From Candidatus Woesearchaeota archaeon (lineage in GTDB: Archaea > Nanobdellota > Nanobdellia > Woesearchaeales > 0-14-0-80-44-23): 64,000 bases of DNA. The notes beneath the pieces are model-generated. The model was not told where the DNA came from. It worked only from the letters and a program-made list of their open reading frames with translations, and made no database searches. The stretch covers positions 751,219 to 815,218 of the forward strand of contig JAVZCZ010000001.1 in NCBI GenBank assembly GCA_038874135.1. Direction: 5' to 3'. Below, in pieces: positions 1-64,000 of the stretch. The position numbers and the translations under genes are program-made. The first letter of the stretch is position 1, and each line of letters starts with the position of its first letter.

Positions 1-3000
1 TGCTCATACTCTTCTAACTACTTGGAAGTGCAGTGCTCAGATGAGCAAGCCTATGGCAATGCCTCTACATATTTTTACATATTTGAACTTCCATCCGTGA
101 ATACTTACGAACCGAACGATTCTGCAATAATAAACTCTTCCTCATTCCAATTTGAATATGAAATTCTGCCAGAATCGTCAGCATACTTAGTTAAAAACTG
201 CGCCCTTATATTAGATGGAACTTCCTGTAACTCTACTGATTTACCTCACAATGGAACAAACAGCATAAGCTGCCCGTTCAGTGAAGGATCTCACACTTGG
301 AAGGTGCTCTGCACACTCATAGGCTCAGGCCAGGAAACTATTGAAAGTCAAGAAAGAGGATTCTTTGCAGATTATAGTCCTCCAAATATAAACCTAATTA
401 ATCCAAACCAGCCCGCTTACAATTCAGATGTTCCCATTGAATTTAACATTACAGACTCTGCCTCTTCATCATTCAATTGCACAATATCCGGCATTCCAGC
501 ACCATTCAATCTCAGCTCACTTGTTTCCTACTCTTCTAAGCTTAACCTTCCAGTAGGAAAATATAATCTAACGATTTCCTGCTCAGATGCTGCTGGAAAT
601 TCTGCATATACTTGGCAAGAATTTGAACGAATAAATCTTTCAGTTTCAACTGACAAAAAATATTATATTCCTATGGAAAATGTGTTTATAACGCTGAACG
701 CTCCTCCTTCCCAAACAAATATCTCAGTTTCAAAAGGCAATTTCACACTGTCCAAAACAACAACTCCACCATATCCAATAGTCTACATCTTCACATCCTC
801 AAACGAGCCTGGAGATTACCTGGTGCAGGCATTTACAACATATAACAACATAACATTCACTGCCAACACCTCATTCTCAGTCAATATAACTAGAAACCTT
901 ACACTTTCAATATCAGCTAACACCACAACAGCTGAGCCCGGAGTAAGAATCCTATTCTATTCTAATGTTTCAGGAAACCTCACTCCTGTTACATACTTGT
1001 GGGACTTTAATAATGATAACCTTCCCGAAAGCAGCCTTCCAAATACCGAATACTCTTTCTCACAGCCTGGAAGATACCTCGTAACTTTAAAAGTGAACGA
1101 CTCATATTCCTCCGCCTCAGCTTCAATAAATATAACAGTGCTCTCCAGAGCAAATTTGAGCATTACAGTTCTTAACAGGCTTGGAGAACCTCTCGCTGGA
1201 GCAAACATCACGCTAGGCAACACATCTGCCATAACCAACTCCTCTGGAGCAGCAGTCATGCAGAATCTGCTTCAAGGCACATACCCTATAAATGTAACAG
1301 CCACAAATTACAATTCGTATTTCAACACAGTGGACATTTCCTCTAACAAAAACATAACAATATATCTACAAGAGCTCACAGAAGAGCCGGAAATCCTAAT
1401 AACAGAACCAACAGATGGTGCTACAATAACATCCCTTCCAATTACAATAAGGTTCAAAGCAAATTTATCATATCCTACAAACTGCACACTATACAAAAAT
1501 GAACAACAATCCTGGTGGGAACAGCTTTCTCAGATGGCTGTTACAAACAACACTGAAAATACCTTGTCAGTAGCCAATCTCACGGACGGGCAAGTTCTTC
1601 TAAGAATCGTATGCACAGATGTATTCGGAAACAGTGGCACCCAACAGATTTCCCTTAACATCAGCACACTACCAAAAGAGCCGCAATATCCAGAACTAGA
1701 CCAGGCAGAAGAAGAGCTCTACACAAAACAGGAATACTACAACAGCATAGGACCAGCACAGCTTGAAGCAGCTCAACTATTAGGTATACCTGATATGCTC
1801 TCAGATGCTCAGAACCGATTAACACTCGCCAGGAGGGATCTCTCAGACCTCTCATATTCAAAAAAGAGCCCGGAGGAAAAAGAAGCAAGAAAGAGTGAAA
1901 TAATATCTGACGCCGTTTCACGAATCAATGCAATTCCAGATTCAATACAGGTGCTATCTTCTTATGAACAGATACACTATCCAACTCAGCAAGAGCTGGA
2001 AAAGGTGGCAGCTCCCTTCATCTCAGCTAATTCTCTGAAGATAGACCAGCGGACATTCCTAAGAGCAAACTCTCCACTTATTGAGCTAATAACAATAAAT
2101 ACAAAAGCGTTTTCAATAGTGCTAAATTATAACGGGGAGAGCCGAGAAGTGTCTGTAATAAAGCACTCTGTACAGCTCAGCCAACAGCTTAACGAATCAG
2201 CAATCTCAAACCTGATGTTAATACTCAATATTCCAAAACAGATAGCTGACTCAGCAGCAGGAATCACATTTATGGACAGGTATGGACAAAAAGTAGTCAA
2301 AGATGATCCAATCTTTTCACTTCCTGTTACAAGCGAAATAGTTTACCAAATAAACAAGAGCATTGATGCAAATTCTGCTTCTGAGATATCACTCCTCTTA
2401 GTAAGCAAGAGTGCTTCAGTTTCAATACCAGGCATATCGGGACTGGCAGTTTCACAGACAAGGTATTCCATCTGGCCTTTCAATCTCATTGGAGGAAAAA
2501 TTGGCTCCAGTTTAGCTATTCAAATAGTAATACTTGTAGTGCTTCTTACCATATACTTAGTATACACCCTTCAGCCGGAAATAATAAGCAGATCAGCAGA
2601 TGCACTAGGAAATCATATCAAAAATCTCAGACCTCGCTCGGAAAATAGGATGAAGCAAATAGTCCATGCTGAGAAGTCAATTCCCACAACACTACAGAAC
2701 AATTTAGCTAGCATGCCGCAGCAACAAACATACTCACCCATTCAACAACAAGTAGTTCCCATAGGGCCTGGAATGCAGCATTCTTACATTGCTTACAGAA
2801 TGCAACGGGCTCTTCAGTTGGCAGAGCAGAACAACTATGAGGAAGCTTCAGCCGCATATTATGAATTAAAATTCCTTTATAACACGCTCAGCTCTCACGA
2901 AAAATCCCTACTTTATCCGCAATTATTAAACCTGGGACACAAGCTTAACATTTCCTATATCAGACAGTTAGTTTCAGAAGCAAAGTTAAAGGTTAATTCA

Positions 3001-3222
3001 GACTACCAAGAAGCCCTTGAACTTTATGATAAGATCTCCAAGGCATACTCACTGCTCCCTACAGAGTTCAAGTATGCAGTGTTCTCTGAATGTCTTGAGC
3101 TTCTAAACATTCTTGAAAGGGCAAGAAAAAACCAGAACAACTCTGAAAATCAAGCAGTAACCTTCAAAAAGAAAAAAAAGAGGTGCAGGTCAAAATCACA
3201 CGCCAAGGCGAGAAGGGCATAA
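1..3222 (+). CDS. 5'-partial bitopic surface glycoprotein: Ig-like/beta-sandwich ectodomain with many N-x-S/T sequons, one TM helix (LAIQIVILVVLLTIYLVYTL), Gln-rich/TPR-like cytoplasmic tail
   Basis: The frame is open from window base 1; the track's TTG 'start' at 22 is not a real start. It has NCxL..G...W.V.C.D repeats of the same family as the giant proteins downstream, a single hydrophobic helix near aa 835, and then no sequons. Its stop overlaps the next gene. Confidence 0.8.
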   Translation, partial: CSYSSNYLEVQCSDEQAYGNASTYFYIFELPSVNTYEPNDSAIINSSSFQFEYEILPESSAYLVKNCALILDGTSCNSTDLPHNGTNSISCPFSEGSHTWKVLCTLIGSGQETIESQERGFFADYSPPNINLINPNQPAYNSDVPIEFNITDSASSSFNCTISGIPAPFNLSSLVSYSSKLNLPVGKYNLTISCSDAAGNSAYTWQEFERINLSVSTDKKYYIPMENVFITLNAPPSQTNISVSKGNFTLSKTTTPPYPIVYIFTSSNEPGDYLVQAFTTYNNITFTANTSFSVNITRNLTLSISANTTTAEPGVRILFYSNVSGNLTPVTYLWDFNNDNLPESSLPNTEYSFSQPGRYLVTLKVNDSYSSASASINITVLSRANLSITVLNRLGEPLAGANITLGNTSAITNSSGAAVMQNLLQGTYPINVTATNYNSYFNTVDISSNKNITIYLQELTEEPEILITEPTDGATITSLPITIRFKANLSYPTNCTLYKNEQQSWWEQLSQMAVTNNTENTLSVANLTDGQVLLRIVCTDVFGNSGTQQISLNISTLPKEPQYPELDQAEEELYTKQEYYNSIGPAQLEAAQLLGIPDMLSDAQNRLTLARRDLSDLSYSKKSPEEKEARKSEIISDAVSRINAIPDSIQVLSSYEQIHYPTQQELEKVAAPFISANSLKIDQRTFLRANSPLIELITINTKAFSIVLNYNGESREVSVIKHSVQLSQQLNESAISNLMLILNIPKQIADSAAGITFMDRYGQKVVKDDPIFSLPVTSEIVYQINKSIDANSASEISLLLVSKSASVSIPGISGLAVSQTRYSIWPFNLIGGKIGSSLAIQIVILVVLLTIYLVYTLQPEIISRSADALGNHIKNLRPRSENRMKQIVHAEKSIPTTLQNNLASMPQQQTYSPIQQQVVPIGPGMQHSYIAYRMQRALQLAEQNNYEEASAAYYELKFLYNTLSSHEKSLLYPQLLNLGHKLNISYIRQLVSEAKLKVNSDYQEALELYDKISKAYSLLPTEFKYAVFSECLELLNILERARKNQNNSENQAVTFKKKKKRCRSKSHAKARRA

Positions 3223-5564
3223 TTTGTGCTCTGCTTTTAGGAATTGTAACTATAATCTTAGGTAGTTATGCCTGCGCTTTGGAATTTTCACCATCTTCAA
3301 TTAACGAAGTGCTTTCTATTAACAAGTTTGTTCAGAAAAACATAACTTTGAAGAATGAACTCTCCTATCCGGTAAGGATTGCTCTGGTGCCCTCTTCTAA
3401 CATTAGCGATTTATTAGACATCACTCCAAATTCTATTGAAATCGGGGCAAGAGAGTCAAAGAATGTTCTGGTTACAATATACGGAAATGTTGATCCTATA
3501 AAATTTATTAATCGCTCGTATTACATCTTTAATGGCTTCATAAAGCTTGAAGGAGCTAACGCTCAAATACCTACGGACTTGATGGTCACTAATGGAACAA
3601 TAAACCTGCCCAGCAGCATGGTGCTTTCAGCATCGGCAGGTAAGGATTATTTCACTAAATCAGAAAATCTCTCTTTTATAATTGTTGTAACGAATCTTAT
3701 GACAGGCTCAAAACCAAATGTTACTCTTTTCTATTATTTCCTAATTGATAAAAACTCAGAAATTCCCGTTGGGAACGATTCCTTCATAATTACTACTTCA
3801 AAATCAGTTGTAAAGGAATTCATACCAATGTCTTCAATACCTGATGGCACCTATACTTTCAGGGTTGTAATGTCTTATGCAGATAAGAAGAGTGTTGCTG
3901 ATGTGCCCTTCAGGATATCAACCCCATTTATATTCAGAACATTCTTAGGTATAGCTGTATGGCAGTATATACTCGGAGTGATTGCCTTAATAATAATTGG
4001 CTTGTTAGTATACTGGCGAAGGAAGCGTGTTTTGGCTTCTCGTCGTTATGGTGTGAGTGTGGATTTGCGTAGTTTTCCTTCTTCTGGTAGGCTTGTGCGT
4101 TTGGGTAAGTTGGCGGAGTATGGGCGTGATTTTTGGTTTGATTTGGATGGTTTGACTACGCATTGTATTGTGGCTGGTGCTACTGGTGGTGGTAAGACTG
4201 TTGCTGCTCAGGTTTTGGTGGAGGAGGCTTTGAAGGCTGGTGTGGCTGTGGTTGTTTTTGATCCTACGGCTCAGTGGAGTGGTTTTTTGAGGCCTTGTTC
4301 TGATAAGGGTATGTTGTCTTTGTATTCGGGTTTTGGGTTGCGTCGTTCTGATGCTCGGGGTTTTCCGGGTAATGTGAGGCAGGTGTTGGATGCTCGTGAG
4401 GTTTTTGATGTTAGGCGTTTTATGCGTCCTGGTGAGATTGAGATTTTGAGTTTGAATAGGTTGAGGCCTGAGGAGATTGATGTTTTTGTGGCTAATACTG
4501 TTAGGAGCGTGTTTGATGCGGGTTTGGATGAGTGTCGTGAGTTGAGGTTGTTGTTGGTTTATGATGAGGTGCATAGGTTGTTGCCGCGTTTTGGCGGTTC
4601 TGGTGAGGGTTTTGTGCAGATTGAGAGGGCTTGTCGTGAGTTTAGGAAGTGGGGTGTTGGTGTTGTTTTGATTAGTCAGGTTTTGTCTGATTTTGTTGGT
4701 GAGATTAAGGCTAATATTAATACTGAGGTTCAGATGAGGACTCGTGATGAGGGCGATTTGGAGCGTATTCGTGTTAAGTATGGTGATGCTTATCTTAGGG
4801 GTCTTGTGAGGGCTAGTGTGGGTACTGGTATGTTTGAGAATCCCGGTTATAATGGTGGTCGTCCTTTTTTTGTTAGTTTTAGGCCTTTGTTGCATAGTGT
4901 GGTTCGTTTGTCTGATGCCGAGTTGGGTGAGTATAATAGGTTGAATGGGGTGTTGGATGATTTGGAGTTTTGGATTGGCGAGTTGGAGCGTTTGGGTGTG
5001 GACGTGTTTGATTTGAGGTTGGAGTTGAAGTTGGCTTGGGATAAGTTGAGGGTTGGGGGGTTTGGGATGGTGGATGTTTATGTTGAGGGTTTGAGGCCTC
5101 GCGTGTTGGGCGAGTTTGAGCGTTTGGGGAGGCCTGTTCCTAAGCGTGAGGTTAAACGCCTTTCAGATGAGGAGCTTGCAAAGCAGAGGAAGCTGGCTGA
5201 GCAGAGCCGTGCAGAGTTTATAAAAAAGATGGGCATTAAAGAGCAGCAGTCCAAGCAGGAGGAAAAGAAGGAAGAACACATCGTGCAGCCTTACACTTTT
5301 GATAATGGTGCAATGGTTTCGGAGCTTAAGGAGTTGAAAGACGCTATAGAACCTATGAGTGCTGACATCCTCAGAAGCGCGTTGAGTGGAAACAATAAGC
5401 TTTCTGATTGGATAAAGAATGAGCTTAAGAATGAGCAGCTTGCCTCTGAAATTGAGAAGGCGAAGACGAAAAAGGAGATTCTTGATGCAATAACTGCTGA
5501 ACTTGATAAAGCAGAAAAGAGCAGTGAGAAATCTGGAACTGATAAAGGCCAAAAGTCTAAGTAG
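3183..5564 (+). CDS. Receptor-ATPase 1: signal/anchor, ~250-aa glycosylated ectodomain (two beta-sandwich domains), TM helix, cytoplasmic HerA/FtsK-superfamily (DUF87-like) P-loop ATPase, C-terminal adaptor domain
   Basis: GTG start with K/R n-region then a hydrophobic stretch. Sequons occur only before the TM helix (GIAVWQYILGVIALIIIGLLVYW). Walker A is AGATGGGKT, Walker B is LLLVYDEVHRL, and VVLISQ is a sensor-like block. The C-terminal ~65 aa match the HVNFERND-type domain of ORFs 26656..27150 and 35335..37869. Confidence 0.85.
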   Translation: MQVKITRQGEKGIICALLLGIVTIILGSYACALEFSPSSINEVLSINKFVQKNITLKNELSYPVRIALVPSSNISDLLDITPNSIEIGARESKNVLVTIYGNVDPIKFINRSYYIFNGFIKLEGANAQIPTDLMVTNGTINLPSSMVLSASAGKDYFTKSENLSFIIVVTNLMTGSKPNVTLFYYFLIDKNSEIPVGNDSFIITTSKSVVKEFIPMSSIPDGTYTFRVVMSYADKKSVADVPFRISTPFIFRTFLGIAVWQYILGVIALIIIGLLVYWRRKRVLASRRYGVSVDLRSFPSSGRLVRLGKLAEYGRDFWFDLDGLTTHCIVAGATGGGKTVAAQVLVEEALKAGVAVVVFDPTAQWSGFLRPCSDKGMLSLYSGFGLRRSDARGFPGNVRQVLDAREVFDVRRFMRPGEIEILSLNRLRPEEIDVFVANTVRSVFDAGLDECRELRLLLVYDEVHRLLPRFGGSGEGFVQIERACREFRKWGVGVVLISQVLSDFVGEIKANINTEVQMRTRDEGDLERIRVKYGDAYLRGLVRASVGTGMFENPGYNGGRPFFVSFRPLLHSVVRLSDAELGEYNRLNGVLDDLEFWIGELERLGVDVFDLRLELKLAWDKLRVGGFGMVDVYVEGLRPRVLGEFERLGRPVPKREVKRLSDEELAKQRKLAEQSRAEFIKKMGIKEQQSKQEEKKEEHIVQPYTFDNGAMVSELKELKDAIEPMSADILRSALSGNNKLSDWIKNELKNEQLASEIEKAKTKKEILDAITAELDKAEKSSEKSGTDKGQKSK
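4021..5176 (+). repeat. Copy 1 of an exactly duplicated 1156-bp cassette encoding the complete cytoplasmic HerA/FtsK-like ATPase module
   Basis: It is identical to 8201-9356 at a constant offset of 4180. The embedded antisense ORFs 4005..4895 and 8191..9075 translate identically. Identity begins immediately after the TM helix codons and ends at ...KRLSDEEL. Confidence 0.9.
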
Positions 5565-5740
5565 ATTTCTTATACCTTAACCAACAATGTGGTATTTATA
5601 AACTTAGATTACTTAGTATGCATTTATACACATACACTATTTGTGTCACATTTAAAAATTAGTATATAAAATGAAAATATTTATATATCAATATACATAT
5701 TTAGTATGAGTTTGTATTCAAAGACCTTGAAAAGGCTTTT
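5565..5740 (+). promoter_or_regulatory. AT-rich intergenic promoter/operator region upstream of the RHH pair
   Basis: A TATA-like AAAATTAGTATATAAA lies near 5655-5670. TTAGTATG/TAGTATA motifs recur three times (about 5620, 5655, 5701). This is the only sizeable non-coding gap inside the 26-kb gene string. Confidence 0.45.
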
Positions 5741-5752
5741 TTGGGACCCGAA

Positions 5753-5941
5753 ATGCGCAGTACGCCTGAGAAGCATGGCTCAAAGAGAATAACCATAACC
5801 ATAAGCAAGGACCTTTTAGACTTCTTAGATTTAGCTGTGGAGAACAGGCTGTTCGCAAGCAGAAGTCATGCACTTGAAGTCTTAGTAAGGCGCAGGATGG
5901 AGTTTGAGAATGAAGCAAAGAATTACAATTACATTGGATAG
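5753..5941 (+). CDS. Ribbon-helix-helix (CopG/Arc/MetJ-like) DNA-binding protein; alternative TTG start at 5741
   Basis: KRITITISKDLLDFLDLAVENRLFASRSHALEVLVRR is a beta-strand of alternating hydrophobics followed by two helices, the classic RHH layout. An AT-rich promoter-like region lies upstream. Confidence 0.65.
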   Translation: MRSTPEKHGSKRITITISKDLLDFLDLAVENRLFASRSHALEVLVRRRMEFENEAKNYNYIG

Positions 5942-6101
5942 TGAATGCCTGGCATGGGTTGATGAAAAGGTAAAGAATAGAAGCTTTGCTAATCGGAGCC
6001 ACGGCTTTGAATTTTTAATAGCGCGATTCAAGGAGCGCCAAGAACTTCAGAATCTTCTCAACTCGCGAAATTCAAAGGAGGAAGACTTAAAACATGAATA
6101 A
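5910..6101 (+). CDS. Second ribbon-helix-helix protein, tandem paralog of the previous one; ATG at 5910 preferred over the track's TTG at 5904
   Basis: QRITITLDSECLAWVDEKVKNRSFANRSHGFEFLIARF matches the RHH pattern. It overlaps the upstream RHH gene by ~32 nt, and its stop overlaps the ATG of the downstream ATPase gene (ATGAATAA). Confidence 0.65.
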   Translation: MKQRITITLDSECLAWVDEKVKNRSFANRSHGFEFLIARFKERQELQNLLNSRNSKEEDLKHE

Positions 6102-9100
6102 AAATCCTACCTTCAGGATACTGGAACGGGACAGGCAGCTGGAAAGGAGAAGACAGCAGCTGTACATCCTATTAGGCATCTTAGGAGTTTTACTAGCAGT
6201 TGGTGTTATACTTCTGATAAGAATGTTCATAGGATACGCAGTTCTGGAAAGCAGGGCTGGCACAATAACACAACTTAATATACAGCTCAGATACTCAACA
6301 CACATATGGGCTGGATTTTACGGATTGGCATTCCGCGTTCCCGGATACACTGAGCAGCAGTCTGCAGTTGCAGTCGGCGGCACAGTCTTCTTGCAGCACT
6401 TAGTATTTGACTGCTTAAAAACTACAGACGGCAACATTCCTGAGGTATATGCCAGTACTTCAAGAAACATTGACTGGAATTCACTCCAGCCAGCAACTCC
6501 AGACTTGATTGACAGCTACCTACAAGTAGATCCTTCAGATATAACCTCTGCTTCAAACACATTTACAGAAACAATGTCAATACTCTTAGGAGACAGAGAA
6601 ATCACAAATATTGCTGCAACGCACACCAAAAAGTTCGGAGTTCCGGACAGCACGGACTTTGATATAGGCTTCTTAAAAGATTCGTTGGGAAATCTCGTAT
6701 TTGTAACCCATGTAACTCCAACTTATACCAAAGGATTTAACAACCAAACTATAAACTACCAAATGCTCCTTCCAGTACAAGCAGGAACAGCTCCAGTATA
6801 CTACTTCTTCTCAGACCCATATGACGAGTGCCAAGCAGGGCTTGAAGCTCTCAAAAATGCTACCATATTCGGAAGAGCCATAGACAATGCAACAGGCCTT
6901 CCACTTGAAAATGTTACAGTTAATCTTCATACTGCTACAGTTCTTACCAACTCTACAGGAGACTATTACATAGCAATATTTAACGGCACCTACACCCTAG
7001 TAGCTTTCAAGCCGGGATATTACACCTTTGTTGCAACAAACATCACTCTCCCAGCTGACAATCTGTCTACACCTCAATCTGAAAATATTGTCGAATTTAA
7101 TATATCCCTCATTCCCAACCCTGGAAACCCAACTGGACTCGGAAACCTAACTGGCACTGTAACTGATAAAGACTTCGGAATACCCCTCTATAATGTAACA
7201 GTGTATGTAAACGGCAGAATCGCTAAGACAAACATTACAGGCCAATACCTACTTGAACTGCCAGCAGGAAATCATTCTCTTATAGCAATGAAGGAAAACT
7301 ACAGAACATACTACACTCCAAATGTAACTATACTGCCTGGAAACACCACTGAATTTAATTTCAGTATGGAATATGCAGAGCCAGAAATAAAAGAAACTCC
7401 TGGATATCCGCTAAATACCTTCGTTTCCAACCTACTCAAACAGGCAGTGCAGAGGCCTCAAATAATACTCACTCATAAGATTGATACAAAAGAGATATTT
7501 GAAACATTAAAAGTTGGCTCATATGTCCAGCGCTCATTCAATATAACGAGTTACAGGCCTGCCGAGTCCAAAGTTGAGTTTGAAGTCATAGGAAGTGCTG
7601 CACAGCTGGTAAAGGTTGACAAGAGCAGCTCAATAATACCTCCAAGGGGTGCAGAAAACTTCACCCTTACAATTCTAGCCAATGTGCCTCCAGGCATATA
7701 TACCGGAACATTCCTAATCAAAGGAGACCTTGAAGACAGAATCCCGATAAAGATAGTTGTTTATGAGAAGGATAGACTTCCAATAGAGGCTCTTCTCCTA
7801 GAAGTAGTGCCAATAAAAAAGATAATCAGCCCAGGAGAACTATTTGAATATAAGGTCAGCATGACAAACCTGCTGAGGGACACCCCATACAACATCACCC
7901 TTTCATACAATATCACCTCGCGCTCTTCAAATCTTACTATTCCCGTTGAAGAAGAGACGAGACTCTTGGAAACTCAGCTTTCCTACCTTAAGTATTACAA
8001 GCTTCCCAAAGACCTGCCAGAAGGAGAATACTTCCTTGAAACTAGAGCGGAATTCTTAGAACTATCAACAAACACAAAATCGCTATTCATAGTTAAGAAG
8101 CCAATTTACATGTATGCATTATTCGGAATACTTCCCCTCTGGCAGCTTTTCATAATAATAGTTTTCACCTCCCTCATGACCTTCGCAGGATTAATGTATC
8201 GGAAGCGTGTTTTGGCTTCTCGTCGTTATGGTGTGAGTGTGGATTTGCGTAGTTTTCCTTCTTCTGGTAGGCTTGTGCGTTTGGGTAAGTTGGCGGAGTA
8301 TGGGCGTGATTTTTGGTTTGATTTGGATGGTTTGACTACGCATTGTATTGTGGCTGGTGCTACTGGTGGTGGTAAGACTGTTGCTGCTCAGGTTTTGGTG
8401 GAGGAGGCTTTGAAGGCTGGTGTGGCTGTGGTTGTTTTTGATCCTACGGCTCAGTGGAGTGGTTTTTTGAGGCCTTGTTCTGATAAGGGTATGTTGTCTT
8501 TGTATTCGGGTTTTGGGTTGCGTCGTTCTGATGCTCGGGGTTTTCCGGGTAATGTGAGGCAGGTGTTGGATGCTCGTGAGGTTTTTGATGTTAGGCGTTT
8601 TATGCGTCCTGGTGAGATTGAGATTTTGAGTTTGAATAGGTTGAGGCCTGAGGAGATTGATGTTTTTGTGGCTAATACTGTTAGGAGCGTGTTTGATGCG
8701 GGTTTGGATGAGTGTCGTGAGTTGAGGTTGTTGTTGGTTTATGATGAGGTGCATAGGTTGTTGCCGCGTTTTGGCGGTTCTGGTGAGGGTTTTGTGCAGA
8801 TTGAGAGGGCTTGTCGTGAGTTTAGGAAGTGGGGTGTTGGTGTTGTTTTGATTAGTCAGGTTTTGTCTGATTTTGTTGGTGAGATTAAGGCTAATATTAA
8901 TACTGAGGTTCAGATGAGGACTCGTGATGAGGGCGATTTGGAGCGTATTCGTGTTAAGTATGGTGATGCTTATCTTAGGGGTCTTGTGAGGGCTAGTGTG
9001 GGTACTGGTATGTTTGAGAATCCCGGTTATAATGGTGGTCGTCCTTTTTTTGTTAGTTTTAGGCCTTTGTTGCATAGTGTGGTTCGTTTGTCTGATGCCG

Positions 9101-9636
9101 AGTTGGGTGAGTATAATAGGTTGAATGGGGTGTTGGATGATTTGGAGTTTTGGATTGGCGAGTTGGAGCGTTTGGGTGTGGACGTGTTTGATTTGAGGTT
9201 GGAGTTGAAGTTGGCTTGGGATAAGTTGAGGGTTGGGGGGTTTGGGATGGTGGATGTTTATGTTGAGGGTTTGAGGCCTCGCGTGTTGGGCGAGTTTGAG
9301 CGTTTGGGGAGGCCTGTTCCTAAGCGTGAGGTTAAACGCCTTTCAGATGAGGAGCTGCAGAAGGAAAAGGAGATTGCTATGCAGGAACATGAGAAAGCAA
9401 AACAGCAGGAAGCAGGACAAACTTCACAAAATTCAGATTCCAAGACAGAAACTTCCCAAATTCAAAACACAAAAGTTGAAGAGCAGCCCAGCCAAAATGA
9501 AAAGGCCGAGAACCAAGAGAATGCAAAATCCTCAAATGAAAATAAAATTAAAAGAGTAAGGGAGGGTAAAAAGCAGAGGATGAGGAAATCAGCAAGTTCG
9601 GAAAAAAATAATAAAAAAAGAGGTGCTAAAAAATGA
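6094..9636 (+). CDS. Receptor-ATPase 2: N-terminal signal-anchor, ~640-aa glycosylated ectodomain (two carboxypeptidase-regulatory-like domains plus two membrane-proximal beta-sandwich domains), TM helix, cytoplasmic HerA/FtsK-like ATPase identical to that of ATPase 1, K/E/Q-rich low-complexity tail
   Basis: RRRQQLYILLGILGVLLAVGVILLI is the anchor. GRAIDNATGLPLENVTVNLHTATVLTNSTGDYYIAIFNGTYTLVAFKPGYY and a second similar unit are CarboxypepD_reg-like. The second TM helix is LFIIIVFTSLMTFAGLMY. Nucleotides 8201-9356 are identical to 4021-5176. Confidence 0.85.
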   Translation: MNKNPTFRILERDRQLERRRQQLYILLGILGVLLAVGVILLIRMFIGYAVLESRAGTITQLNIQLRYSTHIWAGFYGLAFRVPGYTEQQSAVAVGGTVFLQHLVFDCLKTTDGNIPEVYASTSRNIDWNSLQPATPDLIDSYLQVDPSDITSASNTFTETMSILLGDREITNIAATHTKKFGVPDSTDFDIGFLKDSLGNLVFVTHVTPTYTKGFNNQTINYQMLLPVQAGTAPVYYFFSDPYDECQAGLEALKNATIFGRAIDNATGLPLENVTVNLHTATVLTNSTGDYYIAIFNGTYTLVAFKPGYYTFVATNITLPADNLSTPQSENIVEFNISLIPNPGNPTGLGNLTGTVTDKDFGIPLYNVTVYVNGRIAKTNITGQYLLELPAGNHSLIAMKENYRTYYTPNVTILPGNTTEFNFSMEYAEPEIKETPGYPLNTFVSNLLKQAVQRPQIILTHKIDTKEIFETLKVGSYVQRSFNITSYRPAESKVEFEVIGSAAQLVKVDKSSSIIPPRGAENFTLTILANVPPGIYTGTFLIKGDLEDRIPIKIVVYEKDRLPIEALLLEVVPIKKIISPGELFEYKVSMTNLLRDTPYNITLSYNITSRSSNLTIPVEEETRLLETQLSYLKYYKLPKDLPEGEYFLETRAEFLELSTNTKSLFIVKKPIYMYALFGILPLWQLFIIIVFTSLMTFAGLMYRKRVLASRRYGVSVDLRSFPSSGRLVRLGKLAEYGRDFWFDLDGLTTHCIVAGATGGGKTVAAQVLVEEALKAGVAVVVFDPTAQWSGFLRPCSDKGMLSLYSGFGLRRSDARGFPGNVRQVLDAREVFDVRRFMRPGEIEILSLNRLRPEEIDVFVANTVRSVFDAGLDECRELRLLLVYDEVHRLLPRFGGSGEGFVQIERACREFRKWGVGVVLISQVLSDFVGEIKANINTEVQMRTRDEGDLERIRVKYGDAYLRGLVRASVGTGMFENPGYNGGRPFFVSFRPLLHSVVRLSDAELGEYNRLNGVLDDLEFWIGELERLGVDVFDLRLELKLAWDKLRVGGFGMVDVYVEGLRPRVLGEFERLGRPVPKREVKRLSDEELQKEKEIAMQEHEKAKQQEAGQTSQNSDSKTETSQIQNTKVEEQPSQNEKAENQENAKSSNENKIKRVREGKKQRMRKSASSEKNNKKRGAKK
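8201..9356 (+). repeat. Copy 2 of the 1156-bp ATPase cassette
   Basis: See copy 1; it is a direct repeat in the same orientation. Confidence 0.9.
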
Positions 9637-10457
9637 AGTCAAAAAAATCAGTTAAGTATAGAGCGAGAGTTCACAATAAGGCTAACTCAAGCAAGAAAGA
9701 TTTGAGAAAAAAGAAGGTTCGCATTGAGAGAAAAAATAGCACTAAAACAATTAGTAAAGAAACATCACCTAAAAAATCCAAAGCTTACTTAAAAAAGCGA
9801 TTTGGCAAGATTGATAACAGAGTTATTAAAAATAAAAATAATAAAGTAAAACCAGGAGCTTTAAAGCACAGAAAAAAAGAGAAGAAGCAGAATGTTCAAA
9901 AAAGAAGAAAAGCAATGCAAAAAAAGCCAGCGCCTGAAAACGCAGCCGCAGCAACCAACCAAGTACAGACAAATACGACTTCAACAGCTCAGCAGGCAAA
10001 TTCTCAAATTGAAACACATTCAGATGTGGAAGCGCTTCAAAAAGAATACTCAGATATCAACAGCTATCTGGTTCAGCGAAGAAAAGCGGGAGTTGACACC
10101 TTCATACAGGAACTGAAACTTTTTTCAATACCGTCAAAAATTCAGCTTTTAAAGGCAGAATACTCAAAAGATTATGCTGACAAGATTAGAGTTCAACTTA
10201 ATGAGATTAGAGAAGAGTTAGAAAAAGCAGAACCTCAACCGACCCCCCTTGACCTTCCTAAAGTTCAGCCGAACCAGCCGAATCCATTCTCAGAGCAACA
10301 GCTCACAAGTCAGAATAATAATCATCCCTTAACGCAGGATGCAGAAAACTATTCAAAAGAACTAGCTGAGAAGCGCCTTTCAAATAAAATAAAAAATTCT
10401 CTGAGAAATGCTTCCAAAAAAGTTATGTCCATATTCAAAAAAGGAGGTGGAAATTAG
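9633..10457 (+). CDS. Lysine-rich basic protein (histone H1-like low-complexity N-terminal half) with C-terminal coiled-coil region
   Basis: Its ATG overlaps the upstream stop (ATGA). The N-terminal ~100 aa are about 35% K/R (KKSVKYRARVHNK...KKEKKQNVQKRRKAMQKK). The C-terminal part has heptad-like periodicity. Internal alternative-frame ORFs (9296..9559, 9892..10116) are artefacts of the A-rich sequence. Confidence 0.6.
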   Translation: MKSKKSVKYRARVHNKANSSKKDLRKKKVRIERKNSTKTISKETSPKKSKAYLKKRFGKIDNRVIKNKNNKVKPGALKHRKKEKKQNVQKRRKAMQKKPAPENAAAATNQVQTNTTSTAQQANSQIETHSDVEALQKEYSDINSYLVQRRKAGVDTFIQELKLFSIPSKIQLLKAEYSKDYADKIRVQLNEIREELEKAEPQPTPLDLPKVQPNQPNPFSEQQLTSQNNNHPLTQDAENYSKELAEKRLSNKIKNSLRNASKKVMSIFKKGGGN

Positions 10458-11615
10458 ATGTTCAACCTTTTCAAACGGAAAAACTCTGAAGAAGTTCCCA
10501 ATCAACAATCAGCTAACGAAGATCTGACAGCTCCAGCACAAACCCAGCAAACTGCTACTACGCAAGGACAGGAAAACCTCGCTGCAGAATTAATGAAGAT
10601 TAAGGCAGAAGTGGAAGCATTTTCAGATGTAAGAAAAGCCACAAATGAGAAACTTACAAGACTAAGCGAGCAGATTGGAGAGCTAAGAGCAATGATTGCA
10701 GACAGAGACAAGGTGATGAATCAGATAGAGGTTAAAGCTACAAAGGCAGCAGATCTCGTAGCCACAGTTAAGCCTGAAGAGCAGATGGTAGAAATAAAGC
10801 GTCAGGATGCAAAACTTGAAGCGTTTAAAGCATCTCTGGAGAGCAATGAACTTTTGATGAAGAGAGTTTTAGACGAACTTAAAGAGATGAGAACAAAGAT
10901 AGCTTCCTTCCGCGGAATTGAGGAACTAATCAACCTTAACAATGAAGTAAAATCTGAAATAATTGAAATAAAAAAGGTTGAAGCAAACATACAAAAGCAT
11001 GCAGACAAGGTAGAAACGATATTTGCAGAGGTTCAGAAAAGATTCGTTGACTTTACAAAAATTGATGATAGGATAGCATCCAACACGAAGCAAATAGCAG
11101 AGCTATCAAAGAACTTGGACGGAGTGAAGGCAACTGCCTCGGCAGCAGCCACAAAAAAGAGTGTAGATGAACTAACTTCCAAATTCTTAGAAATGAAAGA
11201 CCAACTCTCAGAACTGGTTTCAACAATAAACAAGCGCCTCTCCTTAGTGGAGAAGAACAATTCTGCAGCATTTGAAGCTTTTGAAAAAGCGATAATGCAC
11301 AAGTTTAAACTTTCAAAAGAGGAAGTAGCTGTATTTAAAGAGCAAGTACAGCAGAATCAGCAAGCCCAGCCAACTCAGCAAATATCCCAGCCGCAGGATG
11401 TCTCTCAAAAGAGCAATACTCAAGAGCAAAATCTTCAGACCAGTGAAGCACCCGAAGCTCTACCACAGCCGCAAGCCTCTCAGCAGGTTCAGCAGCCGCA
11501 GAGTGAGCCAAATGAGCAAGACTCAAAAAAGCCTGACAGCAGCATTCAGAAAGAGATAAGAGAAGCAGCCAAGTTTGCTAAAAGGATAAAAAGCAAAAAA
11601 AGAAAGAAGAAATGA
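10458..11615 (+). CDS. Long coiled-coil protein with Gln-rich ends and K-rich C-terminus (scaffold/filament-like)
   Basis: It starts directly after the upstream stop. The central ~250 aa have a continuous heptad pattern (ELMKIKAEVEAFSDVRKATNEKLTRLSEQIGELRAMIADRDKV...). It has no TM segment. Confidence 0.65.
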   Translation: MFNLFKRKNSEEVPNQQSANEDLTAPAQTQQTATTQGQENLAAELMKIKAEVEAFSDVRKATNEKLTRLSEQIGELRAMIADRDKVMNQIEVKATKAADLVATVKPEEQMVEIKRQDAKLEAFKASLESNELLMKRVLDELKEMRTKIASFRGIEELINLNNEVKSEIIEIKKVEANIQKHADKVETIFAEVQKRFVDFTKIDDRIASNTKQIAELSKNLDGVKATASAAATKKSVDELTSKFLEMKDQLSELVSTINKRLSLVEKNNSAAFEAFEKAIMHKFKLSKEEVAVFKEQVQQNQQAQPTQQISQPQDVSQKSNTQEQNLQTSEAPEALPQPQASQQVQQPQSEPNEQDSKKPDSSIQKEIREAAKFAKRIKSKKRKKK

Positions 11616-14600
11616 ATAGCTCCAAATTTTTCAAACTAATAATTTTAGGGTTTATAATAGTGGTAGGTCTCCTAAGCCAGTCAAAAGCAGACAGCATCCA
11701 AGCAGTATATGGCAATACTCAACTCATACTCACAGACAAGCCGCAGTACACTTTGGGAGAAAGTGTAAAGATAAACATACTAATCCCAACACAACTGCTT
11801 TCAGGAATGAATGTTGAAATAGATACCCCTGCTAGCAGATACCAACTTCTTGATTCAAATCTTTCAGAAGTATACTTCACTCCACAGCAAGAGGGAAACT
11901 ATACTATTAAAATATCTTCAGCAGCTGGGAATTTAATATCATCAACTTCTTTTTTAGTACTAAGAAAATCTGAAGTTGAAATTCCCTCATCAGATAGCAC
12001 CAGCCCCAAATTGTCTGCAAAAAACTGGAAGGGAAATTATCAAAAAATACTAAGACAGGAATACCTACCTGCCAACAAGAAGCTTTCAATAGAATTCTCA
12101 GAACTTTCAATACAGAAGATTGATTTTTACAATGTTTCAAATCCGAATGGAGAACTGAAAATAGAAGATGTGCCTCTATCTTATGTTGAAAACTTTTCAG
12201 GAAGAGCAGCGCGCTCATTTGCAATAGACCCAACTTTATTAGAATTTACTTATGCTGAAATTTACTTTACTGCAACTGCCAACGAGCTGTGGAAGTGCCG
12301 CGAATACGACTTCTCAACTAGAAGCTGCGCGGGAAGATATGTAAAAATAATGGACACCATTCCGGGCAGGCAGTATATCTTACACCTCACCAAAGAGGAT
12401 CCTCTCTACACAGAAGTATGGAACAATATAACCTGCACCTGCCAGAATACAGGCCCAAATAACGGCTGGGCATACTGCGAGGTATTCTGTCCGGTCAACA
12501 TTCCAATACCAACAGACGCTTTAGATGGATTCATTCAGATACTAGGCTATAATGTCACCATCACTACATCCTACCCGGCAGGCGGGTACATCACGCCTAA
12601 TTCTGGAATGCACTACGGCTTCTTTGATAGGGACCAGCTGAAAAGCAACGGAAACGAATCCCTAATAGGCTATGTGGCTTATGATGGCCCCGGAACAACC
12701 ACTCAGCTCATATACAACACCAGCATGGCACCGTCTGGAGCATATGCATTTAACAGGGCAAACTGCCCGACTTGGACCTCAGGATACTGCACCTGGTATG
12801 TATTTCTCAACTCAACTGCAAAGAGCAGCAAGGTTAAAAGGCCTGTGACTGTTAATATAACTCTTAATAGCATAAACTGGACTTGGAATTATACAACCCC
12901 TGCGCCTTCAAACATTACAATAAACCTTACAAGTCCAGCAGACAATACTGCCCTCGGATTTAGAAATGTGAATTTTTCCTATATTCCCATTTCAAGTTCT
13001 CCAGTTTCAAACTGCAGCCTTTTTATAAACATTACAGGTAGTTGGAATGCAGTTGCCACAAGCTACTCAATACAAAATAATTCTGTCAACAGTATAAATT
13101 ATACTCTTTCTAACGATGGCGAATACCTCTGGAATATCAGGTGTTATGCTGGAGACATCAGCAGTTTTGCACTATACAACAGAACTCTAATAGTTGATAC
13201 CGCACCCCCTTCAGTCACACTTCTTTCTCCTAACAATAACTCATTTTCTAACACATCTATAATCTCTTTCATTTACAATGTGAGTGACAACTTTAACATT
13301 GCTAACTGCTCATTAATACTGGACAATGTTCTAGTTGCAACTTCATACGCAGTTACTAAATATGTCCCGCAGAATATTACCTACGCGTTATCTAATGGCG
13401 TCCACAACTGGAGCATAACTTGTTTTGACTTTGCAGGCAATTTTAACATTTCCGAAAGTAGGATCATAAATATATCCGCAGTACCTACCATCTGGGACAG
13501 AAGGTGGTATGAAACTTCAACATCAGATTATACCTCTACAGCAAACATTTCTCTCGCAAATTTAAGGGACTCAACAGAAAATTCCATATCCGTTTCAGTT
13601 CCAGTTTCAACATCTTACACCCTTGTAGATGCGATTTCTCCATACATTGGAAGCAACGGGGCATTCGTTCCCAAAGGCACAAATGTATCTTTCAGCGGAG
13701 AATTCTCTACCAGCCCAAATGCAAAGGGAGTTATAAGCTGGTTCTTATACCAGACTGAGGGTTCAACAAAAAACCTTCTCTGTAATTACGGAAATGGCGG
13801 CTCGCTAGGCGCACCCATCTCATCAACAACAACTGCAAGCTGCACTATACAAAATGACACTCTAATGCTCCCAACAAATAGATTACAACTTATTATAATC
13901 TACTATAACAATTTCAAAAATTTAGTGTCTGTAACCCACTATTGGGATGGCACTAGGCTCTCGTTCGTTGAATTTTCAAACTTTACTACCTTAGGAACAT
14001 TAAGCGTTGACCTCTCCTATCCAGACACGGATATAACAGTGGGCCAGAACGAACTGTTCAATATGAGCTGCACAGTTAACTGCTCAGGAGGAAGCTGTCT
14101 TAACACACTCGTCTATGCACAGTATAACACGAGCTCAACGGCATTCACCAACATAGGAAGCTCCGGAAATCTCATTCTTAACACTGGAGAGACAAATCCC
14201 CATTCTCTCGGGAATATCAACCAGAGCTACACTACAACATTCTTAATAAAAGGAAACCTTGCATCAACAAACAACATAAGATGCGTAGCAGTTTCAAACT
14301 ATTCAAACGCTACAGGCCAGATTATAAGAAGGGTAGTTGTGGGGGACACTACGCCTCCAACAGTAAGTCTTGGAAATCCAGCAAACTTTTCTTGGCTGAA
14401 GAGTAAAACAGTAACAATCTATTACACGCCCTCAGACAACAGCGGAATTACTAACTGTTCAATATACTTGAATGATATTTTGAATTATACTCTTAATTCA
14501 GTTCCGAACGGGATTGAGCAGAACTTCACATTCCATAATCTTTCAGACGGACTTTACAATTGGACTGTAGCATGTACTGACAATTCGGCACTAACTACCA

Positions 14601-17600
14601 GGGCAGCTGAAAAATGGTTCTATATAGACACACAGAATCCCTCAGTAGAATTGCACCAGCCGGAAAACTTCATAGTTCTAGGAAGCAGCCTTGTGTTGTT
14701 CAACTTCACTGCATATGACGAAATGGCTTTCAACCTATCATGTAACCTGACAGCTGATAATATAATCAGAATTTCCGGCATAAACTCTCTAAACAGTACA
14801 CCTACAATAGTTAATTACACCCTTTCTATGGGGCAGCACTACTGGAATGTCACCTGTAGAGACCTTGCAGGAAACATTAACACGAGCGAGACTAGAACAT
14901 TTAATATAACAAACACTCCTCCTGAAGTTACCCTCATCTCCCCTCCTAACAACTACTGGGATAGAATAGGCAACATAACATTCATATTTAATGCCACAGA
15001 CACAGGCCTAATTTCAAACTGCTCACTAATAATAAATGGCCAGCTGAACCAGACTAAAAATTCAACTTTCTTAACTAACGGCATAAACAACTTTACTATT
15101 CTAAATATGGAATCGGGAGTTTATCTTTGGGAAGTAAACTGTACTGATGAGGGAAACCTGAGCACAATAGCAGGACCTTTCACGCTAAATGTTGATAAGA
15201 GCGTACCTTCTGTTCAGCTCGTATTCCCATCAAACTACTACAACTCCTCAGCTTCCTCTATTGTTCTGCAATTCATAACTACAGATGCTCATTCAGCAAA
15301 CCTCTCCTGCAACTTAACAATTGATGGCATTCTAAATTCAACAGACATAATAGCCCAAAATAATAGTTTAGTCTCACAGCCCATAACCTTCTATGATGGA
15401 ATTCACAATTGGAGTGTCTCCTGCTCTGATCTTGCTGGAAACCTGAATTCTACAAACACCTGGTATTTCAACATTTCAGAAAAACCTTCAGTATCGCTAA
15501 GCAGTCCTGCACCTAACGCCTGGACTAATGGTAATGTCACTTTCACATTTACAGCGTCTGACAATGACGGGCTTTACAACTGCTCTTTATTAATAAATGG
15601 AGCAGTCTATCAAACAAAGAATTCATCGCAACTTACAAATGGCGGACAGAACAACTTCACTGTAACAAATTTGCTTGAAGGAATAAACCAGCAGTGGACA
15701 GTAATCTGCTTTGATTTGGGAATATACAAGAACTTCTACTCACCATCTACAAGAATATTCCATGTGGATAAAACGCCTCCAGCAATAACTCTTAACTACC
15801 CTGCTGATTCAGCTCAGATAAAACAGAAGAATGTCAGCTTTAATTTCAGCGCCTCAGATAACTTCGCTTCTAACCTCTATTGCAACCTGTCCATAAACGG
15901 CCAGATTAACACTTCTGAAATAGCTGTTCAGTCAGGAAGTTCAGTTATCGTGAATGTTTCAGGATTTCCTAACGGTTTATACTACTGGAATGTCTCCTGT
16001 AGGGATTATGCTTACAATGTGAACTGGAGCGAGACAAATTCTTTTAATGTTTCAGTTCCTCCAGAGGTGTTTTTAGAATACCCCCTTGAAGGGCAGTGGG
16101 ACAATTCTGAGAATGTAACATTTTATTACTTAGTAACATCAAATGCAGAGTTACAGTCATGTTCTCTCATAATTAACGGGCAGTTAAATCAGACTGACAA
16201 TTCTCCAGTTAGTTCAGCATACAACAATTTTACCATTTTCCTAATGCCTGAAGGCTATTACACTTGGATGGTAAACTGCACTGATTCATATTGGCTAACC
16301 GGTTCTTCAAATTTGAGGAACCTCACCATTGACAGACAAGCTCCTTGGATAGTGCTAAATTCTCCTTCTAATTCTTCAATTGTTGACTCTAACTATGTAA
16401 CATTTAACTGGACTGCTTTTGACATGATGGCAGATAATATAAGCTGTGACCTATACGTAGATGATTATTTAAGAGAATCAGAAATATATTCTAAAAATGG
16501 AACACCTACCACTAGAACATACATATACTCTGACGGCACCTACTATTGGAATGTTTCATGTCGCGACCCTGCCTATAACATTAATTGGAGCCAAACTTAT
16601 AATTTCACTGTTGAGGCACCTCCAAATGTCACTCTCATAAGTCCTTCTAACTATAACTGGAGCACCGCTTATAGTATAACTTTTGCTTACTTACCTCAAG
16701 ACCCAATAGGGATAAGACAATGCACACTCTACTTTGATGGAAGCCCTAATCAGACTGATTACGACATAGAAGCTAACCAGCTGAATTATTTCACTATAAA
16801 TCCTATAAGTGAGGGAGTTCATACTTGGAGTGTTAACTGCACTGATTCAGATTGGAATACTTACATGCCGCCAGCCTTTACTCTTTATATTGACCGCACC
16901 CCGCCAACAATTGTTATAGAATCTCCTGTCAACCTGTCTGTTTTTTCAATTCCAGATGTAACCTTCAACTTTACTGCGATTGACATGTTATCAGATAATA
17001 TTTCGTGCAAAATAACTATAAATGGTAATTTGAACAGAACTATAACAGTACAGAATGATACTCCTTACAATTTCACGATTGTAAAAATGTCAGATAATAT
17101 CTATTATTGGAATGTGTCCTGCTCAGATTTAGCCGGAAATGCAAATGCTAGCAACACCATGCAGTTTACTGTAAGCGCTATTCCTTCAATAATTCCCATA
17201 TCGCCTGCCAACTTAAGTTGGAGTGAAGTATCACAGATAACATTTTACTTTAATGCAACCGACAACGATGGGCTTTCTAATTGCACTTTACTAATTAATG
17301 GTGTAGCAAATCAGACAAAATCTTCAGGTTTAATAAATGGTGGCATAAACAATATCACTTCTACTCTTACTGAAGGAGAATATGATTGGAGTATCGCTTG
17401 TACAGATTCGGGCATATTCTATAATCTCAACTTGTCCGCTCCTCAAAAGATTTTTGTTGATCTAAATTCCCCGCTGATTGTTCTTTACGCCCCTCTCAGC
17501 GGTAGCATTACTGAAAATAATTCTCCAGTTCTAAATTTTACTGCTTCAGACACGATGTACCCAATTATGTATTGCAACATTACTCTTGACGGAAAATTGA

Positions 17601-18652
17601 AACAATCTTATATTGAATTATATAACAACACACCTTATGCAGAAGCTACCTATAATTTATCTGCAGGAACTCATTACTGGAATGTTAGCTGCTGGGACTA
17701 TGTAAACCATACGGGCTTTAGCGAAACCTGGAACTTTACAGTTCCACTGCCAGACATCACAGTTTCAGCAATTGAATTCATTTATAATACCACAAACCCA
17801 GAAGAAGGCAAACAGCTGATGATAAATGCAACTGTAGAAAATTTAGGGAAGTCCAATGCAAACAATTTCTTAGTGCAATTCTTTGACGGAAATCCCGAAG
17901 ATGGGGGAATTCAGATTGGAAACAATATAACAATGAGTTTACAGCCGCTATCTGCTTCATACGCAATTATGAATTGGACTGCCTCCTTGGGAACTCACAA
18001 TATATTCGTGCTAGTAGATCCTCCAATAGCAACCAATGGAACGGTACAAGAAGAAAATGAGAGTAACAACATAGCTAATAAAACAATACTCATACAAAGT
18101 TGGCATTTCATCTACGGTAACCTTAGCGGAGAATTAGGACTTAGCAGCCAGCTCTATTCGCTGTTATTCCTCTGGAATGTTAGCGACGCCAACAATAGTA
18201 ATATATTTGCAGTTGACTCTGACAGCAATATTGATTGGGGAAGTCTAAAACCATTAGGATTGGATGTGAATAATCAAGCATCTCCCTACGACTTTTCAGT
18301 TCTAGACCAAAAACTAGGTATGTCAAATTATGAAGATTCAATAAACTCAACTTACACCGAGGGAGAATCTCCCAAAATGACAGAAACATTTACAATATAC
18401 GGAAAGCAGATAGAAAATGTTCCGGTAGCATATTCAATTAACAGCTCCAATTTTAAAACAGGAATACTGTGGGACACTTCCGATGGGAACACATACTTTA
18501 ACGGAACTCAGGATGTAGTTTTTGTAACTAAAACCAATATGAACGCACAGGGCAGTTTTGATCAGACAGACTACGAAATGCGCATCCCATCTAACTTGAA
18601 AAATTATATTGGCTCAAATCCAACAGTAGCATTATACTTAGAGATAAGATGA
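11612..18652 (+). CDS. Giant secreted glycoprotein (2346 aa): signal peptide, N-terminal ELWKC domain, ~14 Ig-like domains in alternating A/B subtypes, CARDB-like domain, conserved ~185-aa C-terminal domain; no C-terminal TM anchor
   Basis: The signal peptide is MNSSKFFKLIILGFIIVVGLLSQSKADS. Repeating units NCSLxINGxxNQT...W.VxCTD alternate with SCNLTxDGxxN...YYWNVSCRDxAGN. It has well over 100 N-x-S/T sequons. DITVSAIEFIYNT...ENLGKSNANNFLVQFFDGNPED...EENESNN is a CARDB signature. The ATGA overlap links it to the next gene. Confidence 0.9.
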   Translation: MNSSKFFKLIILGFIIVVGLLSQSKADSIQAVYGNTQLILTDKPQYTLGESVKINILIPTQLLSGMNVEIDTPASRYQLLDSNLSEVYFTPQQEGNYTIKISSAAGNLISSTSFLVLRKSEVEIPSSDSTSPKLSAKNWKGNYQKILRQEYLPANKKLSIEFSELSIQKIDFYNVSNPNGELKIEDVPLSYVENFSGRAARSFAIDPTLLEFTYAEIYFTATANELWKCREYDFSTRSCAGRYVKIMDTIPGRQYILHLTKEDPLYTEVWNNITCTCQNTGPNNGWAYCEVFCPVNIPIPTDALDGFIQILGYNVTITTSYPAGGYITPNSGMHYGFFDRDQLKSNGNESLIGYVAYDGPGTTTQLIYNTSMAPSGAYAFNRANCPTWTSGYCTWYVFLNSTAKSSKVKRPVTVNITLNSINWTWNYTTPAPSNITINLTSPADNTALGFRNVNFSYIPISSSPVSNCSLFINITGSWNAVATSYSIQNNSVNSINYTLSNDGEYLWNIRCYAGDISSFALYNRTLIVDTAPPSVTLLSPNNNSFSNTSIISFIYNVSDNFNIANCSLILDNVLVATSYAVTKYVPQNITYALSNGVHNWSITCFDFAGNFNISESRIINISAVPTIWDRRWYETSTSDYTSTANISLANLRDSTENSISVSVPVSTSYTLVDAISPYIGSNGAFVPKGTNVSFSGEFSTSPNAKGVISWFLYQTEGSTKNLLCNYGNGGSLGAPISSTTTASCTIQNDTLMLPTNRLQLIIIYYNNFKNLVSVTHYWDGTRLSFVEFSNFTTLGTLSVDLSYPDTDITVGQNELFNMSCTVNCSGGSCLNTLVYAQYNTSSTAFTNIGSSGNLILNTGETNPHSLGNINQSYTTTFLIKGNLASTNNIRCVAVSNYSNATGQIIRRVVVGDTTPPTVSLGNPANFSWLKSKTVTIYYTPSDNSGITNCSIYLNDILNYTLNSVPNGIEQNFTFHNLSDGLYNWTVACTDNSALTTRAAEKWFYIDTQNPSVELHQPENFIVLGSSLVLFNFTAYDEMAFNLSCNLTADNIIRISGINSLNSTPTIVNYTLSMGQHYWNVTCRDLAGNINTSETRTFNITNTPPEVTLISPPNNYWDRIGNITFIFNATDTGLISNCSLIINGQLNQTKNSTFLTNGINNFTILNMESGVYLWEVNCTDEGNLSTIAGPFTLNVDKSVPSVQLVFPSNYYNSSASSIVLQFITTDAHSANLSCNLTIDGILNSTDIIAQNNSLVSQPITFYDGIHNWSVSCSDLAGNLNSTNTWYFNISEKPSVSLSSPAPNAWTNGNVTFTFTASDNDGLYNCSLLINGAVYQTKNSSQLTNGGQNNFTVTNLLEGINQQWTVICFDLGIYKNFYSPSTRIFHVDKTPPAITLNYPADSAQIKQKNVSFNFSASDNFASNLYCNLSINGQINTSEIAVQSGSSVIVNVSGFPNGLYYWNVSCRDYAYNVNWSETNSFNVSVPPEVFLEYPLEGQWDNSENVTFYYLVTSNAELQSCSLIINGQLNQTDNSPVSSAYNNFTIFLMPEGYYTWMVNCTDSYWLTGSSNLRNLTIDRQAPWIVLNSPSNSSIVDSNYVTFNWTAFDMMADNISCDLYVDDYLRESEIYSKNGTPTTRTYIYSDGTYYWNVSCRDPAYNINWSQTYNFTVEAPPNVTLISPSNYNWSTAYSITFAYLPQDPIGIRQCTLYFDGSPNQTDYDIEANQLNYFTINPISEGVHTWSVNCTDSDWNTYMPPAFTLYIDRTPPTIVIESPVNLSVFSIPDVTFNFTAIDMLSDNISCKITINGNLNRTITVQNDTPYNFTIVKMSDNIYYWNVSCSDLAGNANASNTMQFTVSAIPSIIPISPANLSWSEVSQITFYFNATDNDGLSNCTLLINGVANQTKSSGLINGGINNITSTLTEGEYDWSIACTDSGIFYNLNLSAPQKIFVDLNSPLIVLYAPLSGSITENNSPVLNFTASDTMYPIMYCNITLDGKLKQSYIELYNNTPYAEATYNLSAGTHYWNVSCWDYVNHTGFSETWNFTVPLPDITVSAIEFIYNTTNPEEGKQLMINATVENLGKSNANNFLVQFFDGNPEDGGIQIGNNITMSLQPLSASYAIMNWTASLGTHNIFVLVDPPIATNGTVQEENESNNIANKTILIQSWHFIYGNLSGELGLSSQLYSLLFLWNVSDANNSNIFAVDSDSNIDWGSLKPLGLDVNNQASPYDFSVLDQKLGMSNYEDSINSTYTEGESPKMTETFTIYGKQIENVPVAYSINSSNFKTGILWDTSDGNTYFNGTQDVVFVTKTNMNAQGSFDQTDYEMRIPSNLKNYIGSNPTVALYLEIR

Positions 18653-21600
18653 AACGCAGCATAACTTTTGGAATAATTTTTCTACTTTTAATAGCATTAT
18701 CTCTAAAAATTTCCAGTGCGAGCTGTCCGGAAATAATACTTTCATCCAACACCACTATAAAAGATGTAGATATAAAAATAAAAGTTTCAGGGCAGACACA
18801 AGAGTCAGAATTAGTGATAAGAACGCCTTCAGGTCCGTATCGTCTTTTAGGAGATATTCCTTCCCTTACAAGCTTTACTCCAAAAGATGTAGGTAACTAC
18901 TCTGTTGAAGTTTGGCAGGACAAAGTGCTGTGTGACATAAAAAATTTTACCGCACTACCTCACAATAACTCGACACTATTCCTTCCGCCAATACTTTCCA
19001 CAGATAAAAAAGAATACCACTTAGGTGAAGCTGTTAGAATTTCACTCTCACCAGAATATTACGGTTACTCAATTGAAGGTTTAAATTTAAAACTGTTGAC
19101 AGGACAGCAATCCTACTCTCTCTTAGGGGAAATATCTGAGGATATAGAATTCCGACCTGTTTTTGAGGGTAACTATACAATTCTCTTATTAGACTCCATT
19201 GGAAATACTCTTGCTTCTGAAAGCTTTTCCGTCTACGCTTTGAATAGTTACTTTGTTAATAACTTATCTATTAAAAAACGATTTTCGGACAAATTTGAAT
19301 ACAACATCAGCACTAATTCAGAAGACATGATTGTTGAATTCTCAAACTCCTTCATTAAAAGACTAAACCTAAAGAAACTATCTTCAAGTAATCTGGCGAT
19401 AGTTAGGATTTCAGAGTTACTGCCGGAAGAGAGGAGCCGTCTGAATATTCCTACAATTGGAGGTGAAATTAAAGAATCTTTTGAATTAGATCCTTCCGCC
19501 CTAAACTTTTCAGAAGGTGAACTAACAATTGTCCCTTCAGGAAATGAGCTGTGGAAGTGCACTGATTGGAATTATGATGCTCAGTATTGTGTCGGAAGTT
19601 GGATCAAGCAGCAGAATCTTGTTCCCGGTGTTGAAAATGTAATTAAGTTTAACCTTTCCGATCCAGGATATGCTATTGTTGCAACTGCTAACATAACTTC
19701 AATAGCAGCAGCAACCCTCTCTGAAAACTCTTTTGTAGTAGCATATTGCGATGATACAAATGATAGAACTGCTTTCAAGGTTTTCTGGGCTAATGGGAGT
19801 GTAAGAACTAATGAGGTGATAGTTGATTCAACTACTGGAAATTGTGGTTACACCTCAGTTTCTGTTTCAGCACTTACCAACAACTCTTTTGTTATCGGAT
19901 GGATTGATACTGCCAGCAGTTATGCCAGCTTCGCTGTTTATGATGCCTCTGGAAATGTTATTACTCCAAGGGTGGATGTGGATACTACTGCTGGTACTTC
20001 CCGTTCTGTGAGTGTGTCTGCTTTTAATAGTTCTGCTTTTGTTTTTGGTTGGTATGATCAGGCTTCTGCTTATGCTTCTTTTAGGACTTTTAGTTCTTCT
20101 GGTGTGGCTATTTCTTCTGTTGTTAATGTGGATACTACTGCTGGTACTTGTAATGCTGTTTCTGTTTCTGCGGTTAATTCTTCTGCTTTTGTTTTTGGCT
20201 GGTATGATCAGGCTTCTTCTGATATGACTTTTCGTACTTATACTTCTTCTGGCGTTGCGATTTCTGCCGTGACTGATGTGAATACTAAGGTGGGTACTGG
20301 TTCTTTTTCTGTTTCTGTTGCTGCTTATAATTCTAGTGCTTTTGTTATTGTTTGGTATGATCAGAGGCTGGGTTATGTTAGTTTTCGTCAGTATTCTGTT
20401 GCTGGTGTTCAGATTGGGAGTCAGGTTAATCCGGATACTGCTGTTGGGACTACTGCTTCTGGTGTTTTTGTTTCTTCTGTTGGTGTGAATTCTAGTGTTT
20501 TTGCTGTGGGTTGGAATGATTTGACTACTGATGTTGTTAGTTCTGTGAGGACTTATAGTGGTGCTGGTGCTGCTGTTTCTTCTGAGGTGGTTGTGCAGGC
20601 TAATGCTTTGAAGTATAATGCTCTTGCCGGCTACTACCCTGCTACAGGCATAGGTTTCTGCAATGGAAACTTTGTAGCAATAATTGTTAATACTTCTTCG
20701 CAGGCATTTTTTAAAGCATACATGCCTAATGGAAGCGAATGGGACGGAAACTGTCCTGATGTTATACCGCCTCAAGTTGTTCTGAATAGTCCTCAGCAAG
20801 CCGCTGTCTTCTATAGTGATACTGTGGATTTTAATTTTACAGTAACCGACAATGTAGATTTAGTAATTCCAAACTGTACCCTTTGGATAAACACTTCATC
20901 AACATTCTCTCCAAACATAACAATTTACAATATAACCTCTAATAAGATGAACAACATAACTCTATCTCAAATTCCAGACAACAAATACATTTGGAATGTC
21001 AGGTGTTATGACAATGCAGGCAACTCAGCATTTGCTTCTTCAAATTTTTCATTATTTATCAACAAGAATCCACCTCAAATCTTGAACCCCCTCCTGAATG
21101 AAAGTACAGTAAATCAGAGCCATTCAGTAAAGTTTAATGTCTCAATAACCGATTCATATGGTATAGACTCTGCATATATAACTATGATGTACCCAAACGG
21201 TTCATCAAATAATTATTATCTTAATAGAAGTGGGAATGAATTTTACTTCATAATTAATAATACAATCCAGATAGGAACATATTCTGTGATATATGTGTGG
21301 GCTAATGATACCCTCGGACAAAACTCTTCTCTAACCCTTTCAGATCTCCAGTTTAATGTCACGCCTTCACCACCTGCTCAATTCAACCTTTTAAGTCCCC
21401 CGAATGCAACAGAGTCAACAAACCTGCGACCAAACTTGACTTGGGAGACATCTTACGATGAGACATTCCTTAATTATACTATTCAGATTTCTCAGGATGA
21501 AAACTTCGCAACAGTACTCTTTACATATTATAATCCGGGTGTTTATAATACTTCAAGAGTGCTGGATTATGCCCTAGAAGCGAATAAGAAATATTACTGG

Positions 21601-24600
21601 CAAGTTATTGCATACGACACCTTTGGCAATTATAAATATTCAACAAATTACTTCTCATACATAACTGACACTTTGGCACCTTCCATCGTGCTAAATATGC
21701 CGGGAAATCTTTCATTCATAAATTCTACACAAGTCAACTTTACATTTACACCTTCAGATGCTAACACGATATCAAGATGTACTCTCTACCTAAATGTCAC
21801 AGGAGCATTCCTCCCTAACACAAGTATAACTCAAGTTGTTAAAGACACTCCAAATTTAATACAAGCTGAAATTAAAGATGAGGGCGCCCACTTGTGGAAT
21901 ATCCTGTGTAATGATAGCGCAGGAAATTCTGCGTTTGCTCCTCAGAACTTCACCTTTATTTCAGATCTTAACCCGCCCTCAATACAACTATTAAGTCCTC
22001 CCAACGGCAGTACATACAACATTTCCAATTTTGTAAATTTCACTATAAATGCATCTGATAGGATATCCGCAGTATACCGCTGCACACTCATAATAAATGG
22101 ACAGCCCGTTCTTACTTCTTATTCTGTGCAGGACGGAGTGCCATACACATTTCAGTATTTCTTGCTGAATGGAAATTACTCCTGGCAGGCAGAATGTTAC
22201 GACTTAAACGGTCATTCAAACCTTTCTTATTCCTACAACATTTCAGTTTTAGTTATTGATTCAGTACCTCCAATCGTAACCTTAACTAGCCCCGCACAGG
22301 ACCAATACCTTTCCAGTAAAACAGTACTATTCAATTATACTCCGCAAGACGCTACTGGAATAAAGAACTGCACCCTATTTATTGATGGCAATGAAAACGA
22401 AACTGACTTTTCTGTTAGGAACTTGGAACCAAACTACTTCTTATTAGAATACTTAGAGGACGGGGTTCATAACTGGACTGTGCTCTGCTTTGACAATAGC
22501 AGCCAGCAGAACAGCTACGCACCCACCCCTGTAAGGTTCTCAATAGATACAACTCCGCCATCAGTAATTCTTATCTCTCCAGAAGATGGAGTTCTTACTA
22601 ATAATTCTCTAGTCACCTTTGTATACGCACCATCAGATGCAAATCTTGAAAATTGCTCCCTCTACACTAATTCTTCTAGCGAGTGGATGATGGAATCAAC
22701 AGACTTCTACCCAATTAATAATCAGCAGAATGTTTTTCAAAAATCAGTTGCGGATGGAGTTCTCGTTTGGAATGTTGTTTGTTATGATAAGGGCGGGCTC
22801 TCCAGCTTTGCTGACTTTAACCGAACATTGAATGTTGATACAACTCCGCCGCGATACGCCAATATAACTCTGATCCCGACAAGCCCAACTGAATATTCAC
22901 CTTATGGGGAGTATTACTTTAATATAACATGGATTGATGATTTTAATTTGTCATCTGTATATTTTGAGAGCAACTTTTCAGGAACCTTTGAGAATGAGAG
23001 TCCCAACCACTTTGAAAACATTTACTATGTTCACAAGACAGGTCTTAACTCAGGAACATACCAGATTAGGTGGTACGCTACTGATTCGGCAAAAAATCAG
23101 AACGAAACCCCGGCAATTCAGTATGATATAACTAAAGCAGAGCCTAACCTTACTTTAAAAATAAACAATTATTCTTATAATTTGACTGTTGAGGAAGATA
23201 GCATAGTTAATATCTCAGCAGAGCTCTTAGAGCCACCCGGAGCATACCTCTCTATTTATATTAACAATAATCTCATTACTAACGGAACTTCTCCTATTTA
23301 TACTACTTACAACTTTACAGAGCCTGGATCTTATAATGTTACTGCGAGCTTTGAAGGAAGCCAAAACTACCTTTCAGCATTCAGAACAATAATTGTAAAT
23401 GTCTCAGACACTACACCCCCAATTATAGTTCCCATCTTCCCGCAGAATAACTCATTCATAGGGGAAAATCACATTGTATTTTCTTACAATGTAACTGACA
23501 GCAGCCAAATTGCCAACTGTTCTTTATTCATAAATAGAACATTAAACCAGAGCAATACCAGCATACAGAATGGAATAAACTACTTTGAAGTTGACTTTCA
23601 AGATGGCAACTACTCCTGGCACCTCTCCTGTTATGACGAGTTTTCAAACTATGCTGAAAGCCCGGAGATATACTTCACTTCAATAAGGTCAGATAAAATA
23701 ATTGCTTCAGCACATCCTCAACAGCCGCAGTACCAAAAGGGTGAAACGGCAATACTTATAGGAAATACTACGAGCATCTTCGGAACACCATTAGATACAA
23801 ATATTTATGCTAATGTAATAAGAGGCAATACTACGATAGAATGGTGGAACACTTCATTCAAATACAGAAGGCCTATATTTATAAATAACTCAATGAACGC
23901 TTCAACATACTTGCAGGCGCTAATCAACATTTCAAACCTTAGCGCTTCAATTTCTAACTGTTCTGAACTCAGAATTGTAATGAACAACTCTTTTGAGCAC
24001 ACCCTAATCCCCTCAGAAGTACTCTTAGAAGAGGGAAATGCTTCGTGCCTGCTAAGATTTAATGCGAATGCTTCTGCACTCGCCACGAATGAGAACAACT
24101 ACTATGTATATTACGGAAACTCAGGAGCAGGAGCCCAGCAGCAGCTTCCAGAACTTGCAGGCATATCAGTACAGCGTAAGTCTGTTGTGGGAACTACAAC
24201 TTCAATCACTGATACGATGAGTGAGGTGAATACTTCAAGAGCGTTCCTGCTTTTCAGCGCCAATGTCGCCAGCTCAACTCCTGCAGTTTGGGAAATAACG
24301 GGAAGAATATTATCCTCAACGCAGGTAGTGTTTGAAAGATACTCGGGAACCACATCTGCAAATATATCCTGGCAGGTTATAGAAGGCTCAGAGATTAATG
24401 TGCAGAGGGGAACCGCATCATTTGGAGCTACACAATCAAATACTACAATACTTATAGATAGTGTTAATCTAAACGAGTCTTTCATAATAATAACCGGAAG
24501 GACCAGCAGCACCACAGCAGGGAATGCAAACATGGGCTTCTTTAGGGCAATGTTCCTTAACTCTACTGCAATTTATATTGAAAGGGCTACAACTGGAAGC

Positions 24601-26487
24601 ACTGCTGTTGCAGAATGGCAGGTAGTTTCGTGGAGTGGTGCGAGAGTGCAGAGTGGAAACATCTCTTTCATAACAGCTTCGCAGAGCGTCCCCATAGAAG
24701 AGGTTAATCTTTCCAGGAGCATGCTGATATTCAGCACTGCTGTAACTGGCAACACCAGGATAGGAGCTAACATGATTTTTGGCAACTTTACCAATTCCAC
24801 AACAGCATACTTCTCAAGAACGAATGCTGCAGGAACAGCATATGTTTCCTGGTTTGCAGTTGAGCTTCCCCAATACTACTCAGTACAAGCCGGAACAGTT
24901 TCAATCACAGCAGATACCAATGTTCAAATATACCCCGTGCGCACTGAGAAGACATTTCATCTGCACTCAGCTTCAGCAGTAGGAGCAACCAGCACTACCT
25001 ACTCTGATGCCCTAATAAGAGCCGAGCTAACAAATAGCTCAAATCTTATGCTGGATAAGGTGTCTGGCACAAATACCAACTATGTTGCCTGGTTTGTAGT
25101 AGAAGAAAAATATCTTTCAGCTAATTCGGGAATGGAAGAAGCTTTAATGGCATACAACTACAACTCCACATTGACAGGGCTTTACACTCTAAGTTGGGTT
25201 TCCGGAAAGAGCCCGGTGGGCAACTACACCTTTGTATACTCTGCAACAAAAACTAATTACTCATCTGCAAGGGCATACTCCACATTTGAGATAATTCCAG
25301 ACACAACTCCGCCCAATGTTACGCTTGTAAGCCCACTTCAACTTGAAAAGAGGGGCGTCGGAAATATAATCTTTTCCTACATACCTTATGACTTGAACCT
25401 TCTAAACTGCACACTCTACCTTGGAAAGGACGGAACTTTTTCTCCGAACATTACGAGCACGAGTCCAATAAATAATGCAGTAAACAATCTTTCAGTATAC
25501 TTAGACATCGGATTATACACTTGGAATGTGCTTTGTAGGGACAGTGAAGGAAACTCTGCATTTGCTCTGCAGAACAGGACACTTAACATAACAGGCCCAG
25601 ACCTATACCCTGTTGCTGTTTGGTTTAGCAACACGCCCAGGATTGAGACCGTTAACACAACCATCTTTGTTAACATTTCTAATAAGGGGCTTTCTGATTG
25701 TACTAAAAACTTCACTGTTGAGTTCAGGAGAAGTGGGCTGCTCATAGGCAATCTGAGTGTGCAGGGGCTGCTGATTGGCGAAGTTAAAAGCTTGAACTCT
25801 TCATTCCTGTTAGGTCCCGGCATTAATAATTTAAGTATTAGCATAGATCCTGATAACAGGATTAACGAGTCGGACGAGTCAAACAACAATGCTTATGAGG
25901 TTATTGCTGTTGAGTTTTATCAGTACTATTACGGAAATCTTAGCTTTTTACAGGTTTTGAGCAAGTCCTCAAACGAGTCTGTATTCACTTGGGAAAATTC
26001 AAATCCTGAAGATGGGGTTATTTTAGTTGCTGATATTGATTCAAAATTTGAGATTGGAAACTTAAGAGCCCTGACTCGGAATGCAAATGGGGATCCAGTT
26101 ATAAATGATCTTTCAGAATTGGATGAGGCTTTTAATTCTTCAAATCTTAACGATTCTATTAAGAATGTGTGGGGAAACGGCACTGACATTCCAATAATGA
26201 CTGCCAACTTTACGATAGGACAGTTTAATATTTCTAACGTTCCGGTAGCATATTCCAGAAATTCCACTTCTTCAATTACGGGAATACTCTGGGACTCTGC
26301 AGATGATTTAAGCCACAACCTTCAGTATGACAGCTCTGATAGGGAAGATATAGTTCTAATCACAAAGATTCACCCGTTAGCAGACTGTTCTTTTGGTAGC
26401 TGCAATTATGAGATAAGAATTCCAGCAGCTCTACGCTCTTACAAGCCTAACACCGACCTCGTAGTTTTTTACACCATGCTAAACTGA
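18649..26487 (+). CDS. Giant secreted glycoprotein (2612 aa): signal peptide, ELWKC domain, ~7 beta-propeller-like 50-aa blades (four inside an exactly duplicated cassette), Ig-like repeats, FN3-like domain, four ~110-aa jelly-roll-like repeats, CARDB domain, conserved C-terminal domain
   Basis: The signal peptide is MKRSITFGIIFLLLIALSLKISSASC. Blades have the form xVDTTAGTxxSVSVSAxNSSAFVFGWYDQASxYASFRT. Repeats such as RAFLLFSANVASSTPAVWEITGRILSSTQVVFERYSGTTSANISWQVIEG occur four times. Nucleotides 19969-20624 are identical to 30550-31205. Confidence 0.9.
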   Translation: MKRSITFGIIFLLLIALSLKISSASCPEIILSSNTTIKDVDIKIKVSGQTQESELVIRTPSGPYRLLGDIPSLTSFTPKDVGNYSVEVWQDKVLCDIKNFTALPHNNSTLFLPPILSTDKKEYHLGEAVRISLSPEYYGYSIEGLNLKLLTGQQSYSLLGEISEDIEFRPVFEGNYTILLLDSIGNTLASESFSVYALNSYFVNNLSIKKRFSDKFEYNISTNSEDMIVEFSNSFIKRLNLKKLSSSNLAIVRISELLPEERSRLNIPTIGGEIKESFELDPSALNFSEGELTIVPSGNELWKCTDWNYDAQYCVGSWIKQQNLVPGVENVIKFNLSDPGYAIVATANITSIAAATLSENSFVVAYCDDTNDRTAFKVFWANGSVRTNEVIVDSTTGNCGYTSVSVSALTNNSFVIGWIDTASSYASFAVYDASGNVITPRVDVDTTAGTSRSVSVSAFNSSAFVFGWYDQASAYASFRTFSSSGVAISSVVNVDTTAGTCNAVSVSAVNSSAFVFGWYDQASSDMTFRTYTSSGVAISAVTDVNTKVGTGSFSVSVAAYNSSAFVIVWYDQRLGYVSFRQYSVAGVQIGSQVNPDTAVGTTASGVFVSSVGVNSSVFAVGWNDLTTDVVSSVRTYSGAGAAVSSEVVVQANALKYNALAGYYPATGIGFCNGNFVAIIVNTSSQAFFKAYMPNGSEWDGNCPDVIPPQVVLNSPQQAAVFYSDTVDFNFTVTDNVDLVIPNCTLWINTSSTFSPNITIYNITSNKMNNITLSQIPDNKYIWNVRCYDNAGNSAFASSNFSLFINKNPPQILNPLLNESTVNQSHSVKFNVSITDSYGIDSAYITMMYPNGSSNNYYLNRSGNEFYFIINNTIQIGTYSVIYVWANDTLGQNSSLTLSDLQFNVTPSPPAQFNLLSPPNATESTNLRPNLTWETSYDETFLNYTIQISQDENFATVLFTYYNPGVYNTSRVLDYALEANKKYYWQVIAYDTFGNYKYSTNYFSYITDTLAPSIVLNMPGNLSFINSTQVNFTFTPSDANTISRCTLYLNVTGAFLPNTSITQVVKDTPNLIQAEIKDEGAHLWNILCNDSAGNSAFAPQNFTFISDLNPPSIQLLSPPNGSTYNISNFVNFTINASDRISAVYRCTLIINGQPVLTSYSVQDGVPYTFQYFLLNGNYSWQAECYDLNGHSNLSYSYNISVLVIDSVPPIVTLTSPAQDQYLSSKTVLFNYTPQDATGIKNCTLFIDGNENETDFSVRNLEPNYFLLEYLEDGVHNWTVLCFDNSSQQNSYAPTPVRFSIDTTPPSVILISPEDGVLTNNSLVTFVYAPSDANLENCSLYTNSSSEWMMESTDFYPINNQQNVFQKSVADGVLVWNVVCYDKGGLSSFADFNRTLNVDTTPPRYANITLIPTSPTEYSPYGEYYFNITWIDDFNLSSVYFESNFSGTFENESPNHFENIYYVHKTGLNSGTYQIRWYATDSAKNQNETPAIQYDITKAEPNLTLKINNYSYNLTVEEDSIVNISAELLEPPGAYLSIYINNNLITNGTSPIYTTYNFTEPGSYNVTASFEGSQNYLSAFRTIIVNVSDTTPPIIVPIFPQNNSFIGENHIVFSYNVTDSSQIANCSLFINRTLNQSNTSIQNGINYFEVDFQDGNYSWHLSCYDEFSNYAESPEIYFTSIRSDKIIASAHPQQPQYQKGETAILIGNTTSIFGTPLDTNIYANVIRGNTTIEWWNTSFKYRRPIFINNSMNASTYLQALINISNLSASISNCSELRIVMNNSFEHTLIPSEVLLEEGNASCLLRFNANASALATNENNYYVYYGNSGAGAQQQLPELAGISVQRKSVVGTTTSITDTMSEVNTSRAFLLFSANVASSTPAVWEITGRILSSTQVVFERYSGTTSANISWQVIEGSEINVQRGTASFGATQSNTTILIDSVNLNESFIIITGRTSSTTAGNANMGFFRAMFLNSTAIYIERATTGSTAVAEWQVVSWSGARVQSGNISFITASQSVPIEEVNLSRSMLIFSTAVTGNTRIGANMIFGNFTNSTTAYFSRTNAAGTAYVSWFAVELPQYYSVQAGTVSITADTNVQIYPVRTEKTFHLHSASAVGATSTTYSDALIRAELTNSSNLMLDKVSGTNTNYVAWFVVEEKYLSANSGMEEALMAYNYNSTLTGLYTLSWVSGKSPVGNYTFVYSATKTNYSSARAYSTFEIIPDTTPPNVTLVSPLQLEKRGVGNIIFSYIPYDLNLLNCTLYLGKDGTFSPNITSTSPINNAVNNLSVYLDIGLYTWNVLCRDSEGNSAFALQNRTLNITGPDLYPVAVWFSNTPRIETVNTTIFVNISNKGLSDCTKNFTVEFRRSGLLIGNLSVQGLLIGEVKSLNSSFLLGPGINNLSISIDPDNRINESDESNNNAYEVIAVEFYQYYYGNLSFLQVLSKSSNESVFTWENSNPEDGVILVADIDSKFEIGNLRALTRNANGDPVINDLSELDEAFNSSNLNDSIKNVWGNGTDIPIMTANFTIGQFNISNVPVAYSRNSTSSITGILWDSADDLSHNLQYDSSDREDIVLITKIHPLADCSFGSCNYEIRIPAALRSYKPNTDLVVFYTMLN
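19969..20624 (+). repeat. Copy 1 of an exactly duplicated ~656-bp cassette encoding four 50-aa beta-propeller-like blades
   Basis: It is identical to 30550-31205 at an offset of 10581. The identical + ORFs 20012..20227 and 30593..30808, and the identical antisense ORF segments, confirm it. Blades 1-2 inside the cassette are ~85% identical to each other at the nucleotide level (150-nt period). Confidence 0.9.
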
Positions 26488-35338: not shown

Positions 35339-37869
35339 TTTATTCCGTTCAATATTTTCAGCATTTCTTCCTTATTTCTTGCTTTTCTTAATCTTGCCGC
35401 TAAATTCCTATCCCTAATCTCGTCCCTTATCCAATCTGCAAGATCGTTCCTTTCAAAATTGACATGGTAGTTGAAAGTGTCAGAGTCGGCATATTTAATC
35501 TCCCTTTTGAGTTCTTCTATACTTCTAACAACTCTCCCATTGTAAAGATGCAGGGGATTTATTTTAAGTCCGCATTCACTTTTGGGCTGATTTGAGCTTT
35601 TCAATTCTTTTTCTTCTCCACTCTTAACTTGGCTTCTTATTTCTTCTAACCTTTTTATTCTACTTCTCAACTCTTCAGCTTCCTCTGGAGAAAGATCTCT
35701 TGGATCTATGCTTTTTAACTCTTCAAGCACAGAATCAACATTCTGTACATCTTCTTTTTCTTCCAGCAAGCCTTCTTCTCCGCTGAATTCATCTTCATAA
35801 AAAGTTTCCTTTCCCATTCTGAAATAATAAAATGCAAGAGCCGTCACAATAAAAACACCCATCACTATTCCAACATATTTTGAACTGCTTCTTAAAGTTT
35901 CAAAAACAGAATATCCGCTTATATTGTTTTTTTCATAAGTCGGCTTTTTAAGTAGGACTGATTTTATACTTCCCAAATCGCTTTCTGATACTTTAGAGTT
36001 TACTACGAACTTGATAACATTTTCTTTTCCATTTGTGGGGAAGCCTATTATAGGGTCACTTTGGATTATTGTGTAGCCCTTGCTTATGAAGCGAAGTTTA
36101 GATACATCTTCTGCAATGTTTTTCGGAATCAGCATTACAATTGAGGAGTTGTTTTCTTCCTTATCTAAAATGAGTTTATCTTCAATAAATGTGATATGCT
36201 CAGTGGAGCCCTCATATATTATGCTTACAAGCCTTCCGGAAATCAACTGCTTAACTCCTTCCTGTTCAGAGCTGACCTTCTTTATATAGTCTAAGTCTCC
36301 AGAATTTTGCGGGTAAGTCTTTGAAATGGCAGACACCACATCTTCGTTGTTTGCCCTTACTTCAACTTCTGAGTAGTTCGTTAATTCTAAACTTAGAGGA
36401 ACAGCACTTAGCAGCGATCTTAATGCTATCTTCTGCCTTGAAACCTCAGAAAGTATGTCTTCATCTTTTGAAGTGCTCGTTCTTAACCCTTTCAATTCTG
36501 AGATTACTCCTTCAAGTCTCATCAATGAGTTTTGCGCCTCTTCTAATAAGCCGGTTGCATCCAGAATTTCTGAAGGGATTTCTTGCATTTTTTGGATTCT
36601 CTTCTGAATTTCCACCTTAGCAGCTTCTGCAGAGCTTATCGCTTCGCCTATACTCCTTATTGTTTGCGGGGAAAGTTCAGAATCAACATCACTTTTAACA
36701 GCTATCGCACTTACCTCATTAGAAAGCCCGCCTTCATTTCCAGCCAGGTCAACTGCTGATACTGCGTAGTAATATGTTTTTCCTTCCGCTACATTTCTAT
36801 CAACATAATATGTTTCACTAGTCTTATCGTAGTAATCCAGATAGCTTACTCCAGTTGAAGAGCTTCTATATATTCTAAATTCTGATATGTTATCCCCTTC
36901 AAATCTTATACTTAAATTTATCTTACCATCTTTTTGAGATGAAGCGCTTAGGATTGGCGCTTCAGGTGCTACTGTATCTATTATGAAAAGTTTTCCAGAA
37001 GTTATTAGGTCCCCACTTGTGCCATAGTAATCAGTACCCCTGAATGAAAAAGAGCCTATCTTGTTTCCCATACCCTTATCAATTATGAGATACCCGCGCC
37101 AAACCCTTCCAGAACCGACTAGGTCTATACTTTTTATGTTATCATCCACCTTATATGTTAATATTGGCGTTGGTACTAATTCAGTTGAAGCTGTTAGAGT
37201 AACCTCATACAGCCCATCCTTCAATGGTGGATTTTTTGAGAGCGAAATCTGAGCATAGACTGGACTTCTCACATAAAAGTTTATAACTTGTTCAACCTTG
37301 TTTCCAACAGAATCAAAACATCTTATCAGGTATGACTTTGGGCCTTGAGATAGTCCTGAGAGGATAGTTTGATGGCTGAAACCATCTGCACTTTCCAGTT
37401 GCCTTTTTACTCCTGAAGATTCGTAGGAACAGTTAGCCCTTTCATTAGTCGCAACGAACATCATAACATAATCTGTGCTTATTGAGCCAGAAGGCCCGCT
37501 TCCCACTATTAAGGGGGGTGTAGTGTCTACTGTAAAATTAATTAGAATCGGAGTGCTGCTCTCATTGTTTAAGTTGGTGCAGACGGCATAGAATTCATAG
37601 TAATCGTCTTCCAAGCTTAGGTTCAGCCAGTGTTCTGTGTCGTTACCCTGCATAAGATTTTCCATCTGTGAATATGTAACATTGTTTTCTGATATTCTGC
37701 AGAGAGCACTCTCGTTTGTTATTGTGAGAAGATTAACATTTTTATTATTGGTGTCTGCTGTTGGTGCATATGCAACTATCTTTGGAGCGGCAAGAGTGGA
37801 TGTTGCACACGCTATTGTGATAATCAGGATTATTATGTTCTCCTTCCACGAGATGTGATAATTTTTCAT
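35335..37869 (-). CDS. 844-aa bitopic surface receptor: signal peptide, Ig/FN3-like ectodomain, TM helix, cytoplasmic coiled-coil plus C-terminal HVNFERND-type adaptor domain
   Basis: The signal peptide is MKNYHISWKENIIILIITIACATSTLAAP. The TM helix is YVGIVMGVFIVTALAFYYF. The C-terminus LHLYNGRVVRSIEELKREIKYADSDTFNYHVNFERNDLADWIRDEIRDRNLAARL matches gene 26656..27150. Confidence 0.8.
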   Translation of the reverse strand: MKNYHISWKENIIILIITIACATSTLAAPKIVAYAPTADTNNKNVNLLTITNESALCRISENNVTYSQMENLMQGNDTEHWLNLSLEDDYYEFYAVCTNLNNESSTPILINFTVDTTPPLIVGSGPSGSISTDYVMMFVATNERANCSYESSGVKRQLESADGFSHQTILSGLSQGPKSYLIRCFDSVGNKVEQVINFYVRSPVYAQISLSKNPPLKDGLYEVTLTASTELVPTPILTYKVDDNIKSIDLVGSGRVWRGYLIIDKGMGNKIGSFSFRGTDYYGTSGDLITSGKLFIIDTVAPEAPILSASSQKDGKINLSIRFEGDNISEFRIYRSSSTGVSYLDYYDKTSETYYVDRNVAEGKTYYYAVSAVDLAGNEGGLSNEVSAIAVKSDVDSELSPQTIRSIGEAISSAEAAKVEIQKRIQKMQEIPSEILDATGLLEEAQNSLMRLEGVISELKGLRTSTSKDEDILSEVSRQKIALRSLLSAVPLSLELTNYSEVEVRANNEDVVSAISKTYPQNSGDLDYIKKVSSEQEGVKQLISGRLVSIIYEGSTEHITFIEDKLILDKEENNSSIVMLIPKNIAEDVSKLRFISKGYTIIQSDPIIGFPTNGKENVIKFVVNSKVSESDLGSIKSVLLKKPTYEKNNISGYSVFETLRSSSKYVGIVMGVFIVTALAFYYFRMGKETFYEDEFSGEEGLLEEKEDVQNVDSVLEELKSIDPRDLSPEEAEELRSRIKRLEEIRSQVKSGEEKELKSSNQPKSECGLKINPLHLYNGRVVRSIEELKREIKYADSDTFNYHVNFERNDLADWIRDEIRDRNLAARLRKARNKEEMLKILNGIK

Positions 37870-37870
37870 G

Positions 37871-38026
37871 TTAAAGCTTTATCTTTGAGACAAGGTTGTT
37901 GTCTCTTTTTACTGCCTCTTCAATTGCCTTTTGCAGGTATTCTTTTAGGGTTGTGTTCTTGAGAAAGGCGATGACCTTAGCTTTTGTGTGCAGGTCCTCG
38001 CTTAGGTCTAGATTTATCTTTTTCAT
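37871..38026 (-). CDS. Unannotated 51-aa ribbon-helix-helix protein at the head of the minus-strand receptor operon
   Basis: Reverse-strand translation gives MKKINLDLSEDLHTKAKVIAFLKNTTLKEYLQKAIEEAVKRDNNLVSKIKL. This is a beta-strand (KINLDL) plus two helices, as in CopG/Arc. It lies 1 nt upstream of the 844-aa gene's ATG, with an AT-rich promoter-like region upstream (38027-38191). It is absent from the ORF track because it is under 60 aa. Confidence 0.6.
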   Translation of the reverse strand: MKKINLDLSEDLHTKAKVIAFLKNTTLKEYLQKAIEEAVKRDNNLVSKIKL

Positions 38027-38191
38027 TTTCAGCCGCTCCTCGGAAATTCCCGAATTACTTTAATTACTTCAATTGTTAAAAGAATTTAAATAGTTTTCTA
38101 TATTAAAATTATAAAAGTTATAAAAATTATTTAACTAATCTTAACAACTTAAACTATAAAAATAATATATATAAGAATTGAAAATGGTTTT
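38027..38191 (-). promoter_or_regulatory. AT-rich promoter region for the minus-strand RHH-receptor operon
   Basis: It is ~85% A+T with several TATA-like runs, and lies immediately upstream of the 51-aa RHH ORF. Confidence 0.4.
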
Positions 38192-39928
38192 TTAGTAAGC
38201 GTATTCTTCTTTCTTCTTCCTTCTCTTAAAGAAGGCTATCACTATCAACACTATCAGTACCGCTATTGCAATGGGAAGCCCATAGGTTGTAGCATAATAC
38301 ACATAATCAAATCCTGCTTCTTTCATTGGGAACTTGGCTGTCTTAAACTTCACTAGAGCATCTTGCCGCTCTCCGTAGTAAGCATTAACTGTTATCTGAG
38401 AATTTTCATTTATGTCACCTTCAGTAAGCTTCTCAGGTGCGTAAACCTCTATCTTTCTCTTTTCTCCAGGCAGCAGTGCAAAGGCGCCTTTTGAGGAGAT
38501 CGTAGTGGGTATTCCATTAATTATTACATCCGGAAGCTCTACACTCACATAAGCCTTAACCCTTCCAATGTTCTCTATCTCAACCAGGAATGCACCCGTT
38601 CGCGCATTATACTCTAAGTTGGTTATGTTGATATCTGAGTTGTCCATAACTTCAATTACTGATATTACAACTGTTGCCTGAAGCACTTTTTCCAATGACT
38701 TTTTAGACTCGCCATACAGCGTGTAAAGGCTAGCACTTATATTTCCCTGCAATCTTTCAGAAACTGGATATGTCACTGTCTTCTTTGAATTCCCATCTAT
38801 AAAGACAGCTTCAGAATCTCCAACACTAACCCTATTGCCATTTTCGTCACTTAGGATGATAGTTCCCTTAAAGTAAGCTGCTTGGGGTTTTGGATTTGAG
38901 TATGTGACCTCTAACCTCTGAGTTGCTCTATTGTAAGTTATCTGAAATAGTTCAAGCTGCAGCTCATATTTGGGAAGATAAAAGAGATCCAGCCCTTCTA
39001 CCTGTGCTATTGCGCCCTGAGGATTTCTAGCTCCTTGAGCAAACTTTACAAACACGCTCAGCCCAAGGTTTCTTCTAAGCGTAGTTGCAGTTCCAACCAG
39101 CTCATTTCCTATGAGGACTGCAAACTTTATACCGCTCTTCTTTACAAACTCGCTTACAACATCTGGAACATTGTTTGAACCTATGAATATTACCGGCTCA
39201 ACCCCGCTCATTATCTCTTTTTCTATGAACTCTCCATTTGTGAATATGACCTGCTTTTTGTCAGATATTGCAAGATATCTCTTTTGTATTTCTATGTTGT
39301 TCTCAAAGCGGTCGCCTTCCTTGTTTATCACTTCAGGATTGTATTTCTGGAAGGTGGAAAGCACGCTCCTATCCACATTTCCATAAATTATTATCTTATC
39401 AACTCTTCGCGAGGATAGAAGAGCATCTACTCTGCCCACATTTCTGCTGTTCACAAATAAGACATACCAGCCGTCCAAAACAGCATATGGTGCCACAGAT
39501 ATGGCATTATAGCCATACGAATCATCTATTATTATAAACTTGGTAATCTGCGGGAGGTTGTTTTTTAGCAAATCTAAGTTTACATCCGAATATGAAAGCT
39601 CTTCTGCATTGAAACCACGCGCCTCAACAATAGCCCTATACCCAACAACATATGGAACTTTTGAGGAGCTGATTATCTGAATGTTCTTCTTATTTGGATC
39701 TATCGTATTCAAAAGAAGAGGGCCCGCCTTGCTGCTTACTAAAAAGCCGTTATCAGCTTTTATCAGGTTGGCGTATAAAAGCGTTGAATAAACATCTCGC
39801 CAGTCCTGCGAATTGGCTATTACATAATCCGGAGTAAGCGCTTGAACCCCCCTTGCTATGAGTATTCCAGCAATAATGAGAATTATTCCAAAAGCCAACC
39901 TGCTCCTCTTCATAAGTTTCCACCCCAA
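38192..39928 (-). CDS. 578-aa secreted protein with N-terminal anchor, three ~45-aa repeats (cell-wall-binding-like?), beta-sandwich domains, C-terminal TM helix and basic tail (KRRKKKEEYAY)
   Basis: The N-terminal hydrophobic segment is LAFGIILIIAGILIA. Repeats are VIANSQDWRDVYSTLLYANL, ISVAPYAVLDGWYVLFVNSRNVG and VIFIGSNNVPDVVSEFVKKSG. The C-terminus is LPIAIAVLIVLIVIAFFKRRKKK. The family is uncertain. Confidence 0.7.
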   Translation of the reverse strand: MGWKLMKRSRLAFGIILIIAGILIARGVQALTPDYVIANSQDWRDVYSTLLYANLIKADNGFLVSSKAGPLLLNTIDPNKKNIQIISSSKVPYVVGYRAIVEARGFNAEELSYSDVNLDLLKNNLPQITKFIIIDDSYGYNAISVAPYAVLDGWYVLFVNSRNVGRVDALLSSRRVDKIIIYGNVDRSVLSTFQKYNPEVINKEGDRFENNIEIQKRYLAISDKKQVIFTNGEFIEKEIMSGVEPVIFIGSNNVPDVVSEFVKKSGIKFAVLIGNELVGTATTLRRNLGLSVFVKFAQGARNPQGAIAQVEGLDLFYLPKYELQLELFQITYNRATQRLEVTYSNPKPQAAYFKGTIILSDENGNRVSVGDSEAVFIDGNSKKTVTYPVSERLQGNISASLYTLYGESKKSLEKVLQATVVISVIEVMDNSDINITNLEYNARTGAFLVEIENIGRVKAYVSVELPDVIINGIPTTISSKGAFALLPGEKRKIEVYAPEKLTEGDINENSQITVNAYYGERQDALVKFKTAKFPMKEAGFDYVYYATTYGLPIAIAVLIVLIVIAFFKRRKKKEEYAY

Positions 39929-39963
39929 AATGAATACTTTTAAGTATTAATGCGGAGCTTTTT

Positions 39964-41112
39964 TTAAATCTTTTGCCCTATTACCCTCTTGTTTTCAGGC
40001 AAGTCCTCTGAGCAGTAGTAGTCAGCCAGCTGGAATAATGCCTTAAAAATAAATAGGACAGCTAATATGTTGAAAAGCACAATTAATGCTAATGGAATCT
40101 GCATGCTGGCAAGGTCAGCGTTTGAGATGTAGATTGAAATTGCTAGTGCTGCAATGCCTAAATTCTTTACTAAAACACCATCTGAAAGCAGCAATAGTGC
40201 TGATAATAACAGGGGAAACAGCACTCCACCAAGGCGAACTAGCAGGTAAGCAGAGCTGCTGTTGCATGTAACTTTTGTAAAGAAGTGCTCATTTGCGTCT
40301 GAACTAAATATTACTGACTCACAAGAGCAGTTAAGAGCTAAGCCGACCAATCCGTGTCCCAGCTCATGAACTGCTATCGTGCTTGCAAAAAGAAATGTTA
40401 ACATTGAAATCATAAAAAAGAGGTAGTGTACGAATCTAAGAGAATTTTTACTAAGTCCCTCTTCAAATTTTTTTCCTTCACTTCTTTCAGCATCCTTAAA
40501 CTCAACTAATCCTCCAGAATTTCTAATTAGAACCATGAGTGCAGCGCATAGAAAAATCAAGGGAGCAAACCAGAATTTTCCTACTAAAATTCTTAGTGAA
40601 GAAAACAAAGATATTACGCTGCCCAGCAGCCCGTACAAAGCAATTAAAAGCCAAGCCTCTGAAATCGCCTTATGCGAGCTAGTGTATTTTGGATTATGAG
40701 CAATTCTGAGCATCACTCCCAAGAGCATGAGCAGGAGAAAAGATAGCAGGTTTAGTATGAATAAGAATGATCCGGGAATTATAGCCATTCCAACAGCGGC
40801 CATGCTGAAAATCGTCATAAACAAAATTATCCGCTTGTCTCCAGCAAGCAGGTAAGCTATATAGGATAAGAGTGCTGCTAGGGGAGTGATAAAAGCAGAG
40901 CCTGCTAGGATGAGTTCCAGCTCAGAAGGTTTGACATGGCTGAAAGCCCAGAAAATGTTTAGAACGCCGGAAGCAAGGTAGAATCCTGAGAGAAAGATAA
41001 AACTCCAAACGAGCCTTCTCCCCTCTTCTTTGTTTATCCTTGCAGTGAGAATCCAGCAGAGCAGGGTAGCTAAAAAAAAGAACACCGCATTTACAATAAG
41101 TATTTCTTCCAT
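39964..41112 (-). CDS. Polytopic membrane zinc metalloprotease, site-2-protease (M50)-like; start trimmed to the internal ATG
   Basis: It has multiple TM helices. HELGH sits inside a hydrophobic segment (TIAVHELGHGLVGLAL), and a later LLSDGVL block resembles the S2P LDG motif. The track's start at 41187 adds a non-hydrophobic, Cys-rich extension that is probably untranslated. Confidence 0.55.
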   Translation of the reverse strand: MEEILIVNAVFFFLATLLCWILTARINKEEGRRLVWSFIFLSGFYLASGVLNIFWAFSHVKPSELELILAGSAFITPLAALLSYIAYLLAGDKRIILFMTIFSMAAVGMAIIPGSFLFILNLLSFLLLMLLGVMLRIAHNPKYTSSHKAISEAWLLIALYGLLGSVISLFSSLRILVGKFWFAPLIFLCAALMVLIRNSGGLVEFKDAERSEGKKFEEGLSKNSLRFVHYLFFMISMLTFLFASTIAVHELGHGLVGLALNCSCESVIFSSDANEHFFTKVTCNSSSAYLLVRLGGVLFPLLLSALLLLSDGVLVKNLGIAALAISIYISNADLASMQIPLALIVLFNILAVLFIFKALFQLADYYCSEDLPENKRVIGQKI

Positions 41113-41204
41113 AAAATGTATTTGGCACTTGCACTTTATAAAATTGCGCCTCTCAATTTGTTTTAACCTAAAAATATAAAAGAGCACAACTATTTACTTA
41201 GTTT

Positions 41205-42263
41205 ATGAAGAGCAGAGAAGGAGCCTGCTTTATGCGAGCCGAAGTTAGTATAGAAGATCCGGAATTCTACATAAAGCAGGCGTTTTTAAACGCTCGCAAA
41301 GCCCTCTCTCAGAAGGAAAAGAAAAGGAAAAAGTCTAAATCAGGATTCTTCTCAGCTAAGCGGAGATATGCAGATAGGATAACTTTGTTTCAGCAGTTTT
41401 TCAAAGAGCGCTTCTCAGAGATTATAGGAGCATTTCCGGAGTTGTGGCGGCTTTCTCCATTTTATAGAGAGCTTACTAATATAACATTTGGGGTTGACGA
41501 GTTCAAAAACGCGCTCGGCTCGCTCTCCTGGACAATCTCTAAGATTAACGGGCTTTCAAGTCAGTATAGGATTAAGATTTTATCTGCGGACAACTTAGAA
41601 GAAGCTCGCAATTTGATGAGGGAGTATGAAGGGAGAATCTCCTCGCTGCTGAGGGAGTTAAGCCCAGCTCTGAACTTCTTGAGAACTGCTAAGGAAGAAA
41701 TAAGGAATTATCCAATAGTTAGGCAGGACACCTTCACTGTTGCAATAGCTGGCTTTCCAAATGTTGGCAAGTCCACACTTCTCTCAAAACTAACAAAATC
41801 GCGCCCGGACATAGCGCCATACCCATTCACTACTAAATCTCTTCTATTAGGGTATGCCAGCGCCTTTGACTTTGCAAGCTCAGACATTCAGATAATAGAC
41901 ACGCCGGGAACTTTGGACAGGCCTGAGAAGATGAACAGCATAGAAAAGCAGGCATATTCTGCAATGAGAAACCTTGCTAATCTGATAGTTTATGTTTTTG
42001 ACCCAACGCTCCAATACCCTTTACAACTTCAAGAACAGCTCCTTTCAGAGATAACCACCTTCGGAAAGCCGGTGATAATTTACATAAGTAAGACTGACAT
42101 TCAAAGTGAGGAAGTAGTGAGAACTGTTGAAGAAATAAAAAACAAGCACAATTCTTTTACAAATTCAGAAGAGCTGGCTTCAGAACTTAGAAGGATTGCT
42201 AGAGAGTATTACGCTAAGCTTAAGGCTCAAAAGTTTGGAAACAAAAATAAAGGCTCAAACTAA
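41205..42263 (+). CDS. NOG1-family GTP-binding protein (archaeal Nog1/Obg-class GTPase); the start could be the internal ATG at 41232
   Basis: G1 is AIAGFPNVGKSTLLSKLT, G3 is DTPG and G4 is SKTD. The N-terminal helical region is typical of the NOG1 N-terminal domain. Confidence 0.8.
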   Translation: MKSREGACFMRAEVSIEDPEFYIKQAFLNARKALSQKEKKRKKSKSGFFSAKRRYADRITLFQQFFKERFSEIIGAFPELWRLSPFYRELTNITFGVDEFKNALGSLSWTISKINGLSSQYRIKILSADNLEEARNLMREYEGRISSLLRELSPALNFLRTAKEEIRNYPIVRQDTFTVAIAGFPNVGKSTLLSKLTKSRPDIAPYPFTTKSLLLGYASAFDFASSDIQIIDTPGTLDRPEKMNSIEKQAYSAMRNLANLIVYVFDPTLQYPLQLQEQLLSEITTFGKPVIIYISKTDIQSEEVVRTVEEIKNKHNSFTNSEELASELRRIAREYYAKLKAQKFGNKNKGSN

Positions 42264-42279
42264 TATCTTTTTATAAGGT

Positions 42280-42585
42280 TTACTCATATGCGGTTAACTT
42301 CTTGTTCTTCGCCCTTCTAAGCTTTTCTCTTATTAGGTCAATCTTCTGGCTGCAAGTTGGGCATAGCATTATTATGTTTGAGAACTCATCTTTTCCCCCG
42401 CTGGCAATAGGAATTAGATGAAAGAAGTGGCACTCCTTCAGCCTTACGGGAGTTTTGCAGTTCGCGCATCTTAAGGTTATTTTCTGCTCGTGTCCACACT
42501 CAGAACATCTTATAATACTATTCTCCAGAAACTCTAAGATTACTGAGCGCTTCACCTGCTTGCTCATACTTAGATATACTTGCAC
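42280..42585 (-). CDS. Small HNH-type endonuclease with N-terminal zinc ribbon
   Basis: CSECGHEQKITLRCANCK forms a Cys4 ribbon. HFFHLIPIASGGKDEFSNIIMLCPTCSQK matches the HNH pattern HH..P...GG.D...N...LC..CH. Confidence 0.55.
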   Translation of the reverse strand: MQVYLSMSKQVKRSVILEFLENSIIRCSECGHEQKITLRCANCKTPVRLKECHFFHLIPIASGGKDEFSNIIMLCPTCSQKIDLIREKLRRAKNKKLTAYE

Positions 42586-42591
42586 GCCTGT

Positions 42592-44766
42592 TTAAATCTT
42601 TTTCTCCCCAATAAGCTTTGAACTCTCTTTAGTCCCATTATCTTTTTCATAATATTCCTGCTTAGAAGGGCATTCGGGATTCAGGCAGAACTTCCAAGGC
42701 CTCTTCCCCTTGTTAATTATTAGAACAATTGGCCAGGAGCACTTTTCACACTTCTCTTCGGATGGCTTAACCATTCCCTTCTGCGGAATGCTGAAAGTTG
42801 TCTTGCACTCAGGATAGCGGTCGCAGGCGATAAACCTCTTCCCCGACTTCTTTGAGAATAGTATTTTGAGGTTTCCCTCATTACAGGATGGACACTTTCC
42901 AACAGTGTTCTGACTGTGAATAGTTTTTTCATTCGCATCTTTAAGCTCAGCTCCCATCTCCTTCTCCTGTTTCTTGAACTTCAAAAGCACCTTAGTCAGG
43001 AGCTCTCGCGCTTCTTGAAGGACTTCTTCCCTCTTCTTTTTTCCTTCCATGACAAGGTCTGCTTCGTCTTCAAAATGCCTCGTAAGCTCTACATCCACTA
43101 TCTCCGGACAGTATCTTTCAAGAGTTTTTTCAGTGGTTATGCCAAGCTGAGTTGCCCTTATTGCCTGCCCTTCAATGTAGCCCCTCTTATAAAGCGTTTC
43201 AACAACAGTTGCCCTAGTTGCTTTAGTCCCCAGGTTCTTTGCAGAGAGCTCGCTAACCAGGGAAGCTGGGGAATACCTCTTAGGCGGCTGGGTCTCCTTC
43301 TCCTCAATCCTAATTGAAAGAACCTTAACCTGCTGACCCATCTCCATTTTTGGAAGCTGCGCCTCCTTGATATTAGCGTAAGGAGCATACAATTCCATCC
43401 AGCCCCTCTCACGAATTGAGAGGCCCTCGCATACAAAAGTTTCAGGACCAGATACAATTTCAGCTTTTACCCTCTCTAAAACTGCAGGATTTCCAAATGT
43501 TGCCAGAAATCTCTTAACAATCAGGTCATAAATCTTTTCAGATTCGGAGTCCAGCTTCTTAGGTGCATTTCCCGTGGGATAAATTGCAGGGTGCGCTGGA
43601 TCGGTCTTCTTTCCATTGTTGGGAGTCAGCTTTGCACTTCTTAAATCTTGGAATCCGCGCATTCCAGTAAGCTTCTCAATCAGCACAGCATAATCTCTCT
43701 GCTTTTGCAGGGATGACATTATTTCGTTGAATCCAATACTGAGAGGAAGCTGCTGAGAAGAAGTTCTTGGGTAAGATATAAGCCCCTCAGTGTATAGCGC
43801 CTGTGCAATGTCCAGACACCTTTTAGGATTAATGCCGAAGCACCTATAAGCTTCTACCTGCAGTGTAGTCAGGTCAAATGGGAAAGGTGGGCTCTTAAAA
43901 ACTTCGGAACTTTCAACCCTTGCTACAGAGCACTTGCTCCCAGAAGCGTTCTTTAGAGCAAGCTCAGCCTCTTCCTTATTCCAGAACCTATCATGCTTGT
44001 GCACAGCTTCAAAATTTTCACTTCCGACCCTGCCGTTGAGTATAACCTGCCAATATTTTTTTGGAACGAAACTACTTATCTGCTCCTCCCTGTCTACAAC
44101 TATCTTAAGCGCTGGGCCCTGCACCCTTCCTGAGCTCATCACTTTAAATGTGCCAACACTCTTTATTGCAGATGTGAGAGCTCTTGAAATGTTTATGCCG
44201 TAATAGTAATCCAACTCGTGTCTCAACAGTCCCGCTTCTGCCTGGCCCCAGTCAATTGTTGGGCTCTTGTTCTCATAGGCACGCACCAGATCCTTCTGAG
44301 TAAGTGCAGAGAACTTCATCCTGCAGCCGTCCTTCTGCTTGCAGATGAACCTTAGAACATTTAATCCAATTACTTCACCCTCTATATCGTAATCAGTGGC
44401 AACAGTGAAAAAGCTTGACTTCGCGCTTGCAGCTTCCAAAGCTTTTATGTATTTCTTAGTGTGAGCGCTTTCCTTCTTAATCTTATAAGCAGGAGCCCAC
44501 TCCACTTCAAAAACAGGATACTTCCACTTGTTACCTCCTTTTTCCATAAGCCCAAAGAGGTGGCCCACAGCGCATCCGACTAATATTTTCCTGCCGCCCC
44601 TCTCAATCTCATAATATGGAACGCCTCCCTCAGAAATCCTCTTTACAGTGCCTTCTGCCAGCGCATTAGCTATCCTGGCAGCAACTTTCGGCTTCTCAGT
44701 TATTATCAACTCGTAACCTTCGCCTAAAGCTTTTTCTCCTTCCGATTTTGAAGCCCTTCTAGCCAT
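42592..44766 (-). CDS. topA: DNA topoisomerase I/III (type IA)
   Basis: The Toprim N-terminus is LIITEKPKVAARIANAL. GHLFGL is present, followed by the Topo IA core. The C-terminal zinc ribbons are CPSCNEGNLKI...CDRYPECKTT and CEKCSWPIVL...CLNPECP. Confidence 0.9.
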   Translation of the reverse strand: MARRASKSEGEKALGEGYELIITEKPKVAARIANALAEGTVKRISEGGVPYYEIERGGRKILVGCAVGHLFGLMEKGGNKWKYPVFEVEWAPAYKIKKESAHTKKYIKALEAASAKSSFFTVATDYDIEGEVIGLNVLRFICKQKDGCRMKFSALTQKDLVRAYENKSPTIDWGQAEAGLLRHELDYYYGINISRALTSAIKSVGTFKVMSSGRVQGPALKIVVDREEQISSFVPKKYWQVILNGRVGSENFEAVHKHDRFWNKEEAELALKNASGSKCSVARVESSEVFKSPPFPFDLTTLQVEAYRCFGINPKRCLDIAQALYTEGLISYPRTSSQQLPLSIGFNEIMSSLQKQRDYAVLIEKLTGMRGFQDLRSAKLTPNNGKKTDPAHPAIYPTGNAPKKLDSESEKIYDLIVKRFLATFGNPAVLERVKAEIVSGPETFVCEGLSIRERGWMELYAPYANIKEAQLPKMEMGQQVKVLSIRIEEKETQPPKRYSPASLVSELSAKNLGTKATRATVVETLYKRGYIEGQAIRATQLGITTEKTLERYCPEIVDVELTRHFEDEADLVMEGKKKREEVLQEARELLTKVLLKFKKQEKEMGAELKDANEKTIHSQNTVGKCPSCNEGNLKILFSKKSGKRFIACDRYPECKTTFSIPQKGMVKPSEEKCEKCSWPIVLIINKGKRPWKFCLNPECPSKQEYYEKDNGTKESSKLIGEKKI

Positions 44767-44905
44767 ACTAAAACAAACCCTTACAAATTTAAACCACAGC
44801 AGGAAGCATATAAAAAGCTTGCGAAAGAAAATTTACGCCGAATCATAATAACATGACAACATCCTTTGCGAAAGCTTTAAAAATGAATGGGGGCTTCCCA
44901 CCTGT

Positions 44906-45430
44906 ATGGCGAAGCTAAGAAAGGGAAGGGCTTACAGGAAGCTGAAGAGGCCTTACACCAGAATTTCCAAGTTCAGGAACAAGTCGTTCGTAAGAATGGA
45001 CCCTCACATCAAAGTGATAAGGTTTGTTATGGGGGATCCTAACAAGAAGTTTGAATACACCTTAAACTTGATTGCTAAGTCCTCTCTTCAGATAAGACAG
45101 GAGGCAATTGAAGCTGCAAGGCAGATTGCTAACAGGATTCTTGAAGGAAAACTTGGCAAGACCGGCTTCTTTTTCAGGATAAGAGCTTATCCTCATCAGG
45201 TGTTAAGGGAGAAGCCGATGGCAACCGGGGCAGGTGCAGATAGAACCAGTACGGGAATGGCAGCCCCATTTGGAAAGCCTATAGGTGTTGCAGCGCGCGT
45301 CTTAAAGGGCTCTACGGTCTTTGAAGTCCAAGTGAATGAATCTGATTTGGACATAGCCAAGCACGCTCTCAAAGAGGCTTCTTACAAGTTGCCATTGTCA
45401 TATCAGATAACTGTTCAGAAAAATAATTAA
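44906..45430 (+). CDS. rpl10e: 50S ribosomal protein L10e (uL16)
   Basis: MAKLRKGRAYRKLKRPYTRISKFRNKSFVRMDPHIKVIRFVMGD is the typical archaeal L10e N-terminus, and the length of 174 aa fits. Confidence 0.9.
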   Translation: MAKLRKGRAYRKLKRPYTRISKFRNKSFVRMDPHIKVIRFVMGDPNKKFEYTLNLIAKSSLQIRQEAIEAARQIANRILEGKLGKTGFFFRIRAYPHQVLREKPMATGAGADRTSTGMAAPFGKPIGVAARVLKGSTVFEVQVNESDLDIAKHALKEASYKLPLSYQITVQKNN

Positions 45431-45474
45431 AGTTATTCTTTTTTTACACTTCAACATTTTTTAGATGAGGCTTT

Positions 45475-47328
45475 ATGAAGAGAACAAGGATTTTTTCAAT
45501 ATTCTCACTGGCAATTTTTGTATTTGCTATGCTCTCAGTTACAACTTACGCTTCAAAAACAAATCTTCTGGCAGTTTCTGAAACTGAGCACGGCCATGTT
45601 GGAAGCGTTGTGCCTCTTAACCTGGAAGTGCTTCCGGGAAGTGGGCGAATACTGATAAATACAGCCCCTCTCACAAGGCCGGATACTCAGATTTCTTTTA
45701 GAATAGCCACGCAGATAGCCTGCGAGGAGGCAAATGTGGATTGTTCAACTCTAGACTTCATATACACTCTTGATTCCTCCTCGCCACTTGTTAGCGGGCC
45801 CAGTGCAGGTGCTGCAATTTCAGCCCTGGCATATTCTGAACTTAAGGGCTATCATATTAATGAGAATTATGCAATGACTGGCACCATAAATGCTGGCGGC
45901 ATAATTGGGCCTGTGGATGGAATTCGTGAGAAGGTGAGTGCGGCTTCCAGGGCAAATATAAGCCTTGTTCTAGTTCCTCAGATAGAGTTCAGTTCTAGCT
46001 TAAACTTGAATAAGAGTCTAACTGAGAATTTAAGCAGTGAAAATTCGGATAATGAAAATATTGAAGAGTTTGGCGCTTCTATAGGTGTTAGGGTTGTTAG
46101 GGTTTCTACACTATATGAGGCGCTTAGCTATCTAACCTCAGAATTTAAGTATGAGACGCCAGAAATCCTGAGGAATGCTGCATATTCTGCAATAATGAAG
46201 AATATTTCTGAAGAGCTATGCGCTGAAACTTTGCAGCTTCTGAACACTTCAAGAGTTTATAATCTGTCTCAAGATTACCTCTTAGCTCTTAACCTTTCTC
46301 AGAAGGCAATGCTTGACTATTCAAAAGGCAGTTATTATTCTAGTGCGAGCAGGTGCTTCGGGGCTAATTTGAAGCTGAGAGGGCTTATCGCTTCTTCAGA
46401 GGCACCATATAGTGCTGAAGAAGTCTTGATAAGGTTTGATTCTGTTCTGTCAGCAATTCGGTCTGAGAGGCAGTCTCTTCCTAAGAGTTATGAAAGTTTG
46501 GAAGAACTTCAAGCATTTATGGTTACCTCTTCCCGACTGGAAGAAGCCTCTAAGTATTTAGACGATGCGAGGATTAACATAGTGGAGAAAAATTATACTG
46601 GTGCAATGCTTTCAATAACCTCTGCAGAGGAACGCCTTAAAAGCGCCATCTTATGGAAGAAGCTTTTTAACCTGCCCGGAAAAAAATTGAGCTTGTCAGA
46701 GCAGAAGCTTAAAAATGCGTGTATTGCCAAGATTGTGGAGGCTCAAGAGAGCTACCAATACGCCAACTTCATCCTTCCTGACTATCTGAATTCTACTCGT
46801 GAAAAGATAATTTCTGCTCTTTCAAGCTTGAACAGCTCATACTATGCTGATTGCTTCTATCAGGCAGCTCTCGGTAAGTCTGAAGCCGATTCGGTTATTT
46901 TGCTTTCCAGTATGGAAGGTGAGAACCTGACCCCCTTCCTGGCTGCTCGGCTCAATGCATCAGAAAGGGAGATTTCTATTCAACAGAAGGAGGGAATATT
47001 TCCGCTCATCAGTTTTAGTTATTATGATTATTCTTTATCTCTGAAGGAAGACTCCCCATCTGCGTCTATGTTATATGCAGGATATGCCTTGGAGCTCTCC
47101 AAGCTTTCTCAATATTTCTTGTCTGATAAGAAAGTTCCTAGACAAATAATCCATTCTCTCTTATTAGTTATTTTGATATTTATCGCAGGCGTTTCCTCGG
47201 GACTTCTGCTCTTTCTGGCATTTTCATCATTTAGAAGACGCAGGTTTAGAAAAGCACTGCAATTTAGCAAGGGTGAAGCTTTTAAAAAAACACCTAAGCA
47301 TAAGGGTAAATTTCTTAGAATTAGGTGA
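45475..47328 (+). CDS. Secreted Lon-like S16-family serine peptidase domain protein (no AAA+ module), C-terminal TM helix plus basic tail
   Basis: The signal peptide is MKRTRIFSIFSLAIFVFAMLSVTTYA. The Lon proteolytic-domain signature is LDSSSPLVSGPSAGAAISALAYSEL...AMTGTINAGGIIGPVDGIREKVSAASRANISLVLVP (catalytic Ser in GPSAG, Lys in EKVSAA). The C-terminal hydrophobic helix is LLLVILIFIAGVSSGLLLFLAF, followed by RRRRFRK. Confidence 0.7.
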   Translation: MKRTRIFSIFSLAIFVFAMLSVTTYASKTNLLAVSETEHGHVGSVVPLNLEVLPGSGRILINTAPLTRPDTQISFRIATQIACEEANVDCSTLDFIYTLDSSSPLVSGPSAGAAISALAYSELKGYHINENYAMTGTINAGGIIGPVDGIREKVSAASRANISLVLVPQIEFSSSLNLNKSLTENLSSENSDNENIEEFGASIGVRVVRVSTLYEALSYLTSEFKYETPEILRNAAYSAIMKNISEELCAETLQLLNTSRVYNLSQDYLLALNLSQKAMLDYSKGSYYSSASRCFGANLKLRGLIASSEAPYSAEEVLIRFDSVLSAIRSERQSLPKSYESLEELQAFMVTSSRLEEASKYLDDARINIVEKNYTGAMLSITSAEERLKSAILWKKLFNLPGKKLSLSEQKLKNACIAKIVEAQESYQYANFILPDYLNSTREKIISALSSLNSSYYADCFYQAALGKSEADSVILLSSMEGENLTPFLAARLNASEREISIQQKEGIFPLISFSYYDYSLSLKEDSPSASMLYAGYALELSKLSQYFLSDKKVPRQIIHSLLLVILIFIAGVSSGLLLFLAFSSFRRRRFRKALQFSKGEAFKKTPKHKGKFLRIR

Positions 47329-47370
47329 TTTTGATAAGAAAATATTTTTTCTTATATGTTGAAAACCCAT

Positions 47371-47394
47371 GCAAGCAACCCGAAGGTTGCTTGC
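47371..47394 (+). terminator. Perfect 10-bp stem / CGAA tetraloop hairpin followed by a T-tract, downstream of the S16 peptidase gene
   Basis: GCAAGCAACC-CGAA-GGTTGCTTGC is followed 20-30 nt later by ATTTTTTCT. It could be a terminator-like structure or a small structured RNA. Confidence 0.4.
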
Positions 47395-47553
47395 CTGGGA
47401 AAAAGAGGTGATAGATCGTGATTTTTTCTACTATGTAGTGAAACTATCTAATATTTAAAACTTTCTGTTTTTTTCTATATTTTAGTAGTAACAAAATGGG
47501 GACGAATCTTTAAATAATTGTTAATTAAAGGTTTTTGAAGGAACAATAAAAAA

Positions 47554-48210
47554 ATGAGAATCGCTATTTGTGAAAGCTGCAGAGAGCATCCTGCACAAGT
47601 CTCATTTAAATATTCACGAAGCTTGTGCTATAGCTGCTTCTCAGCACTGTTGGAAAGGAGATGCAGAATTGACTTAAGAAGGCACGAGTGTCTTGAACCC
47701 CTATTGAGGGCTGAGAGAGTTTTACTAATTGAGCAAACTGCTCTGGAAGGAATGGCAGCAGAGCAGTTTCTCCACAAGCTTAACCCCAAATTAACAGTGT
47801 TTAGAACGCCCACTAAAAATTTTTCTCCTAATCAAATACTAAGCATTGCTAATGAAAAAAAAGCAAAGTTAATCGCGCTAGCGTGGAGCATTGAACGCGA
47901 ATGTTCTCTTTTTTTAAAAGAATATTTAACAACACGAACTCAAAAGACAATATCTCAGCCATGCTTAAAATCTTCAGGAAGGCTGATTTTTAAGGTTTTT
48001 AGAAATGCAAGGATTGAAGAACTTAAGGCATACTTAAAATGTGAAAAAGTAAAAATCCCAGAATTTGAAGTGCCATCTTCTGATAAGCCAATCTACAGAA
48101 TGCTTTCACGAATGGAAAGGCAATATCCAGAAATAAAGTTTTCCCTACTCTCCTCAGCTGATAAACTTGTTAAGATCCGGAAAACTTTCGGAAAAGGAAA
48201 GAACATCTAA
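47554..48210 (+). CDS. Hypothetical protein with N-terminal Cys-x2-Cys ... Cys-x2-Cys zinc-ribbon
   Basis: The N-terminus is MRIAICESCREHPAQVSFKYSRSLCYSCF. I recognise no PP-loop or other catalytic motif. Confidence 0.5.
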   Translation: MRIAICESCREHPAQVSFKYSRSLCYSCFSALLERRCRIDLRRHECLEPLLRAERVLLIEQTALEGMAAEQFLHKLNPKLTVFRTPTKNFSPNQILSIANEKKAKLIALAWSIERECSLFLKEYLTTRTQKTISQPCLKSSGRLIFKVFRNARIEELKAYLKCEKVKIPEFEVPSSDKPIYRMLSRMERQYPEIKFSLLSSADKLVKIRKTFGKGKNI

Positions 48211-48239
48211 ATTAATCCAATTTTTTCTATGAACAAGGT

Positions 48240-49223
48240 ATGCGCAGGATTCCGACAATTATCCTCTTATGCATCACTATACTAACTGTAAATTTTTTTA
48301 AAAAATTCTCATATGCAAACTTTTTTGAAATAGTTGGCAGTGCAGTCCGGGATGAGGGAAGCATTAGTGTTTATTTCTGCCCAAGACAAGACTGTCTGGA
48401 GATATTTTTAAATATACTCTCAAGTGCTCAATCGGTAGAGTGTGCCCTCTACACCGTGTCACCTGAAGTTATAACAGCTATCCAACAAGTTCCACAACAC
48501 ACAATCTTGATTGACTACAAAACCTATCAGAGGCTTTCAGAAAAAGTGACAGACATAATTCCAGTTTATTCCGAAGGAATAATGCACAACAAGTTCTGCA
48601 TTATTAATAAAAGTATTTTAATTACAGGATCCTGGAATCCGACTCTAGCGGACTCTTTCAAAAACAATAATAACATGCTAATCATTCATTCACAAAAAAT
48701 CTCTAACAATTATGAAGAGAAGTTTAAGCAGCTTCTATTGAGGAACACACAGAGATATTCCCCTAAGATTAAACATAAAATTATTCTCAGCAACGCCCTT
48801 GTTGAGAATTACTTCTGCCCAGAAGACAATTGTAGCAGAATTCTTATTGAAAAAATAAACTCTGCAACATCAACAATCTACTTTATGACATTCAGCTTCA
48901 CTGAGGATTCTGTAGGAGACGCTTTGTTAAAAAAGAATTCGGCAGGAATTATAATCTCAGGAATATTTGATAGGCAGCAACTTTCCAATTTTTCAGAATA
49001 TGAAAGACTACTAAATGCGGGAATAGATGTTTCAGCAGACTCTAACAAATACCTTATGCATCACAAGGTTTTCATAATAGATAACTCAACAGTGATTACC
49101 GGAAGCTTTAATCCTACACAGAATGGAAATACAAAAAATGATGAGAACATCTTAATAATTCACAGTCGAGAGATAGCATCTCGCTATGTTGAAGAATTTT
49201 TAAATTTGAAAGCTGATAATTAA
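48240..49223 (+). CDS. Phospholipase D-family (HKD) protein with N-terminal signal/anchor
   Basis: Two HKD motifs are present: MHNKFCIINKSILITGSWNPT and MHHKVFIIDNSTVITGSFNPT (HxKxxxxD/N ... GS.N). The N-terminal hydrophobic segment is IPTIILLCITILTVNFF. Confidence 0.8.
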   Translation: MRRIPTIILLCITILTVNFFKKFSYANFFEIVGSAVRDEGSISVYFCPRQDCLEIFLNILSSAQSVECALYTVSPEVITAIQQVPQHTILIDYKTYQRLSEKVTDIIPVYSEGIMHNKFCIINKSILITGSWNPTLADSFKNNNNMLIIHSQKISNNYEEKFKQLLLRNTQRYSPKIKHKIILSNALVENYFCPEDNCSRILIEKINSATSTIYFMTFSFTEDSVGDALLKKNSAGIIISGIFDRQQLSNFSEYERLLNAGIDVSADSNKYLMHHKVFIIDNSTVITGSFNPTQNGNTKNDENILIIHSREIASRYVEEFLNLKADN

Positions 49224-49233
49224 AAATATTAAA

Positions 49234-50730
49234 CTATTTTATCACAACCATGTCGCTTCCAATGTTCTTAAGAAACTCAACTGCAGACTCCAACCTTTCC
49301 CTGTTTGAAGAATATAGTGTCAGGATTGGTTCTCCGACATTTACTTGACTGTCCACATGCTTATAGAGGTATATCCCTGCCAGCTTATCTTTGGGAGTTC
49401 CAGCTGCTCGGCACACCTGTGCAATGAGCTGGCTGTCAATGTGTGCTATCCTCCCGCTGTTATAGGCAGTCATCGTGTAGGAGAACCTTCCAGGGGAGAG
49501 CTCCTTCTCGTCAGGAACTCTTCCCCCCTGAGCTTCAATTATCTCCGTGAATTTTCTGAGAGCCCTTCCAGATTCAAGTATCTCCTTGGCAAGCTTATAC
49601 CCCTGCCCTTTCTTTGCCTTTCCACCCATTTCTAACAGCTTGGCTGCCATCTTAAGAGATTTCTCTTTAAGGTCCAAAGGCATTCCCGGCTTGTTCTGAA
49701 GTATTCTTAATATATCTCTCATCTCCAACAGGGCACCTATGCCATTGCCTATTGGTTGAGAACCGTCACTCAGCATAACCTCAAATTTTATATCCAGCGC
49801 CTTTCCAATCTCTACAAACATCCTTGCAAGCTTTTTCGCTTCAAATACACTTTCAACCTTAGCACCCTTCCCTACAGGTATGTCTATCAGCACATGAGTT
49901 GCAGAGACGGACTTCTTCTTAGCTATTATACTTGCCAACATCTGCGATGGAGAATCTATCCCCAGAGGATATTCCAGCCTAATTATCGTGTCATCTGCAG
50001 GTGCCAGAGAAACTGCACCTCCCCAGACGATACATCCTCCAGTTTTCTGAACTATGCTCTTTATCTCATCTACTCCAAAGGAAACATTTGCTATGACTTC
50101 AATAGTGTCAGCAGTGCCGGCTGGACTGGTAATTGCTCTAGAGCTTGTTTTCGGGATTAAAAGCCCCGCCTCAGCCACTATTGGAACAACAATGGGCGTT
50201 GTCCTATTGCCAGCAACACCGCCTATGCAGTGCAAGTCAAATACGGGAGGCTCAAATTTTATCGTTTCCCCACTTTCAACCATCGCTTTAGTAAGTGCAA
50301 TGGTCTCCCTAAGCGTAGTTGGCCTCATGTAGCATGCAGCTATAAAATATGATATCTCGCTTTCTGAAAGGCGATTTTCAACGATATCTCTGACTATCTG
50401 GCTCATCTCTTGAGGTGTGAGCTCCTTGCCTTCCATCTTCTTTCTTATCAACGACACTGACAGCGGCTTTCCTTCAGGCTGAACCTCAACAATTTCGCCG
50501 CCCTTACATTTAAGTTTGGAAGCAACCTCTTCAAAAACAGCTATCCTGCCCTTAGGCACAAGCTTTTTGTTCTTAGCTATATCAATTATTGCTACAACAT
50601 CAATCCCCTGCTTCTTTATCAGAACTCTGTCGCCGTAGTGAAGGTCCAGTTTAACCGCATCACTCTCATTCAGCACTACTATCGGTGCATCTCCAGTTCC
50701 TATGCCTAAAAGCATTGTTCTCAATTTCAT
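49234..50730 (-). CDS. AMP phosphorylase / thymidine phosphorylase family (archaeal DeoA-type with N-terminal extension)
   Basis: Its ~498 aa length, the N-terminal extra domain (MKLRTMLLGIGTGDAPIVVLNESDA...) and the pyrimidine-nucleoside phosphorylase core (HCIGGVAGNRTTPIVVPIVAEAGLLIPKTSSRAITSPAGTAD) all fit this family. Confidence 0.85.
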   Translation of the reverse strand: MKLRTMLLGIGTGDAPIVVLNESDAVKLDLHYGDRVLIKKQGIDVVAIIDIAKNKKLVPKGRIAVFEEVASKLKCKGGEIVEVQPEGKPLSVSLIRKKMEGKELTPQEMSQIVRDIVENRLSESEISYFIAACYMRPTTLRETIALTKAMVESGETIKFEPPVFDLHCIGGVAGNRTTPIVVPIVAEAGLLIPKTSSRAITSPAGTADTIEVIANVSFGVDEIKSIVQKTGGCIVWGGAVSLAPADDTIIRLEYPLGIDSPSQMLASIIAKKKSVSATHVLIDIPVGKGAKVESVFEAKKLARMFVEIGKALDIKFEVMLSDGSQPIGNGIGALLEMRDILRILQNKPGMPLDLKEKSLKMAAKLLEMGGKAKKGQGYKLAKEILESGRALRKFTEIIEAQGGRVPDEKELSPGRFSYTMTAYNSGRIAHIDSQLIAQVCRAAGTPKDKLAGIYLYKHVDSQVNVGEPILTLYSSNRERLESAVEFLKNIGSDMVVIK

Positions 50731-50736
50731 CTTAAT

Positions 50737-51819
50737 TCACTCCGCTTCTCCTCGCCAGTATTCATCCTTGTATATCTTTAAAAATGTTGAGAAAAGGGCA
50801 AGTACTACAGGCCCTATAAACACGCCCACAACCCCAAAAAACATTATGCCCCCAACTGTTCCAAACATAACTATCAGTGGATGAGTTTTTATCTTGCTGC
50901 CAACTATCTTAGGCCTGAGAAGATTGTCAATCGTACTAACTATTATGGCTCCATAAGCAAATATGAATATCCCATTTTTGAGCATCGCAATATTGTCCAT
51001 GCTTATTCCCTTTATGACATGGTAAGCAGATATTGGAAGCCAAATTGCTACTGCTCCCATGAATGGAATCAGAGCTGCTATTACTGTAAAGAATCCCCAG
51101 ATGAGGGCTGCCTTGACACCAAACAGGTAGAATCCGAAAGCAGCTAACGCTCCTTGTACAACTGCTATAACTATGTTTCCATATATTACTCCATTCAGAG
51201 TCGTAATCACCCTCTTAGCAGCTTCTTTTTTATGACTCTCTTTTATCATCAAAGTGTCCCAAATGGATTTGTATATCTCTTCCGCATCTCTTAAAAAGAA
51301 GAACATGGTAAAGAATATTATGAAAAGGTGAAATGCAACTCCAGGTATTATTTTTATGAGAGAAGCAATGTTCTGAGTAATGAACGAAGTGAAGTTGGAG
51401 ATCATCTCAAGTGAGATCTTATTGAATGGCTGCGTATACATAACCTTGCTGATAAGAGAGTAGATGGTGCAGGCTATCTTTCCATCATCTTTACACCCAA
51501 CACCGGTATAGCTCTGCTCTATGAACTGTTGGACCACAGCATAAGAACCTGAAAGTTCACTGAGCAGACGATTTATAAGCAGAACTGATGGGACTGCAAT
51601 CAAAAGAAATGCAAGCACACTCACAACTCCAGCAGATAAGTTCTTATTGTTAATCCTTCTAAGGATAAACCTGTAAAGTGGGCTGAAGGTGTAAGAGAAT
51701 AAGAAAGCCATAAAAATGTCTACAAAAAAAGGTCTTACTATCAAAAAAGAGAGCACTGCCAGACTGCACAGAATGAATATTAAAAAATACTTAGAAGTGG
51801 CTCCATCCCTCTTTTTCAT
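50737..51819 (-). CDS. AI-2E family (UPF0118/PerM-like) transporter
   Basis: It has ~8 TM helices. The N-terminal pattern LIVRPFFVDIFMAFLFSYTFSPLYRFILRR and the overall size match AI-2E permeases. Confidence 0.6.
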   Translation of the reverse strand: MKKRDGATSKYFLIFILCSLAVLSFLIVRPFFVDIFMAFLFSYTFSPLYRFILRRINNKNLSAGVVSVLAFLLIAVPSVLLINRLLSELSGSYAVVQQFIEQSYTGVGCKDDGKIACTIYSLISKVMYTQPFNKISLEMISNFTSFITQNIASLIKIIPGVAFHLFIIFFTMFFFLRDAEEIYKSIWDTLMIKESHKKEAAKRVITTLNGVIYGNIVIAVVQGALAAFGFYLFGVKAALIWGFFTVIAALIPFMGAVAIWLPISAYHVIKGISMDNIAMLKNGIFIFAYGAIIVSTIDNLLRPKIVGSKIKTHPLIVMFGTVGGIMFFGVVGVFIGPVVLALFSTFLKIYKDEYWRGEAE

Positions 51820-51846
51820 CCTCGCATTCCCTTTCCTAGTTGAAAA

Positions 51847-51919
51847 ATGGGCCCGCCCGGATTCGAACCGGGGACCTTCTGCACGTCAAGCAGACGTCAT
51901 AGCCTCTAGACTACGAGCC
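51847..51919 (-). tRNA. tRNA-Val (anticodon GAC)
   Basis: The reverse complement folds as GGGCTCG-TA-GTCTAGAGGCTATGAC-G-TCTGC-TTGACGT-GCAGA-AGGTC-CCCGG-TTCGAAT-CCGGG-CGGGCCC-A. The 7-bp acceptor stem includes one G-U pair, and U33 and the T-loop TTCGAAT are present. A TATA-like TATTTAAATAA lies ~30 nt upstream on the minus strand. Confidence 0.8.
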
Positions 51920-52007
51920 CTCTTTCTAAAACAAACATTCCATCCTTATTTAAATATTTCGCCAAATATCAAAATGTTTAAAAATAACTGAATATGCTCT
52001 CCATCCT

Positions 52008-52093
52008 GCGGGGGTATCAAAGGCTGGTCAAATGAGCGGGACTTAAGATCCCGTCCCCTAGCGGGTTCGGGGGTTCAAATCCCTCCCCCCGCA
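52008..52093 (+). tRNA. tRNA-Leu (anticodon UAA), class II with long variable arm
   Basis: The acceptor is GCGGGGG/CCCCCGC. The anticodon arm is CGGGA-CTTAAGA-TCCCG, the variable arm is ~15 nt (CCCC..GGG stem), and the T-arm is GGGGG-TTCAAAT-CCCTC. A TATA-like GTTTAAAAATAA lies ~27 nt upstream. Confidence 0.8.
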
Positions 52094-52138
52094 TTTAACC
52101 GATTGTTTTAAAAACAAAGCCAGATTCCAGGAGTTTGC

Positions 52139-52245
52139 GCCTCTGTAGCTCAGTGGTAGAGCGCCACCTTGGTATATTCCGCAGTCAACCCAGGCTTGGA
52201 ATTGCAGAAAGGTGGAGGTCGCGAGTTCAATCCTCGCCAGAGGCT
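52139..52245 (+). tRNA. Intron-containing tRNA, most likely tRNA-Thr (anticodon GGU), with a ~35-nt intron at the canonical 37/38 position (about 52175-52209)
   Basis: The acceptor is GCCTCTG/CAGAGGC and the D-arm is GCTC-AGTGGTA-GAGC. The anticodon stem is 5' CCACC with loop TTGGTA, interrupted before the 3' stem GGTGG. The T-arm is GCGAG-TTCAATC-CTCGC. A TATA-like GTTTTAAAAACA lies ~28 nt upstream. The isotype call depends on the intron placement. Confidence 0.65.
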
Positions 52246-52760
52246 TACTTTACAAATCGGTACATGTTCAGAAAGCTCTTGATTGTTGCTTCTATGTCTG
52301 CAGTGTCGGAGCTTACTATGTTCTCAAAGTGTTGAGTGTAGTTTTTATAGAAAAACTTGTCGTAAACCGTTCTCATAAAGAAATAGAAAGGCGTCTGCTC
52401 CCACCTGCCTTCATAATCAGTTTCAAGATAGGAATCAACTTTTACTTCCATTTCACCCTGATTGAGTAAAGCCTTATGCCCGTCTATCTCAACTTCTACA
52501 TCCTTAAGGTCTCGTATAATGATTTGAAGCCTTATTACAGATTTGGCATAATCACTCATCTTCTTGAAAGGCATCATGTCTATATCTATAAACTTGCCAG
52601 ACTGTTTAACATGCTCTTCATTCTTTATCTCCCGCCTGTCATACCCTTTCTCTTTTAGCCATTCGTTTATTATCCTGTAAAGCTCGTTAAAGCTGAAGAG
52701 TCCAGAATACTTTATCACACGCCCCTGCACTACAGGCATCTGCTCTGACATTCTTATCAC
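52245..52760 (-). CDS. Hypothetical 171-aa protein, tandem paralog of 52761..53276
   Basis: Both have the same length (171 aa) and shared blocks (K..G.F..N.LY+.+..WL.E.G+D..E.KY...). They are abutting head-to-tail with no intergenic gap. Confidence 0.6.
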   Translation of the reverse strand: MIRMSEQMPVVQGRVIKYSGLFSFNELYRIINEWLKEKGYDRREIKNEEHVKQSGKFIDIDMMPFKKMSDYAKSVIRLQIIIRDLKDVEVEIDGHKALLNQGEMEVKVDSYLETDYEGRWEQTPFYFFMRTVYDKFFYKNYTQHFENIVSSDTADIEATIKSFLNMYRFVK

Positions 52761-53276
52761 CTACACCATGCTTCCAGTTCCTTCCATTCCGAGGTATGCC
52801 TTAACATCTTCATAAAATCTTAACACATAATAATAAAGAGGGTCTACATGCTTAAAATCCAAATCCTGTCTCAAAACATACTTGTCAAAGAACTCCTGCA
52901 TTTTAATTAAGAATTTGCTTTCATCCCACAAAGTTTTTCCATACTCATCAGGATAATCAGTCTGAACCTTTCCTGAAAAAGTTATTATCACGCGGGCATC
53001 CTGCATCTTCTTCTTTTCCCCATCTTTTATAACCTCAACATCCCTTACGCCGTAAAAGTGAAATTCCACGCTTATAACATACTTGACATATCCTGTGATT
53101 TTTTTTTCAGCCTCCCAGCTCAGCTCAATCTCAGGAGGCTTGTGCTTATACTTCCTTTCATAAAAATCAAAACCCTCATTTATAAGCCAGTTAGACATGA
53201 ACTTGTAAAGCCCATTTATGTCAAAGATGCCCTTATATTTCAGAACAGTGTTGGGAAGCTTTATCTCTCTCATCAA
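52761..53276 (-). CDS. Hypothetical 171-aa protein, tandem paralog of 52245..52760
   Basis: See the previous entry. MMREIKLPNTVLKYKGIFDINGLYKFMSNWLINEGFDFYERKYKHK compares with MIRMSEQMPVVQGRVIKYSGLFSFNELYRIINEWLKEKGYDRREIKNE. Confidence 0.6.
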   Translation of the reverse strand: MMREIKLPNTVLKYKGIFDINGLYKFMSNWLINEGFDFYERKYKHKPPEIELSWEAEKKITGYVKYVISVEFHFYGVRDVEVIKDGEKKKMQDARVIITFSGKVQTDYPDEYGKTLWDESKFLIKMQEFFDKYVLRQDLDFKHVDPLYYYVLRFYEDVKAYLGMEGTGSMV

Positions 53277-53341
53277 AACCCTTTAAAGAAAAGTTTGTTT
53301 ATAAAAGTTTCCCTATTATTCCAGCAGTGCGCTTCGCATTT

Positions 53342-53884
53342 TTAGAGTTTACTTCTGCACTCAACGCAAACCAGCATGTCTTTTACTCTGTATAACTTCT
53401 TGGCAGGATTTCCGCAGAGCTCGCAAACTGAATTGCTAATTGTCCTTACAGGCTTATGTTCCTCTTCCCTTATCTCAAACTTTTCTACTATTAGATCAAA
53501 AAGCTCCGGCTGTATCTTTAAGATGTCCTTAATTGTCAGCAGCCCGATTATGTTCTGTCCGTCCACTATTGGAAGGTGCCTTATGTTGTTGTCCCTCATC
53601 TTTATCAGAGCATTGTATATGTCGGCTTCAGGCCCTATTGTTATTAGCTTCTTGACCATCAGCTTCTTCACAGGAACTTTTGAGCAGTCAATGTTTTGAG
53701 CAACTGCCTTTCTGACAATGTCCTGCTCGGTTATTATGCCTCTAAGCTTCTTGCCCTCAGTTATTAGTAATCCCCCAACATGCTTCTGCTTCATTATCCT
53801 AGCACAATCGCAGATGCTGGTTTCAGGACTAACCGTTATGGGCTCCCTAGTCATTGCGTCGCATACCTTATACCCAGTTTTCAT
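53342..53884 (-). CDS. CBS-domain pair protein with C-terminal zinc ribbon
   Basis: Two CBS-like units are VSPETSICDCARIMKQKHVGGLLIT..GKKLRGIITEQDIVRK and ITIGPEADIYNALIKMRDNNIRHLPIVDGQNIIGLLTIKDILK. The C-terminus is CELCGNPAKKLYRVKDMLVCVECRSK. Confidence 0.8.
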   Translation of the reverse strand: MKTGYKVCDAMTREPITVSPETSICDCARIMKQKHVGGLLITEGKKLRGIITEQDIVRKAVAQNIDCSKVPVKKLMVKKLITIGPEADIYNALIKMRDNNIRHLPIVDGQNIIGLLTIKDILKIQPELFDLIVEKFEIREEEHKPVRTISNSVCELCGNPAKKLYRVKDMLVCVECRSKL

Positions 53885-53951
53885 TCTGAGATGAAGTAAC
53901 CCTCAGATGCTTATAAAGATTATTATAAAATAAAACAACAATAAAAAAGGT

Positions 53952-55820
53952 CTATGCGTTTATTAGAATTTCCATTTTTGGACCGAATATTTTTTTTAGA
54001 GACTCAAAGCTTTTCTCCTTTATGAACACCACAGGCGCTTTTTCCAGCTTTGCAAGTTCAGAGTCCATCTCTTCAAAGCTGCTTTCTCTCAACTCAGATA
54101 TCTCGCCATCCTCATTCACATTTGCCATTTGAACCTTCTTCCCCTCCTGCTCTGTCTTTATTATGAAGGCGGCCTTTTCCAGCATTATTACTTCTGCATA
54201 TTTATTTTCATCATACTTTATCTTGATCTTTACTCGTTCAATCTGCTGTACATGGTACCTCTGCAGATATTCTATAACATACTTTATAAATTCGGAGAAG
54301 GAATTCTTGAGCCTTTGAAGCTCCGCCTTGTCCAGTTTTCGTTCTTCGTAATCTTTTTTTCCCTTGATTATCTCTCTAAGTAGCCTGCTGAACTTTTCAG
54401 GCATCTTTCCAGTGTTAACAAGATGCTTTTCAAACAGTTCGGCAATTTCTTCTTCTGAAGCTTGAGTTATGCCTTCTGTTTTTAGAATGTCTCTTACAGC
54501 GGTTATAGTGCTTTCATATATGCTCCTCATGCTTTCCTCTTCTTTCATCTTGTTTATCTGGCTAAATAGGCGTTGTATCCTCTTTAGATATGCCTTTGCG
54601 TCTGTGAGAAGCTGGTCTATCTCTTTTCCAGTCAGCTCCTTCTTTTCCCCATGCTCAATGTCTTTTCTTACTTTTATATTTCTCTCTAATATGTCAACAT
54701 ATTTTTCTTCTAGAAGTCCTTCTTTCTTTACAAAGATTTCTCGCATCATCTCAGCAGTTTCTCTAGGAGCTGGCGGTGGCACGCCGTACAGCATTAGAGC
54801 TGCCTGTGATGGGGTAAGAATTGCATAGTATATGTCTTCCATTCCTATATCTTTCAGTTTCGTCTCAACATGGTTGAGCATCTGTTCTCCCGTGCTCATA
54901 AACATGTCTATTGCTTCCTGAGAGGGCTTTATCCTACCCATCTTTAAAAGCTGCTTCCAAGGCATAAATATTCCTCTATCGTATAATGGCACTCCGTCCC
55001 TCAACAGGGTGAATATTATTGGATTCGCTTCTCTGAGAGAGTCCCAGAAGTCAGTAAGTATGTACACTTGTATGTTTAGCTTATTTTTTATTCCTGTAAT
55101 CTCTCCGGCTTCTATTCCCATGCTTATTATTATTGCCCTCAGCTTGTCTTTGAGCTCAGCTCTAGTCATTCTCTTAACATCAGTGTCGTCAATAACAACC
55201 CACACGTCAATATCTGAATTCTTAGTTGCCTTCCCCTTAACAAGAGATCCTGCTAATACGTAACTCACTATGTACTTCTCAAATTTCTTAATTACCATTG
55301 ACTTGTGAATTTCTCCAATCTTTATTGCAGAGAGCATTCCATTGTCATAAACTGGCGCCGCCATTGCTATTGTTTGTAAAAGCTCATATTTACCGTCGTA
55401 GCAGGACTGCCACAGCTCTGAAAGTAGCACAGTTTTGGGCACCAGCTTTTCATCTACTTCTCTTGCCATCTGCTCAACTATTGATGCCAGCTTTAGAGAA
55501 AGCTCGTCTTTGCTCATCTTCTTTGAATCAGAATCATCAACTAGGATTAGTAAAGGAAGCTGCTGTTTTCCATCTTTTTTCTCATCTTCCTTATTTTCAG
55601 GCGGGAGCAGTGCTATCCCAACCACATAGTTTGAGAACTTTTCTAAAAGTCTCTTCTTAAACTCGTCAATCTTTCCCTTTAATTCCAGAATGTTCTTCTT
55701 AGTCTCTTCCGGAAGCTGCGTAATGAGTTTGTCAGTATCATTACTTTCAGCCTGCTGATTAATTCCCATTTTTTGAGAATTATCATTTTTTTCTTCTGCC
55801 TTTTTCCTTGCCATAAACAT
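53952..55820 (-). CDS. Nucleotidyltransferase (Pol-beta-like) domain protein, 622 aa, possibly with tandem NTase folds and a long helical C-terminal region
   Basis: GSLVKGKATKNSDIDVWVVIDD is the canonical GS...D.D NTase motif. An earlier degenerate copy is LPLLILVDDSD. Confidence 0.6.
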   Translation of the reverse strand: MFMARKKAEEKNDNSQKMGINQQAESNDTDKLITQLPEETKKNILELKGKIDEFKKRLLEKFSNYVVGIALLPPENKEDEKKDGKQQLPLLILVDDSDSKKMSKDELSLKLASIVEQMAREVDEKLVPKTVLLSELWQSCYDGKYELLQTIAMAAPVYDNGMLSAIKIGEIHKSMVIKKFEKYIVSYVLAGSLVKGKATKNSDIDVWVVIDDTDVKRMTRAELKDKLRAIIISMGIEAGEITGIKNKLNIQVYILTDFWDSLREANPIIFTLLRDGVPLYDRGIFMPWKQLLKMGRIKPSQEAIDMFMSTGEQMLNHVETKLKDIGMEDIYYAILTPSQAALMLYGVPPPAPRETAEMMREIFVKKEGLLEEKYVDILERNIKVRKDIEHGEKKELTGKEIDQLLTDAKAYLKRIQRLFSQINKMKEEESMRSIYESTITAVRDILKTEGITQASEEEIAELFEKHLVNTGKMPEKFSRLLREIIKGKKDYEERKLDKAELQRLKNSFSEFIKYVIEYLQRYHVQQIERVKIKIKYDENKYAEVIMLEKAAFIIKTEQEGKKVQMANVNEDGEISELRESSFEEMDSELAKLEKAPVVFIKEKSFESLKKIFGPKMEILINA

Positions 55821-55927
55821 CTCCTCTATTTTTTCTTACTTTACCACTTACTTTACCGGCATATATAAAGGTTTCCAAACAAAGTTTTAAATAATCATCT
55901 GTCTTCTAACCCTACAGGTGGTTTAAT

Positions 55928-56542
55928 ATGGGAGTTGACTATGCTAAGATTGAGCAGAGGATACTTGACGAGGCACTTCCGGGAGCCGAAACCTTGGAGT
56001 CCTTGATATATGGAGCTTACTATAAAATTCTGGATTCTGATGAGCTGCACTATAAAGAGCACGCATTTGAAGATGTTCATAAGGATAAACTTGTAAATGA
56101 GATTATCAGTAGATTGAAGCAGTTCTTTTTGGCGAAAAACGAGGACTACAAGCAAATGGACAAGGAGCTGTTTGATAAGAATTTTAACGATTATATAATG
56201 AAAAGCGTTTTCGGTATAACTCCTTCTGAGCTAAGAGAACAGTTCATGGATTTAAAAAGGATAACTCATCAACACATAAGCCAAATCGCATCCTCAATCT
56301 CTAGAAACTATTATTCTTATACAGTGCATTCTGCCTTTTCCGACATTAAAAGTTTAAGTGACATCAAGGGCGCTTTTGACTACCTCAAAAACAGCTACAA
56401 GTCTTTAGGTATTAATCCTCCAGATTTTGAAAAGAAGATTGCCGAGTCACCTAATAAACTGCCCATGGATATTGTAAAGCAGCACTACTTAGAGGTTGCA
56501 AGCCAGAAGTATGAAAATAAGCTGAAACAGAAGTATTCTTAA
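55928..56542 (+). CDS. Hypothetical cytoplasmic protein (204 aa)
   Basis: It is a clean ORF with native codon usage and no recognisable motif. Confidence 0.5.
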   Translation: MGVDYAKIEQRILDEALPGAETLESLIYGAYYKILDSDELHYKEHAFEDVHKDKLVNEIISRLKQFFLAKNEDYKQMDKELFDKNFNDYIMKSVFGITPSELREQFMDLKRITHQHISQIASSISRNYYSYTVHSAFSDIKSLSDIKGAFDYLKNSYKSLGINPPDFEKKIAESPNKLPMDIVKQHYLEVASQKYENKLKQKYS

Positions 56543-56569
56543 CTTTTAACTTTTGCAGCTAAAATTTTT

Positions 56570-57238
56570 TTATCTTAACTTTTTTGAAAGCCCGCTGGCT
56601 ATAAAGCCGAATGGAGCCATGAGCCAGCTTCCTCCTGCAAGTGTTTTCTTTAAACGGATTGCTTTTTCCAATGAAAGGGATTCTGAAAATGTAGTGTAGC
56701 CCGATCCAACTTCAAAAGGGAAGTGCGCATCAGAGCCACCTGTTCTTGCAATTTTGTACTTCTGAGCTGCAACTTCTGCATTCCTGTTTGCTCCAGGCAC
56801 TATGTTTCTCGCGTTAAATGTTTCAATTGCATCCACAACTTTAGCTGCCCTTTTGAGATCTCCGCTGAAATTCTTCCTGAACCGCGTAAAGGGGTGCGCT
56901 ATTGAGCAGAGAGCCCCCTGCCGTCTTATCTCATCTATAACATCTTCAAACCTGCCCGGGCGTATCCTCTCATTAAGATAATACGCAAGTATCTCCCCCT
57001 TATCAGTAAGGATTTCCTCTCCAATCACAACTTCAAAAGTTTTGTTAGAAAATAGCTTCTTTGCAAGCTTCTTGGCTTCTAAAGCACCTCTAATCTCGTT
57101 GTGGTCTGTTATTGCAATACCATCTAGCCCTCTAATCTTCGCGAACCTCAAAGTGTCTTTAATGCTCTGAAAACTGCATTTGGAGTAAATCGTGTGGCAG
57201 TGAAGATCATACCTAAGCTTTTTCTCATCCGAGTCCAT
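56570..57238 (-). CDS. PHP-domain phosphoesterase
   Basis: The N-terminus is LHCHTIYSKCS, followed by GIAITDHNEIRGALEA. These His/Asp-rich motifs, plus later GGSDAHFPFEVG, are typical of PHP family metal-dependent phosphoesterases. Confidence 0.75.
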   Translation of the reverse strand: MDSDEKKLRYDLHCHTIYSKCSFQSIKDTLRFAKIRGLDGIAITDHNEIRGALEAKKLAKKLFSNKTFEVVIGEEILTDKGEILAYYLNERIRPGRFEDVIDEIRRQGALCSIAHPFTRFRKNFSGDLKRAAKVVDAIETFNARNIVPGANRNAEVAAQKYKIARTGGSDAHFPFEVGSGYTTFSESLSLEKAIRLKKTLAGGSWLMAPFGFIASGLSKKLR

Positions 57239-57322
57239 GCTCGCAGTTTTTCTCAGGTTAAATATAAAACTTGTGCTTCCGCAAAATTTTTATAACCTTA
57301 TCAGATAATCAAAAACCTGTGT

Positions 57323-57394
57323 GCGGCCGTGGTCTAGCGGCTATGATTCGAGCTTCCCAAGCTTGCGACCCGGGTTCGAATCCCGGCGGCCGCA
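57323..57394 (+). tRNA. tRNA-Gly (anticodon CCC)
   Basis: The acceptor is GCGGCCG/CGGCCGC. The anticodon arm is CGAGC-TTCCCAA-GCTTG and the T-arm is CCGGG-TTCGAAT-CCCGG; total length is 72 nt. The D-stem is weak in my hand fold. A TATA-like TTTTTATAA lies ~30 nt upstream. Confidence 0.7.
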
Positions 57395-57465
57395 TTTTTC
57401 ACTTCTTAATAGAGAAAAAATTTAAATATTGCACTGTCTAAAGAGTTTTTGTAGGGGGTGTTTTT

Positions 57466-58713
57466 ATGAAAGCTTGGAAGAAGTTTTTAGTCGGCGCTGT
57501 TGTTGGTGGGGCTCTGCTCGTATCAGCTTTAGTGCCAAGCTGTCAGAAGCAGCATTCAAACTTTTACATCCTTGATGAGTGGGCGGTTATGGAAGGATGC
57601 ACTTCAAGTTCAAATTTTTCAGCAAAGGGCGTTCCTAAGCTGGAGATGATTGTTAAGCAGCCGGTTGTCTACATAAGGTCTGAATCTGAGATGGATGATT
57701 TGGATTTAAGGTTTGAGCTTCCCACTATTTCAAGTAGGAATTCCGTATTAGTATACCCTCAAGCTTCAGTTTCTGAAAGCGCTGTTGAGTGGAACAATGT
57801 TAAAGTGTTCAGCTCTATTAACAAGGTTGTAAATCCTGCGAAATCAGGAAACTCAGACCTGGACGCTCTGCTAGATGTACTTGGAGAGACCGATTCAAAC
57901 ATATTAAGTGTCGGTTCAACAAGGTCAAAATTCTTATTTTATGAGGCGGAGCTTAAATTTTCAAATCCGGTCAGAATCTCTTATGATAATGAAGAGGTGC
58001 GAATAAGAAACATTGCAGATTACACATTAGAAAATTTGGTTTTTTCTGCAGAGTTTCCGACAGGGGAAAGTCCAATCTTCGGCAGGAACTACTTTGCAAC
58101 TGCAGCCAAGCTTAATCCTGGAGAGGAGCTTGTGCTTAAACTTTCAGAGAATGCTCCTGAATATTCAATATTTAAGGATGACCTAATTAGATTGGGCTTT
58201 TCTGAGCGGGAGGCTGATGCATTCGTAAATACTTGGGCTTCAAAGCTTTTAAACCCAGGAATTCAAGGGCGATCTGCACAGCTGACCTTTAGGATTCCTG
58301 AAAAAGAATATGACAAAATAATCCCGTTAAAGGCAAATCCCGTTCCGAAAGATACAAACAGAGCAATGTATGTTCTGTTAGATGCTGGCTCATGCCTTAA
58401 ACCAAGTTCAGAATTATATGAGAAATATGCACAAATACTTCCGGCAGAAGCTCTGGCGCTTCTTAGAAATCCAGATTCCAAGTGGCAGCTGACTGCAGAT
58501 CCTGATTATAAGAAGTCAGAGGTAACATGCGAGGCGTGCGGCTGGATATGCTACTCAACACCAGTCCCATTTGAGTATGTTATCTCAGGAGATAGAGGAG
58601 ATCAGCTTGAGATTAGAATTAGAAATGTGCAGTGCTTCGGCAGGGTGCCAATCTTCTATTATAATAGCAAGGAATTTAGGCCTTCCCTCTCTCTTGAAGA
58701 TGTGGACAAGTAA
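57466..58713 (+). CDS. Secreted hypothetical protein (possible lipobox-like LVPSC after the signal peptide)
   Basis: The signal peptide is MKAWKKFLVGAVVGGALLVSALVPSC. No other motif was recognised. Confidence 0.6.
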   Translation: MKAWKKFLVGAVVGGALLVSALVPSCQKQHSNFYILDEWAVMEGCTSSSNFSAKGVPKLEMIVKQPVVYIRSESEMDDLDLRFELPTISSRNSVLVYPQASVSESAVEWNNVKVFSSINKVVNPAKSGNSDLDALLDVLGETDSNILSVGSTRSKFLFYEAELKFSNPVRISYDNEEVRIRNIADYTLENLVFSAEFPTGESPIFGRNYFATAAKLNPGEELVLKLSENAPEYSIFKDDLIRLGFSEREADAFVNTWASKLLNPGIQGRSAQLTFRIPEKEYDKIIPLKANPVPKDTNRAMYVLLDAGSCLKPSSELYEKYAQILPAEALALLRNPDSKWQLTADPDYKKSEVTCEACGWICYSTPVPFEYVISGDRGDQLEIRIRNVQCFGRVPIFYYNSKEFRPSLSLEDVDK

Positions 58714-59499
58714 TCATATTGAGAATGAGTATGTGAAGCTTTTTCCAAGGTTTCCTTTTTCCTCTTTCAAATTTTTGTATGCTTCGTATATTTCTCTTCT
58801 CCTTTCCAGCACGAGTTTCATGACTCCCTCTTTGTGTCCAGCGCCTAGAACTGCGATGACTTTTTTTCCAGGATTTGACCTCATTATTTCAACTATCCTG
58901 CTAGCCATTATCCGATTCCTGTCCTCAACGAGCACTTCATACAAGCTAGGGTACCTCTTCTTAATCTCTTCAACAGCCCTTTTTACAACTTCATCTTCAG
59001 GCACTTTTTCAAGGTCAAGCTGAACATCCTGAGCAATCATTCCGCGCTTAAACAAAATTCCACTAATTAAGTCCCAAGCCATTCTGGAAGCCTCTCTAAG
59101 CGTGAATCTTCTGGAAAACTCTTTGAGTGTAATTTCAAGGTTTCTATCTATTAAGAAGATTGGAATTTCACGCCTTTTTGCTTCCATTATTGCAGCCTTC
59201 ATATCCACGCCAGGAGTAGAGCCTATGCTTTCGCCCAAACGCTTTTGAATTATTCCTCCAATCTTAGCAAAGAGGTATCCCTTGAAGCCCAACTTTTTTG
59301 TATCTGAAAGAGATGGCCCTCTCTTTTCTTCCAGTACGCTCATTAACGCCTGCATCCTGTTTGAGTCCAGTTCTAATGCGCAGATTTCCGGAGAAAATTC
59401 TGAAAACTTGTCCCTTATTAGTTTAGAGGTTGAGGTTGCAATGTGAGAGGTTCCAACTATGAGCAACCTTTTTTTAACATATTCTTCTGCCTCGTCCAT
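58714..59499 (-). CDS. TraB/PrgY-family (TIKI-like) protein
   Basis: The N-terminus LLIVGTSHIATSTSKLIRDKFSEFSPEICALELD and the later GAGH block resemble the TraB family. Confidence 0.6.
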   Translation of the reverse strand: MDEAEEYVKKRLLIVGTSHIATSTSKLIRDKFSEFSPEICALELDSNRMQALMSVLEEKRGPSLSDTKKLGFKGYLFAKIGGIIQKRLGESIGSTPGVDMKAAIMEAKRREIPIFLIDRNLEITLKEFSRRFTLREASRMAWDLISGILFKRGMIAQDVQLDLEKVPEDEVVKRAVEEIKKRYPSLYEVLVEDRNRIMASRIVEIMRSNPGKKVIAVLGAGHKEGVMKLVLERRREIYEAYKNLKEEKGNLGKSFTYSFSI

Positions 59500-59600
59500 T
59501 AAAATGGCTTTTTATAGTGCTCATTATAAAGTTTATGCGCAAGATTTAAATAGTAGCAATTAAATAGTCAGCCCATCCAAAAATATGGAGGGATAAGGCT

Positions 59601-59894
59601 ATGCTCAAGATGAAGAGGATAAGTGAGATGTATGGTATGAAGGTTTTTACTGATGCTGGCGACTATTTTGGAGATGTAGAAGAGGCTGTGCTTACCTCTT
59701 CCAAGATTTATGGGTGGAGAATAAGGGCAGGCAGGGAGTCATTCCTGGGAAAGATTTTGGGAGGAGGAGCTAAGGGTGTAATTGTGCCTCACCACTTTGT
59801 TGAGAGTATAGGGGATGTTATGATTATAAGGAAGCTCGCAATACCCAGCTCTGCAACAGAAACAGCAGAGGAATCCCCGCGTGAAGAGGAGTAA
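59601..59894 (+). CDS. PRC-barrel domain protein
   Basis: It is a small (~97 aa) protein. GMKVFTDAGDYFGDVEEAVL..SKIYGWRI is typical of PRC-barrel proteins. Confidence 0.5.
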   Translation: MLKMKRISEMYGMKVFTDAGDYFGDVEEAVLTSSKIYGWRIRAGRESFLGKILGGGAKGVIVPHHFVESIGDVMIIRKLAIPSSATETAEESPREEE

Positions 59895-59930
59895 TTTCTT
59901 CTTTTTACCCTGTTCTTCTGTTATCCGCTT

Positions 59931-60410
59931 ATGTCTAAGACGCTCAAATTTTTGAACACTAGAGATGCAAAGGAAGTATTAAATATTGTGAAGGAGCAGT
60001 GGGGTGCTGATTTAATATCTGAAGGATTTCTTGATAAGTTTGCTCTCATGCAGGACTCAAATAACAACATATTCATAATTTCTAAAGGAGTCTCAGCGCT
60101 CAACAGTGTCAAGCATTTGAGAATTGACTCGGCAGGATTATACTTTGGAGAATTGAAAAATGGTAATCTCAGATTGAGTATTGAAGGTTCTCAAATTGTT
60201 GGCAGGCATGCTTCAAAGAACATAGTTAAACTTTCAAGAGAGGAATGTTCTGAATGGATGAAGGGCAACTCAATTAGAAAAGACATCCCATCACACCAAG
60301 GGTACCTCATTGTTAAATACGAAAACTATTTTCTAGGCTGCGGCAGAATTAAGGACGGAATGCTCCTAAACTTTATCCCGAAGGTCAGGCGGGTTTCTGA
60401 GCCCTGGTAA
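59931..60410 (+). CDS. Hypothetical 159-aa protein, possibly a Nip7/UPF0113-like pre-PUA/PUA ribosome-biogenesis factor
   Basis: The C-terminal half (YFGELKNGNLRLSIEGSQIVGRHASKNIVKL...GYLIVKYENYFLGCGRIKDG) resembles the PUA-like part of Nip7. It is adjacent to ksgA. The assignment is weak. Confidence 0.4.
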   Translation: MSKTLKFLNTRDAKEVLNIVKEQWGADLISEGFLDKFALMQDSNNNIFIISKGVSALNSVKHLRIDSAGLYFGELKNGNLRLSIEGSQIVGRHASKNIVKLSREECSEWMKGNSIRKDIPSHQGYLIVKYENYFLGCGRIKDGMLLNFIPKVRRVSEPW

Positions 60411-61233
60411 GCTTATCTGCTTCTTCTAAAATTCTTAAAAGGTTCTCATACTTCAGGTTTTGTATCTTCTTATTGAGTATTCCCCTTCCAAGAGGGATTC
60501 TGCTAACTAGTATTCCAGCTTCCCTCTTTGTTATTTTAAGCATTTTTATGAAGATTTCACGAAGAGCATTCTTAACTAGCTTATCCCGCTGCAGGTAAAG
60601 CTCTCTAAGAAGGTATCTCTGAAACATAAGCTCAGAGGAGAGTGCTTCTTCAATACTTATTGGCTCGCGCTTCCTCACACTTACAAGTACGGTTCTGGCC
60701 TTTGGTGCCGGGCTGAATGATTCTGGAAGTATCTCCCTCACGAAGTTCATTCTTAAAAATGCGTCTGCAAAAAGCCCAAGCTTCGTATTCTTGGCAGCTA
60801 TCCTATCTGAGAACCTCTTGGGAAGGAGCAATATGGCTTTTTCATATTCTCTTAGGAAGAGTTGGTGCATAAGCGGCTCACAAATTAGGAATGGCGTGCT
60901 GGATATTATTTTGTTGAAATTAATTTTGGATATCACCTTAATTGCATCGCCTAATATCGGCTCTACATAGTCTAAGTGTTGAACTTCCTTTTTCAGGATT
61001 TCAAATGTTTTAGGTTCAATTTCAACTGCATAGACCTTTTTGCATTTTGGGATGTTCTTAGTAATTGTGCCTATGCCAGCTCCGACTTCAAAGATAATGT
61101 CTTCAGGCATGACTTCCAAGAGCGTTATTATTTCCATTATGTTGTCCCTATTGTTAAGAAAATGCTGATCCATTGACGGATCTGGACTGAAATGATACCT
61201 CTTAAAAATTATGTCCAGCTCATCTTCTTCCAT
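60385..61233 (-). CDS. ksgA: 16S rRNA (adenine1518/1519-N6)-dimethyltransferase KsgA/Dim1
   Basis: The SAM-binding motif is IIFEVGAGIGTITKNI. The length (282 aa) and C-terminal helical domain fit KsgA. Confidence 0.85.
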   Translation of the reverse strand: MEEDELDIIFKRYHFSPDPSMDQHFLNNRDNIMEIITLLEVMPEDIIFEVGAGIGTITKNIPKCKKVYAVEIEPKTFEILKKEVQHLDYVEPILGDAIKVISKINFNKIISSTPFLICEPLMHQLFLREYEKAILLLPKRFSDRIAAKNTKLGLFADAFLRMNFVREILPESFSPAPKARTVLVSVRKREPISIEEALSSELMFQRYLLRELYLQRDKLVKNALREIFIKMLKITKREAGILVSRIPLGRGILNKKIQNLKYENLLRILEEADKLTRAQKPA

Positions 61234-61281
61234 GCACTCTCACTTTTGTTAGAGAATTTATAACTTTTTCTTTTTAGTAAT

Positions 61282-61686
61282 TCACGCTTCTCTTATTGTG
61301 ACTAAAATCCTGGATTTCGGGCTTTTAAGATACTTCACAAGATCTCTTGACATTTGAGAAGCCGCCTTATCAGCCAATACGCCCAGCGTCCTTTCTGATT
61401 CATAGTCACTTTTTCTTATTACAATCTCCCGGTCAGAGCTAAAACTTTTATTCAGCACTGCTCTAATAGTTTCTCTGATGCCGTTTCCGCATATTTCAAT
61501 TTCAATCATATGCGATTTTACCATTTTAATGAACTCTTGGATGGCTTCTGGAGAAAAATCAGCGCTGACACCAAGAATGCAGTCTCCATTCTTAGTTAAT
61601 TCAGAGTCCTTAGTAAATTCTATTGTTTTTTTATGAGTGGCAAGTATGTTTTTATGTCCAAAGGCGTTAAAACTGACCTGCGCCAT
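61282..61686 (-). CDS. Hypothetical protein; start trimmed to MAQVSFNAF to avoid overlap with the next gene
   Basis: The track's ORF runs 61282..61770, but its first 28 codons are Arg/Lys-rich and overlap the upstream gene. The internal ATG at 61686 gives a clean 134-aa protein. Confidence 0.5.
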   Translation of the reverse strand: MAQVSFNAFGHKNILATHKKTIEFTKDSELTKNGDCILGVSADFSPEAIQEFIKMVKSHMIEIEICGNGIRETIRAVLNKSFSSDREIVIRKSDYESERTLGVLADKAASQMSRDLVKYLKSPKSRILVTIREA

Positions 61687-61696
61687 TTCAAAATTC

Positions 61697-61930
61697 CTAC
61701 TGCAAAACTTCGTCAATGGGCTTCTTCTTCTCTTCTTTCTTCTGTTCAGACTGCTTCTGCCCAAGCTCAACTCCCAAATCTTTCAAAGACTTAAGATGCA
61801 TCTGCATAAGCTGTTCAACTATTGAGAGGGTCTTCAAAAATTCTTCCCTTTCCTTGGCAAGAGTAGCCAAAGCCCCCTTATGGAATCCAATTTGTTCTTC
61901 TCTGCTCATTTCGCCCTTCTTCTCAGCCAT
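61697..61930 (-). CDS. Small coiled-coil protein (prefoldin-like?)
   Basis: It is a ~78-aa helical, Glu/Lys-rich ORF between the hypothetical gene and infB. Its start is uncertain: 61948 per the track, or 61930 (MAEKKGEM). Confidence 0.4.
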   Translation of the reverse strand: MAEKKGEMSREEQIGFHKGALATLAKEREEFLKTLSIVEQLMQMHLKSLKDLGVELGQKQSEQKKEEKKKPIDEVLQ

Positions 61931-61935
61931 TTTTC

Positions 61936-63732
61936 TCACACTCCCCATAATTTATTCTCTTTTCTCATCTCCAGAGCAATTTCTCTCAGAGCCTCAACCT
62001 CATCTTCCCTTAAGTATTCCTTATAATTTTTTATCTTTACAAAATCGCTTTCAGGCATAAATGAATATAAAACATCTCCAGGATTGAGCTGTCTTCCTAT
62101 AGTAACACCTTCCAGGCTAACTGCTACTTGTTTGCCCTTAACCGCAGCAGGTATGCTCTGATTTTCCTCCTGTATTGTTTTTACTACTGTAACCTTTTTG
62201 CCATCCTTCATCAGAGGGGTTTCGGGCTTCAGAGTGCCTAACAGCACTTCAACTCCAACAATTGCCGGATTGCTCTTCCTAAATATGAAGTTTGGAAGTA
62301 TCTGAATCTTGCACGGAGAGGTTATTGAACTCAGAGCAGCTCTTTCCAACTCTTCCTTTCTGGCATCTCTCCACCTTTCAAACTCGTCAAGTAGATTATA
62401 TATTATGTTAGAAGTGATTATCTTAACCTTTGAAGAGTTCAAATACTCTTTAGCCTCCTTGTTAGGTGAGGATTCAAATGCAACTATCACTGCATTAAGC
62501 GGTTCCCTCTCCAAAGATGCCTCTGCATCTATAACATCGCTTTTAGTAATTGCTCCGAGCCCAACCTTTCTTATCTTTATCCCGCTGTTCTTAAAGAGGG
62601 TTACAACAGCTTCTAATGCTCCCAAATTTGCAGCCTTAACTATTATCCCTTCCTCCTCTGTTTCTATGAATATCTTTTTTATATCCCCCTGAACTTCATC
62701 TGATACTATACTTATCTCATTTTCCTTCCTGCATCCTAAAAAGGGCATTCCTGCAAGCATGCCTTCTGTTTCAGAACATTTGAGGCAAACTGAGGTAGCA
62801 GCAACAGCTTCCTCAACCTGCACAAGTTCATACCTTTTATCCTTTCTCGTAGGAGCCTTCTTTTCAAATATAGCTCTCACCTTAGCAGAAATGGGTCTCT
62901 CAACTCCCCCTACAACTATGAAATCTCCTTTTCTTAGAGTTCCATCATAAATTACTGCTTCAACAGTGCTTCCAAGGCCGGGTTCTTCCTTAACTTCTAA
63001 GATTGAGCCTTTAGCGTTTCCCTCAGCAGTGCAGTGAAGTCCTGAGCTTAGATATCTCTGCACAAGCCCCACTATCAAGCTTAGCAGTTCGGGAATTCCC
63101 TCGCCCGTTTTAGCAGAAACTGGAACTATTGCAATCTGTCTTGTAAAGTCCTCAACCCTGTCAAAACGTTCAGAAGCAAAGCCCATTGCGTACAATCTTT
63201 CCACTATGGTGTATATTCTCTGGTCTAGCAGCGCCTGCGTTTCACTACCCTGTTTTGAAATATTTTGTATGAGAAGCTCTTTAGGCATCGGTTCCCATCC
63301 AGGCACCATGTCAATCTTGTTTGCGGCAACTATGAACGGCGTCTTATTTGCTTTGAGAATGCCTATTACTTCCTCTGTTTGCGGCATGAACCCTTCATTT
63401 ACATCCACAACTACAACTGCAAAGTCAGCTATTGAGCCGCCCCTCTTTCTCAGGCTAACAAAGGCAGAGTGTCCCGGAGTGTCTATAAATAGTATCCCGG
63501 GAAGGTTGAAATTAATCTTTGACTTGCAAAGTATTGGCTCGCAGATGCTCTTTATGTTCTCTATAGGGATTAAATACGCATTTATGCTCTGTGTAATCTG
63601 GCCTGCTTCGGTCTTAGTTATTGAGCTGCCCATAATTCTGTCTAGCAGGGAAGACTTTCCATGGTCTACATGCCCTTCAAATACGCATATTGGGCTTCTG
63701 AGCCTCTTGTTGCTTGGGCACTGCTCTTCCAT
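61936..63732 (-). CDS. infB: Translation initiation factor aIF5B (IF2 homolog)
   Basis: G1 is GHVDHGKSSLLDRI, G3 is DTPGH and G4 is NKID. At 598 aa with beta-barrel domains downstream, it has no intein. Confidence 0.9.
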   Translation of the reverse strand: MEEQCPSNKRLRSPICVFEGHVDHGKSSLLDRIMGSSITKTEAGQITQSINAYLIPIENIKSICEPILCKSKINFNLPGILFIDTPGHSAFVSLRKRGGSIADFAVVVVDVNEGFMPQTEEVIGILKANKTPFIVAANKIDMVPGWEPMPKELLIQNISKQGSETQALLDQRIYTIVERLYAMGFASERFDRVEDFTRQIAIVPVSAKTGEGIPELLSLIVGLVQRYLSSGLHCTAEGNAKGSILEVKEEPGLGSTVEAVIYDGTLRKGDFIVVGGVERPISAKVRAIFEKKAPTRKDKRYELVQVEEAVAATSVCLKCSETEGMLAGMPFLGCRKENEISIVSDEVQGDIKKIFIETEEEGIIVKAANLGALEAVVTLFKNSGIKIRKVGLGAITKSDVIDAEASLEREPLNAVIVAFESSPNKEAKEYLNSSKVKIITSNIIYNLLDEFERWRDARKEELERAALSSITSPCKIQILPNFIFRKSNPAIVGVEVLLGTLKPETPLMKDGKKVTVVKTIQEENQSIPAAVKGKQVAVSLEGVTIGRQLNPGDVLYSFMPESDFVKIKNYKEYLREDEVEALREIALEMRKENKLWGV

Positions 63733-63765
63733 GCATAAGAGAAATTTTGAGGTGCTTTTAAATCT

Positions 63766-64000
63766 TTACAAAATTTCAGAGCAGAGCCATCTGTAATATT
63801 CTTTATTTGCCTCAGCTTCCATTTTGAGAATGCAGGGAACATCGTATGGGTGAACCTTTTCAATTTCTCTTTTGACACTATTAAAATTGCTGGCTCTTGT
63901 TTTTAATATCAGTGCATATTCCCTTGCGCGCTCAACTCTTCCATTCCACTTATAGATACTGTCTATTCTGAACATATTTGCGCAGGCGACCAGCTTCTTA
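63766..64000 (-). CDS. cutA: Divalent-cation tolerance protein CutA, 3'-portion (its start lies beyond the window end)
   Basis: KKLVACANMFRIDSIYKWNGRVERAREYALILKT...EKVHPYDVPCIL...YYRWLCSE matches CutA1 conserved blocks (KKLAAC.N, SIY.WKG, HPYEVPE, YL.W). The reading frame stays open to base 64000. Confidence 0.6.
   Translation of the reverse strand, partial: KKLVACANMFRIDSIYKWNGRVERAREYALILKTRASNFNSVKREIEKVHPYDVPCILKMEAEANKEYYRWLCSEIL

Follow-up and report, generated by a model that had tools for sequence, protein, structure and literature searches.

Related genes of one genome may be held alike by intragenomic gene conversion, and the concerted evolution that results is well known for duplicated tuf genes, rRNA operons and bacterial surface-protein families. 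Conversion may also be biased, and the Fxy gene at the mouse pseudoautosomal boundary is an example of GC-biased gene conversion (gBGC). In vertebrate mitochondrial DNA a strand-asymmetric skew arises by deamination and leaves the heavy strand G+T-rich. Cassette-based antigenic variation is known from Neisseria (pilE/pilS) and Borrelia (vlsE).

Here we describe two co-oriented genes, g1 and g2, of a Candidatus Woesearchaeota metagenome-assembled genome (MAG), which lie within a 64-kb stretch of DNA that was analysed as a whole (the window) and share an exact tract. As in known concerted evolution, the tract lies in diverged paralogues and groups by genome while its flanks group by gene type, and relatives carry independent tracts; the present tract is, however, recoded to the keto-richest codons, this is seen in two unrelated gene pairs of one locus, and the host is a DPANN archaeon, a group for which our literature search gave nothing comparable. 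The likeness to gBGC is a shift confined to the recombining segment, with a sharp border, near-saturated silent sites and spill-over into amino acids, but the axis is keto/amino (GC is 0.41 in the tract vs 0.40 in the window) and the bias is strand-asymmetric, which a symmetric mismatch-repair bias cannot yield. As in mitochondrial DNA, one strand is G+T-rich at silent sites and amino bases have been lost; here, though, the skew is 98% rather than moderate, it occupies patches of 0.4-1.3 kb that match conversion tracts, and it includes transversions. As in antigenic variation, part of the interior of a surface-protein gene has apparently been supplied, non-reciprocally, by a similarly oriented donor close by. 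The locus differs in that the donor, g2, is an intact, complete ORF that is probably expressed, that there are two copies only, no silent-cassette archive being found among the source-genome proteins or in a scan of a related MAG from Kamchatka, and that two strains carry the same tract. Finally, archaeal EndoMS/NucS cuts G/T, G/G and T/T mismatches and ignores A/C, C/C and A/A (PMC4838380), a preference on the same keto/amino axis as the tracts, and NucS restrains homeologous recombination, as between diverged repeats (PMC8228993); we found no link in the literature between EndoMS/NucS and composition bias or conversion bias.

Results

The product of g1 is a giant secreted or surface protein (database name 'CARDB domain-containing protein') with an N-terminal hydrophobic leader, a unique N-terminal region, a propeller, many Ig-like domains and a CARDB domain. 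The C-terminal region of the g2 product has no Pfam match, and its AF2 model (pLDDT 53) is too poor for a functional reading.

A preliminary description had reported a direct repeat shared by the two genes, and exact comparison confirmed it: 656 of 656 nt are identical, the copies lie 10,581 nt apart (start to start), both are in frame and begin at a codon boundary, and not one additional base matches beyond either end (Table 1). The tract corresponds to aa 441-658 of the g1 product and aa 131-348 of the g2 product, and takes in propeller units 3-6 together with the opening 12 residues of unit 7. Only one further exact repeat of 30 nt or more exists in the window, a 1156-nt cassette shared by two HerA-like ATPase genes. 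The remainder of the propeller domain is about 55-70% identical between g1 and g2 at the nucleotide level, which rules out chance identity of the tract. At the amino-acid level the flanks within the domain are 22-68% identical upstream and 56-72% downstream, so that the borders are sharp; at the right border, the next ~31 nt of g1 and g2 differ at 4 positions. The earlier view that only the central blades had been homogenised, between flanks that are homologous but divergent, agrees with these borders and with the region-wise identities given below. Adjacent units within the tract are 77-79% identical over 150 nt, less than the ~85% previously given for blades 1 and 2, with a longest exact run of 24 nt (TRF: period 150, 2.6 copies, 77% matches). 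The suggestion that slippage could change the number of blades found no support, as the full 7-unit domain is present in 14 of 14 close relatives and in nearly all of the 150 best family members listed.

Table 1. Positions of genes, domains and repeats in the window
Feature	Position	Strand	Remarks
g1, gene of the 2612-aa giant secreted/surface protein	18649..26487	+	Predicted recipient of conversion
g1 propeller domain, 7 sequence units of about 50 aa	19666..20757	+	Limits by BLASTP to the g2 domain; profile match aa 344-703
Tract copy 1	19969..20624	+	In g1; exact copy of 30550-31205; keto-coded, K3 = 0.98
Antisense ORF, 310 aa	19867..20799	-	Twin at 30460-31284, minus strand, 274 aa; by-product, not a gene
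Five small genes, function unassigned (164, 256, 67, 230, 302/305 aa)	26656..30112	+	Between the tract copies
g2, gene of the 752-aa secreted protein (leader, propeller, C-terminal all-beta region)	30160..32418	+	Donor type of the tract
g2 propeller domain, modelled 7-bladed beta-propeller	30241..31338	+	AF2, Foldseek
Tract copy 2	30550..31205	+	In g2; identical to 19969-20624
ATPase cassette copy 1	4021..5176	+	Short HerA-like ATPase gene (3183-5564); K3 = 0.97
ATPase cassette copy 2	8201..9356	+	Long HerA-like ATPase gene (6094-9636)

We analysed the fold of the domain that carries the tract, for which either a 7-bladed propeller or a beta-helix had been expected. The AF2 model of the g2 propeller (pLDDT 90.9, pTM 0.92, 28 strands) has 7- and 6-bladed propellers as its top Foldseek matches, and 358 propellers of the PDB match it with E <= 1e-3. 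The domain is confidently modelled as a 7-bladed beta-propeller, with four-stranded antiparallel blades in a closed ring; a repeat-domain fold is thus predicted, in its propeller form. Identity to any solved propeller is at most 12%, with a TM-score of about 0.5-0.6. The propeller belongs to a large family without a Pfam model, characterized by the motif VDxDT...SVSVSAFNS[ST]xFVxGWYD and by an N-x-S/T sequon in most blades. It resembles Kelch-type and other 7-bladed propellers in having seven four-stranded blades of about 50 aa each, and there is weak profile similarity between the family and Kelch-like protein 17 (E = 7.5e-5). Unlike Kelch proteins, however, the family has its own motif and does not reach the threshold of Pfam Kelch_1 (PF01344), the best E being 6e-4 in 2 of 7 members; the score of the window protein is 8.3 bits, where the gathering cut-off is 20.1.

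We compared the locus with other assemblies. A second, independent assembly (GCA_038871545.1) holds both copies of the tract, each identical to that of the window, with SNPs elsewhere, which speaks against the assembly error that the preliminary description had considered. The strain-level SNPs inside tracts number one or two, too few to polarise. Contigs of five other assemblies (L004, L018, L022, L024, L061) end inside the tract, as is expected of a true repeat. Comparison across related genomes, proposed earlier, proved informative: in the Kamchatka MAG positions 6089-6801 of L008 are an exact copy of positions 6071-6783 of L009 (713 nt), and in a Crystal-Geyser-type lineage (contig L005) positions 11086-11476 match 21818-22208 (391 nt, 1 mismatch). 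Since each of these lineages has its own tract, unlike that of the window in sequence and in borders, conversion must have been recurrent.

Region-wise identity matrices revealed a phylogenetic conflict, in that the flanks group by gene type and the tract by genome. In alignment columns 24-103, g1 of the window resembles its orthologues (63-67% identity) more than the g2 of its own genome (53%), and g2 of the window is 71-78% identical to g2 orthologues. In columns 268-324, which lie inside the tract of the window, both genes are closer to g2 types (68-76% identity) than to g1 types (45-47%); the tract sequence is thus of the g2 type in both genes, which points to g2 as the donor. A similar switch was seen in g1 of the Crystal-Geyser-type lineage, which in columns 105-213 is 92% identical to the g2-type L022 and 77% to L006, whereas elsewhere its identity to L006 is 90-95%. 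On these comparisons, the 656-nt repeat is best read as a gene-conversion tract between co-oriented paralogues, with g2 as the donor and g1 as the recipient. A third copy was not found, either by a genome scan of the Kamchatka MAG, which gave only the two known copies, or by a protein-level search of the source genome, which gave only g1 and g2.

Crossover between the two copies would, as previously proposed, fuse the N-terminus of the giant protein to the C-terminal domain of the smaller one, giving an in-frame g1-g2 fusion of 1062 aa; it would delete five annotated genes (164, 256, 67, 230 and 302 aa), not three. Exactly this join through the tract is present on a contig of a sister lineage (L020, JGI sample Ga0210049), where it would give a fusion of 1109 aa and is either a real allele or a jump of the assembler.

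The most unusual feature of the tract is its coding. The preliminary description had rightly noted that the blades upstream use native codons, and had left the non-native coding of the tract uncharacterised. We found that third codon positions of the propeller tract comprise 0 A, 4 C, 41 G and 173 T, and those of the ATPase tract 2 A, 10 C, 157 G and 215 T (P about 1e-58 and 1e-94, respectively, against a 50:50 background). The keto (G or T) fraction at third positions, K3, is 0.48 +/- 0.08 outside the cassettes, where it never exceeds 0.69 in 618 windows of 100 codons each, and the 64 kb contain no keto-skew outlier other than the four cassette copies. Across 972 kb of fetched DNA, frames free of stops and with K3 >= 0.92 were confined to these tracts and to one patch elsewhere, in a repeat protein of an unrelated lineage. 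In each of the three lineages the ATPase tract is exact and keto-coded (1156, 1240 and 1066 nt; K3 0.97-1.00) and covers precisely the conserved cytoplasmic domain. In five of six cases the borders of the tract and of the keto coding coincide within a few codons.

Within the tracts all NNY codons end in T and all NNR codons in G, and at fourfold sites T is far above G, followed by C and then A. Leu is encoded by TTG in 93-98% of cases (8% in the background), and Arg about equally by AGG and CGT, although CGT accounts for 0 of 41 background Arg codons. At codon positions 1 and 2 the keto fraction is 0.59-0.61, compared with 0.52-0.56 in the homologous columns of non-keto genes; relative to those genes there are 68 amino-to-keto and 30 keto-to-amino differences, with an excess of C-to-G transversions (18 vs 6) at non-synonymous sites. 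The composition shift is therefore confined to the converting segments and touches non-synonymous sites as well. The use of TTG, the AGG/CGT split and the shift at positions 1 and 2 indicate that the bias acts on bases and not on wobble decoding. A GC bias of the kind seen in classical gBGC was not found; the shift is towards G+T on the coding strand.

Conversion alone is insufficient for keto coding, as the 391-nt tract of the Crystal-Geyser-type lineage, exact apart from its one mismatch, has a K3 of only 0.60, and in a distant DPANN ATPase pair (L074) identical protein stretches form a mosaic in the absence of keto coding. Residual keto enrichment was also seen in g2 of the Crystal-Geyser-type lineage outside the present identity tract, which a simple model does not predict.

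Translational selection was rejected as a cause of keto coding, because K3 is 0.5-0.6 in the genes of the window for the ribosomal protein and other housekeeping functions, and because the preference extends to the first base of Leu codons and to the split of Arg between AGG and CGT. Temperature was likewise rejected, given that the Crystal-Geyser-type lineage has a fully keto-coded ATPase tract; the idea had arisen because the keto propeller tracts whose source is known belong to hot-spring MAGs, and the one without keto coding to the Crystal-Geyser-type lineage.

Discussion

Gene conversion between paralogues is ordinary, whereas silent sites that are 97-100% G/T on one strand at unchanged GC are not, and this pattern recurs across two unrelated gene pairs as well as across lineages of three continents. 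Keto-coded conversion tracts appear to be undescribed; searches of the literature on gene conversion in Woesearchaeota, on biased conversion in archaea and on the DPANN ATPase/giant-protein locus gave nothing relevant. The codon pattern of the shared stretch points to a strand-biased recombination process. If the bias stems from the recombination or mismatch machinery, the tracts would reveal how heteroduplex is processed in vivo in archaea that lack MutS/MutL, would provide a sequence signature for long-standing conversion tracts in uncultured genomes, and would imply that biased conversion can reshape the protein composition of prokaryotes.

The comparisons show that tracts have arisen recurrently and that the tract of the window is of the g2 type, and we think it rather probable that keto coding is the long-term product of this conversion regime. 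On this reading, non-reciprocal homologous recombination has replaced units 3-6 and the start of unit 7 of g1 with g2 sequence. Differences between the copies would be transmitted asymmetrically, such that a change of A or C to G or T on the coding strand comes to occupy both copies and changes in the reverse direction are lost. A heteroduplex of constant strand polarity, which we assume, together with a mismatch system of the EndoMS/NucS kind that attacks G/T, G/G and T/T and is blind to A/C, C/C and A/A, would be the most economical basis. The more uniform codons may in turn raise the DNA identity of the paralogues and so favour further conversion. We infer conversion as the cause of the bias, and likewise the asymmetry between strands and the enzyme; an EndoMS-type bias would take its sign from the strand that carries the donor information, and no nucS was found among the ORFs of the 64-kb window. 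The broader proposal, of a strand-asymmetric, keto-biased conversion drive in a DPANN lineage that, wherever two paralogues remain under conversion, has pushed all silent and part of the replaceable coding-strand sites to G/T and so formed 'NNK-coded' tracts, is more tentative, and we would put it somewhat on the doubtful side. If true, no biased gene conversion on the keto/amino axis would have been known before, and the tracts would display naturally and in vivo which mismatches the archaeal EndoMS/NucS pathway, or some unknown equivalent, fails to see. The coincidence of tract and keto borders is fitted equally well by the opposite causality, in which keto coding came first and conversion followed from the raised DNA identity.

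Strand-specific DNA damage would account for several features of the pattern. A coding strand left single-stranded in a recombination intermediate, D-loop or transcription bubble would suffer C to T and A to G deamination, and depurination bypassed with A would turn purines to T; purifying selection would then leave the silent changes, and conversion would spread them. The all-T, all-G and T-dominated silent sites described above are chemically apt, the result resembles the G+T-rich heavy strand of vertebrate mitochondrial DNA, and the keto propeller lineages of known source come from hot springs (Kamchatka and HeHuaBianFuWa). Heat is, however, not required, since K3 is 1.00 in the ATPase tract of the Crystal-Geyser-type lineage, which shares 99.9% identity with a CG07_land MAG, and Crystal Geyser is a cold site. 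Deamination also leaves unexplained the C-to-G transversions and the rise of CGT from 0 to about 50% of Arg codons. By our rough estimate, rare recombination intermediates would provide too little single-stranded time to saturate silent sites, and transcription would hit whole genes and not patches of 0.7-1.2 kb. We therefore regard damage as an unlikely source of the bias.

Slightly less likely still is selection on the nucleic acid itself, by which keto coding would be kept for recombination (homogenisation, blade shuffling) or for a property of the mRNA or DNA, and identity would be its consequence. The agreement of tract and keto borders would be expected in this case, as would the exact correspondence of the ATPase tract to the conserved cytoplasmic domain in three lineages, and uniform codons do raise nucleotide identity between related protein segments. 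On the other hand, the tracts gave no match to an Rfam family and showed no other RNA feature, and the amino acids have shifted too, as is usual under a directional force of mutation or conversion and not under codon choice. Second-order selection of such strength would be hard to maintain, and in L074 patchy conversion occurs without keto coding.

That a cassette from an outside donor written in keto codons (a virus, plasmid, other strain or silent archive copy) was pasted into both genes seems improbable. The coding is indeed alien to the genome, and related keto tracts occur in several lineages; but keto coding never extends beyond patches of <=1.3 kb in native genes in the 972 kb of related DNA, the sole viral contig with a homologue is not keto-coded, and both searches for further copies returned only the known pair. 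The tract protein is, moreover, plainly orthologous to g2 of related lineages.

An assembly artefact, in which a collapsed or bubble-popped repeat was used twice while the genes are merely similar or one of them lacks the tract, is very improbable. The data are metagenome assemblies, and the join in the sister-lineage contig illustrates that assemblers do walk through the tract. However, the assemblies of two different strains agree on both copies, and three lineages from different continents are built alike but carry different tracts. When an assembler takes a wrong path through a repeat, flanks are exchanged but no identity arises, and keto coding, intact frames and conserved protein motifs are present in both genes.

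Copying by a diversity-generating retroelement (DGR) or other reverse transcriptase, in which the two copies would serve as template repeat and variable repeat, is brought to mind by the silent sites without adenine and by DGRs being said to be common in DPANN archaea, but it is hardly credible, as no reverse transcriptase is present among window ORFs of at least 150 aa, the copies are identical and hence have zero adenine-specific differences, adenine is kept at codon positions 1 and 2 while cytosine is depleted as well, and the tract is several times longer than DGR repeats.

For the DPANN host, the recurrent conversion that we favour means that two pairs of domains of one conserved locus are kept identical, namely the propeller heads of the giant surface protein and the small secreted one, and the motor domains of the two membrane ATPases. 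This suggests that each identical pair must recognise or work with the same partner.

In practical terms, such tracts break short-read assemblies, make chimeric joins and produce long spurious antisense ORFs. The two ORFs antisense to the tract copies (310 and 274 aa) were rejected as genes, because they follow automatically from the missing A-ending codons: where no sense codon ends in A there is no TTA, CTA or TCA, and the exactly complementary frame is therefore without stops.

Results

The propeller tracts of the giant surface-protein gene (g1) and the secreted-protein gene (g2) are identical over 656 nt and not one base longer on either side, which confirms the preliminary description of direct repeats 10,581 nt apart. 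Both copies lie on the + strand and start on a codon boundary in both genes (see table). In a k-mer census of the 64-kb window (exact repeats ≥30 nt), the 1156-nt ATPase cassette was the sole further hit, and inverted repeats were absent. In a codon-aware alignment of the g1 and g2 domains the tract is 100% identical, against 22–68% (aa) and 45–72% (nt) upstream and 56–72% (aa) downstream; the right border is followed by only 4 differences in the next ~31 nt.

Coordinates of tracts and other features (window positions unless a locus is named)
Feature	Position	Strand	Description
Propeller tract, g1 copy	19969-20624	+	aa 441-658 of the 2612-aa ORF (18649-26487)
Propeller tract, g2 copy	30550-31205	+	aa 131-348 of the 752-aa ORF (30160-32418)
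ATPase cassette	4021-5176; 8201-9356		1156 nt, identical; short and long HerA/DUF87-type membrane ATPase, whole conserved ATPase domain; K3 0.97
ATPase tract counterparts	L072; L073		1240 nt; 1066 nt; exact, keto-coded
Kamchatka propeller tract	L008 6089-6801; L009 6071-6783		713 nt, exact
Crystal-Geyser-type propeller tract	L005 11086-11476; 21818-22208		391 nt, one mismatch
Ig-like repeats, 2346-aa giant gene	13404-17170		period ~561-576 nt, DNA identity 60-72%
tRNA match	52139-52245	+	107-nt Rfam match, not reported by ARAGORN; probably an intron-containing archaeal tRNA
Antisense ORFs, rejected as genes	19867-20799; 30460-31284		opposite the propeller tracts
Gap in L001 (GCA_038871545.1)	L001 21778-21879		100-nt gap, then 127-nt duplicated overlap
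Fusion ORF	L020 8831-12157		1109 aa, intact
Distant ATPase pair	L074 6040-12406		GCA_054038655.1, 31% GC DPANN
Keto patch	L056 3739-4119		JGI Ga0180732_1000782, unrelated lineage
Direct repeat, Kamchatka MAG	L072 16820-16918; 17070-17168		99 nt, exact; immediately downstream of the long ATPase gene

The DNA of the window comes from the chromosome of a Candidatus Woesearchaeota MAG; a 909,956-nt contig and a second assembly are recorded as encoding proteins identical to its own. The right half carries archaeal housekeeping genes (topoisomerase, L10e, a NOG1-type GTPase, tRNAs, and an IF2-type GTPase with Pfam GTP_EFTU and IF-2 domains). The left half is a single co-oriented cluster comprising a PKD-domain protein, a short and a long HerA/DUF87-type ATPase (a pair kept across hundreds of DPANN genomes), two small genes, two giant Ig-rich proteins (2346 and 2612 aa), five small genes, g2 and one more gene.

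Assembly error, which had been named as the reading that would undo the repeat, is made unlikely by specific tests, as GCA_038871545.1 carries both propeller copies, each identical to that in the window. Its contig JAVZHW010000001.1 has 13 mismatches to window positions 9227-36487, plus 24 farther downstream altogether; the propeller tracts contain no mismatch. The first base of this contig falls 130 nt short of the end of the ATPase cassette, as is typical where short-read assembly stops within a long repeat, and the propeller tract holds contig ends of five other assemblies (L004, L018, L022, L024 and L061). The gap and overlap in L001, which split the NOG1-type GTPase gene, are a scaffolding artefact and point to an assembly k-mer of 127.

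A 7-bladed propeller or beta-helix had been anticipated for the 2612-aa protein; AlphaFold2, with 7 aligned homologues, models the g2 domain as the former, with 28 strands in seven four-stranded blades (pLDDT 90.9, pTM 0.92). Foldseek against the PDB returned only propellers for this domain (the prolyl-oligopeptidase 7-blade domain, sialidases, fucose lectins and Sec12; TM 0.5–0.6, identity ≤12%). No Pfam model scored above threshold, Kelch_1 being sub-threshold, and a profile search of PDB sequences gave one weak Kelch match (E = 7.5e-5). The family comprises 294, 1490 and 4551 cluster representatives at E ≤ 1e-30, 1e-10 and 1e-3, respectively; nearly all of the best 150 listed members match the full 364 profile positions, in host proteins of up to 7893 aa. 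The tract spans sequence units 3–6 and extends 12 residues into unit 7. Its first two units, previously put at ~85% identity, proved 77–79% identical across 150 nt, where no exact run exceeded 24 nt. The proposed change of blade number by slippage is unsupported, since all relatives have the same number of units. In P0004 (NTV63_04135, Ca. Woesearchaeota) a g2-like C-terminal region (64% identity) follows an N-terminal domain of another kind, so the C-terminal region can be separated from the propeller head as a module.

Syntenic loci from related lineages revealed tracts between the g1 and g2 counterparts in a Kamchatka MAG (JBNAUL010000001.1; L008 and L009) and in JGI contig L005, 99.9% identical to a Crystal Geyser MAG, with borders and sequences different in each of the three lineages. 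Outside the tracts each gene groups with its orthologues: region-wise identity of g1 was 63–67% to g1 orthologues versus 53% to its own g2, and that of g2 was 71–78% to g2 orthologues. In alignment columns 268–324, which lie in the window tract and outside the others, both window genes were 68–76% identical to g2-type and 45–47% to g1-type sequences. In columns 105–213, the L005 g1 was 92% identical to the g2-type locus L022 and only 77% to L006, a related locus 90–95% identical to it elsewhere. Tract regions, in classical conflict with their flanks, are thus g2-type in both genes, so that the small gene donated the sequence which the giant gene received, independently in two lineages. Judged from these comparisons, transfer between the paralogues is non-reciprocal and recurrent, and the propeller repeat is a conversion tract of a well-known kind.

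Crossover between the copies is predicted to give an in-frame 1062-aa fusion; the fusion agrees with the preliminary description, but the event would delete five annotated genes, not three. In L020 (Ga0210049_1002054, from a sister lineage), the g1 side of L005 corresponds to positions 1-10711 and the g2 side to 10299-16096, the halves overlapping within the tract, and one ORF runs from g1 N-terminus to g2 C-terminus. The genes between g1 and g2 are missing, and the architecture is exactly that predicted for crossover. L020 could represent a genuine deletion/fusion allele of its population, or the assembler may have jumped across the repeat.

The propeller tract has an extreme base composition (A 0.14, C 0.14, G 0.27, T 0.45, versus 0.30, 0.21, 0.19 and 0.30 in the window) at unchanged GC content. 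Its third positions hold 0 A, 4 C, 41 G and 173 T (ATPase cassette: 2, 10, 157 and 215), with 59 T and no C at NNY sites, 16 G and no A at NNR sites, and 114 T, 20 G, 4 C and no A at fourfold sites. A sliding scan of the window found extreme G+T (0.69–0.78 versus 0.49±0.075) at four places only, both copies of each exact cassette. Background ORFs, with the cassettes masked, had a third-position keto fraction (K3) of 0.50±0.06, with a maximum of 0.69 over 618 windows of 100 codons, and the housekeeping genes in the window lacked a keto preference of this kind. Leu is TTG in 93–98% of cases within tracts versus 8% in the background, and Arg is split about evenly between the equally keto-rich AGG and CGT (background CGT 0/41); the rule thus concerns bases and not wobble decoding. 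Codon positions 1+2 are also shifted (keto fraction 0.59–0.61 versus 0.52–0.56 in the same columns of non-keto homologues), with 68 amino-to-keto versus 30 keto-to-amino differences in the Kamchatka tract and 40 versus 26 in the window tract. The antisense ORFs are an automatic by-product of the tract coding, since no sense codon ends in A.

K3 is 0.95 in the Kamchatka propeller tract, and keto tracts with other borders occur in the same domain in L007 (HeHuaBianFuWa hot spring), L022 and L024. In all three lineages the ATPase pair shares an exact tract with keto coding, which covers the conserved cytoplasmic ATPase domain (K3 0.97, 0.98 and 1.00 for 1156, 1240 and 1066 nt). In five of six cases, the keto border lies no more than a few codons from the identity border. 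The exception is the Crystal-Geyser-type propeller tract (K3 0.60), which comparison with L006 indicates to be a recent conversion. In the distant L074, the ATPase pair shares stretches of at least 60 identical residues but is 57% identical overall (78.6% nt over 1164 nt), a mosaic without keto coding, and represents patchy conversion without bias. A scan of the 972 kb of DNA retrieved for comparison located stop-free frames with K3 ≥0.92 over 80 codons only in these tracts and in one patch of L056. That patch (K3 ≥0.92 over ~125 codons) lies in a 1010-aa, internally repetitive, Asn/Thr/Tyr-rich protein, where internal repeats may be subject to the same process.

Discussion

The drive on base composition is confined to tracts undergoing transfer, and we infer that the conversion regime causes it. 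Keto coding of conversion tracts has, in the literature consulted and as far as we know, not been described before; it is highly relevant to how archaea without MutS/MutL recombine and repair their DNA, and bears practically on DPANN genome annotation and assembly. It is possible that keto coding is itself selected. It is also possible that causality is reversed, uniform codons coming first and conversion resulting from them. Strand-specific heat damage to single-stranded DNA agrees with the chemistry of the pattern but fails as an explanation: the ATPase tract of the Crystal-Geyser-type lineage is fully keto-coded, transversions are left unexplained and, by rough estimate, the rates do not fit. 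Specific tests, among them scans of the 972 kb and of the Kamchatka MAG, contradict a foreign donor, and others a diversity-generating retroelement, as no RT was found among window ORFs of at least 150 aa and the copies show no adenine-specific differences.

Under a conversion-driven bias, a filter would act on which inter-copy differences are transmitted, its sole requirement being that conversion is more frequent than mutation. Saturation of silent sites would then take about as long as neutral divergence, and replaceable sites would also be pushed. GC-biased conversion in eukaryotes pushes replaceable sites too, but the tracts here differ from that classical case in having no GC shift; they differ from silent-cassette antigenic variation in involving only two genes, both complete. 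Archaeal EndoMS/NucS cuts G/T, G/G and T/T (T/C and A/G less well) and ignores A/C, C/C and A/A (PMC4838380), a specificity along the same keto/amino axis as the tract bias, and NucS is reported to curb recombination between diverged repeats (PMC8228993). We hypothesize, for cells presumed to carry nucS, a heteroduplex of fixed polarity, the same strand of one copy always pairing with the complement of the other. One direction of change would then give amino/amino mismatches, which are invisible and pass, and the reverse keto/keto mismatches, which are destroyed.

Oligo-T runs are 4–6 times denser in the tracts than elsewhere; runs of at least five T on the coding strand number 5–7.6 per kb in the g1 propeller copy and the first ATPase copy versus 1.2–1.7 per kb elsewhere. 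Such runs can serve as intrinsic terminators in archaea, and those of the tracts might attenuate transcription of their own genes.
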